Assembly: GCA_024704765.1 (NCBI GenBank)
Contig: JAKMXF010000313.1
Span: 279,450 to 343,449 of the forward strand
Length of the DNA stretch: 64,000 nucleotides
Source of the DNA: Oopsacas minuta
Taxonomy: Eukaryota; Animalia; Porifera
Direction of reading: 5' to 3'
The notes under the pieces are model-generated. The model searched no databases. It saw only the letters and a program-made list of their open reading frames with translations, and was not told the DNA's origin. Of the stretch, positions 1 to 64,000 are shown in pieces; the first letter of the stretch is position 1, and each line of letters starts with the position of its first letter. The translations under genes and the position numbers were made by a program.

Positions 1-36
1 TCGTGAATAGCACCATTCAGCATAAGTTAGGCATGA

Positions 37-503
37 TGTTTTGCAGAAATTGGTCCCCCCATTAGTGATTACTTAATAGGCTTTAGGCTAAATAGGAGGC
101 AATTAGTTGACCAACCCAAGAGGAGCCTGCAAAATCTAGAACAAACTTCCATGTTTTATAGTTCGGATTAGCGAGGTGGTAATTCTCCATTGGATTAGTG
201 TTATTTCACTAATCCGAACAGTTTGTGTTTTCATTGACACAAGACTGTTCGGATTAGCATAAAGTATGAATGGCCTACTATTATGTCTAAAGCTTATTAA
301 GTAATCACTAATGGGGGGGGGGACCAGATTTGTAGGGGGAACATTTTTGTCAATTATTTGTGGAATCTATAAAGTGCTGTGTTAACCGCAATTTAACCAC
401 AATCAGTAGTTAAACAGGGGCCCCAAATTCTACAAGAAATTTGAAATTTGCAGAAACTGGTCCTCCGGACCAGTTTTACAGGGGGATCAATTTCTGCAAA
501 ACA
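37..503. mobile_element. MITE-like inverted-repeat element
   Basis: TGTTTTGCAGAAATTGGTCCCCC (37-59) is inverted as GGGGGATCAATTTCTGCAAAACA (481-503). Bases 51-86 are also inverted at about 287-327. No clear TSD. Confidence 0.55.
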
Positions 504-2094
504 ACGTTATGCTTATTGTGGTTATACTACAATAATCAATATTATTCAAACGCGATTAATCTATAATTCTATATAATAATAATAATAATGATAAATATAA
601 TAATAAAAATTTAGTGCACACCCCCAAGACTGATTTTTGCCATACAGGGGTATTCGGGCCTGACTCGGACAGGTTTGAGTCTTAGACGAAAATTCACACC
701 TGACGAAATTATGATGCCATTGCCACCTTTTTGGATTTTCTTAAAATCACATGATTAGCCACACTGCTCAGCGACCTAGCAAGCGAAGGGCGCTAGTGTT
801 AAATAACTAGCTTGTTTCGAAGATACTCATCTGCGAATATAAGTATTAAATAAAGATATGTATTAAAATTAAAAAAATTGCCGAGGAGGGAGATTAAATG
901 GTGCGGGCGGAGATGATAAACAAGTATATTATTTTATATGGCCTTATAGCTAATTTATTCGAAAAAGATTCGTTGAAATTTACCCATTTTGCAATGTCGA
1001 AACAAATATTAACAGCAATTTTTTATTTTTTTGACGTAAAAATCCTAGTTAGGTGTCACAATTTGATGACTTAAAATTAAATTCGAACAGTGTGCTAATG
1101 TCCAAAACTGGGAAAAATACCAGTGAACGCCGGTATTTTCCCAGTTTATGAAAATTGAATATATGAATTAGCCCAATTTCAGTGACAAATATCAACAAAA
1201 AATTTCTAACAAAATTCCAACACAATGAAAAATAAATTTTTGGGAAATTTAAAGAAAAAACTCAATTGACAGGTTTTTGTTAAAAATCGGACAGAAGCCG
1301 ATTTCAGTTTAAATTTCTTTTGGAAAAACATAGCAGAGACTTCGTCTCTGCATTTTCTATTAAGGAAAAGTATCGATTGTGAAATCTCGATATCGATTGC
1401 TCAAATTTGATCGATTGGATAGACTTCGTCGGAGTGTAGGACATTTTAGATATTTTTTCATAACCGATATATCAGTGCCAAACCTTGTCAGCATGAATTT
1501 TCCTATAATTATAGGGATCACATAACCATGTTTGGAAAATCTTTCTAAAAAATGGTTCAAACTCGATTTGAGATATTTTCCTCCTTGTTAAGACAGTCGG
1601 CCCTTGGAGTGATAACAAACGAAAGCCACCACCGATATATCGTAAACCTTCTGGCTCAGGACTACTATACATTTATTCGAGTGAAATGTACCAGTTTATT
1701 ATTAGTTATTAACTGCGATTATAGAATTGTACAATACGTACCCACTTCCTTTTATCCATGGTCCAGTGAAAACAAGCCTTGTATGTAAAAAAATTGTGCG
1801 ATTTTTCATATTAAAGCTTGCCATACAACTAGATGTATTCTTTCTAAGGATTTTCAGATTTGGGGTCATCACCAATATGACAGTCCAACTGGTTTCATTC
1901 ATTTTAATATGTCACTTTGTGACACATTTTGAAATATTAATATAGTACATATACTAATATTTGTACATTTTACTGTATAAAATAGAAAAACTCAATTTTC
2001 AACAGTTCTTTCATTATTACTAATAATTATCAATCGTCAGACTCTCCACCACATTTATAATAATAAACAAAGTAACTTCCAGTCCAGTGGGTCT

Positions 2095-2838
2095 CTATAG
2101 CTTCTCGAATATGAGAACATAGCCACAGCTTACACATATTTTATTGTACTTATCTGTTTCTGAATCGACTAACTCCTCTGGTCCATAGGAATGTTCATGG
2201 GAAGCAGGTCGGAAAGAAGCAGACGCTTCCTTGAGTGAAGATCTTAATTTTTTCATTTCTTTTTGATACTTTTTACGTTTTATATTGTGTGATATTTCTC
2301 TCCGTTTTTTTTCCTCTTTTTGAATCCCTTCCTCTCCTCCCCACACAAGGAAAGCTTTCTCTCTTACTTGATACTCCAGAAATAGTTTCATACGAGACCA
2401 TCCAGAGTTGCGAGGATTCCGTTTTTCTATAAATAACAACTTCCCTGTTGAATCATCTGCCATATGTCTGTCAGTCAGTAAATACCTTTGACGAACTTGT
2501 GTTGCCGTGATGAAGTTATATTTCTGGTTTGTGTCTTTACAGTTATCACAAACATTAATGTTAAAGCTCTTTAGAAGATAAGAACAAGAGAATTTAACCA
2601 AACATTCAATACAGACATAAGTGACGTAACAAGGCTCGTTCATTCGTATTCGTTTATTATCTAATTCTAAACTATTAATTATTATATTACTTGTAGAGAT
2701 CGGTCTTTTGAGAGAATCTATTCTATCTTCGTTTAGTGCTTGTGTTTGAATCTCATTCAATTCTGGAGAATACTCTGCTTCCTTTTCTAATACATGCAGC
2801 TTGTCTAGGCCTGGGCTAGAAGTCTCCAAACCTGTCAT
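2095..2838 (-). CDS. XPA: DNA repair protein XPA
   Basis: C4 zinc finger CIEC...VCDNC, then ITAT..YLL, KRNPRNSGWSRMKLFL, VWGGEEGI, KKYQKEMKKLR and a C-terminal HEHSYG...KICVSCGY. These are all XPA hallmarks. Confidence 0.93.
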   Translation of the reverse strand: MTGLETSSPGLDKLHVLEKEAEYSPELNEIQTQALNEDRIDSLKRPISTSNIIINSLELDNKRIRMNEPCYVTYVCIECLVKFSCSYLLKSFNINVCDNCKDTNQKYNFITATQVRQRYLLTDRHMADDSTGKLLFIEKRNPRNSGWSRMKLFLEYQVREKAFLVWGGEEGIQKEEKKRREISHNIKRKKYQKEMKKLRSSLKEASASFRPASHEHSYGPEELVDSETDKYNKICVSCGYVLIFEKL

Positions 2839-3399
2839 ATCTGATTTAGAAATTAATCAAAAGAGTGGTAATATGATAAGAAGCATTATTCAATGCCCAT
2901 TGATTTATATGTATAATGTATCTTCGATGGGTAGTTCCGCATAATTTGGATGTATATAACCAGTTCATGACTCAGTACACTCTCAGTTATCTCAACACCT
3001 TCGTCTTTAAATTTCAAGTTTGGAATTTCAGGACGTGTGAACATTTTGTAAATTAGAATATTTGACTGCATATTTAACTAAAACAGTGGAAGCTCTATAA
3101 TCGGGGATTGGAGGACATATTCAGATTAACAATCCCTTGAGTGTCTACTTAATCATTTTGACATTTATACAAGTTTAACAATGTAAAATAGTCCTAATCG
3201 AGATTGACTGTTCAAATAGATCACTTATAACGTATTATACGTGTTAATGGACCATTGATAAATGAGTCATGAGTAGATGGGTATGACCTTCAACTTTATT
3301 ATCAATTGACATTTCAAATAAACACATAATCGAGAGAACAGAGCTAAATATTGAGATATCATGATAAAGTAGTCTTCTCACTCCTGATACAAGAAAGTA

Positions 3400-3882
3400 T
3401 TAAATTGGGACTATTTGTGTATTACAGTCATATATTCCTACTGGCAGGTTACTTGCATCGTCAAAATCTGCCCAATCCCCGCTATCAAGAGCAATCCCTT
3501 TAAAAGCAGTTCCAGTAACAGTTCCTTCACATACAAACTCTCCGTTGGGAAGGAACTCGTAAGGCTCTATTCCTCTGCCCTCCACGACAACAATTGTTTT
3601 GAACTGCTCGCTGTCCTCACTGGTGTATGCAGTCAGGAAATCAACACACATGTTCACACTGTTACTTCTGCCACACATTTTACACTTGATAATTAAGTTA
3701 GCTTTACCCTTACCACCTGCCATAGGGAAAGTGTCCAGTGGATTCACTGTATGCCACTTCTGTGTTGACTCACCACAGGCTGTGCACCGTAGTTTCAAAC
3801 TCCAAATGTAATCAGCTCCAGATACACGAAGATTGGTACAGTTCTCCAGCAGAGCTTTTATCTGAATCGCGAATTTACCCAT
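3400..3882 (-). CDS. CZIB: CXXC motif zinc-binding protein (C1orf123/DUF866)
   Basis: 160 aa with MGKFAIQIKALLEN, LKLRCTACGE, GGKGKANLIIKCKMCGR, EGRGIEP and DWADFDD, matching the DUF866 family. Confidence 0.92.
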   Translation of the reverse strand: MGKFAIQIKALLENCTNLRVSGADYIWSLKLRCTACGESTQKWHTVNPLDTFPMAGGKGKANLIIKCKMCGRSNSVNMCVDFLTAYTSEDSEQFKTIVVVEGRGIEPYEFLPNGEFVCEGTVTGTAFKGIALDSGDWADFDDASNLPVGIYDCNTQIVPI

Positions 3883-4975
3883 TCTGTATTCTGCTATGTA
3901 CTAATCAAAGAAAATATATCATTCGATTAGGTTTTGAGTAATATTTATATTGTTAAGCAGATTTAAAGATTATGGCAGTATCATGTTTCCTCCGGTTAAG
4001 ATTACGAGTTTATGTACTCGAGGGCAGTAGACCCGAGTAAGGACACGAATTGTTTGCAACTGCGTAGCGGCAAGTTAAATATAAATTTAATCATTAATTA
4101 TATAATAAGAAGAAATGCCTTCATTTATAAATAGGACTTTTCCCCATGTTTGATTCATGTTGGTGCAATGGAACTGTAACTGGTAACAGCACTAGGTCAG
4201 GAATTTTTACTCAATTTTCAATATATTGGAAGCTGAGTATACAAGATAACTCAGCTGACTTATTTAGATTTCTTCAATATAGAAACTATTATAGTTGAGA
4301 AATTAATCATGTATAGGCCTCAGAGTTTGTTTATAATAACATTGACGCGTGAACTAAACTAATATAAGGAATGGAAACTACAATTATTTTCTGGACCAGA
4401 GATAAATAAGAAATGCATTGTAGTTAATTCCAAGTTAATAACTCATGAAGCTATCATAAAGTTTCACAAATTTGACGTGATGAATCACAAATTCACATCT
4501 AGAAAATATTTTCAAATCGAAAAGACTTCATGTGATCGCCTAATAGGCTGATATGTTAGAAAAATGCTAAGGCTATAAAACGCAAAATATTGATCTTAGA
4601 TTTCAAAGTTCAATTACGAAATATTCGAAATATAATTGTATACGAAATATCAATAATTGTCGTGATAAGGTTAGCTAGTTCTTGAGTTACAGTTGGAACC
4701 ATAGATTGCACTTCTATGTCAATACTCACTTTTAACTCGATAATCGTTACAATATAGTAATATCAAGATAGCTAATTTATATTACATACTCTGATAATAC
4801 TTTTTGATCTGATATCTCGTACCATTATGACGTAATCCTGGGTATGCCCATATATGGTCATTTTCAAGTTGCGCATTAATCTTCAGAGATGTCAGATTAA
4901 AATGTAATAGCAAAAGCTGTTCCTATTCAAATAACCTCAACTAATACAATTCAAGTATATTATAAAACAAAGTTA

Positions 4976-6505
4976 TTAAGATGTAAGTTCTTTCATTATA
5001 TCCGTCAGCATTGGCACATGCTCTCCCTTAGTTGTTTGCTTTACTGCATAAGTACTGATAGCAGCGAATCCTCCAAACAAATCACAAACGTTATATCCCA
5101 TTCCCTCCAGCAGTGACATTGCAGTTGATGACCTGAACCCTGATTTGCAGTAGCAAATGTATTTATTATCTTTTGAGAGTTTCCCTGCTTCAGCTCTGAT
5201 ATTTTGAAGAGGCAAGTTGAATTTAGCATGAGTGAGATGATTGCTATTGTACTCTAACGGGAATCTTACATCTATAAAGGTATAGCCCTCAGCAAGTAGT
5301 TGAGTTACATCTTCTTCATTCTTGACTCGCTTCCTCTTTTCAGAGATTGAAACAGGTAGACCAGCTGCTTTCCAGGCTTTGAACCCACCCTGCAGACAGG
5401 TAGACACGGTGTAGCCAATCCTAGCGATCCTCTGTACTGATTCCGCCTCTTTTCCCTCTTCAGCTACGACTGCTAGTCTCTCTTCTCCTCCCAAAACATA
5501 ACCCAGTAGCATTGCGAAATTTCCATCAGTTACTCCTATCTTAGCTCCTCCTTCTCCCCCCAGGTAGAAATGGATTGATTTGGGAATGTGTCCCTTCTGG
5601 AATTCTGTACTAGACCGGGTGTCTATTACTATCACATTTTCTGCTTCCAATTTTTCTAAGAACTCAGCTGGAGCCAGCAGTGAGACTTTGGACATAACTT
5701 CTGCTAACACTTCGCCCCCACTCAGATTACTGCTTACTGCCTGTGAGAAGTATGCCGGAACATTGCCTATATCTTTACAGAGAAAATCTACGAATTCCTC
5801 AACCTTCCCAGAGAATTGAAGAGCGGGGTTGCTGGCTCTCTGATTCCCTATAGTAGACCAAAGATCTCCTTGTATTGCTCTTCCACAGGGAGATCCAGGA
5901 CCATGAGCAGGAAACACAATTACGTCATCAGACAGTGCCAGAACCTTCTCATACAATGTACTGTACATGAGTAGAGCCATCTGTTGGGGAGTCTTGACTT
6001 TCTCGTTCACAAGGTCAGGCCTGCCTACAGATCCTACGAATAGAGTATCTCCAGTGAAAGCTGCTAAACCTTTCCCAGTAGAAATGTCTTGCAGCAAATA
6101 CACACAGGATTCCATAGTATGTCCTGGACTGTGGATGTAATAGAAATTATATTTTTCGGACAGTTTAAAGTGTTCACCATCTTTAACTTCTGTAAATGGA
6201 AATCCAACTTTTGATTTATCAATTGGGCCTAGGAAAATCGGAGCTCCAGTGCGAATGTTTACTTCTTTGTGACCTGCAACAAAATCTGCGTGAATGTGGG
6301 TGAGAAAAATCGCGCGTAATTCATACCCCTTCAGATCCTCTAAGTAAGAATCGATATCTCTTCTTGGATCAATCAGAACAGCACTATTCTCATGGATAAT
6401 GATATATGAGGTTTGAGCAAGGCAAGATAGAAAGTATGTGCGAATTTCTACCTCACCAATCGTCTGTTTTGAAACTAGTCCACTTGGTAGTGTAACAGAC
6501 TGCAT
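4976..6505 (-). CDS. MBL-fold persulfide dioxygenase with two rhodanese domains (CstB/Blh-like, bacterial type)
   Basis: MBL motifs THIHADFVAGH, SPGHT, FTGDTLFVGSVGRPDL and PAHGPGSPCG. First rhodanese has IDTRSSTEFQKGHIP but no obvious active-site Cys; second has IDVR..EY..NH and YCKSGFRS. Confidence 0.88.
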   Translation of the reverse strand: MQSVTLPSGLVSKQTIGEVEIRTYFLSCLAQTSYIIIHENSAVLIDPRRDIDSYLEDLKGYELRAIFLTHIHADFVAGHKEVNIRTGAPIFLGPIDKSKVGFPFTEVKDGEHFKLSEKYNFYYIHSPGHTMESCVYLLQDISTGKGLAAFTGDTLFVGSVGRPDLVNEKVKTPQQMALLMYSTLYEKVLALSDDVIVFPAHGPGSPCGRAIQGDLWSTIGNQRASNPALQFSGKVEEFVDFLCKDIGNVPAYFSQAVSSNLSGGEVLAEVMSKVSLLAPAEFLEKLEAENVIVIDTRSSTEFQKGHIPKSIHFYLGGEGGAKIGVTDGNFAMLLGYVLGGEERLAVVAEEGKEAESVQRIARIGYTVSTCLQGGFKAWKAAGLPVSISEKRKRVKNEEDVTQLLAEGYTFIDVRFPLEYNSNHLTHAKFNLPLQNIRAEAGKLSKDNKYICYCKSGFRSSTAMSLLEGMGYNVCDLFGGFAAISTYAVKQTTKGEHVPMLTDIMKELTS

Positions 6506-6806
6506 AGTATGTCTACAATGTTATACAAGGGATTCAACATAAATTAAATATTAATGAGGATAGTTAAGATTATTAAGAGACTGGCATCGTATCCATTCTA
6601 GAATCGTCGGCTAGCTGTGTAATTGTAAATGATACCATTGGTCAGATCCTATCAATACAAGTTTCCTGCCAAATACCATCCTTTCAATAATATCCCTGAA
6701 AGTTGTAAAAGTAACATTAGAACTACACCCAGTATAAGTTTGATAGTATCTTGAAGGATGAAATTATATCTATAGGAATTTAAGTTGGGTGAACAAAATA
6801 TGATTT

Positions 6807-6978
6807 CAAAAATTACAACCTGTGCCGACAGCTTAGTCTATTCATTAAATTTGTTTAATAAGTGGCACTATGTGCATTGGGATTAATCCTGACCTTTCAT
6901 AGTGCCTCCAATTAATAGTGCCATTTATTAAACAAATTTAATTAATAGACTAAGCTGTCTGTACAGGTTGTAATTTTG
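6807..6978. mobile_element. Small fold-back MITE (about 170 bp, about 64-bp arms)
   Basis: CAAAAATTACAACCTGTGCCGACAGCTTAGTCTATTCATTAAATTTGTTTAATAAGTGGCACTA is inverted with few mismatches at the right end. A related arm fragment (GACAGCTTAGTCTATT) occurs at about 36670. Confidence 0.65.
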
Positions 6979-7982
6979 TATTTTTTCCTCGCTGCGCTCG
7001 GATTTCAAATCCACCAAACAATTTATTTACAAATTAATATGATCATCCAGCCTATATAATCTTTAATTTGTTTGCAGTAAATATCAGTTGACTAAATAAT
7101 ATTAATAGAAGGGGATACTGGAGGAGATTTCATCGGTACAAAGTCAAGAGTGTCAAATTCGGAATCAGCGTATTGAATTACCCTCTTTTGCTTTTTAGAA
7201 CAATCTACGATTATCCAAAGGTTATATAATCGGGCAGATACATGTCTTTAAACTATCCATGGTTAATTTGAAAATATTATATTCATAAATATAATAGAAA
7301 TAATTAATTCTATCCAGTTTTGGCTGCAGGGCTTTACGGAGAAAAAATATAGAACAAATAATATTATAGGCAACCATTTCAATACTTGGCCACTATACTA
7401 AAGTATAGTCGGCACAGTAAAAACCCCGAAAATTAACCTAATTTGGTGAGACTTTAAGATAGTACAACACTCATGAAAGTTGATTCAGATAAAAAGCAAT
7501 TGTAGATTTGGATACACTTACATGTTTCTAATCATTCTCAAGATATAAATAAGAAAATTTCTCACTGGAAGCGAATAACCCACTGTGTATAGTGTATACC
7601 GTGATTACCATTTATTTGTAGAACCAGATATCTCTGGATTAGTAGAATAATTCCACAACTTGTTGAAAATGATTTCAATCTACGTATTTCAGATATCTAT
7701 ATAACAAGATCACTTGATAGGTCAATGCTCTGTTTCCAAAAGCCTGATGTAAGCTAAATTAATATACGTAACTTCAGGTTGTTTATTCTATTAGAATTAT
7801 GCAAAAGTAAATTAACGTGCGAACTTTTAAAACTCACCATCAGTGATGAACACGTAATATAAATTTTGATTCTATTTAATTAAATTAGACTCTGCAATTA
7901 CGTCATAATGGAACTGACACTATATATACACATGTATTCTGAATTAAATTTTATCTAAATTATAACTTCTTTAAATTTACAA

Positions 7983-8678
7983 ATGTTTTCACGACGTGCT
8001 GGACCTCCAAAAGGCAAGGAAGATTTACCGAAAGGAGACTATAATAAGTTAGTTGAGAATATAATAGAAAATAGAGAATCAACTTCAGAAATAGAACCCG
8101 ATGGTTTAGAGGAAGCTCAATCAACTTCTACTTTACCTTCTCCCACCAAGTTGGTTGCTCTTACAACATATAATGCACAATCCAATAGAGTAGGAATAAA
8201 TCGTGAAATTACAGATTCTGTCCAAGCAGCACTTGAGTTATTTCTCCCTAACTGTTACATTTCGTGCGATTTATTGGAGATATGGAATCAGTCAGATATC
8301 GAGATAACTCCAGATGAGTCCGGACAATTCCTAATGTATGGAAAATCAGATACTTACCACAAACTTTATGTGTGTTCAAACAAATTTGACATGGGAACCA
8401 AATTCATATTTCTAAATTCTAAATTAATTGGTTCTGAGACTAAATACTATGTAATTAGTCCTTACTACACAGACAACAAGGTACATATACCTAGCAATAA
8501 AATTCTATGTGCAAGTGTTGAGATTACTGAAGCCGTCACTGAAACTCCTCGAGCTGTAGCTAAAGTTTTGCGACAAATTCAAAGAGGAGATAATGGGTTA
8601 CATAGTGATATATTTACTTGGATTATTGAAGGAAGAGATGAATTAGGCATATCAGGACGCAGTATATGCATTATATGA
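7983..8678 (+). CDS. Orphan ORF A (231 aa), paralogous to the overlapping ORF B
   Basis: Open 231 codons. Shares a roughly 150-aa motif series with ORF B (LYVCSNKFD/LYLCINRYD, KFIF, YYVISPY/YYITSPY, CASVEIT/CAAPVDIT, SDIFTW/TDNFNW). No family recognised. Confidence 0.7.
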   Translation: MFSRRAGPPKGKEDLPKGDYNKLVENIIENRESTSEIEPDGLEEAQSTSTLPSPTKLVALTTYNAQSNRVGINREITDSVQAALELFLPNCYISCDLLEIWNQSDIEITPDESGQFLMYGKSDTYHKLYVCSNKFDMGTKFIFLNSKLIGSETKYYVISPYYTDNKVHIPSNKILCASVEITEAVTETPRAVAKVLRQIQRGDNGLHSDIFTWIIEGRDELGISGRSICII

Positions 8679-9433
8679 AGGAAATATATTTGTACTGGAG
8701 AGTTGATGAAATAATATCAAAAGATACAAATATTCAGAGAAATATTATATTATCTGTTCCTACAATTAATACGGACACGTGTCTAAGAATCAAGAGAGAA
8801 CTAACACCTAAACAGTTCAGAAATATTTCCGAAGCTTTGAATATAATTCTCAAACTCCAATTTATAATATTTCCACATAATTCTACTGTAAAATTAGGAA
8901 CAGCGTCCATCGAGCCCAATTCAACCTCTTTTATTAGATTAGCCAATAACTCAAATTTCAAGTTAGGGCCCACAAAAAGCAATTATCTCGGTTATGGAAT
9001 ATTTACTACCAATCCTAACCTCTACTTATGTATCAATAGATATGATAGAATGATCGTTAAGTTCATATTCCAATGGTATTCTGCTGGCAGATATTACATA
9101 ACTAGCCCTTATAAACCAAAAATACTGCAAATCAATGGTGGAATTCCTTGTGCAGCACCTGTTGATATAACTTATGCTTTGAATGCTTTCAACCCTGTAG
9201 ATGCAATTGCTCAAGTCATTTCTGGGCTTACAACAGGGGAAGACAGATACAGTTTTGCTACTGATAACTTTAATTGGTTTATTCAGCAAAATAGAGAGGA
9301 AGTAACGGTTCGTTCAAATAGAATTGTCACTAGCGATCTTCTCTACTGGCAAGCAACTGAATCTCAAGGAGTCATCCAACTGGCAAAGAGAGATCCACTG
9401 AAGTTGAGGATTGAATGTTTTAATTTAACATAA
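8666..9433 (+). CDS. Orphan ORF B (255 aa), overlaps ORF A by 13 nt in the -1 frame
   Basis: Open 255 codons with internal homology to ORF A. May be the frameshifted second half of one two-repeat protein. Confidence 0.7.
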   Translation: MHYMKEIYLYWRVDEIISKDTNIQRNIILSVPTINTDTCLRIKRELTPKQFRNISEALNIILKLQFIIFPHNSTVKLGTASIEPNSTSFIRLANNSNFKLGPTKSNYLGYGIFTTNPNLYLCINRYDRMIVKFIFQWYSAGRYYITSPYKPKILQINGGIPCAAPVDITYALNAFNPVDAIAQVISGLTTGEDRYSFATDNFNWFIQQNREEVTVRSNRIVTSDLLYWQATESQGVIQLAKRDPLKLRIECFNLT

Positions 9434-9745
9434 GCGGTGTGATTATATAGACCCTAATTTAGGGACCGGACAGGACGCTTGGGAACTGAGAAGGCCAGTC
9501 TAACTTTAATAGGACGGAGTGTTTATAACTTCACCACTTTTTCAATAAATTTCATAATTTTGATATAGATTAGAGGGTTTAGGTTAGACATATACTTGAT
9601 TGCATTATTTACATATTTTTATGATTTAGTAGATAACTAGAGAATTATTTCAGTTATGTAGATGTAACTAGAACTATGCTCTAGTAAAAATATAAGAATG
9701 ATTGCAATGTGTGAAAATATGTTACGGTGCCCCCCCCTGGACTAG

Positions 9746-10906
9746 TGGTCCTAGGGTGAGATGTCCCCCCTTTAAAAATACATGTACAAGGATTATCACC
9801 AAAACAATCATAGGCGTCATTCACCAGGCCTTATCTTTCCAGTTAACTGTTATATCCGAATTCATTACCTACACTTTACTCTTTTCTCTCCATAACCTAA
9901 CTTATTACTGGCTCTCGGACACATTACTATCGGGCCCTGGTACTTTGGTACATGGTACCAGACTCACCCCTTCTCGCGGGCCCTGGCCCTCGTGTCCTGC
10001 GCCTATGTATTATATTAATATACTACTTGCACTTGTGGTGGAAAACAATGTGTTCAATTTCAGTAGGTTAATGTATACATACTGTCAAACCCTCGAGGGC
10101 TGGGCTGACTTGGACAGTATGTGACAGTATATCACGAGGCGTCTCGTGATTTCGTTTAATTTATACCGACTCCCCTAGCAAGTACCGTCGAGACCTATGT
10201 TATCCCGATTTCATAGGCTATAATATTCCTTGCGATCCTTTCATCCTGAATTATTCTATTTTATTCTGATATTCTACGTACGAGTTTTTGGCTCGTCGCT
10301 TCGCGATGAACTCGACGCATTGCGCCTCGAGGTATTCAACGGACAGACAAACAGACAAACTACAATTGAGATTTAATAATATTGATGTTGTTTACAATAT
10401 TCAGACTCAGCATACTCGAGTATACCAGTATTGCCGTTGAAAATATGATTCTACCACAATATTGAAATTTGTTTACTTTATGTACCTAAAGGTAAACAAA
10501 TATTCACAATATGTTGTTTGCATGCGTTTACTTTACATTCATAAAACCAACAATAAATTTACATATGATTAATCCAAAAATGTGAAAATCGGATTCAGGA
10601 TGTTCGATATATTTAGTGAAGTATTATTGAATTCTATTTACTTCCTTGATAAACACGATAAATACATAGTTTTAGCGTGTCAATTTCAAAATTGCATACC
10701 GTAAATCCTTTCCTTGACAACGGACAAACAAACAGACAGACAGACAGACAGACAACAATTGAGATTTAATAATATAGATTACAGATTGCCTCAAGGCCAA
10801 ATAATCGCGAAAGTCGGTTGAGAAGCACTTCTCCACATATTAGTCTCTCTCTAAGAATCTGGGTATACTTGGTGGCACTTTTGGGGGACATCTCGCCCTA
10901 GGGCCA
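9746..10906. mobile_element. Probable TIR non-autonomous element hosting a Helitron-like insertion
   Basis: 24-bp inverted repeat with 2 mismatches: TGGTCCTAGGGTGAGATGTCCCCC (9746-9769) and GGGGGACATCTCGCCCTAGGGCCA (10883-10906). True termini and TSD not resolved. Confidence 0.4.
10281..10778 (-). mobile_element. Non-autonomous Helitron-like element
   Basis: On the minus strand: A|TCTATATTATTAAATCTCAATTG, a (GTCT/GTTT)n microsatellite, and a 3' end GCGAAGCGACGAGCCAAAAACTCG|T. No TSD. Homologous to 11449-12203. Confidence 0.7.
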
Positions 10907-11448
10907 GATGATTGGGAACCCTCTGACAACGGTACTACATAATTCAGATTAATAAAATATTAGTACATCTCTCTGTCATCAGATATCATCCTCAAATAAA
11001 TGCTGTGGCCTGTTGGGTCTACATTCAACAAGCACTGTTGTAGAGCAGATTGTTGCGATTCACATGATATGTTCCAATCAAATCGGAGAGTTTTTATGAA
11101 TTTTGGGACATAGTTTAGTGACATTCTTTTTATATTTTTCTCAATATTATCTGACTAAGTCTCGCTACGTTCGCTCATTCCTCACACAATAATTTAATAG
11201 CTACATATAAGAGATAATATATACCCCGTGCCCGAAGTGCACCTCTTGACACGAGTGTTTGGAAGTTAACAATATGGTTACATTTTAAGTCCATTATTAC
11301 AAGCAAACGAATATTTAAGGAAACAACATCTCTATAGAATGTCCAGGGAATTTAGTTGAAAATGGTTGGTACTTGGTAAGATGCAATCATCTTGAAAGAT
11401 GCATGAGCTCACTATTGGTCTGTTGACGGGACCTTTATTATATATTAA

Positions 11449-12203
11449 TCTATATTATTAAATCTCAATTGTTGTTTGTTTGTTTGTCCGTTGTCAAGGA
11501 AAGGATCTACGGTATACAATTTTGAAAATGTCGCATAACTATGTATTTATCGTGTTTATCAAGGAAGAAAATATAATTCAATAAAACTGCACTAAATGTA
11601 TCGAACATGCTGAACCCGATTTTCACACTTTTGGATTAATCATATGTAAATTTAATGTTGTTTTTATGAATATAAAATAAACAAATTTCAAAATTGAGGT
11701 ACAATCATACTTTCAACGACTATACTGGGGTACTCGAGTATGCTGAGTCCGAATATGGTATTGTAAACAACATATTGTGAATACTAGTGTACTTTTAGGT
11801 ACATAAAGTAAACAAATTTCAAAATTGAGGTATAATCATACTTTCAAGGACTATACTGGGGTAATCGAGTATGCTGAGCCCGAATATGGTATTGTATACA
11901 ATATATTGTGAATATTTGTTTACTTTAGCTACATAAGTAAACAAATTTCAAAAATGTTGTATAATCATACTTTCAACGACTATACTTGGGGTAATCGAGT
12001 ATGCTGAGTCCGAATATGGTATTGTAAACAATATATTGTGAATATTTGTTTACTTTTAGGTACATAAAGTAAACAAATATTGAATATTGTAAACAACATC
12101 AATACTATTAAATCACAATTATTGTTGTCTGTTTGTTTGTCCGTTGAATACCTCGAGGCGTAATTCGGCGAGTTCATCGCGAAGCGACGAGCCAAAAGGC
12201 TCG
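11449..12203 (+). mobile_element. Non-autonomous Helitron-like element with internal tandem expansion
   Basis: A|TCTATATTATTAAATCTCAATTG, (GTTT)n, and a 3' hairpin ACGAGCC-AAAA-GGCTCG|T. No TSD. Confidence 0.72.
11679..12081 (+). repeat. About 130-bp tandem repeat, 3 copies, with a hairpin at the unit junctions
   Basis: Unit AAACAAATTTCAAAATTGAGGT...GTATGCTGAGTCCGAATATGGTATTGTAAAC...TTTAGGTACATAAAGT starts at about 11679, 11811 and 11939. A 16-bp stem pairs 12041-12056 with 12066-12081. Confidence 0.85.
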
Positions 12204-14196
12204 TATATTATTAAAATTGATAAAACTGTTAAAACAAAATTGTTGAAGCAAGTTTAATTGAGAAACGATGGAATAACATCCAGAGCTGTCAATACACATA
12301 CAATATAAGTATAGAACAGGTAGCAGATGTTAGAATATACAAGTATTTTTATTAAATTATTATAAATCTAATTAATGTTAACTTAATCATAATATTGAAA
12401 ACGCGCTCAATCAAGGTCGATGAATCGCTCCACATAGCTTCTGGGCGAGAGAAGATTGCATGGAGCGATATGTTGGATTTTGATCAACATCTGGACTGCG
12501 ATAGTTGCCCAACTCGCGATGTCCCTTCTTCTTCAGCTTGGTAACTAGATATACTTGAATTAGACTTCAATTTATATCAATCACGATATTGAATATTGGG
12601 CATATTGGAAGGTAATATAAGTACACCAATTTGAATTTGACGTTACACCTCTCGAAACTGAAAGCGGTTTTTGGCATTTTGGCGGGAATTTTACTCAAAA
12701 AGCGGGAGACTCAAAATACATATATGCTATCTTTTGAGTTTACCTTGAATAGAAGGATATACATCTTATAATATCAATTTATTACATCTAGGTCTACGTA
12801 TTAAATAAAGTTATAAAATGAGTTGGCTAATTATCTTGAATAAATTATAAGTAATGAGCAGAACAAAAATTAGTATCGTGAATATAGCTTACAAGAACCA
12901 CCCTTTGGAAAAACGGTTCTCTTATACTATTTTATACTAGCTAGAAGAAAGAAATATCCAGATATTTAAATCGATTTGGCCAACTAATTTTGAAATATTG
13001 CTTCGATTAAATTCCTTTGGCACATATCTTCGGCCTCTTTCTCTGAGCAATCCAAATTAACTTTGATGAATTTATAGTACGTGTGGCTACAGAGTTAAAA
13101 CTGTAAAACATTCAAATCTTTCCTTTTATCACGTATTGATTATTTAATACAGCTGTAACTCCGTAAACATATGTAATACAGGTTCGTTCTGGTTATTTTG
13201 GATAGCGTAGAGAAAGGTGCAAAAGAGACGCGCCAAAGGAATTTGATCAAAGCAATTTCGATATCGCAATGAATAATTGGCAAAAATGGCAAATTTCCAA
13301 ATTTGGTACTTATTCACATGAAAATTACACATTTCCATGATAACGATCAAACTGACATATACAGACAGACAATATTTGAGAATTAATAATAATATGATAT
13401 AGATTCTTACGTGATGAGAAATGGTTAAAAAATTATTAATAGGTAGAGGCGTAGTCAGGGGCATAGCTAGCTTTTCCCTTTTGGGATGTAGGATTTACCA
13501 GTATCCTCAAGAATTCAAGGGTTGCTACAGGAGTGGCTGATAATTTCCCTGGAGTTGCCAACTCCTAGCTACGCCTATGTAGGTTGTATAGGATAATCAC
13601 TATAATATTTATTTTTGTTTCATCCCTCACTTCTTTGGATGGATTGAGTTAATCGTTACTTTGTAAGAATTATCGATATGGAAATATACCTGTACTATTA
13701 GTTCTACAATTACAACACATGGATGATTTGTCCATGATTCCATCTTGAACCTTTACCAATTTGTATATTAATAGTAAAGTTCAGATTTGATCTGCTATAT
13801 TTAGTGTATTGCATAAGATTAATTTTGATCAAGTGACCAATTATCCATTTAATGTAATTTGCAATATGTGTGTTATGTAATATTAGATTAGACACTAATA
13901 TCCATTAAGAAATTAGCCGATGGAAATTATCGGGTAGTCAATAGTGGAGTACTCCACATATCACTATATTTAGAAGAAACAAATAAATCTGGTAAATTGT
14001 TGATAATGATGTGCAAGGCGTAACGCATACGTGTCATACAGTATGTACGTAATTTCAGGTACAACGTAATGTTCAAACTGTTTGCAATAGAAGAGACTAT
14101 TATAGAATGATTTAATTCCTTCCTCCTTTAATTAAATATAAATAGTCATTCAATATATTAATTCATCAAAATACACTTCTTAACTATCTGTTCAGG

Positions 14197-15165
14197 ATGA
14201 AAGATGCTCTCCCAAACAAACATAAGGATAAAAAAGCTGAGGAATGGGCCTTGATACATTTCGGCAGGTTCCTCCTGTATGTCACGATAGTATGGTATGA
14301 ATTTACAGGCGCTATCCTACTGACTACGTTATTCATATACTTCAAATTTCATTATGCATTGTTAGCCCTGATTGCTATATTGCTGTTATACCGTATCAGA
14401 CTCCCTTTTGAGTATAACGGAGCCCTCTATCTAAAATGGATGCGAAAAAATTCCTGGTTACGTTTAGTTAACAACGCAGAGCCTTGGGAGACAATATTCA
14501 TGGAGAAATTAGATGCCACTGAGATGTACATGATCGTTGGCTATCCACACGGTATGTTACCGATTTCATGGTTGTTATTTTTATTCGACCTAGCGAAACA
14601 CAACATATTTCCCCGAGCATTTGTAGCTGACATTGTCATGCGTATACCAGGTTGTAGAGAGATAACGCTTCTATTGGGAGGAGTTAATGCGAGCTGGAAG
14701 AGCATTAAAAAAGCTTGTGAGCAAGGTCAGAGCATGTTCGTATTGCCTGGATCGATCACTGAAATGAAGTACAATGACAAAAAGGCTGATAAACATATAT
14801 ACGTCATCAAGAGAAAGGGTTTCTTAAAGGCTTCATTGCAGTACGGGTATACCATTGTGCCAGTAGTCGGAGTAGGTGTGACAGATCTATACTCAGCACT
14901 AATAATTCCCTCTGAATGGTTCAAGAGGCTGTTTGGAATATATCCCTTTGTGCCGTTTGGAGAATATGAGGTGTGTTTTCCTCGCACTGTCCCTATACAC
15001 AATATAATCGGTAAACCTATCAAAGTCGAAAAAAATGTCTTGTACACGGAAGATGACGTAACAAAGCTCTCAGACAAATATTATAGTGGACTACAAGATG
15101 CTTTAGATCATTACAACGCATTGTACTCCGACGACTACGAACTGAAAATAGTTACGGAATCTTAG
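14197..15165 (+). CDS. DGAT2/MOGAT-family acyltransferase
   Basis: N-terminal hydrophobic helices, then YPHG (HPHG-equivalent), PGSITEM, RKGFLKASLQYGYTIVPV and IIGKPIKV. Confidence 0.85.
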   Translation: MKDALPNKHKDKKAEEWALIHFGRFLLYVTIVWYEFTGAILLTTLFIYFKFHYALLALIAILLLYRIRLPFEYNGALYLKWMRKNSWLRLVNNAEPWETIFMEKLDATEMYMIVGYPHGMLPISWLLFLFDLAKHNIFPRAFVADIVMRIPGCREITLLLGGVNASWKSIKKACEQGQSMFVLPGSITEMKYNDKKADKHIYVIKRKGFLKASLQYGYTIVPVVGVGVTDLYSALIIPSEWFKRLFGIYPFVPFGEYEVCFPRTVPIHNIIGKPIKVEKNVLYTEDDVTKLSDKYYSGLQDALDHYNALYSDDYELKIVTES

Positions 15166-16948
15166 ATAGTGCATAGTCATTGTTCTCATAGACAACAACA
15201 GTAGACTTTGTATAATTAAGAGTATACTGTACTGGTAAATTTTCGTATTGTAATTAATTTCTTCGAGTGTAACATATTCTATTCAGTTACGTCGCCATGA
15301 GGGAACATAGGGGATAATGCCCCCTGAAGAAAATTAGATAATTAATTCGGATTTGAGATGAGGTAAACGTACTGGAAAAATTTTTCCCTAGCAAATTTTA
15401 CCATTGACCAATGAATGAGTAGCAAGTTCACAGTACACCGGGATTTAATTCAATACCTTAAATATTAATGTGCAATACAAGCAGCTTAGATATCCCCAAA
15501 CTTAGTTATAAGAACTAGAGGTGTACTGTTTGCACTGGCTCGTTATCTGATTTTACTCCATTATAACAAGCATATAGATTCTAGATACTGGATATGCCTG
15601 TAAATATTACTTCAGACTATCTCTCAAGGTTGATACTTGAGAGTAATATTATATATTTATGTTTGAATATTACAGACATAGAGGAAACAATTACTTAATT
15701 TCACTGTGTACTATGAGAGTGACATTGAATTTAGGACATTCTATAGGATAAAGCAATGCAGACGATCATGCAACAGTGTTGCAAGAAATAGAACAGGAAT
15801 GGCCAACTTATGCAAAATTATCCAATATGATTTTTGATTCAAATCAGTTTGCTAGTATGAAGTCTCTTTATTGCAGTGCTCGACAAATTAACATGTTTGG
15901 TGGCGATAATTAGATCCAACCACCAGCAGATCAACCAACAATATATAATAGCTACCTAAATGCTAAACTTGGTGGCTTAGTTGAACCGCCAAAACATTTA
16001 CGTTCTACAAGAGCTTGTAACCTCAGTTTTGAAATTTGAAACCATCTATAAATTTGATTTTGGCGAGCATTGCTTTATCGTAAGCTTTTTCATCTCTTTG
16101 GGGTTTCACAATAATCGATCCTAATCGTATAAGCATGTTAAATATAAGAACTAAATGTGAAGTACATTTTCATCAAATGTTGATCGGTAAATTTTCATCT
16201 TACATCGTACATATAGAAATTGTGTAGAATTTTAGGTTTACGCGCGTTCACTTCCAGCCAAGTGTATACATCGAGCATTTTGAAGTTATCAAAAACAGCC
16301 TCAGATTTGTAAAGAATGTGGGAGTTACATACATTTTTCCATCGTTTTATTCTAACAATCAGTTTTTCTTACTAAATTCCTGCAAATAAGTGTAGTAAGA
16401 AAATGCTTTCGAAAGTAATACATCTTTTGGTTGCAAATGCTGGTCAGACCAGCATTTGTCTGGTAACTTAAGGCGTAAGAATGGAATGCGTATACATTTG
16501 TCCTAGATCCTGCCTGCCAAGCTGCCATAATACTTTGGATCAAAGGGACTCTATAAGGCAGGTAATAATAAAGATGACTTCGATTGGTGGAGAGAGCTCG
16601 AAATAAGGAATTCAAAACACATTTTCGATTGAAGAGCATCAGAATAAGACCAAGTACACCCAATGTTCCTGGTATATTCCTGGCAAGTGGTAAGCTTCTG
16701 GGCCGCCTGAATTCCCGGGTGTCCGAGTGGGTTGTAACCCCCATAGCTCCAATGGTCCGTTGCCTGGGCCCACTAAACTTAAAAAAGAAGTATTCTGCAT
16801 ATGTCTGAAGCTAATGAAAATCATTATGCACACAATATAATTACTGAAATACAATTTTGGGAAAGGAAATATGGTAGAATTTAATGTATAAATCGAGAGA
16901 TTTATGTATTATGTATTCGTATCATGAGAAAACAAGTAAACAGAATAA

Positions 16949-18112
16949 TTACGAAAGTAAGGAATGTATTTTCGATATATTATTCGTAAAATATTGCTGT
17001 GTGTTTAAACTGAATTTATTCTGTAAATTTTGCAATATTTCAGCCAAAGATTTAATTCTGTCCTCTATCCTAGTGTATCTGTATTTCACCTGATTAAAAT
17101 AATTCAAGAACAACTTCTCTTCATAAAGATTCCCTATTTTTTTGGTGAATTTCAGCAATGGATACTGATGTGAATTGAGAATGGTATAGAATGTCAGTCT
17201 TCCCGCATCGAAGTGGAATATTATACGTTTATCACTATGCGTATTTATGAATTCAGCAGCGAAAAGATCTGTTAATTTCATGGACAGCGCATGCAACTTG
17301 CAGTTTCCATCTCGATTTGAACCTAAGTGTTGGAAATCGAATGTTATTTTTTCAATGTATGATGCTATTAGTTGTCCTGGGTTACGAGATTGCTGTATAG
17401 AATGTACGATTTTCTCACCTAGTGTTTTAGCCTCAGATTTTGAGAGTTTACGTGTAGGATTTTGTAGTATAGTTTTATACACATTAAGTTGACGTGCAGA
17501 ACACTTTTCCGCTAATGTTGATTCCTTTGCTTGACGGTGCAGCTCTGAAATTCGCGGCTTTTGTAGTGAATCAATTTCCATCAAAGTTAATCTTGCGTAA
17601 ATTTTCAAATTATCAGGAACATGTTCCATTACATAATCAGGATTAGTCAAAACATTTCGAACTATATAAGGTAGATAAGGTTTGAATGGAAAACAATTAA
17701 ATAAAACTCTGTAGAAACTAGGAAGTCTGAAAAAATTCTTACTGAGATACCACTTGACATCGCGAATAATTTCACTCTTCTCTTTTCTCATAATTATCTC
17801 CAATGATTCATAAAAGTAATCTTTATATTCACATTTAGCAAAAGAGCGATCACCTTTTGATGAAAAAATCTTTCTAAACTCATCGAATAGTAAAACTTTT
17901 GAGTCCGCTTCCTCCAAGCCGAAATTTATAGAAAATGAATTGGAGAGGATAGTAAGCTTTACATTATGAGAAAATGCAAATGATTCGGCCTCGATTGAGC
18001 AAGCGAATCGTCCGATATTCTTTTTTATATGTCTTGTGAAATATAGACAGTATATGAAAAATAGTAGTAAAATGATTATTGGGGATAATAAAGTTACTAG
18101 CAAAAATAACAT
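16949..18112 (-). CDS. Orphan 387-aa protein with an N-terminal signal/transmembrane segment
   Basis: 1164-bp open frame in very AT-rich DNA. The first roughly 25 aa are hydrophobic, followed by basic residues. No family recognised. Confidence 0.6.
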   Translation of the reverse strand: MLFLLVTLLSPIIILLLFFIYCLYFTRHIKKNIGRFACSIEAESFAFSHNVKLTILSNSFSINFGLEEADSKVLLFDEFRKIFSSKGDRSFAKCEYKDYFYESLEIIMRKEKSEIIRDVKWYLSKNFFRLPSFYRVLFNCFPFKPYLPYIVRNVLTNPDYVMEHVPDNLKIYARLTLMEIDSLQKPRISELHRQAKESTLAEKCSARQLNVYKTILQNPTRKLSKSEAKTLGEKIVHSIQQSRNPGQLIASYIEKITFDFQHLGSNRDGNCKLHALSMKLTDLFAAEFINTHSDKRIIFHFDAGRLTFYTILNSHQYPLLKFTKKIGNLYEEKLFLNYFNQVKYRYTRIEDRIKSLAEILQNLQNKFSLNTQQYFTNNISKIHSLLS

Positions 18113-18469
18113 CTAGAGGAGATATAATAAATGAATGTATAACAAATAAAATACTAACCTAGGGTTCAAAAACTTGTGGTTCATTAGAATTAAGGCGCGT
18201 ACAGTATTCCAAAGCTTGACTTTTCACGCCTTCCAATCTATATTTAATACGAATCTAGCTCAGGAAGTTGGGCATAAATCTAATATATAGCTGAGCCACA
18301 GTATAATACAGTTTTTTGTAATACAAAATCCCCATACCTTCATCCGAAAAGGTGACTTTTATTGATCTGAAAAATGACTTTTCCTGACCAAGATACAAAA
18401 GCTAATACACAAAAACTGTACTATATTGTATAGCTGAGCTGTACATAAGTTATTCGATTCGTGGTTTGG

Positions 18470-18587
18470 GTGATTGTTGGTTGTCATATGATAAATGATA
18501 TTTTTACCATTTTATGACAAATAATTCTCATTGGGTAGAAATATGACTAAGATGCTTGAGCTGCACTCTCAGTCAGCTGGACATTTT
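18470..18587 (+). mobile_element. 3' fragment of the HINE/DINE-1-like family
   Basis: GAGCTGCACT (18558-18567) followed by CAGTCAGCTGGACATTTT, matching the 3' ends at 26078-26112 and 33472-33505. Upstream sequence resembles 33390-33470. Confidence 0.55.
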
Positions 18588-18632
18588 CTCTTTTATAATT
18601 CAATTAATAGAATATCTAAGCAGATTCTGTAA

Positions 18633-20558
18633 ATGGAGCAGGCAAGCTGCAACACTGGTAGTAAAAGGGCCAGACAGTTTGACTTTGAGCAGATATTTCA
18701 GGAAGCTCATAAAACTGCGAGAGAGCGATCTCACTCTAACAAACAAGATTTATCAGATTATAACCTGAATGACAAACTTGAGGCTAATATTATAATTCCT
18801 GGAGAAGTTCTGGAAGATCCTGGATCCATGCAAGTAGATAATAGTCTTAGTACTGCAACCACTAGTGAAATATATGAACCCGAAAGGATCATTCCATTAG
18901 AAGATCCTACCACACCTATCGTTATACAATCAAAGTTAGAGAGACCTGATATTCAAATCGGACCTCCTATCCCCTCTAATTTCCTACCTCCTAATAGCAT
19001 TCTACCCTCACAAGAGTCTGGAGAGGACTCTACCAGTTCAGAGAGCGAAGAGGACCGTACAACTCAATCAGCCCCACCTGCTCTACAGCTCTGGTCACAG
19101 GGAGCTCATTCCAAACTCGTTTCTACTCTCTCATTCGACCCTTCTGGAACCAGACTTGTATCTGGTGGCTATGATTTCAATCTCGCTCTCTGGGATTTCA
19201 CGGAATCTCAAGCGAACAAAGGAGGGTCCCCTCACCCTTTTAGAAGTTCTGAACCTTGTGAGAGTCATGCGCTACTCTCCGTCGCGTTTAGTACCAGCGG
19301 AGATCGGATAATGGTATGTCCTGCCAGCGCAGAGGTGTTGGTACTTGACAGAGACGGGAAACAGCTGGCCACTTCCCCTAAGGGCGACCAATACTTGTCT
19401 GATATGGCAAAGACTAAAGGTCATGTTGCCTCCATGCGTGCAGGGGCATGGCACCCGCGTGATAAGAACGTGCTAGCCAGCTGCGGAGAAGACTGTACAA
19501 CCCGCGTGTGGGAGATTAAGAAAGATAAATTAGTTCAGACACAGGTACTGAAGGCTAGAGATTCTCACGGAAGAAAAACTGTTGTGAGCTCTCTCTGCTA
19601 CTCTATGGATGGGAAACATCTGGCTACTGGATGTAGAGATGGGAGTGTTCAGATTTGGGCCGGGAATAAATCCTGGAACAGCAGACCTAACCTCTGGAAT
19701 AATACAGCACATGAGAATGGTAGTGATTTGTGTAATCTATTATTCTGTACAGATTCTAATTACCTGTTCAGTCGCTCTGGAGATGGAAGTGTTAAAGGCT
19801 GGGATCTAAGAAAGTTCAAAGAACCAGTCTCTTCTAACTCGCTGCTCCCTTGTAGTTTGCAACACTCAGGGCTTTGTCTAAGTCCAGATGGACGGAAACT
19901 CGCTGTATCCATCAGTGGTAGCATCAGAGGAGACGGAGCTGTTGCTTTTCTAGACAGAGAGTCCCTTCAGGAGACAGAAAAGTTTAGTTTCCCAGAGGTG
20001 GAGGGGGTAGGTCCACTTATTTGGCAACCTCGTCTTAATCAGCTGGTGGGAGGCTGTTCTGGGGGCGGGGTCTGCTTCCTCTATGACGTCAATAAAAGTC
20101 AGAGAGGTGCTCTGTTCTTCCTAGGCGAGAAAAGCACTAAACAACCTAGACCTAAAGAAACATACGTGTCTGGAGGACTGGATAGCATGATTATCACACC
20201 CCACTCTCTGCCTCTTTTCAGAGAGAAACGCCCCTGGTCTCTCAAGAGGAAGCGTGAAAAGGAACGACAAGAGATATCAATTTCCAGAGCTCCGGAGAGA
20301 CCTGTCGGGAAGCAGGGGAAGGGGGGCAGACTAGCAGAGGGTGGGGGCTCTATTTCCTCATACGTTGTTAAGAATATGGCTCTAGAGAAGGTAGAGAGGG
20401 AAGTTGAAGATCCCAGAGCTGCTATCCTTAAATATGCTGATTCTGCGATGAATAATCCATACTTTGTAGCACCAGCCTACAAGCAAACACAGCCACATTC
20501 TCTATTCAAAGAATCTAATCAGTCGGAAGAGGGATCTGGCAAAGATACTGAAAGTTAA
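18633..20558 (+). CDS. WDR70: WD repeat protein 70 (Gad-1 homologue)
   Basis: DPSGTRLVSGGYDF..WDF, KGDQYLSDMAKTKGH, WDLRKFKEP, IITPHSLPLFRE and DPRAAILKYA are diagnostic WDR70 motifs. Confidence 0.93.
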   Translation: MEQASCNTGSKRARQFDFEQIFQEAHKTARERSHSNKQDLSDYNLNDKLEANIIIPGEVLEDPGSMQVDNSLSTATTSEIYEPERIIPLEDPTTPIVIQSKLERPDIQIGPPIPSNFLPPNSILPSQESGEDSTSSESEEDRTTQSAPPALQLWSQGAHSKLVSTLSFDPSGTRLVSGGYDFNLALWDFTESQANKGGSPHPFRSSEPCESHALLSVAFSTSGDRIMVCPASAEVLVLDRDGKQLATSPKGDQYLSDMAKTKGHVASMRAGAWHPRDKNVLASCGEDCTTRVWEIKKDKLVQTQVLKARDSHGRKTVVSSLCYSMDGKHLATGCRDGSVQIWAGNKSWNSRPNLWNNTAHENGSDLCNLLFCTDSNYLFSRSGDGSVKGWDLRKFKEPVSSNSLLPCSLQHSGLCLSPDGRKLAVSISGSIRGDGAVAFLDRESLQETEKFSFPEVEGVGPLIWQPRLNQLVGGCSGGGVCFLYDVNKSQRGALFFLGEKSTKQPRPKETYVSGGLDSMIITPHSLPLFREKRPWSLKRKREKERQEISISRAPERPVGKQGKGGRLAEGGGSISSYVVKNMALEKVEREVEDPRAAILKYADSAMNNPYFVAPAYKQTQPHSLFKESNQSEEGSGKDTES

Positions 20559-20710
20559 AAGCGATAATATTCCTGAAAAATGTTTAATCATTTTCACTTT
20601 TGCTTTGTTGAGTACAAGAGTTTTGTTCTCTTTATTTAATATTTTTCTGGTCGATAAAGATTAATAGCCTTCATTACACAATATAAATGTCTAACCAGCA
20701 TTTACATACC

Positions 20711-21286
20711 CAGGACCGGATTAGCCTATAAGCCAAATAAGCCATGGCTTAGGGCCTCACGGCACTCACCAATTCAACGAAGAAATAGCTTGGCATAGCC
20801 AGTCTCAGTCCCCACACTGCATTTGTTGTTTGCTCGCAAAGTGTAGTCATTTTAAATGCGAACGCCACAAAAATCAATCTTAATTGAATGACAAGGCAGT
20901 CAATATGAAAACATCAAAACAACGTCTGTATCCACTATATTCAATTGTTAAGCTTCATTTCTGAGTTCCACTCAGCCTAGCAATGAATAAAGTTATCTTA
21001 TATATTAAAACTCAATAGTTTTTATTGTTTTTTTTAATTTCCCATTTGATTAGTTTGATTCAATTTTTAATGAAAATGGTATTTAGTATTATTTTCTAAA
21101 TTTATAATACATGATGCTTAATAAATGGTATTTGTCAGTTACATATAGACTTTCAGTTTATATTAAGCGAGGCCAGGGAGTGAGGGGTGAGCCTCTTTGA
21201 AATGCTTGCTATTCTGAGCAGGAATTATAGAGTGAGCCTCATAGTATACTTGGCTTAGGGCCCCATCGAGTGCTAATCCGGCCCTG
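20711..21286 (+). mobile_element. hAT MITE, copy 1
   Basis: TIR CAGGACCGGATTAG / CTAATCCGGCCCTG. 8-bp TSD TACATACC / TACGTACC (7 of 8). Near-identical inverted copy at 34955-35527. Confidence 0.88.
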
Positions 21287-21399
21287 TACGTACCCTTTCA
21301 CAGCTTTCACCGAAGGAAATTTCACCAGTTTTTATACTGCAATTGTTTGATAAATTTCGTCAGCGAACAGCACTACATTACCCTAACTATTATATTATA

Positions 21400-21771
21400 C
21401 GAGTACTCTTCCCTTGCTCGTGTTGCACGATTTGTTGTTAACAATATCTTCTAAGGAATCAGCGTACTCGATTACCCCATAATTAAACAAATTCTCTAGC
21501 CTCATTTTAAAACATCTTCGAAAATGTGTGAAAATATGAGTAATCATATGACAACAAATATTCATCATATGTTGTTCACAATATCATATTCGATCAGTAT
21601 ACTCGATTACCCTAAAGTAATTGTTTACCTTTCCTATATCGTCAACAGAAGGATATGTTATTCCCTAAATTATATACGCAGATCATCTTCCCCTATTATT
21701 ATAATACAAAGTGAACAAACTTACAAACAAACAAATACACACACACAATAATTGAGTTTTAATAAGATAGA
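21400..21771 (-). mobile_element. Helitron-like element abutting the JMJD4 start
   Basis: On the minus strand: A|TCTATCTTATTAAAACTCAATT, (GT/GTTT)n, internal GGGGTAATCGAGTA motifs, and a 3' end ACGAGCAAGGGAAGAGTACTCG|T. Confidence 0.62.
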
Positions 21772-21802
21772 TTTTGCTGGAATAGATTTACCATTAAGAC
21801 TG

Positions 21803-23323
21803 ATGGAATTTTTGTTTCAATTTCGAGAGAATCTTTTGGTTGAAGAATTCTTTTCGGAGTTTTTATATCCAAACCGCCCTTGTCTCATATCCAACTTGAC
21901 AACAGACTGGAATGCTAATGAATGGTGTAATGACGATAAAATTCATTTTGACTTTTTAAAATCTGCGTTTGGTGAATTGACAGTCCCTGTTGCAAACTGT
22001 GACGCAAAAGAGTTCAATTCTAATCCAAAATCTGAATGGCTATTTAAGGAATATCTGAGCTATTGGCAGCACAATACACAATTAGATCTCTGTAGAGCGA
22101 TTGATTCGAATAAATTAAACGATTCTGAGAACTGTTCAAATGTAACTTCTAATAATTTGTATTTGAAAGATTGGCATTTCACTCGTGACGTTATTAGTTA
22201 CTCCGCGTATAAAACTCCGTTAATATTCACTTCTGACTGGCTGAATGAATTCTACTCTCAGAAAATTGATACTAGAGATGATTATAAATTTGTGTATATG
22301 GGTACTAAAGGGACCTGGACTCCTCTGCACTACGACGTGTTCAGATCGTATAGCTGGTCTAGCAATGTAGTTGGTACTAAAATGTGGATTCTATTCCCAA
22401 GTGGAGATGAAGTATGTTTGAAGAATATTAGAGGAGAGTTGGTGTACAATGTAATGCCAGTGCTGAAAGGTTCTCTTGCTGGTAAGTATGTACAGAATAT
22501 TTTAAATGGTAATTTTGATGTAAATGAACATTTTCGTGAATTCTCTATTAATACAGAAGGTTTCAGTCAGTTAAAAGGTTCAGAGCTGTTTATAAAAGAA
22601 AACTCTCCTAAAATTATCAGAGTTGTTATTATTTTGCAACGAAAAGGAGAAACTATTTTCGTTCCAAGTGGTTGGCATCATCAGGTACACAATCTTGATG
22701 ACGTAATATCAGTCAACCATAATTGGATAAATGCTTGTAACGTTCACGAAATGTGGGATAATCTCAGTAGTGAGCTTGATCGTGTTAAGGAGTCTATTTC
22801 AGATTGTATAGAGATGGAGGGATGGCATGCTCAGTGTCAGCTGATCCTCTTGAGTTTAGCAGGAATGAATTACTCAATGTTCTGTGAATTTATTCTAATT
22901 ATTTCTCTGCCTAGGTTATTACAAATGAAACTGCTATCACAGAAAAATTCAGAGTTACATTATCTGATACAAATATTGGATCACATAATCAAATATATTT
23001 CAGAGTTCTTAATTGAGCAGAAAGAATTTAAATTTCACTCAAATGAACAATTGAGTGAATATATTTCAACATTCGTTCCATCTCCAAATAACTTGGATAC
23101 TTATCTCCCTCCCTATCTTTCTATTTCTGCTCCCTCTCTACACAAACATATCATCTTTATTTTCTTCGAACTTTCAAGAATTTTATCTGTTTTGAAAGAA
23201 TTAATAGAATCAAAAGATTTTGAATTGTATATAAATAATTCTGAATTATTCGCAACTATGAATGCTTTCTTTATAGATTTAACTTCTATTTGGACAGCGG
23301 ACGATAATAATAATGAAAATTAA
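21803..23323 (+). CDS. JMJD4: JmjC-domain hydroxylase JMJD4
   Basis: YLKDWHF, SDWLNEF, DYKFVYMGTKGTWTPLHYDVFRSYSWS, FVPSGWHHQVHN and ISVNHNWIN. First in-frame ATG is at 21803; the TTG start at 21752 in the ORF track lies inside a repeat. Confidence 0.9.
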   Translation: MEFLFQFRENLLVEEFFSEFLYPNRPCLISNLTTDWNANEWCNDDKIHFDFLKSAFGELTVPVANCDAKEFNSNPKSEWLFKEYLSYWQHNTQLDLCRAIDSNKLNDSENCSNVTSNNLYLKDWHFTRDVISYSAYKTPLIFTSDWLNEFYSQKIDTRDDYKFVYMGTKGTWTPLHYDVFRSYSWSSNVVGTKMWILFPSGDEVCLKNIRGELVYNVMPVLKGSLAGKYVQNILNGNFDVNEHFREFSINTEGFSQLKGSELFIKENSPKIIRVVIILQRKGETIFVPSGWHHQVHNLDDVISVNHNWINACNVHEMWDNLSSELDRVKESISDCIEMEGWHAQCQLILLSLAGMNYSMFCEFILIISLPRLLQMKLLSQKNSELHYLIQILDHIIKYISEFLIEQKEFKFHSNEQLSEYISTFVPSPNNLDTYLPPYLSISAPSLHKHIIFIFFELSRILSVLKELIESKDFELYINNSELFATMNAFFIDLTSIWTADDNNNEN

Positions 23324-23727
23324 AGATTTTATTATTATCCATTGTGAGTCTTTTATATCGATTGCTATTCGATGGAAACTCTCTCACAATTACGATTTGT
23401 GATATATTTCGTACTAGGGAGCTGAGCGTGTCTGCATTGATATGTAAACTAGTTGACAAATATGATAGCATTTTAAACTACAGTAGAACTCGGATAAGAT
23501 GTACTTCTTTCTAAACCAAATTTTATTTCCCATTCATTTTAATACAATCCTTACTATGTACTAATTTGGGTATGTCTTATCCGAATTCCACTGTAATGTA
23601 ACTATAATTTGAGGTACAGTGTATAAGTATCGACCGTGCCAAATTGCAATCCATAGCACGAGCCCACTCTAGTTTTGAACTTATTATACGTAGTTTGTTA
23701 GTGTTTTTCGTAGAATAAGCTTCGAAT

Positions 23728-24254
23728 CGGAGCTGCAAATGGGTCAGATGGGTCGATGGGTCATGACCCACCAGTACTTATATGCATATAGTGTATTTAG
23801 AAAAATAAAACGAATTTATATGCGATTTGCCACACATTAATGTATAAAGGTTAGTATTATCAACAATTATGTTTTGTCACGTTAATATTATTGTCAAAAA
23901 TATAATATAGCTGAAAATTGAATTACAATTGTTATCTAATATAGCTATGCGGATTTTTGTAATCCAAGGATCTTCAGCAGAAAGCGAGAGGCATTTTAGT
24001 ACTTTTAATGCTCGGAATATTATAAATTACCAACGAAATTCAATGTTACCCGAGACTGTGTAGGCTGTTTCGGTAGTTTTGGAGGGATACAAAAACAGCA
24101 TAATTGTATGAGTTTATTGAAATAATTTTCAACATGAATCTCTTAGTATTAAACTGTGTTGTGTTTCAAAAGTTAATTGGTCAAGATGGGTCACGAGATA
24201 ATCGATGGGTCGTATGGGTCATAGGTCACTTGGTATGACCAATTTGCAGCTCTG
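23728..24254 (+). mobile_element. Deleted hAT derivative retaining a dimerisation-domain remnant
   Basis: TIR CGGAGCTGCAAATGGGTCA / TGACCAATTTGCAGCTCTG. TSD CTTCGAAT / CTTCGAGT. GATGGGTC subterminal repeats. Internal peptide IAMRIFVIQGSSAESERHFS followed by a stop. Confidence 0.8.
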
Positions 24255-24421
24255 CTTCGAGTATGCATTAATTTGTGAGTATATGACGTAGTTTTTGTGG
24301 ATTTCTGAAAATTTTCATTAGTATTTCTATTAGTATTTTATTAGTGTTGCTATAGATACGTATTACGTACGTATATGACTAATATTGAGTATGTATTAAT
24401 TGAATAGATGATATAGTGTAT

Positions 24422-25297
24422 ATGGCTGAAAACTATTCACACTCGCTCGAAGACAGTGTAGATATCAGTGATGAAATATCTGAATTTGGTGAATTGATCA
24501 TATCGCCAAATACGGATGTAAATATTTCTGTTCGTGATGATTTCTCTGTTGAGAAGGTTGGTCTGGATTTAGACAAACTGAATCCTTGTCCTAACATTGG
24601 GAGCGCCGGATTTATAGTATTAGATCTTGAGACAGATGGACTTCTACAAAAGCGAGGAGGATCATTGAGAATACCTTCCATTACGCAAGTAGCATTTGGA
24701 CCACTGGAGATGATGCCTATTCAAATTTATATAACCAATTTCTACGTTGTAAATGATCATTTCAATATTAAGTTAGCAGCAAGTGAATTTTTGAGGATTA
24801 ATTATAAAAAATACGATGATAAAGAAAAATGTTATACTCTAACCTCTAATATTAGAAGAAAAGCTGTTCCATTGGAGAGAGTAGCAGAATATTTGGTTAA
24901 GTGGAAATGTAAAATGTATGGAGAAAGTAAGCCAGTTTTCCTTATTGCTCATAACGCAAATGGATTTGATAAAATTGTACTTGAACACAATCTCAAAGTT
25001 AGAGGTATTTTTGATAAATTCAAAAGAGACATGAATTTGTTTGGGTGGATAGACTCTCTACCTCTTTTACGTAATCTGCCATGTGTCGCACAAGTGTTGA
25101 GGTTTCCAGGTGACTCTGTTCCTAATCCAATGAAGAGACCATTTAGTTTGCCTTATCTGGTCAAGCATCTTGATCTCAAACGCAATAATGGGGATTCTTT
25201 CGTTCTCCACTACGCTGAAAATGATGTTGAAGCCCTCATCAAGATAATGAAGGATTTAAATTTACATAAGATTCTCAGTCAGACTATTGTAATATAA
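24422..25297 (+). CDS. DEDDh (DnaQ/TREX-like) 3'-5' exonuclease
   Basis: ExoI LDLETDG, ExoII IAHNANGFD and ExoIII HYAENDV. First ATG at 24422. Confidence 0.82.
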   Translation: MAENYSHSLEDSVDISDEISEFGELIISPNTDVNISVRDDFSVEKVGLDLDKLNPCPNIGSAGFIVLDLETDGLLQKRGGSLRIPSITQVAFGPLEMMPIQIYITNFYVVNDHFNIKLAASEFLRINYKKYDDKEKCYTLTSNIRRKAVPLERVAEYLVKWKCKMYGESKPVFLIAHNANGFDKIVLEHNLKVRGIFDKFKRDMNLFGWIDSLPLLRNLPCVAQVLRFPGDSVPNPMKRPFSLPYLVKHLDLKRNNGDSFVLHYAENDVEALIKIMKDLNLHKILSQTIVI

Positions 25298-25350
25298 CTT
25301 TGTGTATTTTATTAATTCTAGCCTTGCTCTTTGGTTTACGAGGTATACAA

Positions 25351-25383
<33 letters not shown>

Positions 25384-25644
25384 CAAAATAAACGTAGAAT
25401 TCTAGGGCGCCAAACGCCGTTAACTAGAACGAATATTCACTTCTCTTCGTTGTACTTTTAGTACTTATCACATCCGTTAACTTAAACATTCGCTATCTCG
25501 AAAAGCCAGATTTTGATTCCCTGAGGGTTCGAGTTACCGGATATTAACTGTATATCTACATAATTTTATATTAGGCCATGTAAAGTAAATTACTTGTTTC
25601 TTACCCGGAATTTCTTCGGAAACTGGAACGGCGGACGGTTTCTT

Positions 25645-26112
25645 ATTAGTGCAGCTCATATAGGGAGATGCCCTAATGGCATGGACGATGTGCGACGTGT
25701 GTACGTACGTCCGCGCCAAATCTAGCAGTCCAATTCACATGAAAATTGGCATACATATACATTTTGGGTCGGAGATTTGCACCTCGGTGAATTTTTTAAA
25801 GTGAATATTTCACACCTTTTTGGTGATTAATCATATTTTCACACCTTTCTATGTAAACACAAAAGCAAGCTAGAGATTAGGGGTAATTGTAGGATAATTA
25901 TTCGAAATTTTACCCATAGAATTTGAGGATGGAAAATGGAATACATTAGGGGACGAATGATATTGAATATCCTGAAATATTTATCAGATCCAGGAGCCTA
26001 AAATCAGTCGGGTCTAGTATATTGCGGCATTTACACAGGGGGCGTGCTCCCCTAAAAAGAACAAGTTACATATCCCTGAGCTGCACTACCAGTCTGTCGG
26101 CTGGACATTTTT
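25645..26112 (+). mobile_element. HINE/DINE-1-like (Helentron-associated) element
   Basis: Subterminal inverted repeat TAGTGCAGCTC (25647) / GAGCTGCACTA (26078), 3' stem-loop CCAG-TCTGTCGG-CTGG, then a T-run. Short simple-repeat tract near the 5' end. No TSD. Confidence 0.65.
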
Positions 26113-26449
26113 TATAGGCCAGTTTATATCTAAAATAAGATAACCCTTCGATTATCACATTATTTCTGTGCATACAAATATTCAATTTTTCAACTATACA
26201 AGTACTGTAGGACTCGGTTTAGATGTGCTCTGTTGAGAAACAAATATAAGTACTTATTAACTGAGTATAACTGTAATAAAATGTGGATTGCACAATCTTT
26301 GACCAAATTATTATCCATAAATTTGGAAAAATGCAAATAATATCTTTCCGGACGGGGGGACAAAATTTGGGACTGGAGGGGATGAGAAAATAGTAAAATA
26401 TTCCATAAAATGTGAAAAGAAATCGAAAAAACAGAAGCGCCGAGTTTAA

Positions 26450-27475
26450 GGTGTGAAAACGAGTATAGCGCAGATTATAAGTTTGTTATTTAATAAATTC
26501 TTAAGAATACCTTCTTCATTGAAGATGCAGTCTGTAGCTCTATACTTTACTTCTCTGTCACACACATAAATTCGTTTATATGTAATATGTAGAACTGATC
26601 ATCTCTCATGTACATTGAATCACTGATAGAAGTGGATCCCCTAATAGTTCGATAGATAAATATATCTCTTCTTTGAAATTTAGAGATTTATCAAAAACGA
26701 AATTTAAAAGTTTTCCAGAATAACATAAAACAACCATTTTATCGTCTGCAGTAACAACCATCTTTAATAGAGAAATATCAATACTGTTTTTCTAAACAAG
26801 AGAGTAATTTGATTGTTTGTACTGCAGTATCTTCTTAGGCGAGAGATGTTCGCTAGAAGTTCCAACATAAATAAATTCACTGCTAGTAGCAATACTACTG
26901 TTAGCAGGTCCTCTTTCTCCGAATACGTTAACAAAAGTAAAATCTATTGCTTGAATATTGCGATGGGAAATCTAATTTTATTGACGTCGTGTGTACAAAC
27001 AACATAGATAAGTTCTTAACCATAGTCAATATGACAAATGTTTGATAGTATAAATTTGTTTATTTGCATCAGTTACTTTAACAGATGAGAGTATCTTAGA
27101 ATATTTTGATAGATATTTAATTTGAAGACTGATAATTTCCACAAATTGTTCGACTTGAGTAATCAGCTGGTTGATATTACAGTTGAATTTACAATTAGAA
27201 TTTATATCAAATCAATTTTTATCTTTCCAATTTTATTATCAATATCAGTTAGAGATACTCGCTGCTCCTTCATGGAAAAGTTTAGTTGGACTGACATGTT
27301 TTAGACTTAAGCTCTTAACTTTTCGAATTCTTTAAGATTCTCAATAATAGGAGCATTCTTTGCTTCAAGTGAACTACTCAACTTCTGATAAATTTCTATC
27401 AAACACTTTTATTCGTGTGGTGATAACTTCTAGAACAGAATCTTCTAGCTTTGATTCAGCATGAGATGTGGCCAT
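26450..27475 (-). pseudogene. Decayed gene of an expanded coiled-coil plus beta-repeat family
   Basis: ATG at 27475 gives MATSHAESKLEDSVLEVITTRIKVFDRNLSEVE*, followed by shifted-frame coiled-coil-like peptides (EAKNAPIIENLKEFEKLRA, NINQLITQVEQFVEII). Multiple stops. Family assignment is uncertain. Confidence 0.4.
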
Positions 27476-30110
27476 TAGATTGTCTTATAACTAAATATAA
27501 TAATACGATTGAAAATACAAGGAGGAAATAATCGGGCATGTAAATAAGAATTAGCAGTGCCGGGCGGGGCGAGGCTAGGGCAGTGAGGCAACAAAATGAA
27601 TATTTTTAGGAGGCAGATAGCAGTAAATAGGGGAGGGGCAATGTATCTTTCAAAGTACCTTTTTTGTGTTGTGATCCTAAGTTCAAAAATTATGAGCGAG
27701 CGTAGCGAGCAAGCAGAAATTGAAAGGTTCAAGAGCTCGAGAAAATATAGTGAATATTTTCCTGTATCCTGATTTGTAGGACAAAAACAAGACTGTGTAT
27801 ATACCTTCATTATTTAATTGTTCGCGTCTATTATATAGTGTTATAATGGTTGATTAAATGTGATCATACAAGCTAACCGTCCATGGATTCTTTTCTAGCA
27901 TAACTACCATACCCCACACCCATAATCCTAAATTCATGATCATTACATGCAAATAATACACGAAATTATGTAACATTAATTATATTATCCCTGAGCCCTG
28001 GGTAAAACTGGACTATTTCTACATTTCCATCCGTTATCAAATAATGTTCTCTCAAATTCAATACGTACGAGTCGCTTCGCTTGTTCGCGCCACGCGGCTA
28101 GCGAACACTTTGTGTTCGCTTGAGACTTGGCACTTCATGCCTCGAATTTAGAACAGCATAACATTGCATAATGAATTAATAAATATTTGACCCACCCTGA
28201 TGTTTTTTAGGGTGGGTTTTACCCACTCTGATTTGTTCATTGCCGAGATAAATATTGGTGTCACTTGTCAATTACCCTACTCGCATTTATCCAAGACATG
28301 TGTTTTCTAAATGTAAGTGTTATAATTGTAATTAGTATTATCTATTGAGGTCATGTGGCAAGTGTTATCGAATATAACTAGAGCACTTATATTGGTTTCT
28401 TTGAGCATTTATACTTATAGATAATTATTAAGGGAAATAAGCAGAGGGGATTAACTTTCGCAATTCCAGAAATATAGGAAACTTCTTGCATATTAAGACT
28501 TATTAGTATCATTTATATTATAGATTAGATTTGTTATTAAACACAATAAATTGTATCCAAAATTCACTAAATAAATATTTGGGTTTACATGTGTTTTACC
28601 CACCCTGACCAAATTGAGTTCTGGCGCCTATGGTAAGGTATAGAGTTCACTTAACTTAGATTAGTTAACTCATGTACGGTAGAACTCGAATAAGACGTAC
28701 GCCCTCTGGAAACGAAAATTTGTAGGTACTAACAGAAGTAAATCTTATCCAATATTCTTCCCATAAAAATAGTACAAGAACTGATAAACCGTTTTGGATA
28801 AAAGTACGCACTAACCGAGAGTACGTCATAATCCGAGTAAGTACTAACAGAGTTCCACTGTACGTTATTCTTTCACTCTCTATAATAGAGGTGATGTCAA
28901 TTAGGTATTTCCACACTATAAATACTTTCTCCAAATTTGTTGTCAAGGACTCAAGGTTGTTTTAATTAAGATTAATTTTCTCAGTCCGGTTTAGATTATT
29001 TCTTTGTGTTACTATCATTTTATAAATCCTTGTAATAGCTATCAATACTAATTGGGTATGTTAAAGAAGAATACGATTTGGTTAAATAGATTTTTCTTTT
29101 CAGATTAGCTTCACACAAAGGGAAATATGCTTAATATCAAATTTGTTCACTCTATTAGAAAGAAAATGTTGTGCAAAACTTGATTGCAATTACCCGAACA
29201 CCAATACACCACTGTATTCACAAAAATCGCCTGGACTATAATCTATAATTAATTTATTGTTTATGAATATAAAGTAAACAAATAATTGAAATATAAAAAT
29301 AACGTAGAGACTTGCCCTTAACGGCTACACTGGGGTAACACAATACGTTGAAATTTAAGATAACTTTTCAATATCACAATGTTTCCAGATCATGTATGAT
29401 TATCTTGGCAGGGATATATTCCTCCTAGGTCCCCTGGATCCGCCACTGGGTCCCCAGCTGTTAAGATTAGCGAACGTCCATTGTATTATTGTTTTCATGA
29501 ATCATGATATAATTTACTGAACTAAAAAATACTACGTATCTTGTAAATACGGCCCTCTATTGGATAGGTAAAGAATATTAAGAGGATTTTCCTATATGCT
29601 TGTTTAGGCTCGTCTCATTTTACTGACTATATTGACATTGAGCTAAATAATCGTATAAAAGTAAAGTGTTTAAGTGGTATATTTTAGTGAGCTTTGTGAG
29701 GGCATACAAATTATTTAGCATTCTGCGAGGCGGGTTAAGTCAATATACGTTAAAAGGGAACTTTCGCCGTATCTATTTCGTTATTAACGAATATTTTTTA
29801 GGTAATTAAAGTGATTTCCAGCATATTTGGGCACTTCTTGCATAGCCAGTATGGGTCATCAAATAATTAAAAGTGGGTTTCATCCGACACAATAATGATA
29901 TTTAGGTATACCCGAAATCTTCCTCTGAATTATTTATTCTCAGGGAACATTCAGTAGGCGTCTCTGTTTGAGTAATATGTTGAACATGCCTTAAATATTA
30001 AATCTAATAAATACAGAAATATACTTCACACAATATATACGTATATACTCTTTCTATAAAATTACTACAAAAAAGGCCTAAACGATTAACTAAGTTTTAA
30101 AAGTAATTAG

Positions 30111-32246
30111 TTAGCTGAGGAGAACAATAGAGAAGATTGATAGCATTAGTAGGTAGAGGGATACCAAGATTTGGTTAGGACTTGAATCAGTGGGAGTCTC
30201 ACAGGCTGATCCAAAATACCCTGCGTCACATCTGCAAGTGCCAAGATTAGTACATACCCCATTCCCAGCACACTCAGTACCGTTAAATAATGTACACATG
30301 GTGATAGGTAGAGTTGAAATGTCAACACAGGCTTGCGAGATGCAGATCTGTTCATTACCACAATAAGTTCCATCGAATACTAGACCTGGATCTGGTACAT
30401 CATTGCCTACGTCAATAGTTGCACTACTACACGTGTATGATTCAGACTGGGATGAAAACATGAAAGAAATGAGTGATATATCACCCGAAAGTTGGAAATC
30501 ATCGAAACCTATATTACTACAGTGGATCTTCCCACATTGAACATTACCAGCAGTGCAAGGTACAAAAACACCGCCTGCGTTCATTCCACAATTACCATCC
30601 TCATTACCACGGATATTTAATTGGTCGAAGCATCGATTATCTGCCACATTACTTGTAGATCCCCACAAGTAATCACATTGACTACTAAGGTATTTACAGT
30701 CCCCTTGGTAACAGTAAGAACTTTGTGAATTTTCAATGCATGGTATTCCATCCCTCTTATACTCATTATTGGGACATAAACTATCGCTACCGGTGCAATA
30801 TTCCCTAAGGTCACAGACGTTTGCTACATCTCTGCATAGGTAAGTGGAGTCTCTGAATTGACAATTAACGCAACAGTCTCCATCTGCACAACTCGCACCA
30901 GCCTTTAGTACGCAAAGTCCCGGCTCACAACATGGATCAACTGATTCACAGGTAATGTTGGAACCGCAATCGCATTGCTCTCCTTCTTCCACGAATCCGT
31001 TTCCACAGAAAGGATCAGTTGCCAGACGTTCTGGCTCGTTATAAATACAAAAGCCTACTCCTTCTTCTAGGCTGGCACTCAGATCGTTAACACTACAGGT
31101 ACTGAACAGGGTTACAGGCAATCCGCTACCAACTGCGTTCATAATGCAACCGTTATCAGAGGCACAAGAGTAACAACTTCGTTCTTCATCGTGCTGCATT
31201 CCAAAGTTGTGTCCCATCTCGTGAGAAACTGTGCTAGCTATGGATATTGCGTTGTTCCCGCTCGTATCTCGGTTAACCCCGCCTGAACTATCAAAACACA
31301 TGGAGCCAACAGGAGCCATACCCACAACACTACTTGATGGTTGATCAATTCCCGTTATCAATTGCGCATTGTCAAATGTTACTGAAGCTTGTGTTTTTAA
31401 AGTGGGGAGATATTCAAGCCATCTATCGAGAGTCACTCCTAAATCTCCACTAACAGCGATCATATCTGATAACCAAACAGAAACTCCAACGATAGCTACC
31501 CTTACTTCAATTGTAGAGTAGCTAGCATCCATTTGGTTAGCTATCTCTATAGCATACTGACGGCTTGCATCACTGGTGCCGATTCTGTTATTCAGTGTAC
31601 TGTCTATTACGATATACAGCTCTACGAATCTGCTAATCTGACCCTGACGTCTAAGTCTTGTATTGGTTGGGCTCAATTCATTTGGAATTGCGTGGAAATC
31701 TTTTGGTATATCTGTCTCATGTAGCGTCCCACATGTTTTGTATTTACTAGCATGTTCATACTTGATATTATAGAGGAAGTGCGATTTCCCAGGTGTATAG
31801 TGAAGTACGTAGAATTCACCATCCAAATATATTCTTCCACGCAATCCATTGCAAGTGCTCATTGCTGCGTAGGAATCAATCGATTCATCAAGGTAACCTT
31901 TGTAATAACAATGTTCTACACTCGTAGAGTGAATTTCATGGTCATAATCGTTCGTATGAAACCTGAAATATGAAGGAATTAGCTCGATGTTTAATTGAAG
32001 ATTGAGATTCCACTCTGTCCCATTCTCAAATTCTATTACATATTTCTCGTCGTTAGGGTATCCAGGGTAACCGAAATGTATGTATTTAAATGGATGAGAG
32101 GAATTTATGAGCTGTAGAGAAACAAATTCAAAGTTGGAAGCTCGCGAGCTAGCAAATGTAATATCCTCGTTCTCTATTTCTAAATTCCTTCCATCAGTGA
32201 TAGCGAATGTTAAACAAAAATAGACAAACAGCAGTAATGAATTCAT
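30111..32246 (-). CDS. ADAM disintegrin metalloprotease
   Basis: Signal peptide, prodomain with cysteine switch (KTCGT), zinc motif HEMGHNFGMQHD, Met-turn CIMNA, disintegrin (CGNGFVEEGEQCDCG...CDLREYC), Cys-rich and EGF domains, and a hydrophobic C-terminus with no cytoplasmic tail. Confidence 0.93.
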   Translation of the reverse strand: MNSLLLFVYFCLTFAITDGRNLEIENEDITFASSRASNFEFVSLQLINSSHPFKYIHFGYPGYPNDEKYVIEFENGTEWNLNLQLNIELIPSYFRFHTNDYDHEIHSTSVEHCYYKGYLDESIDSYAAMSTCNGLRGRIYLDGEFYVLHYTPGKSHFLYNIKYEHASKYKTCGTLHETDIPKDFHAIPNELSPTNTRLRRQGQISRFVELYIVIDSTLNNRIGTSDASRQYAIEIANQMDASYSTIEVRVAIVGVSVWLSDMIAVSGDLGVTLDRWLEYLPTLKTQASVTFDNAQLITGIDQPSSSVVGMAPVGSMCFDSSGGVNRDTSGNNAISIASTVSHEMGHNFGMQHDEERSCYSCASDNGCIMNAVGSGLPVTLFSTCSVNDLSASLEEGVGFCIYNEPERLATDPFCGNGFVEEGEQCDCGSNITCESVDPCCEPGLCVLKAGASCADGDCCVNCQFRDSTYLCRDVANVCDLREYCTGSDSLCPNNEYKRDGIPCIENSQSSYCYQGDCKYLSSQCDYLWGSTSNVADNRCFDQLNIRGNEDGNCGMNAGGVFVPCTAGNVQCGKIHCSNIGFDDFQLSGDISLISFMFSSQSESYTCSSATIDVGNDVPDPGLVFDGTYCGNEQICISQACVDISTLPITMCTLFNGTECAGNGVCTNLGTCRCDAGYFGSACETPTDSSPNQILVSLYLLMLSIFSIVLLS

Positions 32247-32973
32247 CCTCTTTCTGCTGCATATTCAATTTCTGCTTTATATACCTTAGAGAATTGAAAG
32301 AGATGTCTACTCGACTCAGTATATGGAAATTTGATATTATGCATACCTTTATAATTACTAGATGGTTTTCTAAGCATGCTAGTAGAATTATGACGTCGGG
32401 GTACACAGAATTAGGGAAATAGCTCAATATTAAATTTTTGGTATAATTCCTACATACAAATTTTTAGGTCAAATTCCGATTTTCGATTTGGGTCTATCCT
32501 CAAAATTATTTTTGGGCCTAATTCCAGCGTCTCATAAACGATTATACATTTATTGATGATAACAATATTCGTGCTACAGATAAACTTGATTACATTGCGA
32601 GCGGTGGAACTAACAGTGCTTTATCCATATACCCGACGGATAGAGAATATTTTGACCCAATGCCGTAAATATGAATCCTAACTAATTCGATCAAAATTCT
32701 TCCCTTGCCAGAATATCGCTTCAATACACCATCCAACTACCAGGGTAGCAGGAAGCTCCCCGCAAAGGGGCAGGTTAAGAGAGATATTCGTTTCTAACAA
32801 AAAACTACCATTATTCAAGTGATGATAGTATACTTGCTTTACATGAGGTGGCACAATGAGCCTTCAGCAGACCGTAGGGGAAGCAAGTGAAGTGTGCTTG
32901 AAAAAGTAAATATACGTATGGGGCTATGGGTACCAGTCAACTTGTACCAAATTTTTAAGTCATTCGTTCTATT

Positions 32974-33505
32974 ATTAGTGCAGCTCCTGAGATGCCACAA
33001 TGGCATGGACAACGTCCGTACGTCCGCGCGGCCGTGCGAATTCTAGCAGTCCAATTAACATGCAAATTGGTATCCATATACATCTGGGATTTTCACCTCG
33101 GTTATGCAATTTTTCTAAAGTGATAATTTTACACCTTACTATGTAAAATTCATTTTCATGAGACTAAGTTTCAGCATGTTGTCAGGAGTAATTGGGTGCT
33201 TAGTGTCCGATTTTGAGATTTCAGGATCTGAAACTAAAAGTAACAAATTCTCAGATTTATCTTTGATTAATCATATTTTCACACCTTTTGCAATTATTTC
33301 AAAACGATGTTAGAAATTTCGCTCCAGCTACTTGTCAGGTGTAATTGTGTATGTAAATTCCAATTAATATTTTCAAATCTATACCTACATGATTTAGCAT
33401 ATGATTAATCATATTTTTACCACTTTACAGATAAAAAATTTGTATTAGGCAGAAATATGACGCAGATGCATGAGCTGCACTCCCACTCTTCCGGTTGTAC
33501 AATTT
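32974..33505 (+). mobile_element. HINE/DINE-1-like element, second copy
   Basis: TAGTGCAGCTC (32976) / GAGCTGCACT (33472). Shares ATGGCATGGAC..CGTACGTCCGCG..CTAGCAGTCCAATT with 25645-26112. Confidence 0.6.
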
Positions 33506-34954
33506 AAGTCAACTCGTACCGACGTAACAACTGCGAAGTAAATGTCTCCCACCATTGTGTTGTACCAGCGTAGTTAACGCGTTATCTAAGTTGTTGTCGA
33601 GCGAATTTACAGAAGATTAGCGGATAAAAGGTCTTAGATATTTCCCCAAGTATTTTAACTCACGATTCGAGTTGTTGTAAAGGGTATTTATCATGCGATA
33701 CAGAATTAAACCGTGCAAATTAGTACATGGGATCACACAAGTAAGTTGCCCCCGGGGACACTTTACTTTGGGGTTAGGTTACCACGTGACAGTATACTCT
33801 GACTAGGATAGATTATACCCTGGTATAATTTAAGCATCAGTAGGAGTTAACTTTAGTACGATATGACTTAGTACAAGTTGACCTGGTCCGAGTTGGTATT
33901 TAGTACTAGTTAGTGTGTGGTAGGAGTTGACTGGCAATCATACGTATACATCTACTATAACTATCCCAATGTCAGCGATATAACTCTCACCAAATGCACA
34001 ACTAATTTCCTACACCCTGGTTTTCCCACTTCAGCATAAATGGTGAACAAATATTTTCATTAAACAATACTATATACATAGACTTTGGAGCATCCATATT
34101 CTGGTCAGTCCGATGCCCCAATTAATGAGTAGCGAAAAGTTAGAATATATATATTGGGTCATACTCGATTACCCCTCAGTAGTTAGCAGCCATTGAATTG
34201 AATTTCTAGCATCATTTTGAATTCTCTTTAGAACATATCATAACGACTAAACATTTTGTCCATTGGTAAGAGATTTATCATATTTTCCTAAAATTGTGAA
34301 AATATGAAAATCTGCATATTATGAACATCCTCTATAATTTCTTCCCTGAGCATTAGTTCACTTAATATGAAGTTATAGGGCATTTAGATTTGATTAAAAC
34401 CCTTAACGGATTTCAAACTTGGCTGTAAAAGCGACTAAACGTCCCGCGACGATGTGTCGCCCATTTTATGAGATGTCGCATAACAAGCCTTAATTTGGGA
34501 GCTGAAGAATTCAATAAAACTTGATAAAAAAAGCTGAATTTGATTTTCACACTTTTGAATTAATCATATGTACGAATGTAAAGAAAACAAATTTTCATAC
34601 GCCTAGAGATATATTTGCCCAAATTTATACGCCTATAGGCGCGCCGCATACATCTGGATAACACCCTGGTTCATCCACCTTGAGAAATTTGACCCCCCCC
34701 CCTAGGAATTTTAGGCACTATCTAAATTATTTTGCTGTTCTGTTTTTATGTCATATTTTCTTGGACTTTTGAATTCTACCTAATATATTACAATGTATGC
34801 CAACATCATCTAGAATGTGGCACTCTAAAACAGTGCCACATTTCAATTAATATAATACAATATTATATGTACCTCTTATTCACATAGTGCCTGCTACAAT
34901 TAGTGCAAGTTTAACCCCTGTATCCTGAAAACCTTCAAATTAATATACTATACT

Positions 34955-35527
34955 CAGGGCCGGATTAGCACTCGATGGGGCCCTAAGCCAAGTATACTAT
35001 GAGGCTCACTCTATAATTCCTGCTCAGAATAGCAAGCATTTCAAAGAGGCTCACCCCTCACTCCCTGGCCTCGCTTAATATAAACTGAAAGTCTATATGT
35101 AACTGACAAATACCATTTATTAAGCATCATGTATTATAAATTTAGAAAATAATACTAAATACCATTTTCATTAAAAATTGAATCAAACTAATCAAATGGG
35201 AAATTAAAAAAACAATAAAAACTATTGAGTTTTAATATATAAGATAACTTTATTCATTGCTAGGCTGAGTGGAACTCAGAAATGAAGCTTAACAATTGAA
35301 TATAGTGGATACAGACGTTGTTTGATGTTTTCATATTGACTGCCTTGTCATTCAATTAAGATTGATTTTTGTGGCGTTCGCATTTAAAATGACTACACTT
35401 TGCGAGCAAACAACAAATGCAGTGTGGGGACTGAGACTGGCTATGCCAAGCTATTTCTTCGTTGAATTGGTGAGTGCCGTGAGGCCCTAAGCCATGGCTT
35501 ATTTGGCTTATAGGCTAATCCGGCCTG
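34955..35527 (-). mobile_element. hAT MITE, copy 2 (inverted relative to 20711-21286)
   Basis: Same TIRs and interior as copy 1. Perfect 8-bp TSD ACTATACT (34947-34954 and 35528-35535). Confidence 0.9.
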
Positions 35528-37532
35528 ACTATACTGACGGCCCAGATTCTTTTTTTTGCTCGTTCCGCACGCAATTAAATGTTAATTAATCATTAGTTCA
35601 TTTATACAGTACGCGTAAAGAAATTCTCACTGATATACTCTTACTGGAAGTATAGCCTTTGATTGATCATATTTTGTTTCCTTCATTTGCTACCTAATCT
35701 TAAGTCTCACGATGAAATCTTGAGATTTTCACGAATCTCACGATTTTGAGAGTTCCCAGGTTGAGAGCTCTGGGAAGGAGTGTTCAATTCTTCCATAAAT
35801 TAAAGTTATATTTGCACCATAGATCGAGGTTAGATTCAATGTCACCAAAAGTTTAGCCTAAACATTTTTTGATGAGCTTTATTTTTAGATCATCAAGTTT
35901 TGATTACCCTAGAAATAGCCTATCAATTCCCATACTAACATATTTGGCACTTAGTACTTCTTAGTTTGCCAAAACATGGCAAAATCGTGCAGATATTTTC
36001 GGTAACTATATATTATATATTTGTGTACGTTGTAATGTTATTTTAAATGCAAGTAAAAGTAGGTCAATCGTATATGCACAATTTTTTGATGAATAAATTT
36101 AGTTTAAAGGCCACCAACAACATCTCTGATTTGCACTCGTGCTATCATTTCTACCTCACATTAAATTCTGGAGGACTTGATAATTAATTATTCAATGATT
36201 TAGAAAATGTAAATTTATGGAGTATCAAATTGAATCTCCTTGCATATTATGGATCAAATTCTCAATTCCAATTAATCTATTACAATAAAACTTGATTGCG
36301 CAGGGGCAGCAATAGAGCATATACGTTACGACTGATACGGCGAGCGCCGTGGAGATTTTGGGAATGTTCTATGTACAAATGTATATTGTATCGAATAATA
36401 CGGTACGCGATTTTGATCATTCGTATAAAATATATATGTAATTAATGCCGTCGAATGTTGTGTATTACTGTCCAAGTACACCCTTGTAGATATTCGAAAA
36501 TGATAAAATAATGATGTTTACTTAGTACCTACAGGCAGTTATTTTATTTCTAAGAATTACTGTGCCATAATAAAAATTAAAAGTTTTGCTATTTCATACA
36601 CTCGAGGTACGAAGTGCTGAGTATATTCCGTCGCGTAGCGATCAAAAGTACTAAGAAAATTAGCTGTGCAGACAGCTTAGTCTATTGATTAAATTGGCAC
36701 TATTGTCGCATGCGGATAGAAGTATTTAATATATGAAAAATTTACACAATGCTGATCAAAAATGTCCATGCAAGGCCAAAAGTATGCCAAAGATAAGCCT
36801 TGAGGATCTTCCAGTTTCCTCAATCAATTCTGGACATACAAACATATACAGTTAAAAGTACTTAACTGCCACCTGCTCATAGTGGCCACCTCAAAACAGT
36901 CCCCCCAATCATAGGCGTAGCGTAAGTATGGCAAGGTGGGGCATGTGCCCCACCACTTTTTATACAACTAATCTAATGAGACTTTATATTTACAAATTAG
37001 TTTGGGCACGTAGTATTTCGCAATGGCTGCTCAGATCGAGAAAGACTCGGAGACTGAGATAGCTAGGGACAGTGAAAGCGAAAAGAAGACTCAAAGTACA
37101 AATTTCAAACAGGCATCACTCTTTACATTGTGGGGGGATCCGGGAGAGATTCAGCTTCAAAGGACAGCGAGACAGCCAGTGCCGACTCGCAAGAACCCGT
37201 TGAAGGTATTGATTCACCAGGGGCCGTATTCACTAAGCATACTTAAGTATGTACTTAGTACTTAAGTACTAAGTACATACTTAAACCGTATTCACTAAGA
37301 TTGGTATTCACTAAGATTTAAGCTCATACTTAAGTATGTACTTAAGTACAAAAGTTAAGTAACCTACCGAGGTTGCTTAAGTTATTCAAGCTCTATTTTA
37401 AGTTTCCAAACATATAATATTTATAGATAACATTGATGTAATCACTTCATTCACTCGTTTTCTTTGATTAATTCATACTTTCACTATAAATTTAGATTTT
37501 CTATGATGTAACAATATTACTAAATCGTATAT

Positions 37533-38258
37533 CTAAAGCTGCTGCTGTTGATCTTTTTCTAAAAGTCTCTGCTTTTTATAACGGTAATACTCCCTCTGCT
37601 CTTCAATCAGCTCTAGTTGAGCCGAGAATACTTCCATCTGTTTAAGAAGCACTTCTCGTTGCAGAGGAAGTAAATCAGAGACCGATGTTGACTGTTCGAT
37701 GCTCCTCTTACGCTTACGCCTTCCCTCTGGACGACTATTAACTACAGTAACTTCTGGTCCCTCAAACACTGGCGTTACTTCACTGCTTTCGCTAATCTCG
37801 GTGTGTGAAGGCAATGCTGTTGGGGCCTGAAACATATCAACACTACCACATATTCCAGTGAACGCTGGCGTACTTGAGAATATCTGTGATACTCTCTCCG
37901 TCACAGATGTGGATAATTCCCTATCAGAGCTTAGGATCCGGATGTCTTCATCCTCCACTTCACCAGCTTCATTTGGCCCTCCTCCTGTCCTCCTCGCTTC
38001 CCTTCGACTGGAATCCACACGGGCTTTTGCGGAACCTTTTAGATTGTTCCACTTCTTCTTTATATCTTTCACATCTCGGTTGTTGCCATGGATGGAATTG
38101 ATTTTCCGCATAACATTGTTCCAAAGCCTCGTCTTTTTTTTGTTTATCTCCGCGCACTGACCAGCAGTACCCCTCAATATATCTCCAGCATCCTGGATTG
38201 CCTCAATGAGCGTATACTCCTCCTCCTTTGTCCAATTTACTTTGCGAACTTTGTCCAT
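37533..38258 (-). CDS. Harbinger Myb/SANT DNA-binding protein
   Basis: RKVNWTKEEEYTLI...KTRLWNNVMRKIN...RDVKDIKKKWNNLK...ARRTGGG. Likely start is MDKVRK at 38258. Confidence 0.9.
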   Translation of the reverse strand: MDKVRKVNWTKEEEYTLIEAIQDAGDILRGTAGQCAEINKKKTRLWNNVMRKINSIHGNNRDVKDIKKKWNNLKGSAKARVDSSRREARRTGGGPNEAGEVEDEDIRILSSDRELSTSVTERVSQIFSSTPAFTGICGSVDMFQAPTALPSHTEISESSEVTPVFEGPEVTVVNSRPEGRRKRKRSIEQSTSVSDLLPLQREVLLKQMEVFSAQLELIEEQREYYRYKKQRLLEKDQQQQL

Positions 38259-38524
38259 TCTCTTGCTTTGGAATATCAATAACCTCCACCAATTTATAGT
38301 TTTCATAATGCAACAACTAGCTCCCAATTCAAGTGCGATACTTGATACATCTCACAAGTAAATATCCCAACTTCAAAGACCAACACCCTACTTAGATGTT
38401 TCAGAACTACAAAGACCAACATCCTACTTAGATGTTTCAAAACTACAAAAATCCATATTACCTTATAATCACTTACTGTGCAAAATGTTTACATATCACA
38501 CCACAACATATATGTTATGTGAAT

Positions 38525-39571
38525 TTAGTTGCTAAAATTATGAATAGAAAATTGATCTCTGTAATGCTTTGATGCCAAATGTCCAACAGTTTCCTCAAAG
38601 TCAAGAACATCATCCGGATAGGAATCATCGGAGACTTCATCCTCTAAGAGAGGTTGTTTCCACAGTATTGCTATGTTATGCAATACTGCACAAGCAACTA
38701 TGATGGAACAAACTTTATCAGGACTCATCCTGAGCTCTCCATGAAGACAGTGGAATCTTCTTTTCCATCGCCCAAATGTCTGTTCAACAATAACCCTTGT
38801 CCTCTTATGTGCATAGTTGTAGTTAAATTGGGGAGTGGATATTGGTTGGCGATAAGGAGTGAGTAAATATGGCCTCATCATGTAACCGCTATCTCCTAAT
38901 ATATGCTCCCCTATTGAAAAGGTATTTTCAACATGCATCCCAACACCTGAAATCTTCCAAATTCGTGAATCGTGAACAGACCCAGGAAAACGTGCCAATA
39001 CATCACTAAACATTCCATCTGGTTGGCAAATAGCTTGGACGTTAATTGAGTGGTAAAAATGCCGATTTATATAATCTGCTTCATTTTCTGAGGGTCTTTG
39101 GATTCGTATATGTGTCCCGTCAACTAATCCTACTACGCCTGGAAAGTGAGCAATCTCATAAAACTTGTTTTTGACTTCTACCCTCTTGAGACCAGCAGGC
39201 AAACTAACAAACTGATGGTATATAGCTTGCAAACCCAGAGAAACATCTCGGATATAACGAGAAGCAGAAGCTTGGCTTACGTTTATCCCATCTCCACAAA
39301 TTATCTGGAACGTTCCAGAAGCGAAAAATTGAAGTGCCACACAAACTTGCAAATGAGGGGAAGCAGCATAAGAACGCTCGGTGAAATTCAAATAGTTAGC
39401 TAGCAACTCTGTAATTTTAGATATTGAAACTCTAGAGAAGCGGAAACGTCGAACAAGTTCAACATCATCATAACAATCTAGGGGATCATTGAGATCCCTG
39501 AAAACTCGTTGACGTGCCATTGAGGAAGAGGTTTCTTCTTCTGCGAGAAATAGTGGAATCATCTGTGCCAT
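38525..39571 (-). CDS. Harbinger DDE transposase (HARBI1-like)
   Basis: RRFRF, LQFFASG, VDGTHI, FPGSVHDSRI, LGDSGY and RVIVEQTFGRWKRRF. 348 aa with no stops. Confidence 0.94.
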   Translation of the reverse strand: MAQMIPLFLAEEETSSSMARQRVFRDLNDPLDCYDDVELVRRFRFSRVSISKITELLANYLNFTERSYAASPHLQVCVALQFFASGTFQIICGDGINVSQASASRYIRDVSLGLQAIYHQFVSLPAGLKRVEVKNKFYEIAHFPGVVGLVDGTHIRIQRPSENEADYINRHFYHSINVQAICQPDGMFSDVLARFPGSVHDSRIWKISGVGMHVENTFSIGEHILGDSGYMMRPYLLTPYRQPISTPQFNYNYAHKRTRVIVEQTFGRWKRRFHCLHGELRMSPDKVCSIIVACAVLHNIAILWKQPLLEDEVSDDSYPDDVLDFEETVGHLASKHYRDQFSIHNFSN

Positions 39572-42500
39572 TTGTTTATATTAAAATACTTGAATATTTA
39601 TATATTATATTTGATCATAAATTGATTTAGCAAAACATTCATTAGTGTAACTTGGAATGTATAATTCAGAATGAGAGTATTTAACATTACGTACAAAGTA
39701 ATGCATTCCTTAGTAACACATATGTTATATCATAAGCGTTCGAAGCATTCCTTGCAACATTATTTGTGGAATATTTCATGAACGTAAACCACAATATTAT
39801 CATGAGATCATGCATAAAACATGAAAAGTTTTGAAAATATATTCCTGAATGATTGAAAGTAATTCTGTAAAGCAATCCATCAGAAACTCGAAAATTCATG
39901 AATATAAGTGGTACTTAAGTATATACTTAGTTAAGTACATACTTAAGTACGTACTTAACTCTTAGTGAATACGACTTAAGTACGTACTTAACTAAGTACA
40001 TGCTTAGTACTTAAGTACGTACTTAGTACTTAAGTACTAAGTATGCTTAGTGAATACGGCGGCAGGACAGAACCAAAATTCCGATTCGAGCAAACAACTT
40101 GAACGTATCGTCAGTGATGGTCACAGTGGTGGAGAGTCAGACCCTCTAGATCCAGCCAATGGTCCAATTGCTGCTAATCAATGGGAGGGGCCATATCAAC
40201 CAAACGATGTGTGCTTCCCTAGCAGACAATTGGGAGAGAGTCTGCGAAGTTTCCGATCTGAGTGGTTTGTTGGTCGCCCTTGGTTAGAATACAGTGTAAA
40301 GCTTGACTCTGCCTTTTGCTTTCCATGTCGGCTGTTTGCTGCAAGTCACCCAGGGTGTGGAGAGCCAGCATTTACGCACACAGGGTTTCGCTTCTGGAAG
40401 AATGCAACTGAGAGATTCAGAAATCATAATGGTACAATTGTGCATCATTCTGCAATGACTGCCTGGACTTTAGCCAAGACACAGAAAAACTCCATTGCTT
40501 CTCAGCTTAGTTTATCACACAAGGCACAGGTTGAGAAGAATCGTGCACACCTACGAACTATTTCTGAGACTATTCTTTTTCTTGGGAAGCAGAACATTCC
40601 ATTACGGGGTCATGATGAGGCAGAGTCATCGATTAACCGTGGCAATTTTCTCGAAATTCTGGCATTACGAGCTAAGGATAATAAAGACCTACTTGGTTCC
40701 CTTTTTTCGCACCGAATCAAATATACCAGTCCTCAGATTCAAAACGAACTGATTTCTATCATTGGGCGTTTGATTCAAGAACAAATTGTGAAAGAAGTAC
40801 ATGACAGCCAATACTTTGCAGTGATGGTAGATGAAACTATGGACATTGCCAAAATTGAACAGGCTGCCGTTTGCGTACGCTACCTTTCTATAAAAGGTAG
40901 CAACGCTATTATACAAGAACGTTTTTTGGGATTCTGGAAATGTGCCAGCACAACTGGTGAAGCATTGTATAATCTCCTGAAGTCTGTCTTATGTGAGCTA
41001 ACTCTGTGCCTTCATAATGTGCGAGCTCAGTGTTACGATGGAGCAGCAAACATGCGAGGGAAATATTCTGGACTTGCTTCAAGGGTACAAGAGGAAGAAC
41101 ATCGAGCGTTATATATACACTGTCATGCTCACCAATTAAATCTTGTTCTTTGCGAAGCTTGCATGAACATCAGAGAAGTCAGAAATGCCTTGGGTACTGT
41201 CTCCACACTATATAGTTTTATTGAGGGTTCTGCAAAGCGTCATCATCTGTTTCATGAAATACAAGAAAAGTTGGGAATTAGTCGATCAGTTACATTGAAA
41301 GCACTGTGCGAAACACGTTGGTCATGTCGTTACAGGGCTATACATGCAGTGAAGCTAACATACTCTGCCATTCTCCAATCTTTAGAAGACATTGCTGAGC
41401 ATCATGCTGCCAAGTCAGGTGCTGATGCTGCATCTCTTTTGAGACACATTTCAACCTTCGATTTCTTAATCATGATTGAGATTTTGGACTACCTATTTGC
41501 AATTACTGATTCCTTTTCTCGTGAACTGCAGTCTCAAAATCTTGACATATCTTCTTTACAAGGGAAAATACAAAGTGTAATAGACTCTCTAACTTGTATC
41601 AGAAATGGGGACTTCTTCCACCATCTTTGGAGTAGTGCAGAAAAACTTGCTGAGGACCACCAACTAGACCCACCATCAGAGCCTCGAAGGCGGAAAGTTC
41701 CCAGATGCTTTGACGATGGATCACAAAATCATGATTACTCGTCTGCTGAGGACCGTTATCGGACAGCTGTCTTCTATGCTACAATTGATATCCTCTTATC
41801 AGAACTGAAAGAACGCTTTGCAGAGAATGATTATGAAATATTGCGTAATATTAATGAAGTGCTACTGAAATGGCAGCCAAATTCACACCTCATACAGAAA
41901 TTGTCTGAGTTTTACGACTTTGATAGTCATCAACTGGAGTGTGAAATGAGAGTTTTCTATTCATACGTAAAAAATAATATTATTAAAGACACCCCGAGTG
42001 TTCTAGATCTGGCTCAGCTATTCGTGGATAAGAACCTGAATGTGATGTTTCCCCTAGTATGGAAACTGATCCTAATAGCTGCATGCATACCTGTATCCAC
42101 AGCATCTCCAGAGCGGTCATTTTCTGCATTGAGGAGACTAAAAACATACCTTCGGAGTACAATTGGGCGGGCAACAGCGATTGAGTGGATTGGCTTTAAT
42201 GAACATTGAGGCTGAGGTAGCCAGAAGTTTGGAAACAGAACTTGACTTGATTGTGGACAAGTTTGCTTCTTCAAGTCAGCGGCGCTCTGAATTTTATTGA
42301 TATTGTTTTAGTACATAATTATATAGCATAGATTCATGTATACGATTAGTTGTGTTAATTAGAGTTTCGCAATGGAATATCCCTGAGCGGCTGAGCTTCC
42401 CTGTTTTGCGCGCGGGATGGGGAAACTCCCCTTGTATGTGCCCCACCACTCACTTGGTCCTAGCTACGCCTATGCCCCCAATTTTCCATTATATTGACCT

Positions 42501-44256
42501 CTGCATACCGGCAACCATTATTGGTCCCTTACTGGCTCTTAGCCTCTCTAAAACGGTCACTACCTCTACATAGCGGTCACCTCCCCATAAAGTCCATCTT
42601 TGAAAGTCTCTTGGTTGCCACCATTAACTACTTCCACTGTATTATCTTATATACTAGTCACCTGTCTTATTTGCCACCTCCTCTACATAACGGCCATTAA
42701 ATTTAAATTATTTAACTACACCTTTCTATAATGTTTATAATCATAAAAACCACCTGTACATAACGGCCACTTTTGGTCAATCCATTCTGTGGCCGTTATA
42801 GGGAAGTTTGACTGTATATACGTATACATATATACATTCACATAAATAGTTTAATAGCGTTTTGATAGCAGGACCCTTTCAAGCTAATAACAACCGGTCC
42901 GGCCATCTAATATAACAGAACCATTTCTGCCGCTCATCAGTAATAGAACAAACATTGTTATTACAAAAAAACTGTCTATGGCTACGGCCATGAATAATGC
43001 ACACATATCTTGAAACCATAAGGTCTAATTTGCATTTATTTGAAGCTTAGTAGTTATTCAAAAATGAGACAACAAACCTGGCCATCTTCTATTTTGGCCT
43101 TCTTAGGGGGATACATAGCTGTACATTGAGTAGGCCATGGTGCGTAGAGTCAAGAGCATTAAAGGAGCGGGACTTGGAGGGCGCTCCATTTATGATCCGG
43201 GGGCGGAAGGTGGAGCAGTGCTCCATTCTTGAAGGAGCACACAACTTGAGCCTGCTCTTGTTTAATTGCAAACATTTTAAAATTTCATCGTTTTTCTGCA
43301 TAAAATTCAGTATTCTTGCTATATAATTCACAATTTATTGAAATGGTTTGACGTTGCACATTTAACAATTTTACGAATGTACGATGGTTAAATTCAATCC
43401 TGATTACTTAAATACAAATCTAATGTAAATCTGAAAGATTGAAATGGAGCCGAATTCTACTGTACTATTTAAATTGGGTTGCCAGATTTTCAAAAGTCAA
43501 AACCGTACAAATTACGTTCCGACAATCTCTGGTGTATTTTTGGGGTGAGAGCCTTAGGGGCCTAGAGTGCGGATATATACATATCTCTTTTTCCGGGATG
43601 TTTTTCCCATGGCGTAAGCATTACAATTTACAAAAGGGCTAACACTCACTTCTAATATAAATGTCGAGGGGGATTACAATTCCTCCTTCCCTGCACAACA
43701 TAGCTACATGCTCGATTGCGCTTAACTAGCCATTGCAACGAAATATATAGCATCCATGGGTGCAACTATGGCCATTTTGGGTGGGCACGCGCTCACCCTG
43801 GAACTTGTATTCCCACCCAGATTTGATTCCACATTAATAGAAAAAGTATAGGGTGGCGGGTATTCATGACATGATCTTTGCCCACCCAGACTCATATGAG
43901 TCTAGTTACGACATTATAGCATCATTTGTATTTATAAGACCAAAGGTGTGGAGACATGATTATTTGGACGGACAAATACAGCACATCGTCCATGCTATTA
44001 TGGCATATACGAGCTGCTAGCTGCACTACAAACAGCGTGGAAGCAATTCTACCATCTCCAGGATAATTGCGCGTTCTGTTACAATGTATACGATAATACA
44101 ATTATGAATTTTGATACTGCTAGAACATTCCAATCTATAACAATTCATACCCTTTTCGGTATAATTATGTAATACGTATATTCGTATATCAACTTAATGT
44201 ATAGATTGAGTATATATCATATGTAGTAGTATATTATTAAAATATTCATCGTTGAC

Positions 44257-47025
44257 TTAAAATTCTCTTTTCTTAGCTGATGATTTAACATACATCATGA
44301 GTAGCTTCTCTTCGGAGGGAGATAATTCGGTGAGATAGGAGTCTAGCTGTGATCCTAGAGAGTTGTACAGCCCTACTAGGCAAGGAAGAGCTGCGTTCTG
44401 TATACCTAACCGCTGTTGGTATGCGGAGACGAGATCAGGAGCAAAATGAGGAACTTGTAGGGTTAGGACATGTGGTGGGGTGTGAGGGATTAGCTTACAT
44501 AGGAGTTTTAATGGAGTCAGATAGTTAATAGTAACATTAGAGAGATGACCAGTTAAGATGGTAAGCATGAGAGATATATCTAGAGACTGGGATAGAATGA
44601 TGAATAGGTCTTCTAATTTGTTACGTGTTGTGTGAGAGCTGTTACCGTGTGATATTATTAATAGTTTGGTAACTGGTTCGGTTTCTTTAACTACAATAGA
44701 AGGAAACAGCTGTGAAATTAAGTAGATAGTGTGTATACTCACTAGGGCCTTGTCTGTAAATTGTGCGGAGAAAGAGATAAGTTCTCTGACAGCTGTTGAT
44801 AGAGGTATAAATAGCAATTGAACGTTAGTAGAAATAGGAACAAAGTTGTAAGATTTAAGGTTTTCTCTTAGTTCATTCATTGAATTCGTTCTTTCTTCCA
44901 CGCCCTGAGCTGATAAGAATGAGTTGAGAAGTACTTCGAGAGATTGAGACGCTGGAGAGTGTAACTCTCCCTCTGAATATTCTAGAGATGTACAACTTAC
45001 TGTTTGAATGTCATGACAGCTGTGATTGGTGACAGGAGGTATAATGACAGGAAGAGAGGTAGATTGGAGATTAGAGGGAGAGGAATCAATAAAGGTAGAA
45101 GAACTGTTGTTATTTTCATGATAATTTGAGTATTCTTGTTCTGAAGACAAGTTTAATTCAGGATTTTCATAGAATTTTGGTACAATTTTAGCGCTTTGAA
45201 TAATTCCAAAATTAACAGAATTGTTTGGAGAAATAATTGATGAATCTCTTTCCATACTAAAGTCAAGACATACTTTAGACCGGCGCTGTACCTTGTTGGG
45301 AGTAGTAGCTAATTTTATTCGTGAGGATTCCATTACTTCAGTTTCATAGGTAACCTCTTTAGGTCTCTCAGAAGATTTATTATGCATCTGAGAGTTTGAA
45401 TAATAAACTCCTGGAGTAGAGAGAGTATTAGATGGAGAAGATTTGTATCTAGGTATCCTACTAGGAGGTAAAACTGAAGAGATCAGGTTGCTGCCACAGT
45501 AACTACTATACGGTCTGTTTGATATTGAAATGTTATTTTTTACAAATAGAGGAGAATAATATAATCTATCTTTAATATTATCGAGAGGTGAGGAATTCAG
45601 AGAGCGATGCTTTGAGGAAAAGCGCGAAATCTCCGAGTAAGATAAACGTGGGCTTTGATTAATACTGACTGGGATTCTACTGCGAGGGCGTAACGACTTG
45701 GTCAAGCCACTCAATTCCATTGTCTGAGATATAGATAAGCTATTCATAGAGCCGTCTAGGTTATTTGGAAGAATTGGATAAGAGAGAGAATCTTGTAAAT
45801 TCTGTGATATTGGTATTGACTCTGAAACAGAATCAAAATTTGATGTGTAAGTGAGTGATGGAGGGTCTGAAAGTGGAATGGGAGGAGGAGGAGGAGAGGT
45901 AGTAACAGGCGGTGGGGTACAGGATGGAGGAGGCTGTAAGAGTGGAAAACCAGAGGGTGATGTCTCAATTTCGTTTGTTTGGTTTATTGAATATAAGTTA
46001 AGAGAATGAGTGAGCTTTGAATCTGTTGGTTCCTTCGAAGAGCTAGAGAGAGAAAACGATTTAGAGAGCTGCTCGTCAGAAGAAGTCTCCTCAGAATCAG
46101 AAGGGAAGTATAATATTTCTGACAAATTAATGTTATCTCTTAAATTTTTGTCATTCTGTACACACCCCCGCAAGTCCTCGTGAGGAGGGGTATGGAAGGT
46201 GTTACGAGGCGAGAGATTCTCATTCTCTATCACCTTTGCCCAATGTCTACGGATACTGCGTGTCAGGTTTGCTTCTAACTTGGATGGCATTCTGGTAATA
46301 AACTTATTGAAGGTAGTGGGATTAAGGTCGAATAGAACATACAGCAGGTCTTGGATCTTAAGACGCATAGAGGTGTTTTTAGTGTTGAGGTCTGTAGCTA
46401 GGATAAATAAGCAATTTTGGAGGTCAATGTGGTCGAAAAAATCTTCTGGGTGCAGCAAGGGTAGGAGTTCGCTAAAATAATCAAGAGCTGCTAGTTTGGA
46501 TTTTGGCTCGAATCCATCGTCTCTGGAAATAATCCTTGCTGTAATTCTAAACAAGAATCCAGGCACGTAGCACTGCTGAAGAGAAGAAAGAGTTCCTTTT
46601 ATCAGAGATTGTAATGATGCGAGCAATTCTGATCCCAACCTTCCCAAGAGTCTACGCACAACTGTCTCTATCCACCCTTCTAAATACGCACACTTGAGTT
46701 GAATAAAATCATGTAAAACCTCAATGAATACTCTGTATAGCTTAGAATTGTGTTCATGAAAAAAACGTTTGAGTGTATTACGAATTAAAATTACGTCATT
46801 CTCAGTCAGGCTTGTGTCACCACGCCGCATGTAAATGAGTAAGTTGCAGAGGCCTGCTCGTCGCTCATTAAGGTTGGCATCACGACAATGTTCTAAACTC
46901 TTATGTAGATCTTTAGTTTTCAGTTTTTGTACAACCTCTAGAGCGATTGGAGAATACTCCCCATATAATACTGGCTGGTGACGTGGCTTGATGTTAGGGC
47001 TAGGGGGACGTAATGCTTGTGCCAT
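44257..47025 (-). CDS. CLASP: CLASP-like protein (TOG3-like domain, Ser/Pro-rich linker, C-terminal CLIP-ID); lacks TOG1/TOG2
   Basis: NERRAGLCNLL, RFFHEHNSKLYRVFIEVLHDFI and LLGRLGSELLASLQ resemble CLASP TOG3. The C-terminal CLVGLYNSLGSQLDSYLTELSPSEEKLLMMYVK resembles the CLASP tail. Confidence 0.72.
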   Translation of the reverse strand: MAQALRPPSPNIKPRHQPVLYGEYSPIALEVVQKLKTKDLHKSLEHCRDANLNERRAGLCNLLIYMRRGDTSLTENDVILIRNTLKRFFHEHNSKLYRVFIEVLHDFIQLKCAYLEGWIETVVRRLLGRLGSELLASLQSLIKGTLSSLQQCYVPGFLFRITARIISRDDGFEPKSKLAALDYFSELLPLLHPEDFFDHIDLQNCLFILATDLNTKNTSMRLKIQDLLYVLFDLNPTTFNKFITRMPSKLEANLTRSIRRHWAKVIENENLSPRNTFHTPPHEDLRGCVQNDKNLRDNINLSEILYFPSDSEETSSDEQLSKSFSLSSSSKEPTDSKLTHSLNLYSINQTNEIETSPSGFPLLQPPPSCTPPPVTTSPPPPPIPLSDPPSLTYTSNFDSVSESIPISQNLQDSLSYPILPNNLDGSMNSLSISQTMELSGLTKSLRPRSRIPVSINQSPRLSYSEISRFSSKHRSLNSSPLDNIKDRLYYSPLFVKNNISISNRPYSSYCGSNLISSVLPPSRIPRYKSSPSNTLSTPGVYYSNSQMHNKSSERPKEVTYETEVMESSRIKLATTPNKVQRRSKVCLDFSMERDSSIISPNNSVNFGIIQSAKIVPKFYENPELNLSSEQEYSNYHENNNSSSTFIDSSPSNLQSTSLPVIIPPVTNHSCHDIQTVSCTSLEYSEGELHSPASQSLEVLLNSFLSAQGVEERTNSMNELRENLKSYNFVPISTNVQLLFIPLSTAVRELISFSAQFTDKALVSIHTIYLISQLFPSIVVKETEPVTKLLIISHGNSSHTTRNKLEDLFIILSQSLDISLMLTILTGHLSNVTINYLTPLKLLCKLIPHTPPHVLTLQVPHFAPDLVSAYQQRLGIQNAALPCLVGLYNSLGSQLDSYLTELSPSEEKLLMMYVKSSAKKREF

Positions 47026-48249
47026 TGATTACTCTAAAACTCACTAAGAAAAAGAAATATACAAAATAATCAACATTCCTATTAATAAATAGAAATCAAC
47101 TCATGCGGTGTAAGGTAAATCCAGACGTTTCAGGATAGGATAGGAACAATTTCGGAATGTGCCTAAATCCCGGTGTAAGCGAGGTTTGGGGGATGCAGCG
47201 ATTTAGGGATCAATTCAGTGATATAGTGCCCCTACACGAAGTCAAGTCTCACTCTCTCAGAAGTTGGTCTGTGTCTTTCGAAGAGATATCTATCTATATA
47301 GCAGGGCATTAAAGGAGCGGTGTGAGTGCGATCCCCTAATCGCACTCACACCAGAACTGTACCATTCTGGGCATACAAGCATAAAGACGTGTTCAGAGAC
47401 GCTGGCTCAGGGTGATCTAGTAGGTTAGTAGGGGTTTATCGCTAATTCAATAAAACCCTAGTGCGTGTCAAAGGGCCTAGAATACAATCAGGGGAAGGAA
47501 TAACGCTAGAATTTTGTTCAGGAAATTAGGCATCTAAATTTCTGGAATGTATATTCTGGGAATATATAAAATCAGGAATTATGATATTCTGGGAATTGGG
47601 TATTTACAATTTCGGGAACTGTACCGCCAAAATCCTGAATTTAGGTAACTCAGATTTCCTGGAAACTTACCGTTCGATTCTGGTAATTGTTGTTTCCTAA
47701 CATTCTTTTGATTAACAATATATCGTAACAGGATCCTAGGTCACTTTCAAAATTGGTGGTTTAAAACAGAGAGTAGGGAGATTATTTCTTATTGAAAATA
47801 AAGGGTAATTAACATTAATGGTAGAAAGGTAAGCAAAGCAGTGTGTTTAATAAATAATCCCATAATATTGAGAATGTAGGAGGCAAGGAAGATTTTTGAG
47901 GAGTCATGTCTATAGCCTGCCGCCTCTAGCTACTATTTTAGGAACGTATATTCTAAGAAAATATTTATTAACTCCTAAAACCAATATATAAGCATAACTT
48001 TCAAATCTTCTTTTGTTCATTTATTACAAAAGCAATTCAAATACAATAATTGAGACAATAACAATTCTTTCAACGAATTAAAATTGTTTTGATGAGGTGT
48101 AGAGTGTAACCGTATAAACTTCAAAACAATTTCCAAATTTGCTTTTTAATAAAGGCTAATATATATATACCGCTTTTTTGTAGTCAATATAATGCAAATA
48201 TGCTACGTCCCGCGATTTCCCTCTAGATTAGTAGTCAATGTCCTGATTT

Positions 48250-49050
48250 TTGAGATTTTACTAATTGTTTCTATGATATTCATAAAAACAACAATAAAAC
48301 TACATATGAGAACCTAAAAATGCGAAATTCGGATTTAGCGTACTGTGTTACCCTGTGTAGCCGTTTAGAGCAAGCATATCCATAAAATCAACAATACATT
48401 TACATATATCATCGGACGGACAAACAAACATACAAACAAACAAGAATTGAGATTAAATCATATAGATGTTGTTTGATTTGTTCCCAATACCATATTCGGA
48501 CTCAGCACACTCAATTACCCCAGTATAGTCGTCGAAAGCATGCTTCTACCTCAATTTTGAAATTTCCAGATAATCCAGACAGTTGTTTATCCATACATTT
48601 TGCATGGTCCTATGCAATACGGATAATTGAGGTTGCGGTAATACTCGATTACTTCAGTATATAACTATGTTTCCAACACAATTTGGAGATTTGTTTACTT
48701 TATGTACCTAAAAACAACAATAAATATAACATGAGAAACTTAAAATGCGAATTCGGATTCAGTGTAGTTAGTTAAATAACATTTTGTTAATATTTGTTTA
48801 CTTTTAGGTACATAAAGTAAACAAATTTCAAAATTGTTGTGGAAACATACTTTTAATGGTTATACTGAGGTAATCGAGTATCCCGAGTCCGAATATTGTA
48901 TTGTAAACATCTATATTATTTAATCTCAATTGTTGTTATCTGTTTGTTTGTCCGTTGATATGTAAATTTATTGTTGTTTTTATGAATATGAAGTAAACAA
49001 ATTAGCAAAATCTCAAAAATTTACGTAGATACTTGCTCTAAACGGCTACA
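48250..49050. repeat. Imperfect fold-back built from the Helitron-like family
   Basis: A|TC 5' modules at 48466 (-) and 48910 (+). The 130-bp units at about 48470-48713 and 48801-48910 are inverted. Outer parts 48250-48410 and 48960-49050 are mutually inverted. Confidence 0.65.
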
Positions 49051-49130
49051 AAAGGGATTGATCTTACAAAATAATTCAATAATATATATGCCACATACGT
49101 ATATTTGTGAATTACATTGTTCTAAATATA

Positions 49131-49211
49131 TCTATATTATAATACTCAAAGGGGCCGTCAATTTGGAGAATAAGGATACCTCGAGCCGCAATGCGACGAG
49201 CCAAAGGCTCG
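49131..49211 (+). mobile_element. 81-bp minimal Helitron-like element
   Basis: A|TCTATATTATAATACTCAA...GATACCTCGAGCCGCAATGCGACGAGCCAAAGGCTCG|T, i.e. both family termini with almost no interior. Confidence 0.55.
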
Positions 49212-49419
49212 TATAGATTGACTAAAACTTTAGCCTATAGTTTTATGTCGATAGCGTGGTAATTGTGTAATAGCAAGTAAGCAACGCTTGCTACTATAAC
49301 AGAGGCGGGATGGTTGCTCACAATTACTAATCTGTGGAAAAGTCACTCAGTTACGCTATGTAGTTTTTGGGTATTCTGAGGCGCGTGTATGCCCTAATTA
49401 CAGATGGATCATACTCTAG

Positions 49420-49893
49420 CAGGGCCGTAACCAGAGCGTAGTGTTAGGAGGGGCTAAGTAAACTTTAGGGGGTGCTTGGTACTTAAGATTTTGATATCTA
49501 TTTTTTGGGGTAGCCCCATACCCAAACTCCCAAGCTACTTTGGGGAAGGTAAAATTACTTAGTTCATAAATATTCAGACAACTCTAGCATTCTATAGTTT
49601 CCCTTAGTAATCGTAAAATGTAATCAAACTGGAAGGAATATATGTTGTGGTCATATAACAACAAAAAGTATAATTTCAATGGTCGCTGTAAATGCAGCCA
49701 TATAATTAAGTATATTTACTAGCAAGAGGAATTAGATAACTAAAATGTATAGTTAATTTGACATATTCACAAACATTTCCTTGATTTAACTAATATTTAA
49801 GATCTAAGATAGTAAAGATCAATATAGCTTAGCAAAAATTTACGAGGTGGTTAAATTTGCTAGGGGGGCTCAGCCCCCCTAGCTACGGCCCTG
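49420..49893. mobile_element. hAT MITE
   Basis: TIR CAGGGCCGTA / TACGGCCCTG. Perfect 8-bp TSD TACTCTAG (49412-49419 and 49894-49901). Confidence 0.9.
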
Positions 49894-50781
49894 TACTCTA
49901 GTGTATATGGAGCATGTCCTGAATGCAGATGGAGCATGCTCACAGCCTACGAAAATATAGCCTGTTCACGGTCTAGAATTCCTGGACCATGGATTACTTC
50001 AAGTCTATTAAATTTAACAAATTTGGGGGGCTGAATCTCTCATTTGGAAGGGCTAAATCCCCCAAAGCCCCCCTTGGCCTCGCCCCTGCCTAAGTTATTA
50101 TCAACTGGTTGAACGTAAAATCCTATGAAATTTGAGGGACTTAGGCCTGTCCCGTGTTTTAGTCATTTCGCGGGATGTCCCACAGCTGTCCCAGGTTTTA
50201 GTAACAGGGCCGTAGCCACTGGTCAGGTTATGGTCGGGTTTCACCTGATTGTTAATTAACGGTAATTAACCAGTCCGAGCATAGGAATGTAGTAAGCTCT
50301 TAGTTAGCAAGCTTTTTCTTGTATATTTTGCGCCATTCGTATGATTATATTCCGACCTACTATTGACCTGATCTCAACACGTAACTACTATCTGAGATCA
50401 ATTTAGATCCTTCTGGAGTTCTGGGTATACCTTTAGCCCACCTGTGGAAGAATATTTAAAAATATCATTTACTTTGAATTATAGCCCTGGCTAGGGTCAC
50501 ACTTTTATATAATATATCAGGGCCGTGGCCATCGGTCCGGTTTGTCAGGTTTCAATCTGACCACTTTTGGTTACTGAATTTTCCCTATATGGCACCACTC
50601 GGTAGGGTTGGTCAAGTTAACCGGACCACTTTGTCTTGTTTGTGCTGTATTCAACCGGACCGCTTTTATTTCATGGCTACGGCCCTGAATACCCACCTTT
50701 GTAGTCCAATTCAAGTATGTAAGCAAGTATAAATAGGTAGAATGTTATACGTAGTTCAACAAAGTGAAATTACAAATGTAA

Positions 50782-51642
50782 ATGGCAAAAAATATGCTCA
50801 TAGATGTAGAAGGTACTCAAGAGTCAGTCGAAGTGAAAGAGGTGATGGAGTATTCTCTCAAGAAACACCCTGTTCTAACCGTATATAACAATAAACTATA
50901 TAGGGCTGAAGGTATAGCTATAGAGGAACACTATCAGCTGATTTTCATAGCTGATTGGGAAAGGAAATGTATCCAAGTTCTAACATTTGAGGGAAACTTC
51001 GTAACATCTTTTGGACGCAGCATACTCAGGAATCCAAATGGTATAGCGGTTACAAAAGATTACCTGTTAATTACTGACACAATGCTTTCCGCATTGTTCC
51101 AATTCAGTGATTACAATCTCATGCGGATTAAAGGACCAAAAGAGGAAAAACTGTCCGATCCGTATGGACTCTGTATCGACTATAACGGAGAAGTATATGT
51201 AGCAGATTATGGTAATAACAGAGTTTCCATTTTCTCACAAGAACTCAACTTCAAGAATTGTATCGGTACACTACAGCTAAGGCATCCTAAAGATGTAAAA
51301 GTAACTATCAACAGTATTATAGTTCTAGATAGCAGTCCAAAATGTGTTCATATCTATTCGAGAAGTGGACATCTGTTAAACTCATGTGTTTCAAATGGGC
51401 GGCATGGTATGGTAGATTATCCATCTTTCTTCTGTATTGATCTTGATGGGAATATTCTTATTAGCGATAGACACAGGCACGGTATTCAGATACTCTCTCC
51501 CTCAGGACAACACATTCATACCATAGCACGGAGAAGACGCAGAAGGGCGGAACTCGAATTACCAACTGGGATCTGTATATCAACGTTAGGTACTATATTT
51601 GTTGTGTCTAATTATAATCACTCGGTTTTACAATTATTCTAG
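50782..51642 (+). CDS. NHL-repeat beta-propeller protein
   Basis: Repeated P.GI motifs: LIFIADWERKCIQV, PNGIAV, PYGLCIDYNGEVYVADYGNNRVSIF, DLDGNILISDR and PTGICIS. No RING or B-box in the ORF. Confidence 0.85.
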   Translation: MAKNMLIDVEGTQESVEVKEVMEYSLKKHPVLTVYNNKLYRAEGIAIEEHYQLIFIADWERKCIQVLTFEGNFVTSFGRSILRNPNGIAVTKDYLLITDTMLSALFQFSDYNLMRIKGPKEEKLSDPYGLCIDYNGEVYVADYGNNRVSIFSQELNFKNCIGTLQLRHPKDVKVTINSIIVLDSSPKCVHIYSRSGHLLNSCVSNGRHGMVDYPSFFCIDLDGNILISDRHRHGIQILSPSGQHIHTIARRRRRRAELELPTGICISTLGTIFVVSNYNHSVLQLF

Positions 51643-51763
51643 TTTTCTTATAATAAATATATTGTTATGTGCTTCCCTAGTTTATGAAACGGAAGTTTTT
51701 CTTGAAGAACTTTCAACTTTTTGCTTGACGCATTTTTGACCTTTTAGCTTTTGGAATTATACT

Positions 51764-54700
51764 ATGTCTAAGATTATCTTATGTGGAGCGAGTTCAGTTG
51801 GTAAGACAACTCTGTCTAACGATTGGTGTAAGAGAAATAAAGAGTACGCTCAGATTCAAGAAGTAGCTAGAGATGTTATGACTGAAAAAGGAATAACAAG
51901 AGATCACATGACCAAATCTCTGCGAACTGATAAGAAACTTTTCTTTGATCTTCAAAAATCAATTTTCGTAGAACAAAACAAGAGAGAGACTTCGCTTGGA
52001 GATACGCAATTCATTTCTGATCGTGGACCAGATCCTCTGGTCTACACATTCTTAGAAGATGAGGACGAAGCACACGCCTTGTTCGAGCATGGAGCTGTCG
52101 AGGGTTGCTTCAATCTATATCGAAAATCTTTAGTTGTTCTTTTGTGTCCATTAGATAATTCAGTTGATGATGGATTTAGATTGGTTCAGTCAACTGAAGA
52201 ACAGTATCAATTCACAGACGGGTTGCATCGAGTGTTACAAAAATATAATGTTCCATATATAACCATGAATGAGAGAGATCGGGAGAAACGTTTAGAAATA
52301 CTAAAGTTAGCTGTGCGGGGTCAGTTACCTATCTCTGCGGACCAGTTCAAGGCACAGTTAAGGCTTACATTTTACATGGACCGTGAAGCTACGAAAAATG
52401 ATAGATATTATCCTCCCTGCCTCCCTATGATTAAGCAGGGAAAGGAAGCTCGGATTCGTACGTTTGACATAAATCCGAATGATATACTTTTAACTCGTCC
52501 ACCAATGGACAACTACCAAACTAATAGAATGGTAGATCGTTATGGTGAGGATAACTTTGTACTGATTCAGTTTCACAGAAAGTTGTCAGAGAGCTACATT
52601 AGAGAGGTTCTACAAAAAGGAATCTATGTAAATGGAGATGAGTATCAATTTCTTGGGTGTAGTTCTACCGGGCTGAAAGTTAAGAAGTGTTATTTTCTAA
52701 AAGGAAACGTTAAGCATATTGAGGATGTATTGCTTGAGTGTGGTAACTTTTTGAAGATTAATATGGTCTCCAAGAGGCTGAAGAGAATCAGTTTGCTATT
52801 TTCTGTCGCAATCAACACTGGAGTTATAGTCCCTGACAATAAAGTAAAGGTCATTGATGACATTGAAAATAAGGAAGGAAATTTTACTGATGGATGTGGG
52901 TTTGTTGGATTAGCTCTTGCCGAGAAGCTCGCGAAAGCATCAAACGCGACTATTAACTCACCGGAGGATAAAGTGCCAGCTGTTTTCCAGATCAGATTCC
53001 AAGGTTTCAAAGGGATTCTTATTAAGAGCCCACACATTGATAAAGATTCTATACAAGTCAGAAAATCTATGCAAAAATTCTTTCCCGGAACAGACCCGTT
53101 TCAAGAAGTGTGGGTGTGTAAGCATTCTCGTCCTAATTCCTACGGTCACCTAAATATACAATTTATAGTGCTGTTGTCTGGACTAGGGATAGCTGATGAA
53201 GTCTTTCTGAAAAAGCAGGAAGAGTTCTTTTCTGTGGTTGAGAATATGTTAGTAAAACGAGAGTATGCAATTAAGCTTCTGAACTGGCGCGATTATCCAG
53301 ATGTAGCCATGTTTGTAGCCAGATGTACATCCAATGAGGAAATGAAGAATAATGTTTCTGTTCAGAACACATTGAAATTTATCAGGACTAAGTTGATAGA
53401 TAAAATGGATAAACTAAGCATACCAGTAATCAAATCACGGACTCTATTTGGCGTGTGTGATCCTTTAGGACTTATGCAATATGGAGAATGCTTCGTTAGA
53501 ATTTCTGTTAACGGATCTCCCCAGACTCTACAGCATGGCATGTCTGTAACTGTTGGTAAGAACCCCTGCTATCTCCTTGGGGACGTTAGAGTTCTGAAGG
53601 CAGTTGACTACCCAGAATTAAACCATTTAGTTGATTGCATAGTATTTCCTGTCAAAGGAGTGAGACCTCATTCTGTCGAGATAGCTGGATCTGACTTAGA
53701 CGGAGATGAATACTTTGTGTGCTGGGATGCAGCCCTGATCCCTCGTCGTATTGTTGCACCCTATAGCTACCCTTCGATTGACGCACCACCTTCTGACAAA
53801 GTGACAAGAGCTATGATGATAGACTACTTCTCCAGCATGACTGATATGATGGGTAAGATCAATAACTGTTTCCAGTATTGGGCTGATACTGTAGGACCTG
53901 GCTGTAAGGAATGTGAAGAACTTGGTGCCTGGTTCTCTCGCAGCGTAGATTCTTCAAAAACAGGCGATAAAGTACGTCTACCCAATTATCTTAAACCTCC
54001 CAGAAATAATCCCCCTCAGGAAGTAGCTGAGAAAGTTTGGGTTAAAATGAAGAATTTAGCGCTTAAACGCAAAAAGCTCCTGACTAAAGAGATCACTGAT
54101 GATGCCCTGAATCAAGAGATCACTGATGATGCCCTGAATCAAGAGATCACTGATGATGCCCTGAGTCAAGAGATCACTGATGATGCCCTGAGTCAAGAGA
54201 TCACTGATGATGCCCTGACTAAACAATCTTCTATCTCTGCTATTCCTGAGGATTTTATTACAAATTTGTTGCAGGATAATGATAGAGGAATTTCTGAATA
54301 CAAAGTGTTCTGTCTAATGTATAAGTGGTGCGATTCACTGCAACTAAATGATGCTGATAAGTTGGAAAAAATTCGCACGTTATCTGATTATATCAACTTT
54401 GGTAAGCTGACGATGAAAGAGAGAATTGAAGCTATTCAACTAGGCGTACCCAGAGCTAAGGTTATGAATGCTTTGAATAAGTCTAAACTCCTCAACAAGC
54501 AAATGCTAAAATCTTTCTACTTTGACCTACCTTCTTGTGGATGGAAGTTTTATCTCAGAGAGAGTAGTGCTGATTTCGATTGGAGACACCTATTCCGCGC
54601 TATTAACGGGTATCCTGAATCATTGTTAATCTTACAGCTACAGGATGGACACATCCAATATAGACTAGGATTTCATTTCATTGGACCGTTTAAAGAAGGA

Positions 54701-57700
54701 GAATCAATTATTCCTGCTGGGTCCCTAACTTCTTATTTCTTCTCTCCTCAATTCGGCTATAAGTTGAGATACGTCACAGAACGCGAATACAATCTTAATC
54801 TCACTGAGGAAGTTATTCAGTTCTATCGCGATAATGATGTTAAGAACACATTTCTCTGGTTAAGAAGTCAAATAAAAAGTGTAAAGGGTGACCAACATGT
54901 TGATTACGATAGGGTTAGCATAGACCTGAACAGATTCAAAAGGACCATTTTAAGAATTGATCGTCATCCCAAGATCAATAAAATGAACTTCCTTACAGCT
55001 GAAATATTCGTTAAGAATGTTTCTATTGAAGAGACAGCTTACTTTGATATATACGAATCTGATCAGCCAGGGGATCTCTTTACGAGTGAGTTTGAAGATT
55101 CTGAGTTACTTGAAGAATTGCCAAGTGATGATGAGGATGATAGAGATGTGTTACCGATTGTTTTTGACACACCCCTCGAAGCTCTGGAGGGATTTGCTAA
55201 GAGAGGAGATTGTCTAAAGTTTAGAGAAGTGTTTGAAAGTATAACTAATTCAGAAGATAATATTCCCAGCTCCAGATTATTAATAAAAGCATTCTTATCT
55301 TTAATCGCGAATATGGTAGTTAGATATTCTCACAAGAGCTCTATAGAGTTACTTAAAGCTTCAGAATTACATAGGAATGCAGGAGCAAAGGATGAATGGC
55401 CAAATATACAAACAACAGCACAAGCAAAAGAACCCAAACCACAAACTTGGCCAACTGTACAAACTAATGAACAGAAATTACAAACATCACCAGCATCAGA
55501 ACCAAAAGTACAAGAACTACATGCATCACCAACAATACAAACAATACCGACTGTACAAAATAATATACAAAGCACAGGACCACATGTACAACCTGGTCCA
55601 AAAATAATAACAGGACTAGATCTACCAACTCCACAACATGCAGGAACTAAAATGGTAAAAGATTATGTGAAGATATTCGTATCTATAGAGAATATGTTGA
55701 ACTCCTTACACATCACTTTTACCAGTCCGAAAGATTTGTTAGTCCTCTACTCTTATCTCAGTAGACTTCATCTCTATGATATCATTAACAAACATATAAT
55801 TACTTCGCTTGATAAAATCGAAATATCTACTCACGCTCAATACTTTGACTGTGTATTCAATTGGGAGTTGTGGTGCTTCTTGTCATTGTCTGTCTCTCAT
55901 CAGTTATCAAACAGACTATACACACTATATCTTACATTAGAAGATACTGATAGATCAGTAAATAATGAGGTTACAATTCCCAGCAGTTTACAAGAACTGT
56001 CTGTCACTTGCAATGATCCCCCGCCAGTTGATCACACACAGCTAAAGCGCTACAAGTGCTACTTTGCGCACTTAATGCTAAATCACCTGCTAGCTGAGTC
56101 TCCAGGACAGGAAGAGTATGCTAAGGTTAAAGATACAGAGAACAGTGTGTGTAAGCTTAGAGTACTTCCCGCTAAGAGAGAGGTAACTGTAAGCACAGAT
56201 CTACAGAGCAGCAGTGAGGAAGATATTGAGGATACAACTGCTGTAGTGGAACAAGTGAAAAGCAAGAAAAAGTGTAAACCCTGGAAAGCCTGTTTCTCTC
56301 GACTGAACCAAGTTACATCTAGTAAGTTCTCAAATGGTTCCTATGTTAAGATTCGTTTCTTAGCGTTGTCTACTTCTACTCATTCTAGCGAGCCCATTGC
56401 ATTAGGTCGTATCTCGCAGTACTCTTGGAGTCCTGCTAGCATTACAGTTGACATCCTAGAACCTGTCCCTGACTGTCTCAAGAGATCAGCTGATCTGAAG
56501 AAAGGGTTCTGGGCGCTCACTCTACTCGGCAATGTCACCAGCTTTAAGAGATCGAGTAAAGCACTTCAGTCCTTATATACCCCAGGAATTGTATCAATCC
56601 TCATCTCCCCAGAGGCTTTTCCTCCTAACATAATCCAGCAAGAGAATACTATAGACATTTCAATCCAACAACCTGAAGCTGTTCTTGAATCTGTAAAGAG
56701 AGATAATCCGTATACTTCATTTCCTGGCTGTAATGCCTGTGAGCATAGAGCTAGCCTCAATCAGAGTCAAGAGAATGCTATCCATGCATCTCTGAAACAA
56801 CGATTAACTCTGATACATGGACCTCCAGGCACTGGAAAGACTTTTGTTGCAGCTGAAATTGTCCATCAGATGAGTCATATGGAAGATAAATCTAAAATAT
56901 TAGTAGCTGCTGAAACAAATAACGCAGTGGACAATCTCACACGGAAACTTGTAGATCTGGGAATGCTAGTTGTACGCGTTGGGAAGAGGAATACAATATC
57001 AAAGGATCTACACGAACACTCATTAGATCACCAGGTAGAGATGAAACGAGTTGAGCTGGGCGAGAGTAAGAAGGGAGAGTTTCAATCTCCAAAGCTTAAG
57101 AAAGAAATCCTCAATGCTGCTGAAATAATAGCAACAACCTGTACAGGAGCTGGAGATAGTGATCTAAAAACAATTAAATTCTCTTATATTCTTATTGACG
57201 AAGCTACTCAAGCTATTGAACCAGTATCTCTTATATCCATAGCTAAGTCATGTGACAAGCTAATCCTTATTGGGGATCCTAAACAGCTGGCTCCGACGTT
57301 ACCAGAAAAACATGATCAACGAGAAAATATTCCTGAGGGTACGCCCCCTTATGATGCTCTGAGTGTTACTCTATTCCACAGACTCTGTACGAAGTTAGAG
57401 CCGATATTCTTGGACGAGCAACATCGTATGCACCCTGCTATCGCCGAATTTCCTTCTATGATGTTCTACGCAGGTAAATTGAGGACAGCTGTTAAGGAAA
57501 AGGACAGGATACCTCCTAATGTTCAGTTTCTTTCTCCGAACAAACCGATTATTTTTATCAATGCTGAAACTCCAGAATATCGAGCAGGCACTTCTTGGAA
57601 GAATCCCGGAGAAGCTGAATTAGTAGTAAAGATAATCAAACAGCTGATGGCTACTAGTGAGTGTACAGTATCAGATATTGGTGTCATTACTCCTTACACA

Positions 57701-58276
57701 GGTCAAGTTAGGTGCATTAGAGACGGGCTAGATAATATTAAGGTGGAAGTTAACTCTATAGACGGCTTTCAAGGCAAGGAAAAAGAAATAATCGTATTTA
57801 GCACAGTACGAAACACTAAGGGTAGTGAATTAGCGTTCATAAAGGATCATCACAGAATAAATGTTCTTCTAACCAGAGCTAAACGAGCTCTCATTGGAAT
57901 TGGGAATCAAAACACGCTAAGTAGATCTGAGATTTGGGATAAGTGGACTAGATTATACCTTAGGACTAATAGTGAATACGGCAATGGTCACATTGAGCCA
58001 CAATCCAAAGAAGATAATAAACAGAATGCACCGTTTGATGCCGCCAATACTACTAAGCCTAAGGTTGGCAAACCTCCTCAAATGCATACCTACTCTAGAA
58101 ACAAGTCTGATAACTACAACCCTACCAGAGAAAGAGATCACACAGACCACCTGTATAAGCACTCAGATCGAGTCACAACAATCAATTTGACTCCAAAAAA
58201 AAAAATTTCACAGAAAAAGAGGAAATATGGTGGAACAGGCAAACCTGAAAATATTGATTCTTCTGAGAAGGATTGA
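51764..58276 (+). CDS. NadR/AAA_28-type P-loop + RNA-dependent RNA polymerase + Upf1-like SF1 helicase fusion (2170 aa)
   Basis: N-terminal GASSVGKTT, EVAR and SDRG. RdRP motifs FTDGCG, QIRFQGFKG, KNPC and GSDLDGDEYFVCWD (DLDGD at 53693-53707). Helicase motifs GPPGTGKT (56819-56842), DEATQ, GDPKQL, QHRMHP, TPYTGQV, IDGFQGKE and NVLLTRAK. Confidence 0.93.
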   Translation: MSKIILCGASSVGKTTLSNDWCKRNKEYAQIQEVARDVMTEKGITRDHMTKSLRTDKKLFFDLQKSIFVEQNKRETSLGDTQFISDRGPDPLVYTFLEDEDEAHALFEHGAVEGCFNLYRKSLVVLLCPLDNSVDDGFRLVQSTEEQYQFTDGLHRVLQKYNVPYITMNERDREKRLEILKLAVRGQLPISADQFKAQLRLTFYMDREATKNDRYYPPCLPMIKQGKEARIRTFDINPNDILLTRPPMDNYQTNRMVDRYGEDNFVLIQFHRKLSESYIREVLQKGIYVNGDEYQFLGCSSTGLKVKKCYFLKGNVKHIEDVLLECGNFLKINMVSKRLKRISLLFSVAINTGVIVPDNKVKVIDDIENKEGNFTDGCGFVGLALAEKLAKASNATINSPEDKVPAVFQIRFQGFKGILIKSPHIDKDSIQVRKSMQKFFPGTDPFQEVWVCKHSRPNSYGHLNIQFIVLLSGLGIADEVFLKKQEEFFSVVENMLVKREYAIKLLNWRDYPDVAMFVARCTSNEEMKNNVSVQNTLKFIRTKLIDKMDKLSIPVIKSRTLFGVCDPLGLMQYGECFVRISVNGSPQTLQHGMSVTVGKNPCYLLGDVRVLKAVDYPELNHLVDCIVFPVKGVRPHSVEIAGSDLDGDEYFVCWDAALIPRRIVAPYSYPSIDAPPSDKVTRAMMIDYFSSMTDMMGKINNCFQYWADTVGPGCKECEELGAWFSRSVDSSKTGDKVRLPNYLKPPRNNPPQEVAEKVWVKMKNLALKRKKLLTKEITDDALNQEITDDALNQEITDDALSQEITDDALSQEITDDALTKQSSISAIPEDFITNLLQDNDRGISEYKVFCLMYKWCDSLQLNDADKLEKIRTLSDYINFGKLTMKERIEAIQLGVPRAKVMNALNKSKLLNKQMLKSFYFDLPSCGWKFYLRESSADFDWRHLFRAINGYPESLLILQLQDGHIQYRLGFHFIGPFKEGESIIPAGSLTSYFFSPQFGYKLRYVTEREYNLNLTEEVIQFYRDNDVKNTFLWLRSQIKSVKGDQHVDYDRVSIDLNRFKRTILRIDRHPKINKMNFLTAEIFVKNVSIEETAYFDIYESDQPGDLFTSEFEDSELLEELPSDDEDDRDVLPIVFDTPLEALEGFAKRGDCLKFREVFESITNSEDNIPSSRLLIKAFLSLIANMVVRYSHKSSIELLKASELHRNAGAKDEWPNIQTTAQAKEPKPQTWPTVQTNEQKLQTSPASEPKVQELHASPTIQTIPTVQNNIQSTGPHVQPGPKIITGLDLPTPQHAGTKMVKDYVKIFVSIENMLNSLHITFTSPKDLLVLYSYLSRLHLYDIINKHIITSLDKIEISTHAQYFDCVFNWELWCFLSLSVSHQLSNRLYTLYLTLEDTDRSVNNEVTIPSSLQELSVTCNDPPPVDHTQLKRYKCYFAHLMLNHLLAESPGQEEYAKVKDTENSVCKLRVLPAKREVTVSTDLQSSSEEDIEDTTAVVEQVKSKKKCKPWKACFSRLNQVTSSKFSNGSYVKIRFLALSTSTHSSEPIALGRISQYSWSPASITVDILEPVPDCLKRSADLKKGFWALTLLGNVTSFKRSSKALQSLYTPGIVSILISPEAFPPNIIQQENTIDISIQQPEAVLESVKRDNPYTSFPGCNACEHRASLNQSQENAIHASLKQRLTLIHGPPGTGKTFVAAEIVHQMSHMEDKSKILVAAETNNAVDNLTRKLVDLGMLVVRVGKRNTISKDLHEHSLDHQVEMKRVELGESKKGEFQSPKLKKEILNAAEIIATTCTGAGDSDLKTIKFSYILIDEATQAIEPVSLISIAKSCDKLILIGDPKQLAPTLPEKHDQRENIPEGTPPYDALSVTLFHRLCTKLEPIFLDEQHRMHPAIAEFPSMMFYAGKLRTAVKEKDRIPPNVQFLSPNKPIIFINAETPEYRAGTSWKNPGEAELVVKIIKQLMATSECTVSDIGVITPYTGQVRCIRDGLDNIKVEVNSIDGFQGKEKEIIVFSTVRNTKGSELAFIKDHHRINVLLTRAKRALIGIGNQNTLSRSEIWDKWTRLYLRTNSEYGNGHIEPQSKEDNKQNAPFDAANTTKPKVGKPPQMHTYSRNKSDNYNPTRERDHTDHLYKHSDRVTTINLTPKKKISQKKRKYGGTGKPENIDSSEKD
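54080..54223 (+). repeat. In-frame 27-bp minisatellite, about 5.3 copies ([Q/K]EITDDAL[N/S/T])
   Basis: Unit AAGAGATCACTGATGATGCCCTGAATC, nearly identical copies, directly after the RdRP domain. Confidence 0.95.
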
Positions 58277-60229
58277 GCTTATATGTGAAGTAGGCTGCTG
58301 ATATATTACACAGTAAGGGATATTTGATATACCCAATATTTGTATACTTATTGTAAGTTCTATAGTTATATAATATGAACATGATGGCTAGTATATATAC
58401 TTATGAGAGTCTTGTTCCGTAGTTTTTGTCCCAAAGCAGAACGATGCATCTAACCGACAAAAATTTATAATCAAAAATTTTTCAATGAATAACCAGCAGC
58501 TTATAGTCTGTTTACCAAAGTATCAAAGTTCCATTATTCCAGTATTCATACACTTACACCTGGGAAATAATTGGTTATCAAAAAAATAAATGTCAAGCCG
58601 ACAGAATGGGAGTGTAACTCGGAACATTTTTCTACCCAACAAACCAGATTTGTCGTTGGATTCAAATGATTAAACACATTTGAAGTATCGGAGTAATTTT
58701 TTTATTTTTAGACATTACCCCTTGAATTTTCGCTTAAAAATGTTTGATCCCCATTCCCCAGAATATGTGCTGAATTTATCACATCCTTGCCTGTATCACC
58801 CAGATTATTGGTTGTACCCCAAGGAATTTTGGCAGCACTTCCTGTCAGATGTGCAGCTCCCGAAAATTAGAGTGAACACTGGAGTAGAGGTGTGGAATAT
58901 TATTACTCATACAATAAAGTATTTGATGAAATTGTAAAGTAAAGTTAGATTGTGACAAATCACCAAAAAGTTATGAAATTTACAATACTCTATACTCATA
59001 TGCTAACTTCACTCCTAAATGTATTATAGTAATGGGTATATTCGAAATTGTTATTTTTTCTTGGAGTGTTTGTAGTTCTTAGCATTTTGCAAATTGTTAA
59101 TGTATAAATCATGCGAGATTTTCTTTTAGGAAAGATTCCTGGTGTGTTTGGAATTCATTCATTAAATTTGAACATCATCAGTCTTGAGTCTTAAATCAAT
59201 CATTGAAATTAATTCGAATCTTTGATTTTTGAGTCAATATGTACAGCCACTTCTTTCAAAAGACTGTTTTTCAATGATAATAGATGTAATTGAATATATG
59301 AATTTGTAAGAAAATTTCATCTGTAAAACCAAAATAATTCAATTCACAATTACGATAAATACGTGTTTTTCTCCAAATTTAGCACAGAATTGAGATTCAA
59401 GAAAATATATCGTAGAATTCCGCATTTTAATATACTAAGAGGTAAATGTCAGTGTTTGAGGCATAATTTTCTCTAAAGTATGTCCCATTCCCCACTCCCC
59501 GCTTATAGGGTTCCCCGTTTATGACCCTACTTATAGATTCTACTTTATATTGGATGTATTGTACATATTTATACGCACAAATTTTATTCCTGTGCAATGG
59601 ATAATTGCTCCCAATTTTATTTTAGGGGAAACGTCATTTCCCCCCTGGATTATAGGTCAAATCCCGGGATAATCCAGGGATCCCTGGATGGTTGGCAAGT
59701 ATGCAATATAAAGGTAGCGAGTATATTCTGTCCTAGCCCACTTCATATCCGGGGGATATATTCTGGGCTAGCCCATTTCATAATCATACCGGGTATATTC
59801 AAGGAAGGGATATAATCTCAGTTATTACACCGGATATAAGAACATTATGCATGGTTGTCAACTTTTGTAAATATCTATCCGTGAGCTTTCTTTAGGAACA
59901 GTTGAATTTCTCAAGTTTTCAAAATGAAATGGATGGCTAGTAGGAATTCTACCCGCCATAATATCTTATTAGTGTGTATTTCGTATGAATCACTGAAATA
60001 AATTCAATTCCCCAGAAAAATCAAAGTGACTTTGTGTTCAAATTCGTGAGACTTGACAGCTATGATTATGTCCAGTTCCCTACTATGTTCTTTTAACCGA
60101 CATCTACTGTATTCAAGATCACCCTTCGGCTGGATAACAACCGCCCTCTAGCCAATAAAGGAGATCGAAAATTAGAGATGTACATGTATACTAATTTGAC
60201 ATCTTGATTACAATCAACGTGAAATGTCA

Positions 60230-61415
60230 TAATAAATGCTTAAAGTGAAAATAAAATGTCAGAAAGGATGTGGAGAGGTTTACAAAATGTGACACAATAG
60301 ATCCCAGAAATAGTGTCCTTTCCGAAATCAAAGGTGCGAGTAATGTAGAAAAGTAAAAGCTAACAGAACAAACGAACACGCTAGAATTTGTCTAGACAAT
60401 CCAGATGGTGGTGTTACATGTCCTTATGAGGAAGTGAGTTGTGAGACAATTGAAACAGCAAGAAAGGACGTGGACACAAATATAACTCAGAATATGATTA
60501 GTCACCAGAAATTATTGCTACATGAATTAAATCAGCTGAGAATTGGTAGCGAACAGCTGAGTTACAAAATGGATAAGAAGGGATTTGAAACAACAAACAA
60601 ACCAACCAATTTGTATAGAAATGATACAAATAATAACAAGACTATATCGATTTGTTAGCACTAGTTATCATGGTATAGCTATTCTAATCCCTCTCCTACT
60701 TATGGAGAGAGATAGGAGAACGAACTGTCTATGCAGTCACATGAACAGTCTATACAGTCACATGAACTATCTGTACAGTCACATGAACAGTCTATACAGT
60801 CACATAAACAGTCTATACAGTCACATGAACTATCTATACACTCACATGAACAGTCTATACAGTCACATAAACAGTCTATACAGTCACATGAACTATCTAT
60901 ACACTCACATAAACAGTCTATACAATCAACCAAACAGTCTATACAATCTACCAAACCTTATACACTTCTATCTACAATACAATTGGAATGGAAGATTAAA
61001 GGTGTTAAACAAAATATAGAGAACAAAGGGAATACTCTCAGTGATCCATTCTATGTAGGTTTATACAAGTGTCAGGGCTATATTGAATGGAATTGTTTGA
61101 ATGCAGATAAAGTAGGTGTTTTCATTTGTATTATGAAAGGAGCTTATGATGATAAACTACACTGGCTTATCAGATACAAATATACATTAATTCTACTCAA
61201 TCACATTAACATTAATAATAATTATGAAACACTACTCAAGTAACTAAGGAAGATTTGGAGATTTATTCTAATAGCTTCAGGAGACCTACTCAGCTGAGAA
61301 ATGATGAAGGTTTTGGATCTTCTTCATTAATTTCAAACACTGTAATATTAGAAGCTAATATTGTAAAGACAGCATAACTCTTCTAATTAAAATAGAATTA
61401 TTACCAGCATTATAA
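60230..61415 (+). pseudogene. TRAF-family pseudogene (zinc-finger remnant, coiled coil, MATH domain)
   Basis: IKCQKGCG and CPYEEVSCE remnants; MATH peptides LEWKIKGV..SDPFYVGLYKCQ..VFICIMKGAYDDKLHW continuing after a frameshift as SFRRPTQLRNDEGFG...ITLLIKIELLPAL*. Several stops and frameshifts. Confidence 0.8.
60722..60952 (+). repeat. 21-bp (heptad-coding) tandem repeat, 11 copies
   Basis: Unit GAACAGTCTATACAGTCACAT. Units 4-6 and 7-9 form a 63-bp higher-order duplication. Confidence 0.95.
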
Positions 61416-61937
61416 CTTTATTTGTATTTTTGTTTACTCTTTACTCAGAACGTATTTACCTAAACATTAGTTTATTGATTATTCCCATTATTTACAACTA
61501 ACATCTATTATTTCCTTTTCGCTACAAAGCTTGGTTTACAACTTGTCGATTCTCAATACGACTTCTTGAGATGCGAAGGAAATTTGGTTGGATTATTGGA
61601 TGATATTCATTTGTGTCCTAATCTATATGCGTGGAATTCCAGTGTTGGAGCTGTTGTTGCATATCAGAAAAACGTCTTAACCTGTCCTCTATGATTTGTC
61701 CCCACTTGAGCGAAACCCACTTGAGTGAAATCCATTAAGCCAATTATTTACTGTTTAATAAATGAATTATTTTAATAAGATTCAAAACAAGTACATAAAT
61801 GAAATGTAAGAATATTAATCACAGAGAAAATATTTGTTGGTTGTGCAATATTATGAGCAACTCCGGTTAAATATTCATCAGCACTCTTCTGTCCCAAGTT
61901 AAAAGATACGGATACCGACAATTCGCACCTAATTTGA

Positions 61938-62645
61938 TTGGGCCTACTGTATCCACTTGCCCAGCCTCAACAGATGCTCCTGGACTTTGAGAAGGGCCCG
62001 ATTACCAGCTTTGAGCATGTCTGGCCTAACACAGTAGTGAAGTGCTGCTTCTTCCACCTCACACAGAATATCTGGCGACATGTGCAGTCTGTAGGGCTGC
62101 AGTCTGCCTACACACATGACGAAGAGTTGGCTATGTGCATCCGGAGGATACCAGCCCTTGCTTTTGCCCGACCAGCAGACGTACACGATCTGTTTGATCA
62201 AGTGGCAATGGACCTCCCCCTTACGTCTGAGATAGGCGAACTAGTCGACTACTTTGAGAGGACGTATATCGGTCGCACGCTAGCCAGTGGATACCATGTA
62301 GCGGCGACGTTCCCCATCGACCTGTGGAACTACCACCTCAGCACGCCCTTCGGGCTCCCCCGTACAACCAACGCCGTGGAGGCATGGCACCACAGCTTCA
62401 ATGCCACTGTCGGCTGCCATCACCCCACCATATGGAAGTTCCTCCTAGCCCTCAAGCGTGAGCAGGGCCTAGTGGAGGTGCGGCATACTAACTACCTCGT
62501 TGGCAAGCCACCAACCAAGCGAAGGCGGTCCCAACAGAGTGAGGAAGCGTTGAAGACTCTAGTTCGTGAATATTATTCTCAAGATCGTTCTAAAATGGAG
62601 TTCTTGCAGGGTGTAGCACATCATTTCAGTCTGGGAGCCGATTAA
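61938..62645 (+). pseudogene. 5'-truncated MULE transposase, left arm
   Basis: LDFEKG, CCFFHLTQNIWR and RTTNAVEAWH are present; the first catalytic Asp region is missing. The ORF starts right after the terminus. Confidence 0.88.
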
Positions 62646-62713
62646 CATGTTAATCTAAAGGATTATCTAGCCCTCAAATACATTGATTAGAGATAATCCT
62701 TTAGATTAACATG

Positions 62714-63421
62714 TTAATCGGCTCCCAGACTGAAATGATGTGCTACACCCTGCAAGAACTCCATTTTAGAACGATCTTGAGAATAATATTCACGAACTAG
62801 AGTCTTCAACGCTTCCTCACTCTGTTGGGACCGCCTTCGCTTGGTTGGTGGCTTGCCAACGAGGTAGTTAGTATGCCGCACCTCCACTAGGCCCTGCTCA
62901 CGCTTGAGGGTTAGGAGGAACTTCCATATGGTGGGGTGATGGCAGCCGACAGTGGCATTGAAGCTGTGGTGCCATGCCTCCACGGCGTTGGTTGTACGGG
63001 GGAGCCCGAAGGGCGTGCTGAGGTGGTAGTTCCACAGGTCGATGGGGAACGTCGCCGCTACATGGTATCCACTGGCTAGCGTGCGACCGATATACGTCCT
63101 CTCAAAGTAGTCGACTAGTTCGCCTATCTCAGACGTAAGGGGGAGGTCCATTGCCACTTGATCAAACAGATCGTGTACGTCTGCTGGTCGGGCAAAAGCA
63201 AGGGCTGGTATCCTCCGGATGCACATAGCCAACTCTTCGTCATGTGTGTAGGCAGACTGCAGCCCTACAGACTGCACATGTCGCCAGATATTCTGTGTGA
63301 GGTGGAAGAAGCAGCACTTCACTACTGTGTTAGGCCAGACATGCTCAAAGCTGGTAATCGGGCCCTTCTCAAAGTCCAGGAGCATCTGTTGAGGCTGGGC
63401 AAGTGGATACAGTAGGCCCAA
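62714..63421 (-). pseudogene. 5'-truncated MULE transposase, right arm
   Basis: Translation is identical to the left arm except KFLLTLK versus KFLLALK. Confidence 0.88.
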
Positions 63422-64000
63422 TCAAATTAGGTGCGAATTGTCGGTATTCCAAAAGATAAAGTAAGGTTTCTAATATTTTCGTTGATTTGCCTGTATTTTA
63501 TATTCTTGGAATAAGCGTTTACATTTCCGATATTTATTTGAGCTAATAGCGTTTCTGTACATCCTTGCTCTCTAATGAGTTTTGACACAAATTCATAGAT
63601 ATTCGCGTGTGCCTTTACAATCGTTCTATTTAATCTTAAATGCCAACATTCCAGATTATTATTTGTTCTTCGTTCTACTCCATACATATTCCAAAGTTTA
63701 TGGTTCACAGTTTCAATCCAGTACTGTTGAAAATAGTTTACAAGTGCTTGCAATTCATCAGGGTATTCGTGCTTTAGATCTTGAAATGTTTGAGGGATAA
63801 GTTCAACCGGTATAAAGGCCAAGGCAAGAAGCTTTCGTATATACCTATATATTTTAGGATTTTCTTCAGAAGTATAAAATTGAGATAGGCCCAAAATTTG
63901 TACCTTGCGATAAACTGCTTGGCAAAAATGGAAATAGCATCCACGGATACAGGCTGTAGGAATTCCAATCTAATGCTGGCTATCAGTCCGCTTTCAAAAT

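Follow-up and report, generated by a model that had tools for sequence, protein, structure and literature searches.

Upf1-like helicases are 5′→3′ RNA translocases, and in Neurospora and Arabidopsis one of them is the partner of an RdRP (SAD-3 of SAD-1 and SDE3 of RDR6, respectively). A different organization is found in Dictyostelium RrpA-C and in oomycete and cnidarian RdRPs, where RdRP and helicase reside in one polypeptide; the helicase of these proteins belongs to SF2 (DExD/H, Dicer-related) and is N-terminal. To our knowledge, no function has been established for animal cellular RdRPs outside nematodes. The S. pombe helicase Hrr1, which works with an RdRP and Cid12, is the orthologue of ZNFX-1, and ZNFX-1 co-precipitates with the RdRP EGO-1 (PMC9276528).

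A gene located in the DNA stretch analyzed here (64,000 nucleotides, hereafter referred to as the window) codes for a protein that, like the RDRC-type pairs (Rdp1 with Hrr1 and Cid12; EGO-1 with ZNFX-1), brings together a cellular RdRP and a Upf1-like SF1 helicase. Unlike in these pairs, both are contained in a single chain, which has no nucleotidyltransferase partner and to which kinase-like and TLDc-like modules are added. The protein thus looks like a fused (“Rosetta stone”) form of the RdRP/Upf1-like helicase pair. RdRP and helicase also share one polypeptide in the Dictyostelium, oomycete and cnidarian type; since the helicase of the window protein is SF1B and C-terminal rather than SF2 and N-terminal, its fusion is an independent one. 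A Dicer-helicase-type fusion can be rejected, as the N-terminus is occupied by AAA_28 and not by an SF2 DExD/H helicase, and DEAD/ResIII matches in Pfam were found only at the C-terminal SF1 P-loop, where they were below the cut-off or marginal.

The gene and its modules

The gene is a single intronless ORF with an ATG start and no internal stop, coding for 2170 aa plus stop (Table 1). Its start codon fits the family, whose other members start 2–3 residues ahead of a conserved IILCGASSVGKTT. The preliminary description of this DNA had reported the uninterrupted frame and a set of motifs (P-loop, EVAR, SDRG, DLDGD and the SF1B helicase set), and all of these are present in the translation; the three domains it had proposed were recovered by Pfam as AAA_28, RdRP PF05183 and AAA_11/AAA_12, each far above its curated cut-off. 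The same description had left aa ~830–1600 unassigned; this region holds the TLDc-like domain and the helicase’s own 1B barrel and stalk.

Table 1. Coordinates of the gene and its features in the window.
Feature	Position	Strand	Evidence
Whole gene, intronless ORF	51764..58276	+	Frame, family-wide conservation, dN/dS 0.12 vs. P0001 gene
AAA_28 P-loop kinase-like domain, aa 1-200 (EVAR at aa 33-36)	51764..52363	+	Pfam, PDB, AlphaFold, Foldseek, dN/dS 0.07
Walker A GASSVGKTT, aa 8-16	51785-51811	+	In AAA_28 domain
SDRGPDP, aa 85-91	52016-52036	+	In AAA_28 domain
Lid DDGFR	52166-52180	+	In AAA_28 domain
Cellular RdRP PF05183, aa 240-752	52481..54019	+	Pfam, PDB, motif conservation, dN/dS 0.08
Catalytic DLDGD, aa 644-648	53693-53707	+	In RdRP domain
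27-nt tandem repeat, 5.2 copies, encoding the (EITDDALNQ)x5 linker after RdRP	54079..54218	+	
Helical region aa 826-900, then TLDc-like beta-sandwich aa ~903-1085	54239..55018	+	
Acidic linker aa 1088-1135, predicted disordered, 19 D/E, 1 K/R	55025..55168	+	
Alpha-helical domain aa ~1122-1452, interrupted by low-complexity insert	55127..56119	+	
Lineage-specific P/Q/T-rich low-complexity insert, aa ~1207-1292	55382-55639	+	pLDDT ~30
1B beta-barrel and stalk helices of Upf1-like helicase module, aa ~1461-1615	56144..56608	+	
SF1B (Upf1-like) helicase core, aa 1661-2060, motifs I-VI intact (GPPGTGKT 1686-1693, DEATQ 1812-1816, GDPKQLAPT 1837-1845, QHRMHP 1886-1891, TPYTGQ 1976-1981, LLTRAK 2035-2040)	56744..57943	+	Pfam, PDB, PADLOC, dN/dS 0.07
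Basic C-terminal tail, poorly conserved, aa 2061-2170	57944..58273	+	dN/dS 0.39
KKKISQKKRK stretch in tail	58196-58225	+	

The AAA_28 match (aa 3–176) has an E value of 3.5e-16 (60.3 bits vs. a cut-off of 27). A PDB sequence search matched this region to the C-terminal domain of NadR, and the NadR RNK domain provided the top Foldseek matches (TM 0.6) to the AlphaFold model of the N-terminal domain (pLDDT 82.5). The alignment pairs the lid motif DDGxR with WVDDGLR in NadR from H. influenzae, and the P-loop, the DR motif and the lid arginine are retained. While the fold and the P-loop are common to the window protein and the ribosylnicotinamide kinase domain of NadR, identity is 15–20%, and the NMN adenylyltransferase and HTH domains are absent from the window protein. 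NadR orthology was rejected: NCBIfam NadR models scored 34.7 vs. 341 bits and 32.9 vs. 201 bits, and aligned to the kinase part alone. In the L007 and L008 loci, AAA_28 is encoded by a separate ORF of ~150–200 aa located just upstream on the same strand; the module stays linked even when it is not part of the same chain.

The RdRP match (E 3.9e-112, 376.3 bits vs. a gathering cut-off of 23.8) spans profile positions 5–555 of 582, i.e., the whole catalytic domain. Among solved structures, plant RDR2-type enzymes (4e-50) and QDE-1 (2e-11) were matched. All catalytic motifs are conserved across 61 homologues, and the purifying selection on DLDGD on which the preliminary description had made function depend is evident from the retention of SDLDGD in 58 of them and from the dN/dS of the domain.

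The helicase was recognized over aa ~1665–2049 by AAA_12 (E 5.5e-54) and AAA_11 (E 1.6e-47), both above threshold, and motifs I, Ia, II, III, IV, V and VI are all present. Upf1 is the best solved-structure match of the core, over ~400 aa (Upf1/Nam7, 8e-67; Sen1, 5e-42; SMUBP2, 2e-40; ZNFX1, 8e-38), and PADLOC matched the helicase to MkoA (4.9e-85). The stretch in front of the core is helical plus barrel, and has the 1B β-barrel and stalk of Upf1-like SF1B helicases. Of the “Upf1/ZNFX1-type” label given earlier, the Upf1-like half stands; the ZNFX1 half does not, since the ZNFX1 match is the weaker one and Pfam found no NFX1 zinc fingers in the window protein, which also sets it apart from ZNFX-1-type partners, including Hrr1. 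Nor is it Upf1 proper, the NMD factor: the helicase core and the 1B barrel are shared with Upf1 (RENT1/Nam7), but the window helicase is fused to an RdRP, Pfam detected neither the Upf2-binding CH zinc-knuckle domain nor an SQ tail, and there was no match to UPF1_Zn_bind or another zinc domain at E ≤ 0.01. Since helicases of the window type are not Upf1 orthologues, the name “Regulator of nonsense transcripts 1” carried by sponge homologues is misleading.

The domain at aa ~903–1085 has a predicted TLDc fold. Its assignment rests on the modeled fold and not on sequence: the region had no PDB profile match, and, in contrast to TLDc proteins (OXR1/OXR2, NCOA7, TBC1D24 and mEAK7), Pfam TLD did not match it even at E ≤ 10 in six family members. 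Known TLDc proteins bind V-ATPase, and we know of none that belongs to an RNA enzyme; here the domain is probably a protein-docking module. For the α-helical domain that follows, a structural search gave no informative match. The KKKISQKKRK stretch of the tail could be a nuclear localization signal, which it resembles.

Relatives and descent of the architecture

The preliminary description could not judge how widely this architecture occurs. It is in fact conserved in sponges (~60 proteins in public databases) and is also present in a mussel, an acoel, a diatom and a diplonemid, while RdRP-helicase fusions without AAA_28 were found in amphioxus, limpet, fungi, a green alga and a dinoflagellate. 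The gene is therefore not unique, but belongs to a large, almost unstudied family spread across eukaryotes. Relatives include Oopsacas minuta KAI6659112.1 (named “Regulator of nonsense transcripts 1”), Ephydatia muelleri EMCRGX_G018482, Dreissena polymorpha XP_052265511.1 and Branchiostoma belcheri XP_019625576.1. Identity is 58% with Oopsacas, 40% with Ephydatia and ~38% with Dreissena over the N-terminal 800 aa; these fusions are colinear with the window protein, have all motifs and fall into the same RdRP clade and the same helicase clade. The (EITDDALNQ)x5 linker, the P/Q/T-rich insert and the basic tail are specific to the window protein’s lineage. B. lanceolatum BL02069 of Pinzon et al. 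2019 is a related RdRP-helicase fusion, and the AAA_12 drawn on an amphioxus RdRP in a figure legend of that paper is the sole mention in the literature that we found (PMC6396948). None of the relatives is characterized, and their database names are automatic.

In the RdRP tree, a 100* branch with a length of 0.68 parts canonical RdRPs (plant RDR1/2/6, nematode EGO-1/RRF) from the clade with the window protein, so the latter is not a canonical alpha-type RdRP. The helicase is present in none of the 24 canonical RdRPs, and all 49 helicase fusions are in the other clade.

The same subclade appears again in the helicase tree (95*), with the same inner groups. The two trees agree, so the RdRP and helicase domains have evolved together and the fusion is old. 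Sponge sequences cluster by sponge class, and in glass sponges the family has grown to several paralogues, with two in Oopsacas.

Compared with a 71%-identical copy, dN/dS is 0.05–0.08 for each folded module, 0.16–0.19 in the helices of the α-helical domain and 0.75 in the low-complexity insert. In a ~95%-identical sister organism every indel is a multiple of three, and 26 of the 40 listed substitutions are synonymous. A contig of a related organism (organism B) skips 108 nt, corresponding to 4 units of the 27-nt repeat, and 129 nt inside the P/Q/T-rich insert, both in frame. These data bear on the possibility that the gene is an artefact or dead, i.e., a frame that is open by chance, separate genes wrongly joined in the assembly or a retrocopy that was inactivated recently. 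The exact protein is indeed absent from the public gene-call collection. However, an open frame of 6.5 kb in which four domains score well, a whole-gene dN/dS of 0.12, in-frame indels only, contigs 100% identical to the ORF in independent runs of the sample and the recurrence of the colinear architecture across many assemblies, in over 60 proteins, make this extremely improbable, and conservation already contradicts it. Contigs of four runs of unspecified type continue across the intergenic gap into the upstream ORF with even, DNA-like depth, and among the runs listed none carries an RNA label. One can also imagine a horizontally moving cassette, or one that is selfish or virus-derived, instead of an anciently inherited host gene, which would account for both the lack of introns and the patchy spread among taxa. 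Introns are missing from the coding sequence not only in the window but also in L003, Oopsacas (6186 nt, 2061 aa) and Dreissena (5826 nt, 1941 aa), members of the AAA_28-bearing subclade come from sponges and also from a bivalve, an acoel, a diatom and a diplonemid, and stramenopile and fungal sequences lie within one metazoan RdRP group (Pinzon et al., PMC6396948). We nevertheless regard a cassette as decidedly unlikely: no terminal inverted or direct repeats bracketing the ORF were found, homology with the paralogue locus ends at the ORF ends with none in the flanks, neighbors differ between loci and are ordinary host genes (in the window, animal genes of ordinary kinds as well as transposons), no RdRP relative turned up among 2.9 million IMG/VR viral contigs, purifying selection is strong, the amphioxus member carries introns, and the grouping of sponge sequences by class is that of vertical descent.

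Proposed function and competing readings

The explanation that we favor, and consider fairly probable as a whole, is that the ORF is a genuine, intronless gene belonging to the glass sponge itself and kept by selection, that its product is an RNA enzyme with four modules (NadR-type kinase-like domain, DLDGD RdRP, helical plus TLDc-like region, and Upf1-like SF1B helicase with its 1B barrel), that the RdRP clade to which this enzyme belongs is old, pan-eukaryotic and separate from the canonical plant/nematode/tick type and from that of EGO-1 and plant RDRs, and that the enzyme most likely represents a cis version of the partnership between an RdRP and an Hrr1/ZNFX-1-type helicase. The RdRP would supply a pathway of RNA silencing or RNA surveillance with complementary copies of target RNAs, and the built-in helicase would play in cis the part that Hrr1, SAD-3, SDE3 and ZNFX-1 have in trans for other RdRPs. 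Since the helicase should translocate 5′→3′ on single-stranded RNA, two modes can be proposed. It may travel along the template, strip it of proteins and structure and bring the polymerase to the 3′ end; or it may trail the polymerase on the nascent strand and separate product from template, which would free single-stranded products and allow the template to be reused. The kinase-like domain is expected to bind ATP and to phosphorylate a nucleoside, a nucleotide or an RNA 5′-OH end. We know of no precedent for the kinase-like and TLDc-like modules in RNA silencing, and their roles are therefore guesses.

An enzyme that is active outside small-RNA silencing is possible but doubtful. It could serve, for example, in RNA surveillance or decay, or be an antiviral sensor-effector that makes RNA as a signal or a decoy and not to guide Argonaute; its kinase-like domain would then modify nucleotides or RNA ends. 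TLDc proteins such as short NCOA7 have a link to antiviral states, the nearest counterparts of the helicase are Upf1, which acts in mRNA surveillance, and MkoA of the bacterial Mokosh defense system, and the paralogues of glass sponges are consistent with such a role. Amphioxus, whose RdRP genes include an AAA_12-bearing relative, showed no RdRP-dependent small RNAs, and a role unrelated to RNAi was proposed there (PMC6396948), which counts against silencing. On the other hand, as far as we know, all cellular RdRPs of known function act in RNA silencing, the helper Upf1-like helicase recurs in silencing pathways (PMC9276528), and no data point to one specific alternative. A more far-reaching scenario, which we consider unlikely, would make the clade a self-sufficient RNA-surveillance machine without Dicer or Argonaute input, encoded by an intronless cassette that moved by horizontal transfer between marine eukaryotes (sponges, bivalves, acoels, diatoms and diplonemids). 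In such a machine, the helicase would take up a foreign or aberrant RNA and thread it as far as the 3′ end, phosphorylation of an RNA 5′-OH end or a nucleoside by the kinase-like domain would license or prime synthesis, and the TLDc-like domain would dock the enzyme on a membrane or organelle complex.

A whole RdRP clade, from sponges to amphioxus and including fungi and algae, bears its helper helicase in the same chain, which provides independent genomic support for the RdRP/Upf1-like-helicase partnership of yeast, worms, plants and Neurospora; being a single polypeptide, the protein offers a system to dissect how template handling and RNA synthesis are coupled. The NadR-like kinase and TLDc-like modules are conserved under equally strong selection and, not being known to have a tie to RNA silencing, point to missing steps. 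Automatic names (“Regulator of nonsense transcripts 1”, “nicotinamide riboside kinase” and “DNA polymerase III delta prime subunit”) hide these homologues from surveys of RNAi machinery.

Domain organisation of the 2170-codon ORF

The preliminary description had reported a single-ORF fusion of a P-loop domain, a cellular RdRP and a helicase, and this observation is confirmed. The frame is initiated by an ATG and contains no stop over 2170 codons, each of the motifs quoted was found in its place in the protein, and Pfam assigned all of the families that had been expected. The start codon is credible, since homologues start two or three residues ahead of the conserved IILCGASSVGKTT. Judged from the sequence, the polymerase centre, the SF1B helicase with its accessory barrel and the P-loop kinase-like domain are all intact.

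Among solved structures, plant RDR2-type enzymes match the RdRP domain far better (4e-50) than QDE-1 does (2e-11). The helicase core is nearest to Upf1/Nam7 (8e-67), followed by Sen1 (5e-42), SMUBP2 (2e-40) and ZNFX1 (8e-38). Pfam detected neither the CH domain of Upf1 nor an NFX1 zinc finger in the window protein. It follows that “Upf1-like” is the right label for the helicase, while both “ZNFX1-type”, which had been proposed initially, and the database label “Regulator of nonsense transcripts 1” are wrong.

The predicted fold of the N-terminal domain (pLDDT 82.5, modelled with 47 homologues) is most like that of the NadR ribosylnicotinamide-kinase domain (Foldseek E 1e-5 to 4e-6, TM 0.6), the next structural matches being shikimate, thymidylate and deoxynucleoside kinases. 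The lid DDGFR lines up with WVDDGLR of Haemophilus NadR. Orthology to NadR was rejected: with cut-offs of 201-341 bits, NCBIfam models reached just 33-35, and the kinase part alone could be aligned. The middle region, of which some 800 residues had been left unassigned, gave no sequence-level match by Pfam (E <= 10), NCBIfam or PDB profile search and was recognised through fold comparison only.

Features of the window protein (aa) and of the surrounding window (nt, strand in brackets)
Feature	Position	Remarks
Harbinger-type DDE_Tnp_4 transposase ORF	38525-39571 (-)	4e-43; apparently intact; adjoins hAT-type ORF
hAT-type ORF	40050-42209 (+)	DUF4371 and hAT dimerisation domain; apparently intact
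922-aa ORF	44257-47025 (-)	no Pfam match; within the stretch of strongest GC skew in the window (0.31); ends helical, HEAT/TOG-looking; centre long, Ser/Pro-rich
Inverted-repeat nest	48246-49055	arms 21-87 nt, 79-95% complementary; fold-back, MITE-like structure; ~2.7 kb upstream of RdRP gene
286-aa ORF of NHL repeats	50782-51642 (+)	Pfam NHL 6e-24; same strand as RdRP gene, different frame
RdRP gene	51764-58276 (+)	one ORF
AAA_28	aa 3-176	Pfam 3.5e-16
Cellular RdRP (PF05183)	aa 240-752	Pfam 3.9e-112
(EITDDALNQ)x5		directly after RdRP domain; encoded by 27-nt tandem repeat
Acidic linker	aa 1088-1135	between TLDc-like domain and helicase 1B barrel/stalk
Helical domain		no informative match; between TLDc-like domain and helicase 1B barrel/stalk
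P/Q/T-rich insert	aa ~1207-1292	disordered, lineage-specific; between TLDc-like domain and 1B barrel/stalk
AAA_11 and AAA_12	aa ~1665-2049	Pfam 1.6e-47 and 5.5e-54
21-nt tandem array	60680-60973	~10 copies (7-aa repeats); at start of 170-aa ORF
170-aa ORF	60731-61243 (+)	MATH/TRAF domain (3e-10) in C-terminal part

Distribution and phylogeny of the family

A word-indexed search returned 66 proteins, each 1500-2400 aa long and sharing the domain set of the window protein; where a source is named, it is the glass sponge Oopsacas minuta or one of the demosponges Ephydatia muelleri and Geodia barretti. With the first 830 residues as the query, 1.84 billion representatives were then searched exhaustively by HMMER; six query segments were mapped locally onto the matches, and names were looked up afterwards. 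The kinase-RdRP-helicase order is complete in the mussel Dreissena polymorpha, the acoel Symsagittifera roscoffensis, the diatom Amphora coffeiformis and the diplonemid Rhynchopus euleeides (a Trinity transcript). RdRP-helicase proteins without AAA_28 were found in the animals Branchiostoma belcheri and Patella caerulea, in ascomycetes/basidiomycetes (Cladophialophora, Phellinidium), in the green alga Edaphochlamys and in the dinoflagellate Effrenium. By segment mapping, the post-RdRP segment (helical and TLDc-like) was detected in the sponge, Dreissena, Rhynchopus, Branchiostoma and Edaphochlamys proteins and not in those of Symsagittifera, Amphora, Patella, Cladophialophora, Phellinidium and Effrenium. 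According to Calcino 2018, Amphimedon lacks an RdRP, so that not every sponge has a member of the RdRP-helicase family.

An RdRP-domain tree of 92 sequences was built by IQ-TREE quick search, with SH-aLRT as the only support. A branch supported at 100 separates the canonical RdRPs (plant RDR1, nematodes, tick, spider, oyster; helicase in 0 of 24) from a clade of 68 with all 49 helicase fusions, in which the “helicase-less” rows include fragments and gene calls made at ORF level and carry no implication of helicase loss. In this tree, which is without named beta/gamma references, the window RdRP is placed outside the canonical alpha-type group. Every AAA_28-bearing member belongs to a subclade of 34 (99), and the window protein and Oopsacas fall within a group of seven (100). 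The helicase-domain tree of the same proteins returned the AAA_28 subclade (95) with identical inner groups. The agreement of the two trees indicates that polymerase and helicase have long been evolving as one gene; the fusion is neither recent nor an assembly artefact.

Amphora and Symsagittifera are paired in the helicase tree (97); in the RdRP tree they are joined at 95 in a small group with further unnamed sequences. The diplonemid transcript is placed among animal sequences. These placements could reflect horizontal transfer, contaminated source data or an ancient paralogy. A large set of proteins of ~960-1000 aa (P0279-P0300), some clusters of which comprise 444-844 member sequences, combines an RdRP domain with the post-RdRP (TLDc-like) segment, no helicase being detected, and forms a tight group beside the amphioxus and limpet fusions.

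In a sponge subgroup without AAA_28 in the ORF (loci L007 and L008), an AAA_28 ORF of 148-208 aa precedes the family ORF on the same strand at a distance of 0.8-2.7 kb. This upstream ORF could represent a first exon or else a neighbour gene, and under either reading the association of AAA_28 with the RdRP-helicase persists. At another locus (L002, GCA_029782515.1), a free-standing 203-aa AAA_28 ORF at 1844-2455 (-) is arranged head-to-head with a 2390-aa family member at 2980-10152 (+). At all of these loci the kinase-like module adjoins the RdRP-helicase even in a separate ORF.

The window gene is a member of an existing, uncharacterised family, whose database entries come from many species under automatic, often misleading names. 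The sole trace of the architecture in the searchable literature was a figure legend that marks AAA_12 on the amphioxus RdRP BL02069 (PMC6396948), one possibly relevant 2014 review being outside the scope; text matches to “AAA_12” in two mite papers proved to be DOI strings and not domain reports. With the architecture present in many species, its novelty is less than had been hoped at first. As far as we have checked, four points have not been described before: the family constitutes an RdRP clade of its own, its two enzymatic domains co-evolve, a NadR-like kinase domain is present in part of the clade, and the RdRP domain is followed by a TLDc-like fold. The family deserves experimental attention.

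Selection, origin and possible role

In an alignment of 61 full-length homologues, the P-loop and the motifs SDRGPDP, SDLDGD, GPPGTGKT, DEATQ and TRAK are conserved, SDLDGD being present in 58. Comparison with P0001, the closest homologue (71% identity; gene at locus L003), gave an overall dN/dS of 0.12 (Nei-Gojobori), with values of 0.07 for AAA_28, 0.08 for RdRP, 0.05 for the helical and TLDc-like part and 0.07 for the helicase core against 0.75 for the low-complexity insert and 0.39 for the tail; dS is ~1.5, near saturation, so that the ratios are rough, the contrast between modules and linkers still being clear. Given the conservation of SDLDGD and the low RdRP ratio, the lack of purifying selection on DLDGD that the preliminary description had named as an argument against function was not observed. 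Relative to contigs of a ~95%-identical organism, 26 of the 40 substitutions listed are synonymous, and the indels (108, 129, 9 and 3 nt) are in frame in every case. Our comparisons indicate that the modules have been co-inherited under purifying selection.

A mobile or viral origin of the family would be in line with the taxonomically mixed AAA_28 subclade, where a diatom stands beside an acoel. Such an origin is, however, unsupported, because no terminal repeats flank the window ORF, homology to the paralogue locus L003 does not extend into the flanks, the similarity stopping at the ORF borders, and a search of IMG/VR yielded no relatives of the RdRP domain, only unrelated helicase matches.

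The interpretation given in the preliminary description is supported in part, namely in its domain calls, the single frame and the purifying selection on DLDGD. An RdRP acts together with a Upf1-like helicase in Neurospora (SAD-1/SAD-3) and Arabidopsis (RDR6/SDE3). The same partnership is represented by Rdp1-Hrr1-Cid12 of S. pombe and by EGO-1 with ZNFX-1 of C. elegans (PMC9276528). By analogy, the window protein is probably a cis version of this partnership, and a silencing-type role appears reasonably probable. Upf1-like helicases move 5′ to 3′ on RNA, whereas an RdRP reads its template 3′ to 5′; a simple succession of the two activities along the template is not possible. The helicase might clear the template and bring the polymerase to its 3′ end or, in another arrangement, might work behind the polymerase on the nascent strand, peeling the product off the template. 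A function outside RNAi, which we consider rather unlikely, is given weight because Pinzon et al. (PMC6396948) found no small RNAs of RdRP type in amphioxus, an animal with an AAA_12-bearing relative among its RdRP genes.

Gene structure, expression and neighbourhood

Introns are absent from the coding region of the window gene and of L003, and likewise from that of the Oopsacas gene, where 6186 nt encode 2061 aa, and of the Dreissena gene, where 5826 nt encode 1941 aa. A gene span of 8784 nt for 1785 aa shows that the amphioxus member contains introns. A search for sequencing runs gave four of one sample and one of a related organism, with the kind of library unspecified. These runs are probably DNA, since depth stays even where window-identical contigs cross the intergenic gap, and a contig of 107 kb occurs in one run. 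A search restricted to “RNA” libraries retrieved no run, and exact look-up in the gene-call collection gave no record of the exact window protein. Hints of a single mRNA come from relatives only, namely the “complete” Trinity ORF of Rhynchopus, the NCBI XP_ models of Dreissena and Logan contigs of 6-7 kb.

The window is host chromosome, a contaminant being excluded. Ordinary animal genes (ADAM-type metalloprotease, WD40, JmjC, DAGAT, NHL, MATH) surround the ORF, hAT and Harbinger transposases are present, and G+C is ~36%. Just 121 nt, with an AATAAA-like signal inside, separate the end of the NHL-repeat ORF from the ATG of the RdRP gene; the NHL ORF could be a gene in its own right or the final exon of a TRIM-NHL-type gene.

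Follow-up and report, generated by a model that had tools for sequence, protein, structure and literature searches.

The window analysed here is a stretch of 64,000 nucleotides from the glass sponge Oopsacas minuta (assembly GCA_024704765.1, contig JAKMXF010000313.1, positions 279,450 to 343,449 of the forward strand). Near its right-hand end lies a fold-back element inserted into the 3' coding region of a defunct member of another MULE family, here called host MULE B. The features of this region are the following:

61909-63450: fold-back element as a whole, 1,542 bp without the target-site duplications
61901-61908, no strand: left copy of the target-site duplication, AAAAGATA, at the empty-site joint with 8 ambiguous bases
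63451-63458, no strand: right copy of the target-site duplication, AAAAGATA, at the empty-site joint
61909-61941, plus strand: left terminus, with the end CGGATACC, one subterminal CGACAATTCGCACC and then TAATTTGATTGG up to the deletion junction
61909-62668, plus strand: left arm, an exact inverted repeat from 61912
62669-62690, plus strand: loop, the unpaired centre of 22 nt, whose position is constant in all family copies
62691-63450, minus strand: right arm, with the end ...GGTATTCC (reverse complement GGAATACC...)
61938-62645, plus strand: left truncated transposase ORF, 235 aa, the C-terminal half of a FLYWCH-MULE transposase
62714-63421, minus strand: right truncated transposase ORF, 235 aa, with one A/T residue unlike the left copy
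63459-64000, minus strand: host MULE B upstream of the insertion, decayed, with CxxH and NNLECWH and in-frame stops near 63970-63999
61772-61900, minus strand: host MULE B downstream of the insertion, C-terminal tail NLGQKSADEYLTGVAHNI... with the stop at 61774-61772, read by codon

A repeat finder placed the inverted arms at 61912-62668 and 62691-63447, each of 757 nt, with a 22-nt spacer of sequence AGCCCTCAAATACATTGATTAG. When the arms were compared base by base, one difference was found, G at 62448 versus A at 62911. The near-perfect 757-nt arms and 22-nt loop given in the preliminary description were therefore reproduced with a single mismatch. Long inverted ends that form most of the element are a feature of Foldback-like transposons, and here the 757-nt arms lie within a unit of only 1,542 bp. 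The predicted RNA fold of the unit was 99% paired, at -1666 kcal/mol. G+C content was about 0.34 in the surroundings and 0.47 in the 62001-64000 bin. As seen against other copies of the family, the outermost ends of the window element differ from each other, CGGATACC... on one side and ...GGTATTCC on the other. The flanking duplication had been proposed to be either 8 bp and perfect or 9 bp at 8/9 identity. The perfect 8-bp AAAAGATA stood, whereas the 9-bp alternative was dropped: its extra C was also present in four other copies (L004, L005, L006 and L008, described below), which indicates a perfect 8-bp duplication next to asymmetric ends.

An exhaustive profile search with the arm protein yielded 8,354 relatives. 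Full-length relatives were 460-490 aa long, and the arm matched their last ~230 residues. In the alignment (A1) the arm protein kept D16 (DFE), C37xxH40 and E148 (NAVEAWH), while the first-D motif of the relatives, ADGTF, was located upstream of the arm ORF start and was absent from the window copy. This agreed with the earlier reading of each arm as a short terminus fused to the 3' part of a MULE transposase in which DFE, CxxH and E are kept and the first D is lost. Since both the FLYWCH finger and the first D are deleted, the window copy would be unable to encode an active enzyme.

From its domains and end features, the family is classified as Phantom-type, with FLYWCH and MULE domains. The MULE domain PF10551 scored above the cut-off in P0008, P0009 and P0017 and in the gene models at L008 and L009; the score of the window arm was below the cut-off because the arm is truncated. 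The FLYWCH domain PF04500 was present in P0006, P0008, P0009, P0017 and P0294 and in a 480-aa ORF at L009. The N-terminal FLYWCH finger that marks Phantom elements was thus found in the relatives, and is deleted from the window copy. As expected of a DDE transposase of the MULE type, C/DxxH lies between the second D and the E in this family. The target-site duplications, 8 bp in the window, L001 and L004 and 9 bp in L005 and L008, were also within the range of ~8-11 bp for MULEs. Named matches came from spiders, copepods, bivalves and tunicates, at 32-36% identity. A PDB search returned a FLYWCH-domain structure only and no structure of a MULE transposase.

The insertion site was examined on the minus strand, where the host ORF starting at 63894 reaches ...NLTLSF at the duplication. 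Once the element and one duplication are removed, the host frame reads NLTLSF|NLGQKSADEYLTGVAHNIAQPT... to the stop at 61774-61772, and the frame restoration claimed in the preliminary description was found exactly at this point. The host ORF and the arm protein are homologous, with 29% identity over 184 aa (E 4.5e-18). In-frame stops were present upstream of its CxxH motif, from which host MULE B is taken to be a pseudogene.

Parts of the stretch were covered by public sequencing runs, four from one sample (organism A) and two under another label (B). These runs exist as short k-mer contigs with the kind of library unrecorded, and they were aligned to 61001-64000. Two contigs of X2 (depth 140) and one of X4 (depth 91) carried a joint from 61900 to 63451. 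This joint omits 1,550 nt, corresponding to the element and one duplication, with 8 ambiguous bases, and is an exact empty site. X2 and X4 are runs from one sample, the same as that of the window. On both flanks (61806-61869 and 63648-63808) variant contigs revealed a second version of MULE B, ~96% identical, so the empty site may belong to a paralogue and not to an allele. In either case it is the pre-insertion sequence. The duplication, the restored frame and the precise joint in X2 and X4 together confirmed a true insertion into another MULE. In addition, loose contig ends at 61909 (before the element) and 63450 (behind it) showed the same termini next to a number of different flanks, also in organism B. 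The libraries described for the O. minuta genome were RNA-seq, paired-end DNA, Nextera mate-pair and PacBio (PMC10280926), and a Nextera adaptor tail in X4 suggests that this run is a mate-pair library. The depth of X1 was very uneven; reading this as RNA expression was rejected, the kinds of library being unrecorded.

Nine further O. minuta loci (L001 to L009) were fetched, giving with the window ten copies of the family. The short 1.5-kb form was found at L001, L004, L005 and L006 and in the window, five copies in all. The four sister copies were 96.7-99.7% identical to the window element by BLAST, or 99.0-99.7% when gap columns were ignored. All short copies have in common the 22-nt loop and the deletion junction, at which TAATTTGATTGG is joined to CCTACTG..., and the 33-nt terminus of the window recurs in L001, L004, L005 and L006 and also in the full-length copy L008. 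The flanks of the four sister copies, however, differ from those of the window and from one another's, and their duplications are GTCGATTA, CCCTACTT, CCTTCTTGT and an imperfect one at L006. A common junction and loop within different flanks and duplications indicate that the fold-back has moved as one piece on at least five occasions, and that the short form makes 8-9-bp target-site duplications. The search for other copies of a mobile fold-back, as the preliminary description had it, was thereby successful. L007 and L003, which have no recognisable termini, and L009, which has no clear duplication, were excluded as evidence of mobility.

The ends of the family consist of CGGATACC on one side and GGAATACC on the other, followed by one to five tandem CGACAATTCGCACC. 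The number of CGACAATTCGCACC repeats was unequal between the two ends and between copies. Tandem short repeats in variable number within the ends are typical of Foldback elements, and the CGACAATTCGCACC arrays are of this kind.

These loci also bear on whether the palindrome could be an artefact of assembly or library preparation, such as a missed PacBio adapter or a chimeric fold-back read. Palindromic chimeras are a known artefact of long reads. The assembly was made in SPAdes from self-corrected PacBio CLR and Illumina reads (PMC10280926), and the k-mer contigs of the public runs neither show the palindrome centre directly nor contradict it. Yet such an origin would leave unexplained how two unlike flanks, bearing a target-site duplication, form a single reading frame when brought together, and why an exact empty site is present. 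The same unit with its 22-nt centre occurs at four other loci, each with its own flanks and duplication, longer forms occur at five more, and the position of the centre is constant among copies up to 11% divergent. An artefact is extremely improbable, and it was ruled out on the basis of the distinct flanks, the duplications, the empty-site joint and the nine other palindromic loci.

The palindrome was present in all ten O. minuta family copies examined. L008 has termini identical to those of the short form and a perfect 9-bp duplication, ATTGTACAG. Its 2.8-kb core contains two convergent transposase genes that are frameshifted, and its right side is rearranged. The L008 transposase was 91-92% identical to the arm protein, and the short form has ~1.1 kb less per arm than L008. 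Weak GAT..G microhomology was seen at the deletion junction of the short form. L009 spans 4597-9346 of its locus and has an intact 480-aa FLYWCH-MULE ORF in one arm and a 415-aa copy in the other; its subterminal repeats differ from those of the short form, and no clear target-site duplication was found around it. At L002 the arms of 1,789 nt were 100% identical, with the same frameshifts in both. No exact source of the short form was identified among the fetched family loci. L008 was considered as the direct parent and rejected: its identity is only 94-96%, its genes are frameshifted and its right side is rearranged.

Next to the centre, over ~95 nt, the two arms of L002, L003 and L009 differ and carry old, diverged versions, designated alpha and beta. 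The alpha inner end encodes ...EFLQGVAHHFSLGAD and the beta inner end ...IHQTILRRSSIQV. The centre of these three copies is at the same position as that of the window, whereas L007, L008 and the short forms have alpha on both sides of the loop. A relative of ~60% identity was represented in another assembly, ENA ERZ25071281, by four identical copies of conventional structure, ~2.2 kb long, with one gene and with inverted ends of 140-190 bp built of ~15-bp repeats. The existence of this conventional single-gene relative shows the twin-gene palindrome to be the derived state.

Within a copy the arms were 99.3-100% identical to each other, whereas between copies identity was 89-99.7% (611 nt, ten copies). 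Among the five short copies, ~12-13 copy-specific changes, three of them indels, were found in both arms, versus nine changes in one arm. The two-arm indels were a 1-nt insertion in the window, a 15-nt deletion in L005 and a 10-nt insertion in L001. As the same indel could not have arisen twice, one arm must have templated the other. The loop also varied in orientation relative to the CGGA end: the window, L005 and L008 share one orientation and L004 and L006 have the opposite one, which is exactly the pattern that recombination between inverted arms predicts.

Arm identity of this order could also have been produced if each event of transposition or gap repair copied only one arm and the loop, and the nascent strand then snapped back and primed synthesis of the second arm, so that the palindrome was perfect at birth. 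Such self-templating would account for arms 99.3-100% identical with symmetric indels, for alpha sequence up to the loop on both sides of the short forms, L007 and L008 next to the diverged beta inner end kept in L002, L003 and L009, and for L001, which has GGAA at both ends and zero arm differences. A short native inverted repeat around the loop, TTATCT...AGATAA, would also be suited to it. However, full snap-back would erase both the CGGA versus GGAA ends and the unequal repeat numbers that most copies keep, and the alpha/beta copies, with 100% identical outer arms surrounding a diverged core, are a better match to bounded gene conversion. We therefore regard a snap-back origin as unlikely. 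Homogenisation has mostly not reached the asymmetric bases at the very ends or the repeat numbers, and together with the diverged cores this makes bounded gene conversion or recombination between the arms the favoured explanation for the ten copies sampled over full re-synthesis by snap-back.

Taken as a whole, the reading that we consider probable is that the window element is a non-autonomous 1.5-kb hairpin deletion derivative of a Phantom-type family of cut-and-paste transposons. The layout of this family in O. minuta is a tail-to-tail palindrome: a terminus, a transposase gene, a centre of ~22 nt, an inverted transposase gene and a terminus. The short form arose by a loss of ~1.1 kb per arm that comprised the 5' region, the FLYWCH finger and the first catalytic D and joined the terminal ...TAATTTGATTGG to codon ~260 of the transposase. 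It would then have been moved in trans by the transposase of full-length relatives with CGGATACC/GGAATACC ends and CGACAATTCGCACC repeats, as the shared termini imply. Arm-to-arm recombination or gene conversion would keep the arms identical and flip the loop. As to possible donors of transposase, L008 shares the termini of the short form but its genes are frameshifted, and the ORF of L009 is intact but its ends differ.

If transcribed, the unit would fold into an RNA stem of ~757 bp, a potential substrate of RNAi, and the production of small RNAs from it is plausible. The preliminary description went further and likened the element to maize Mu killer, with read-through from the host MULE B transcript giving a dsRNA stem of ~750 bp against family A and thus a mobile self-silencing locus. 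In its full form this reading would have the fold-back transcribed, by read-through or from a promoter of its own, into a long hairpin RNA; small RNAs diced from it would repress the active members of family A, and the locus would be a heritable, mobile self-silencer. The two systems are alike in that an inverted partial Mutator transposase is placed between two element termini and a long hairpin RNA could form upon transcription from outside (PMC3440606). In O. minuta the arms are an inverted duplication of the transposase of a family with an intact 480-aa ORF (at L009), and a near-perfect 757-bp stem is, according to the predicted fold, unavoidable once the unit is transcribed. Near-intact and intact members of the family match the window arms at 90-95% identity, Mu killer itself works through the same route (PMC3440606), and an RdRP-helicase gene lies nearby.

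Several differences were nevertheless evident. Mu killer is a single rearranged locus in a non-palindromic family, whereas the palindrome of O. minuta is the norm of its family, multi-copy and mobile. The Mu killer hairpin represents the 5' part of mudrA, while the short-form arms represent the 3' half of the transposase. Silencing by Mu killer was shown genetically; silencing by the O. minuta fold-back is hypothetical. A derived rearrangement unlike the functional element is what distinguishes Mu killer, and here ten of ten copies were palindromic, including L009 with its intact ORF, so the notion of a singular rearrangement in the style of Mu killer did not survive the comparison. Because intact elements carry the inverted duplication, hairpin RNA would characterise the family in general and not a special "killer" locus. 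Furthermore, the element sits in a pseudogene copy of MULE B, and the family reached many sites although its intact and near-intact elements bear the inverted duplication, which argues that a hairpin is no bar to spread. The RdRP-helicase ORF (AAA_28-RdRP-helicase) ends at 58276, confirming the reported distance of 3.6 kb from the fold-back, but proximity means little in a compact genome of 61 Mb (PMC10280926). It was treated as coincidence, and nothing ties the gene to the element.

Taking both sides together, a role of the element as a Mu-killer-like silencer appears rather improbable. The broader proposition that O. minuta Phantom MULEs carry their own RNAi trigger, every copy being a long perfect hairpin whether autonomous or not, and the abundant short fold-backs being transcribed and diced and thereby throttling the family, seems equally doubtful. 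If it were true, an early-branching animal would possess a "Mu killer" system that is mobile and limits itself.

Among known elements, Phantom/Tm1 of root-knot nematodes has a FLYWCH+MULE transposase (Gross & Williamson 2011, PMC3169594; Marquez & Pritham 2010 cited therein; PMC6446971), and Foldback-like features have been described for Phantom-type elements (PMC3169594, PMC6446971). The O. minuta family resembles Tm1/Phantom in the N-terminal FLYWCH finger, the MULE DDE domain and target-site duplications of 8-10 bp, with ~9 bp described for Tm1. Tm1 ends likewise contain a ~14-bp motif in variable number, MITE-like non-autonomous derivatives exist (PMC3169594), and the end motifs are short and asymmetric, the A1 motif being CGGTTAA or CGGATAA, as are CGGATACC and GGAATACC in O. 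minuta. The difference is that in O. minuta the inverted repeat spans the whole transposase gene to the ~22-nt centre. Full-length elements of O. minuta accordingly have two convergent genes, and the arms of the derivative are coding sequence, unlike those of Phantom. In the survey of Dupeyron et al. (2019) inverted ends were 14-613 bp, and those of Phantom 18-613 bp (PMC6446971); sponges are not mentioned in that survey.

Similarity was also seen to Galileo "2RT" of Drosophila mojavensis (PMC3573991) and to Drosophila FB, with very long and variable inverted ends that contain internal tandem repeats. Their non-autonomous copies are likewise nearly all inverted repeat, and the ends grow by recruiting internal sequence (PMC3573991). 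Galileo, however, belongs to the P superfamily, and its longest ends (~1.1-1.25 kb) are only in non-coding copies, the transposase gene not being duplicated. We found no published description of a MULE in which the inverted repeat covers the entire transposase gene. In the O. minuta genome paper DNA transposons are put at 15.4%, and neither MULEs nor palindromes are mentioned (PMC10280926).

Hairpin transposons of this kind may be informative in several respects. Fold-back transposons are usually explained by inverted ends that slowly expand. The O. minuta family displays the end point of this process, in which the repeat has engulfed the transposase gene, since the copy with the intact ORF is a near-perfect palindrome as well. 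It offers a natural system in which to study the formation, homogenisation and tolerance of long palindromes in the genome of an animal, the origin of non-autonomous hairpin elements and whether built-in hairpins feed sponge RNAi.

The structure also has a consequence for annotation. The closest gene models in O. minuta lay side by side in convergent pairs whose products were nearly identical (12523/12524, 522/523, 318/319, 8748/8749, 15082/15083, 6058/6059, 15554/15555, 831/832 and 5516/5517). Many convergent pairs of identical "MULE domain" models in this genome are in fact the two arms of one element, and additional copies are suggested by other gene models with at least 90% identity.

Many of the O. 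minuta gene models annotated as 'MULE transposase domain-containing' adjoin one another in convergent pairs whose products are identical or nearly so (loci L001-L009, which carry family A palindromes, in GCA_024704765.1). These convergent pairs are the two arms of a single palindromic element. In L008, a full-length member, a further gene is probably a nested insertion that disrupts the symmetry of the element:

L008 10180-11127, pogo/Tc5-like DDE_1 gene, within the right-hand part of the element

The 514-aa product of LOD99_7689 clustered with the protein encoded in each fold-back arm at 90% identity or more. As the model is nonetheless named for a saccharopine dehydrogenase domain, it may be a fusion of a host gene and arm sequence.

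Arm pieces of family A at 95% identity or more (compared over window 61001-64000) were also found in X5 and X6, two runs from a 2024 sample labelled as a different organism (organism B), where family A termini were joined to other flanks. Family A is therefore present outside the sample that gave the genome. Organism B may be the same species labelled differently or a related one, or the family may have been transferred.

Across all three genome-sample runs, the word depth of contigs at 61001-61500 was 40-2,000 times that of the neighbouring 61501-61700, indicating that 61001-61500 is either a repeat present in many copies or a sequence of very high abundance. The part of the decayed MULE B host at 63501-63900 reached approximately 1,000x single-copy depth in X1 but only about 5x in X2 and X4, all these depth figures coming from runs whose library kind is unrecorded.

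A second element with inverted ends was identified in the window. Its sequence is unrelated to family A, and it is probably a different non-autonomous transposon with long inverted repeats:

10393-11891, element of about 1.5 kb with imperfect inverted ends of about 130-280 bp, 86-92% identical

Two further features were recorded:

51764-58276, plus strand, RdRP-helicase ORF of 2,170 aa without introns, a three-part domain fusion
60680-60973, tandem array of about 14 units of 21 bp, several frames open (e.g. HMNSLYS repeats)

From N to C terminus, the ORF encodes an AAA_28 P-loop domain, a cellular RdRP domain (PF05183, E 4e-112) and an Upf1-like helicase (AAA_11/AAA_12), with an internal tandem peptide repeat, EITDDALxQ. 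The 21-bp array lies between the MULE B remnant and the RdRP gene.
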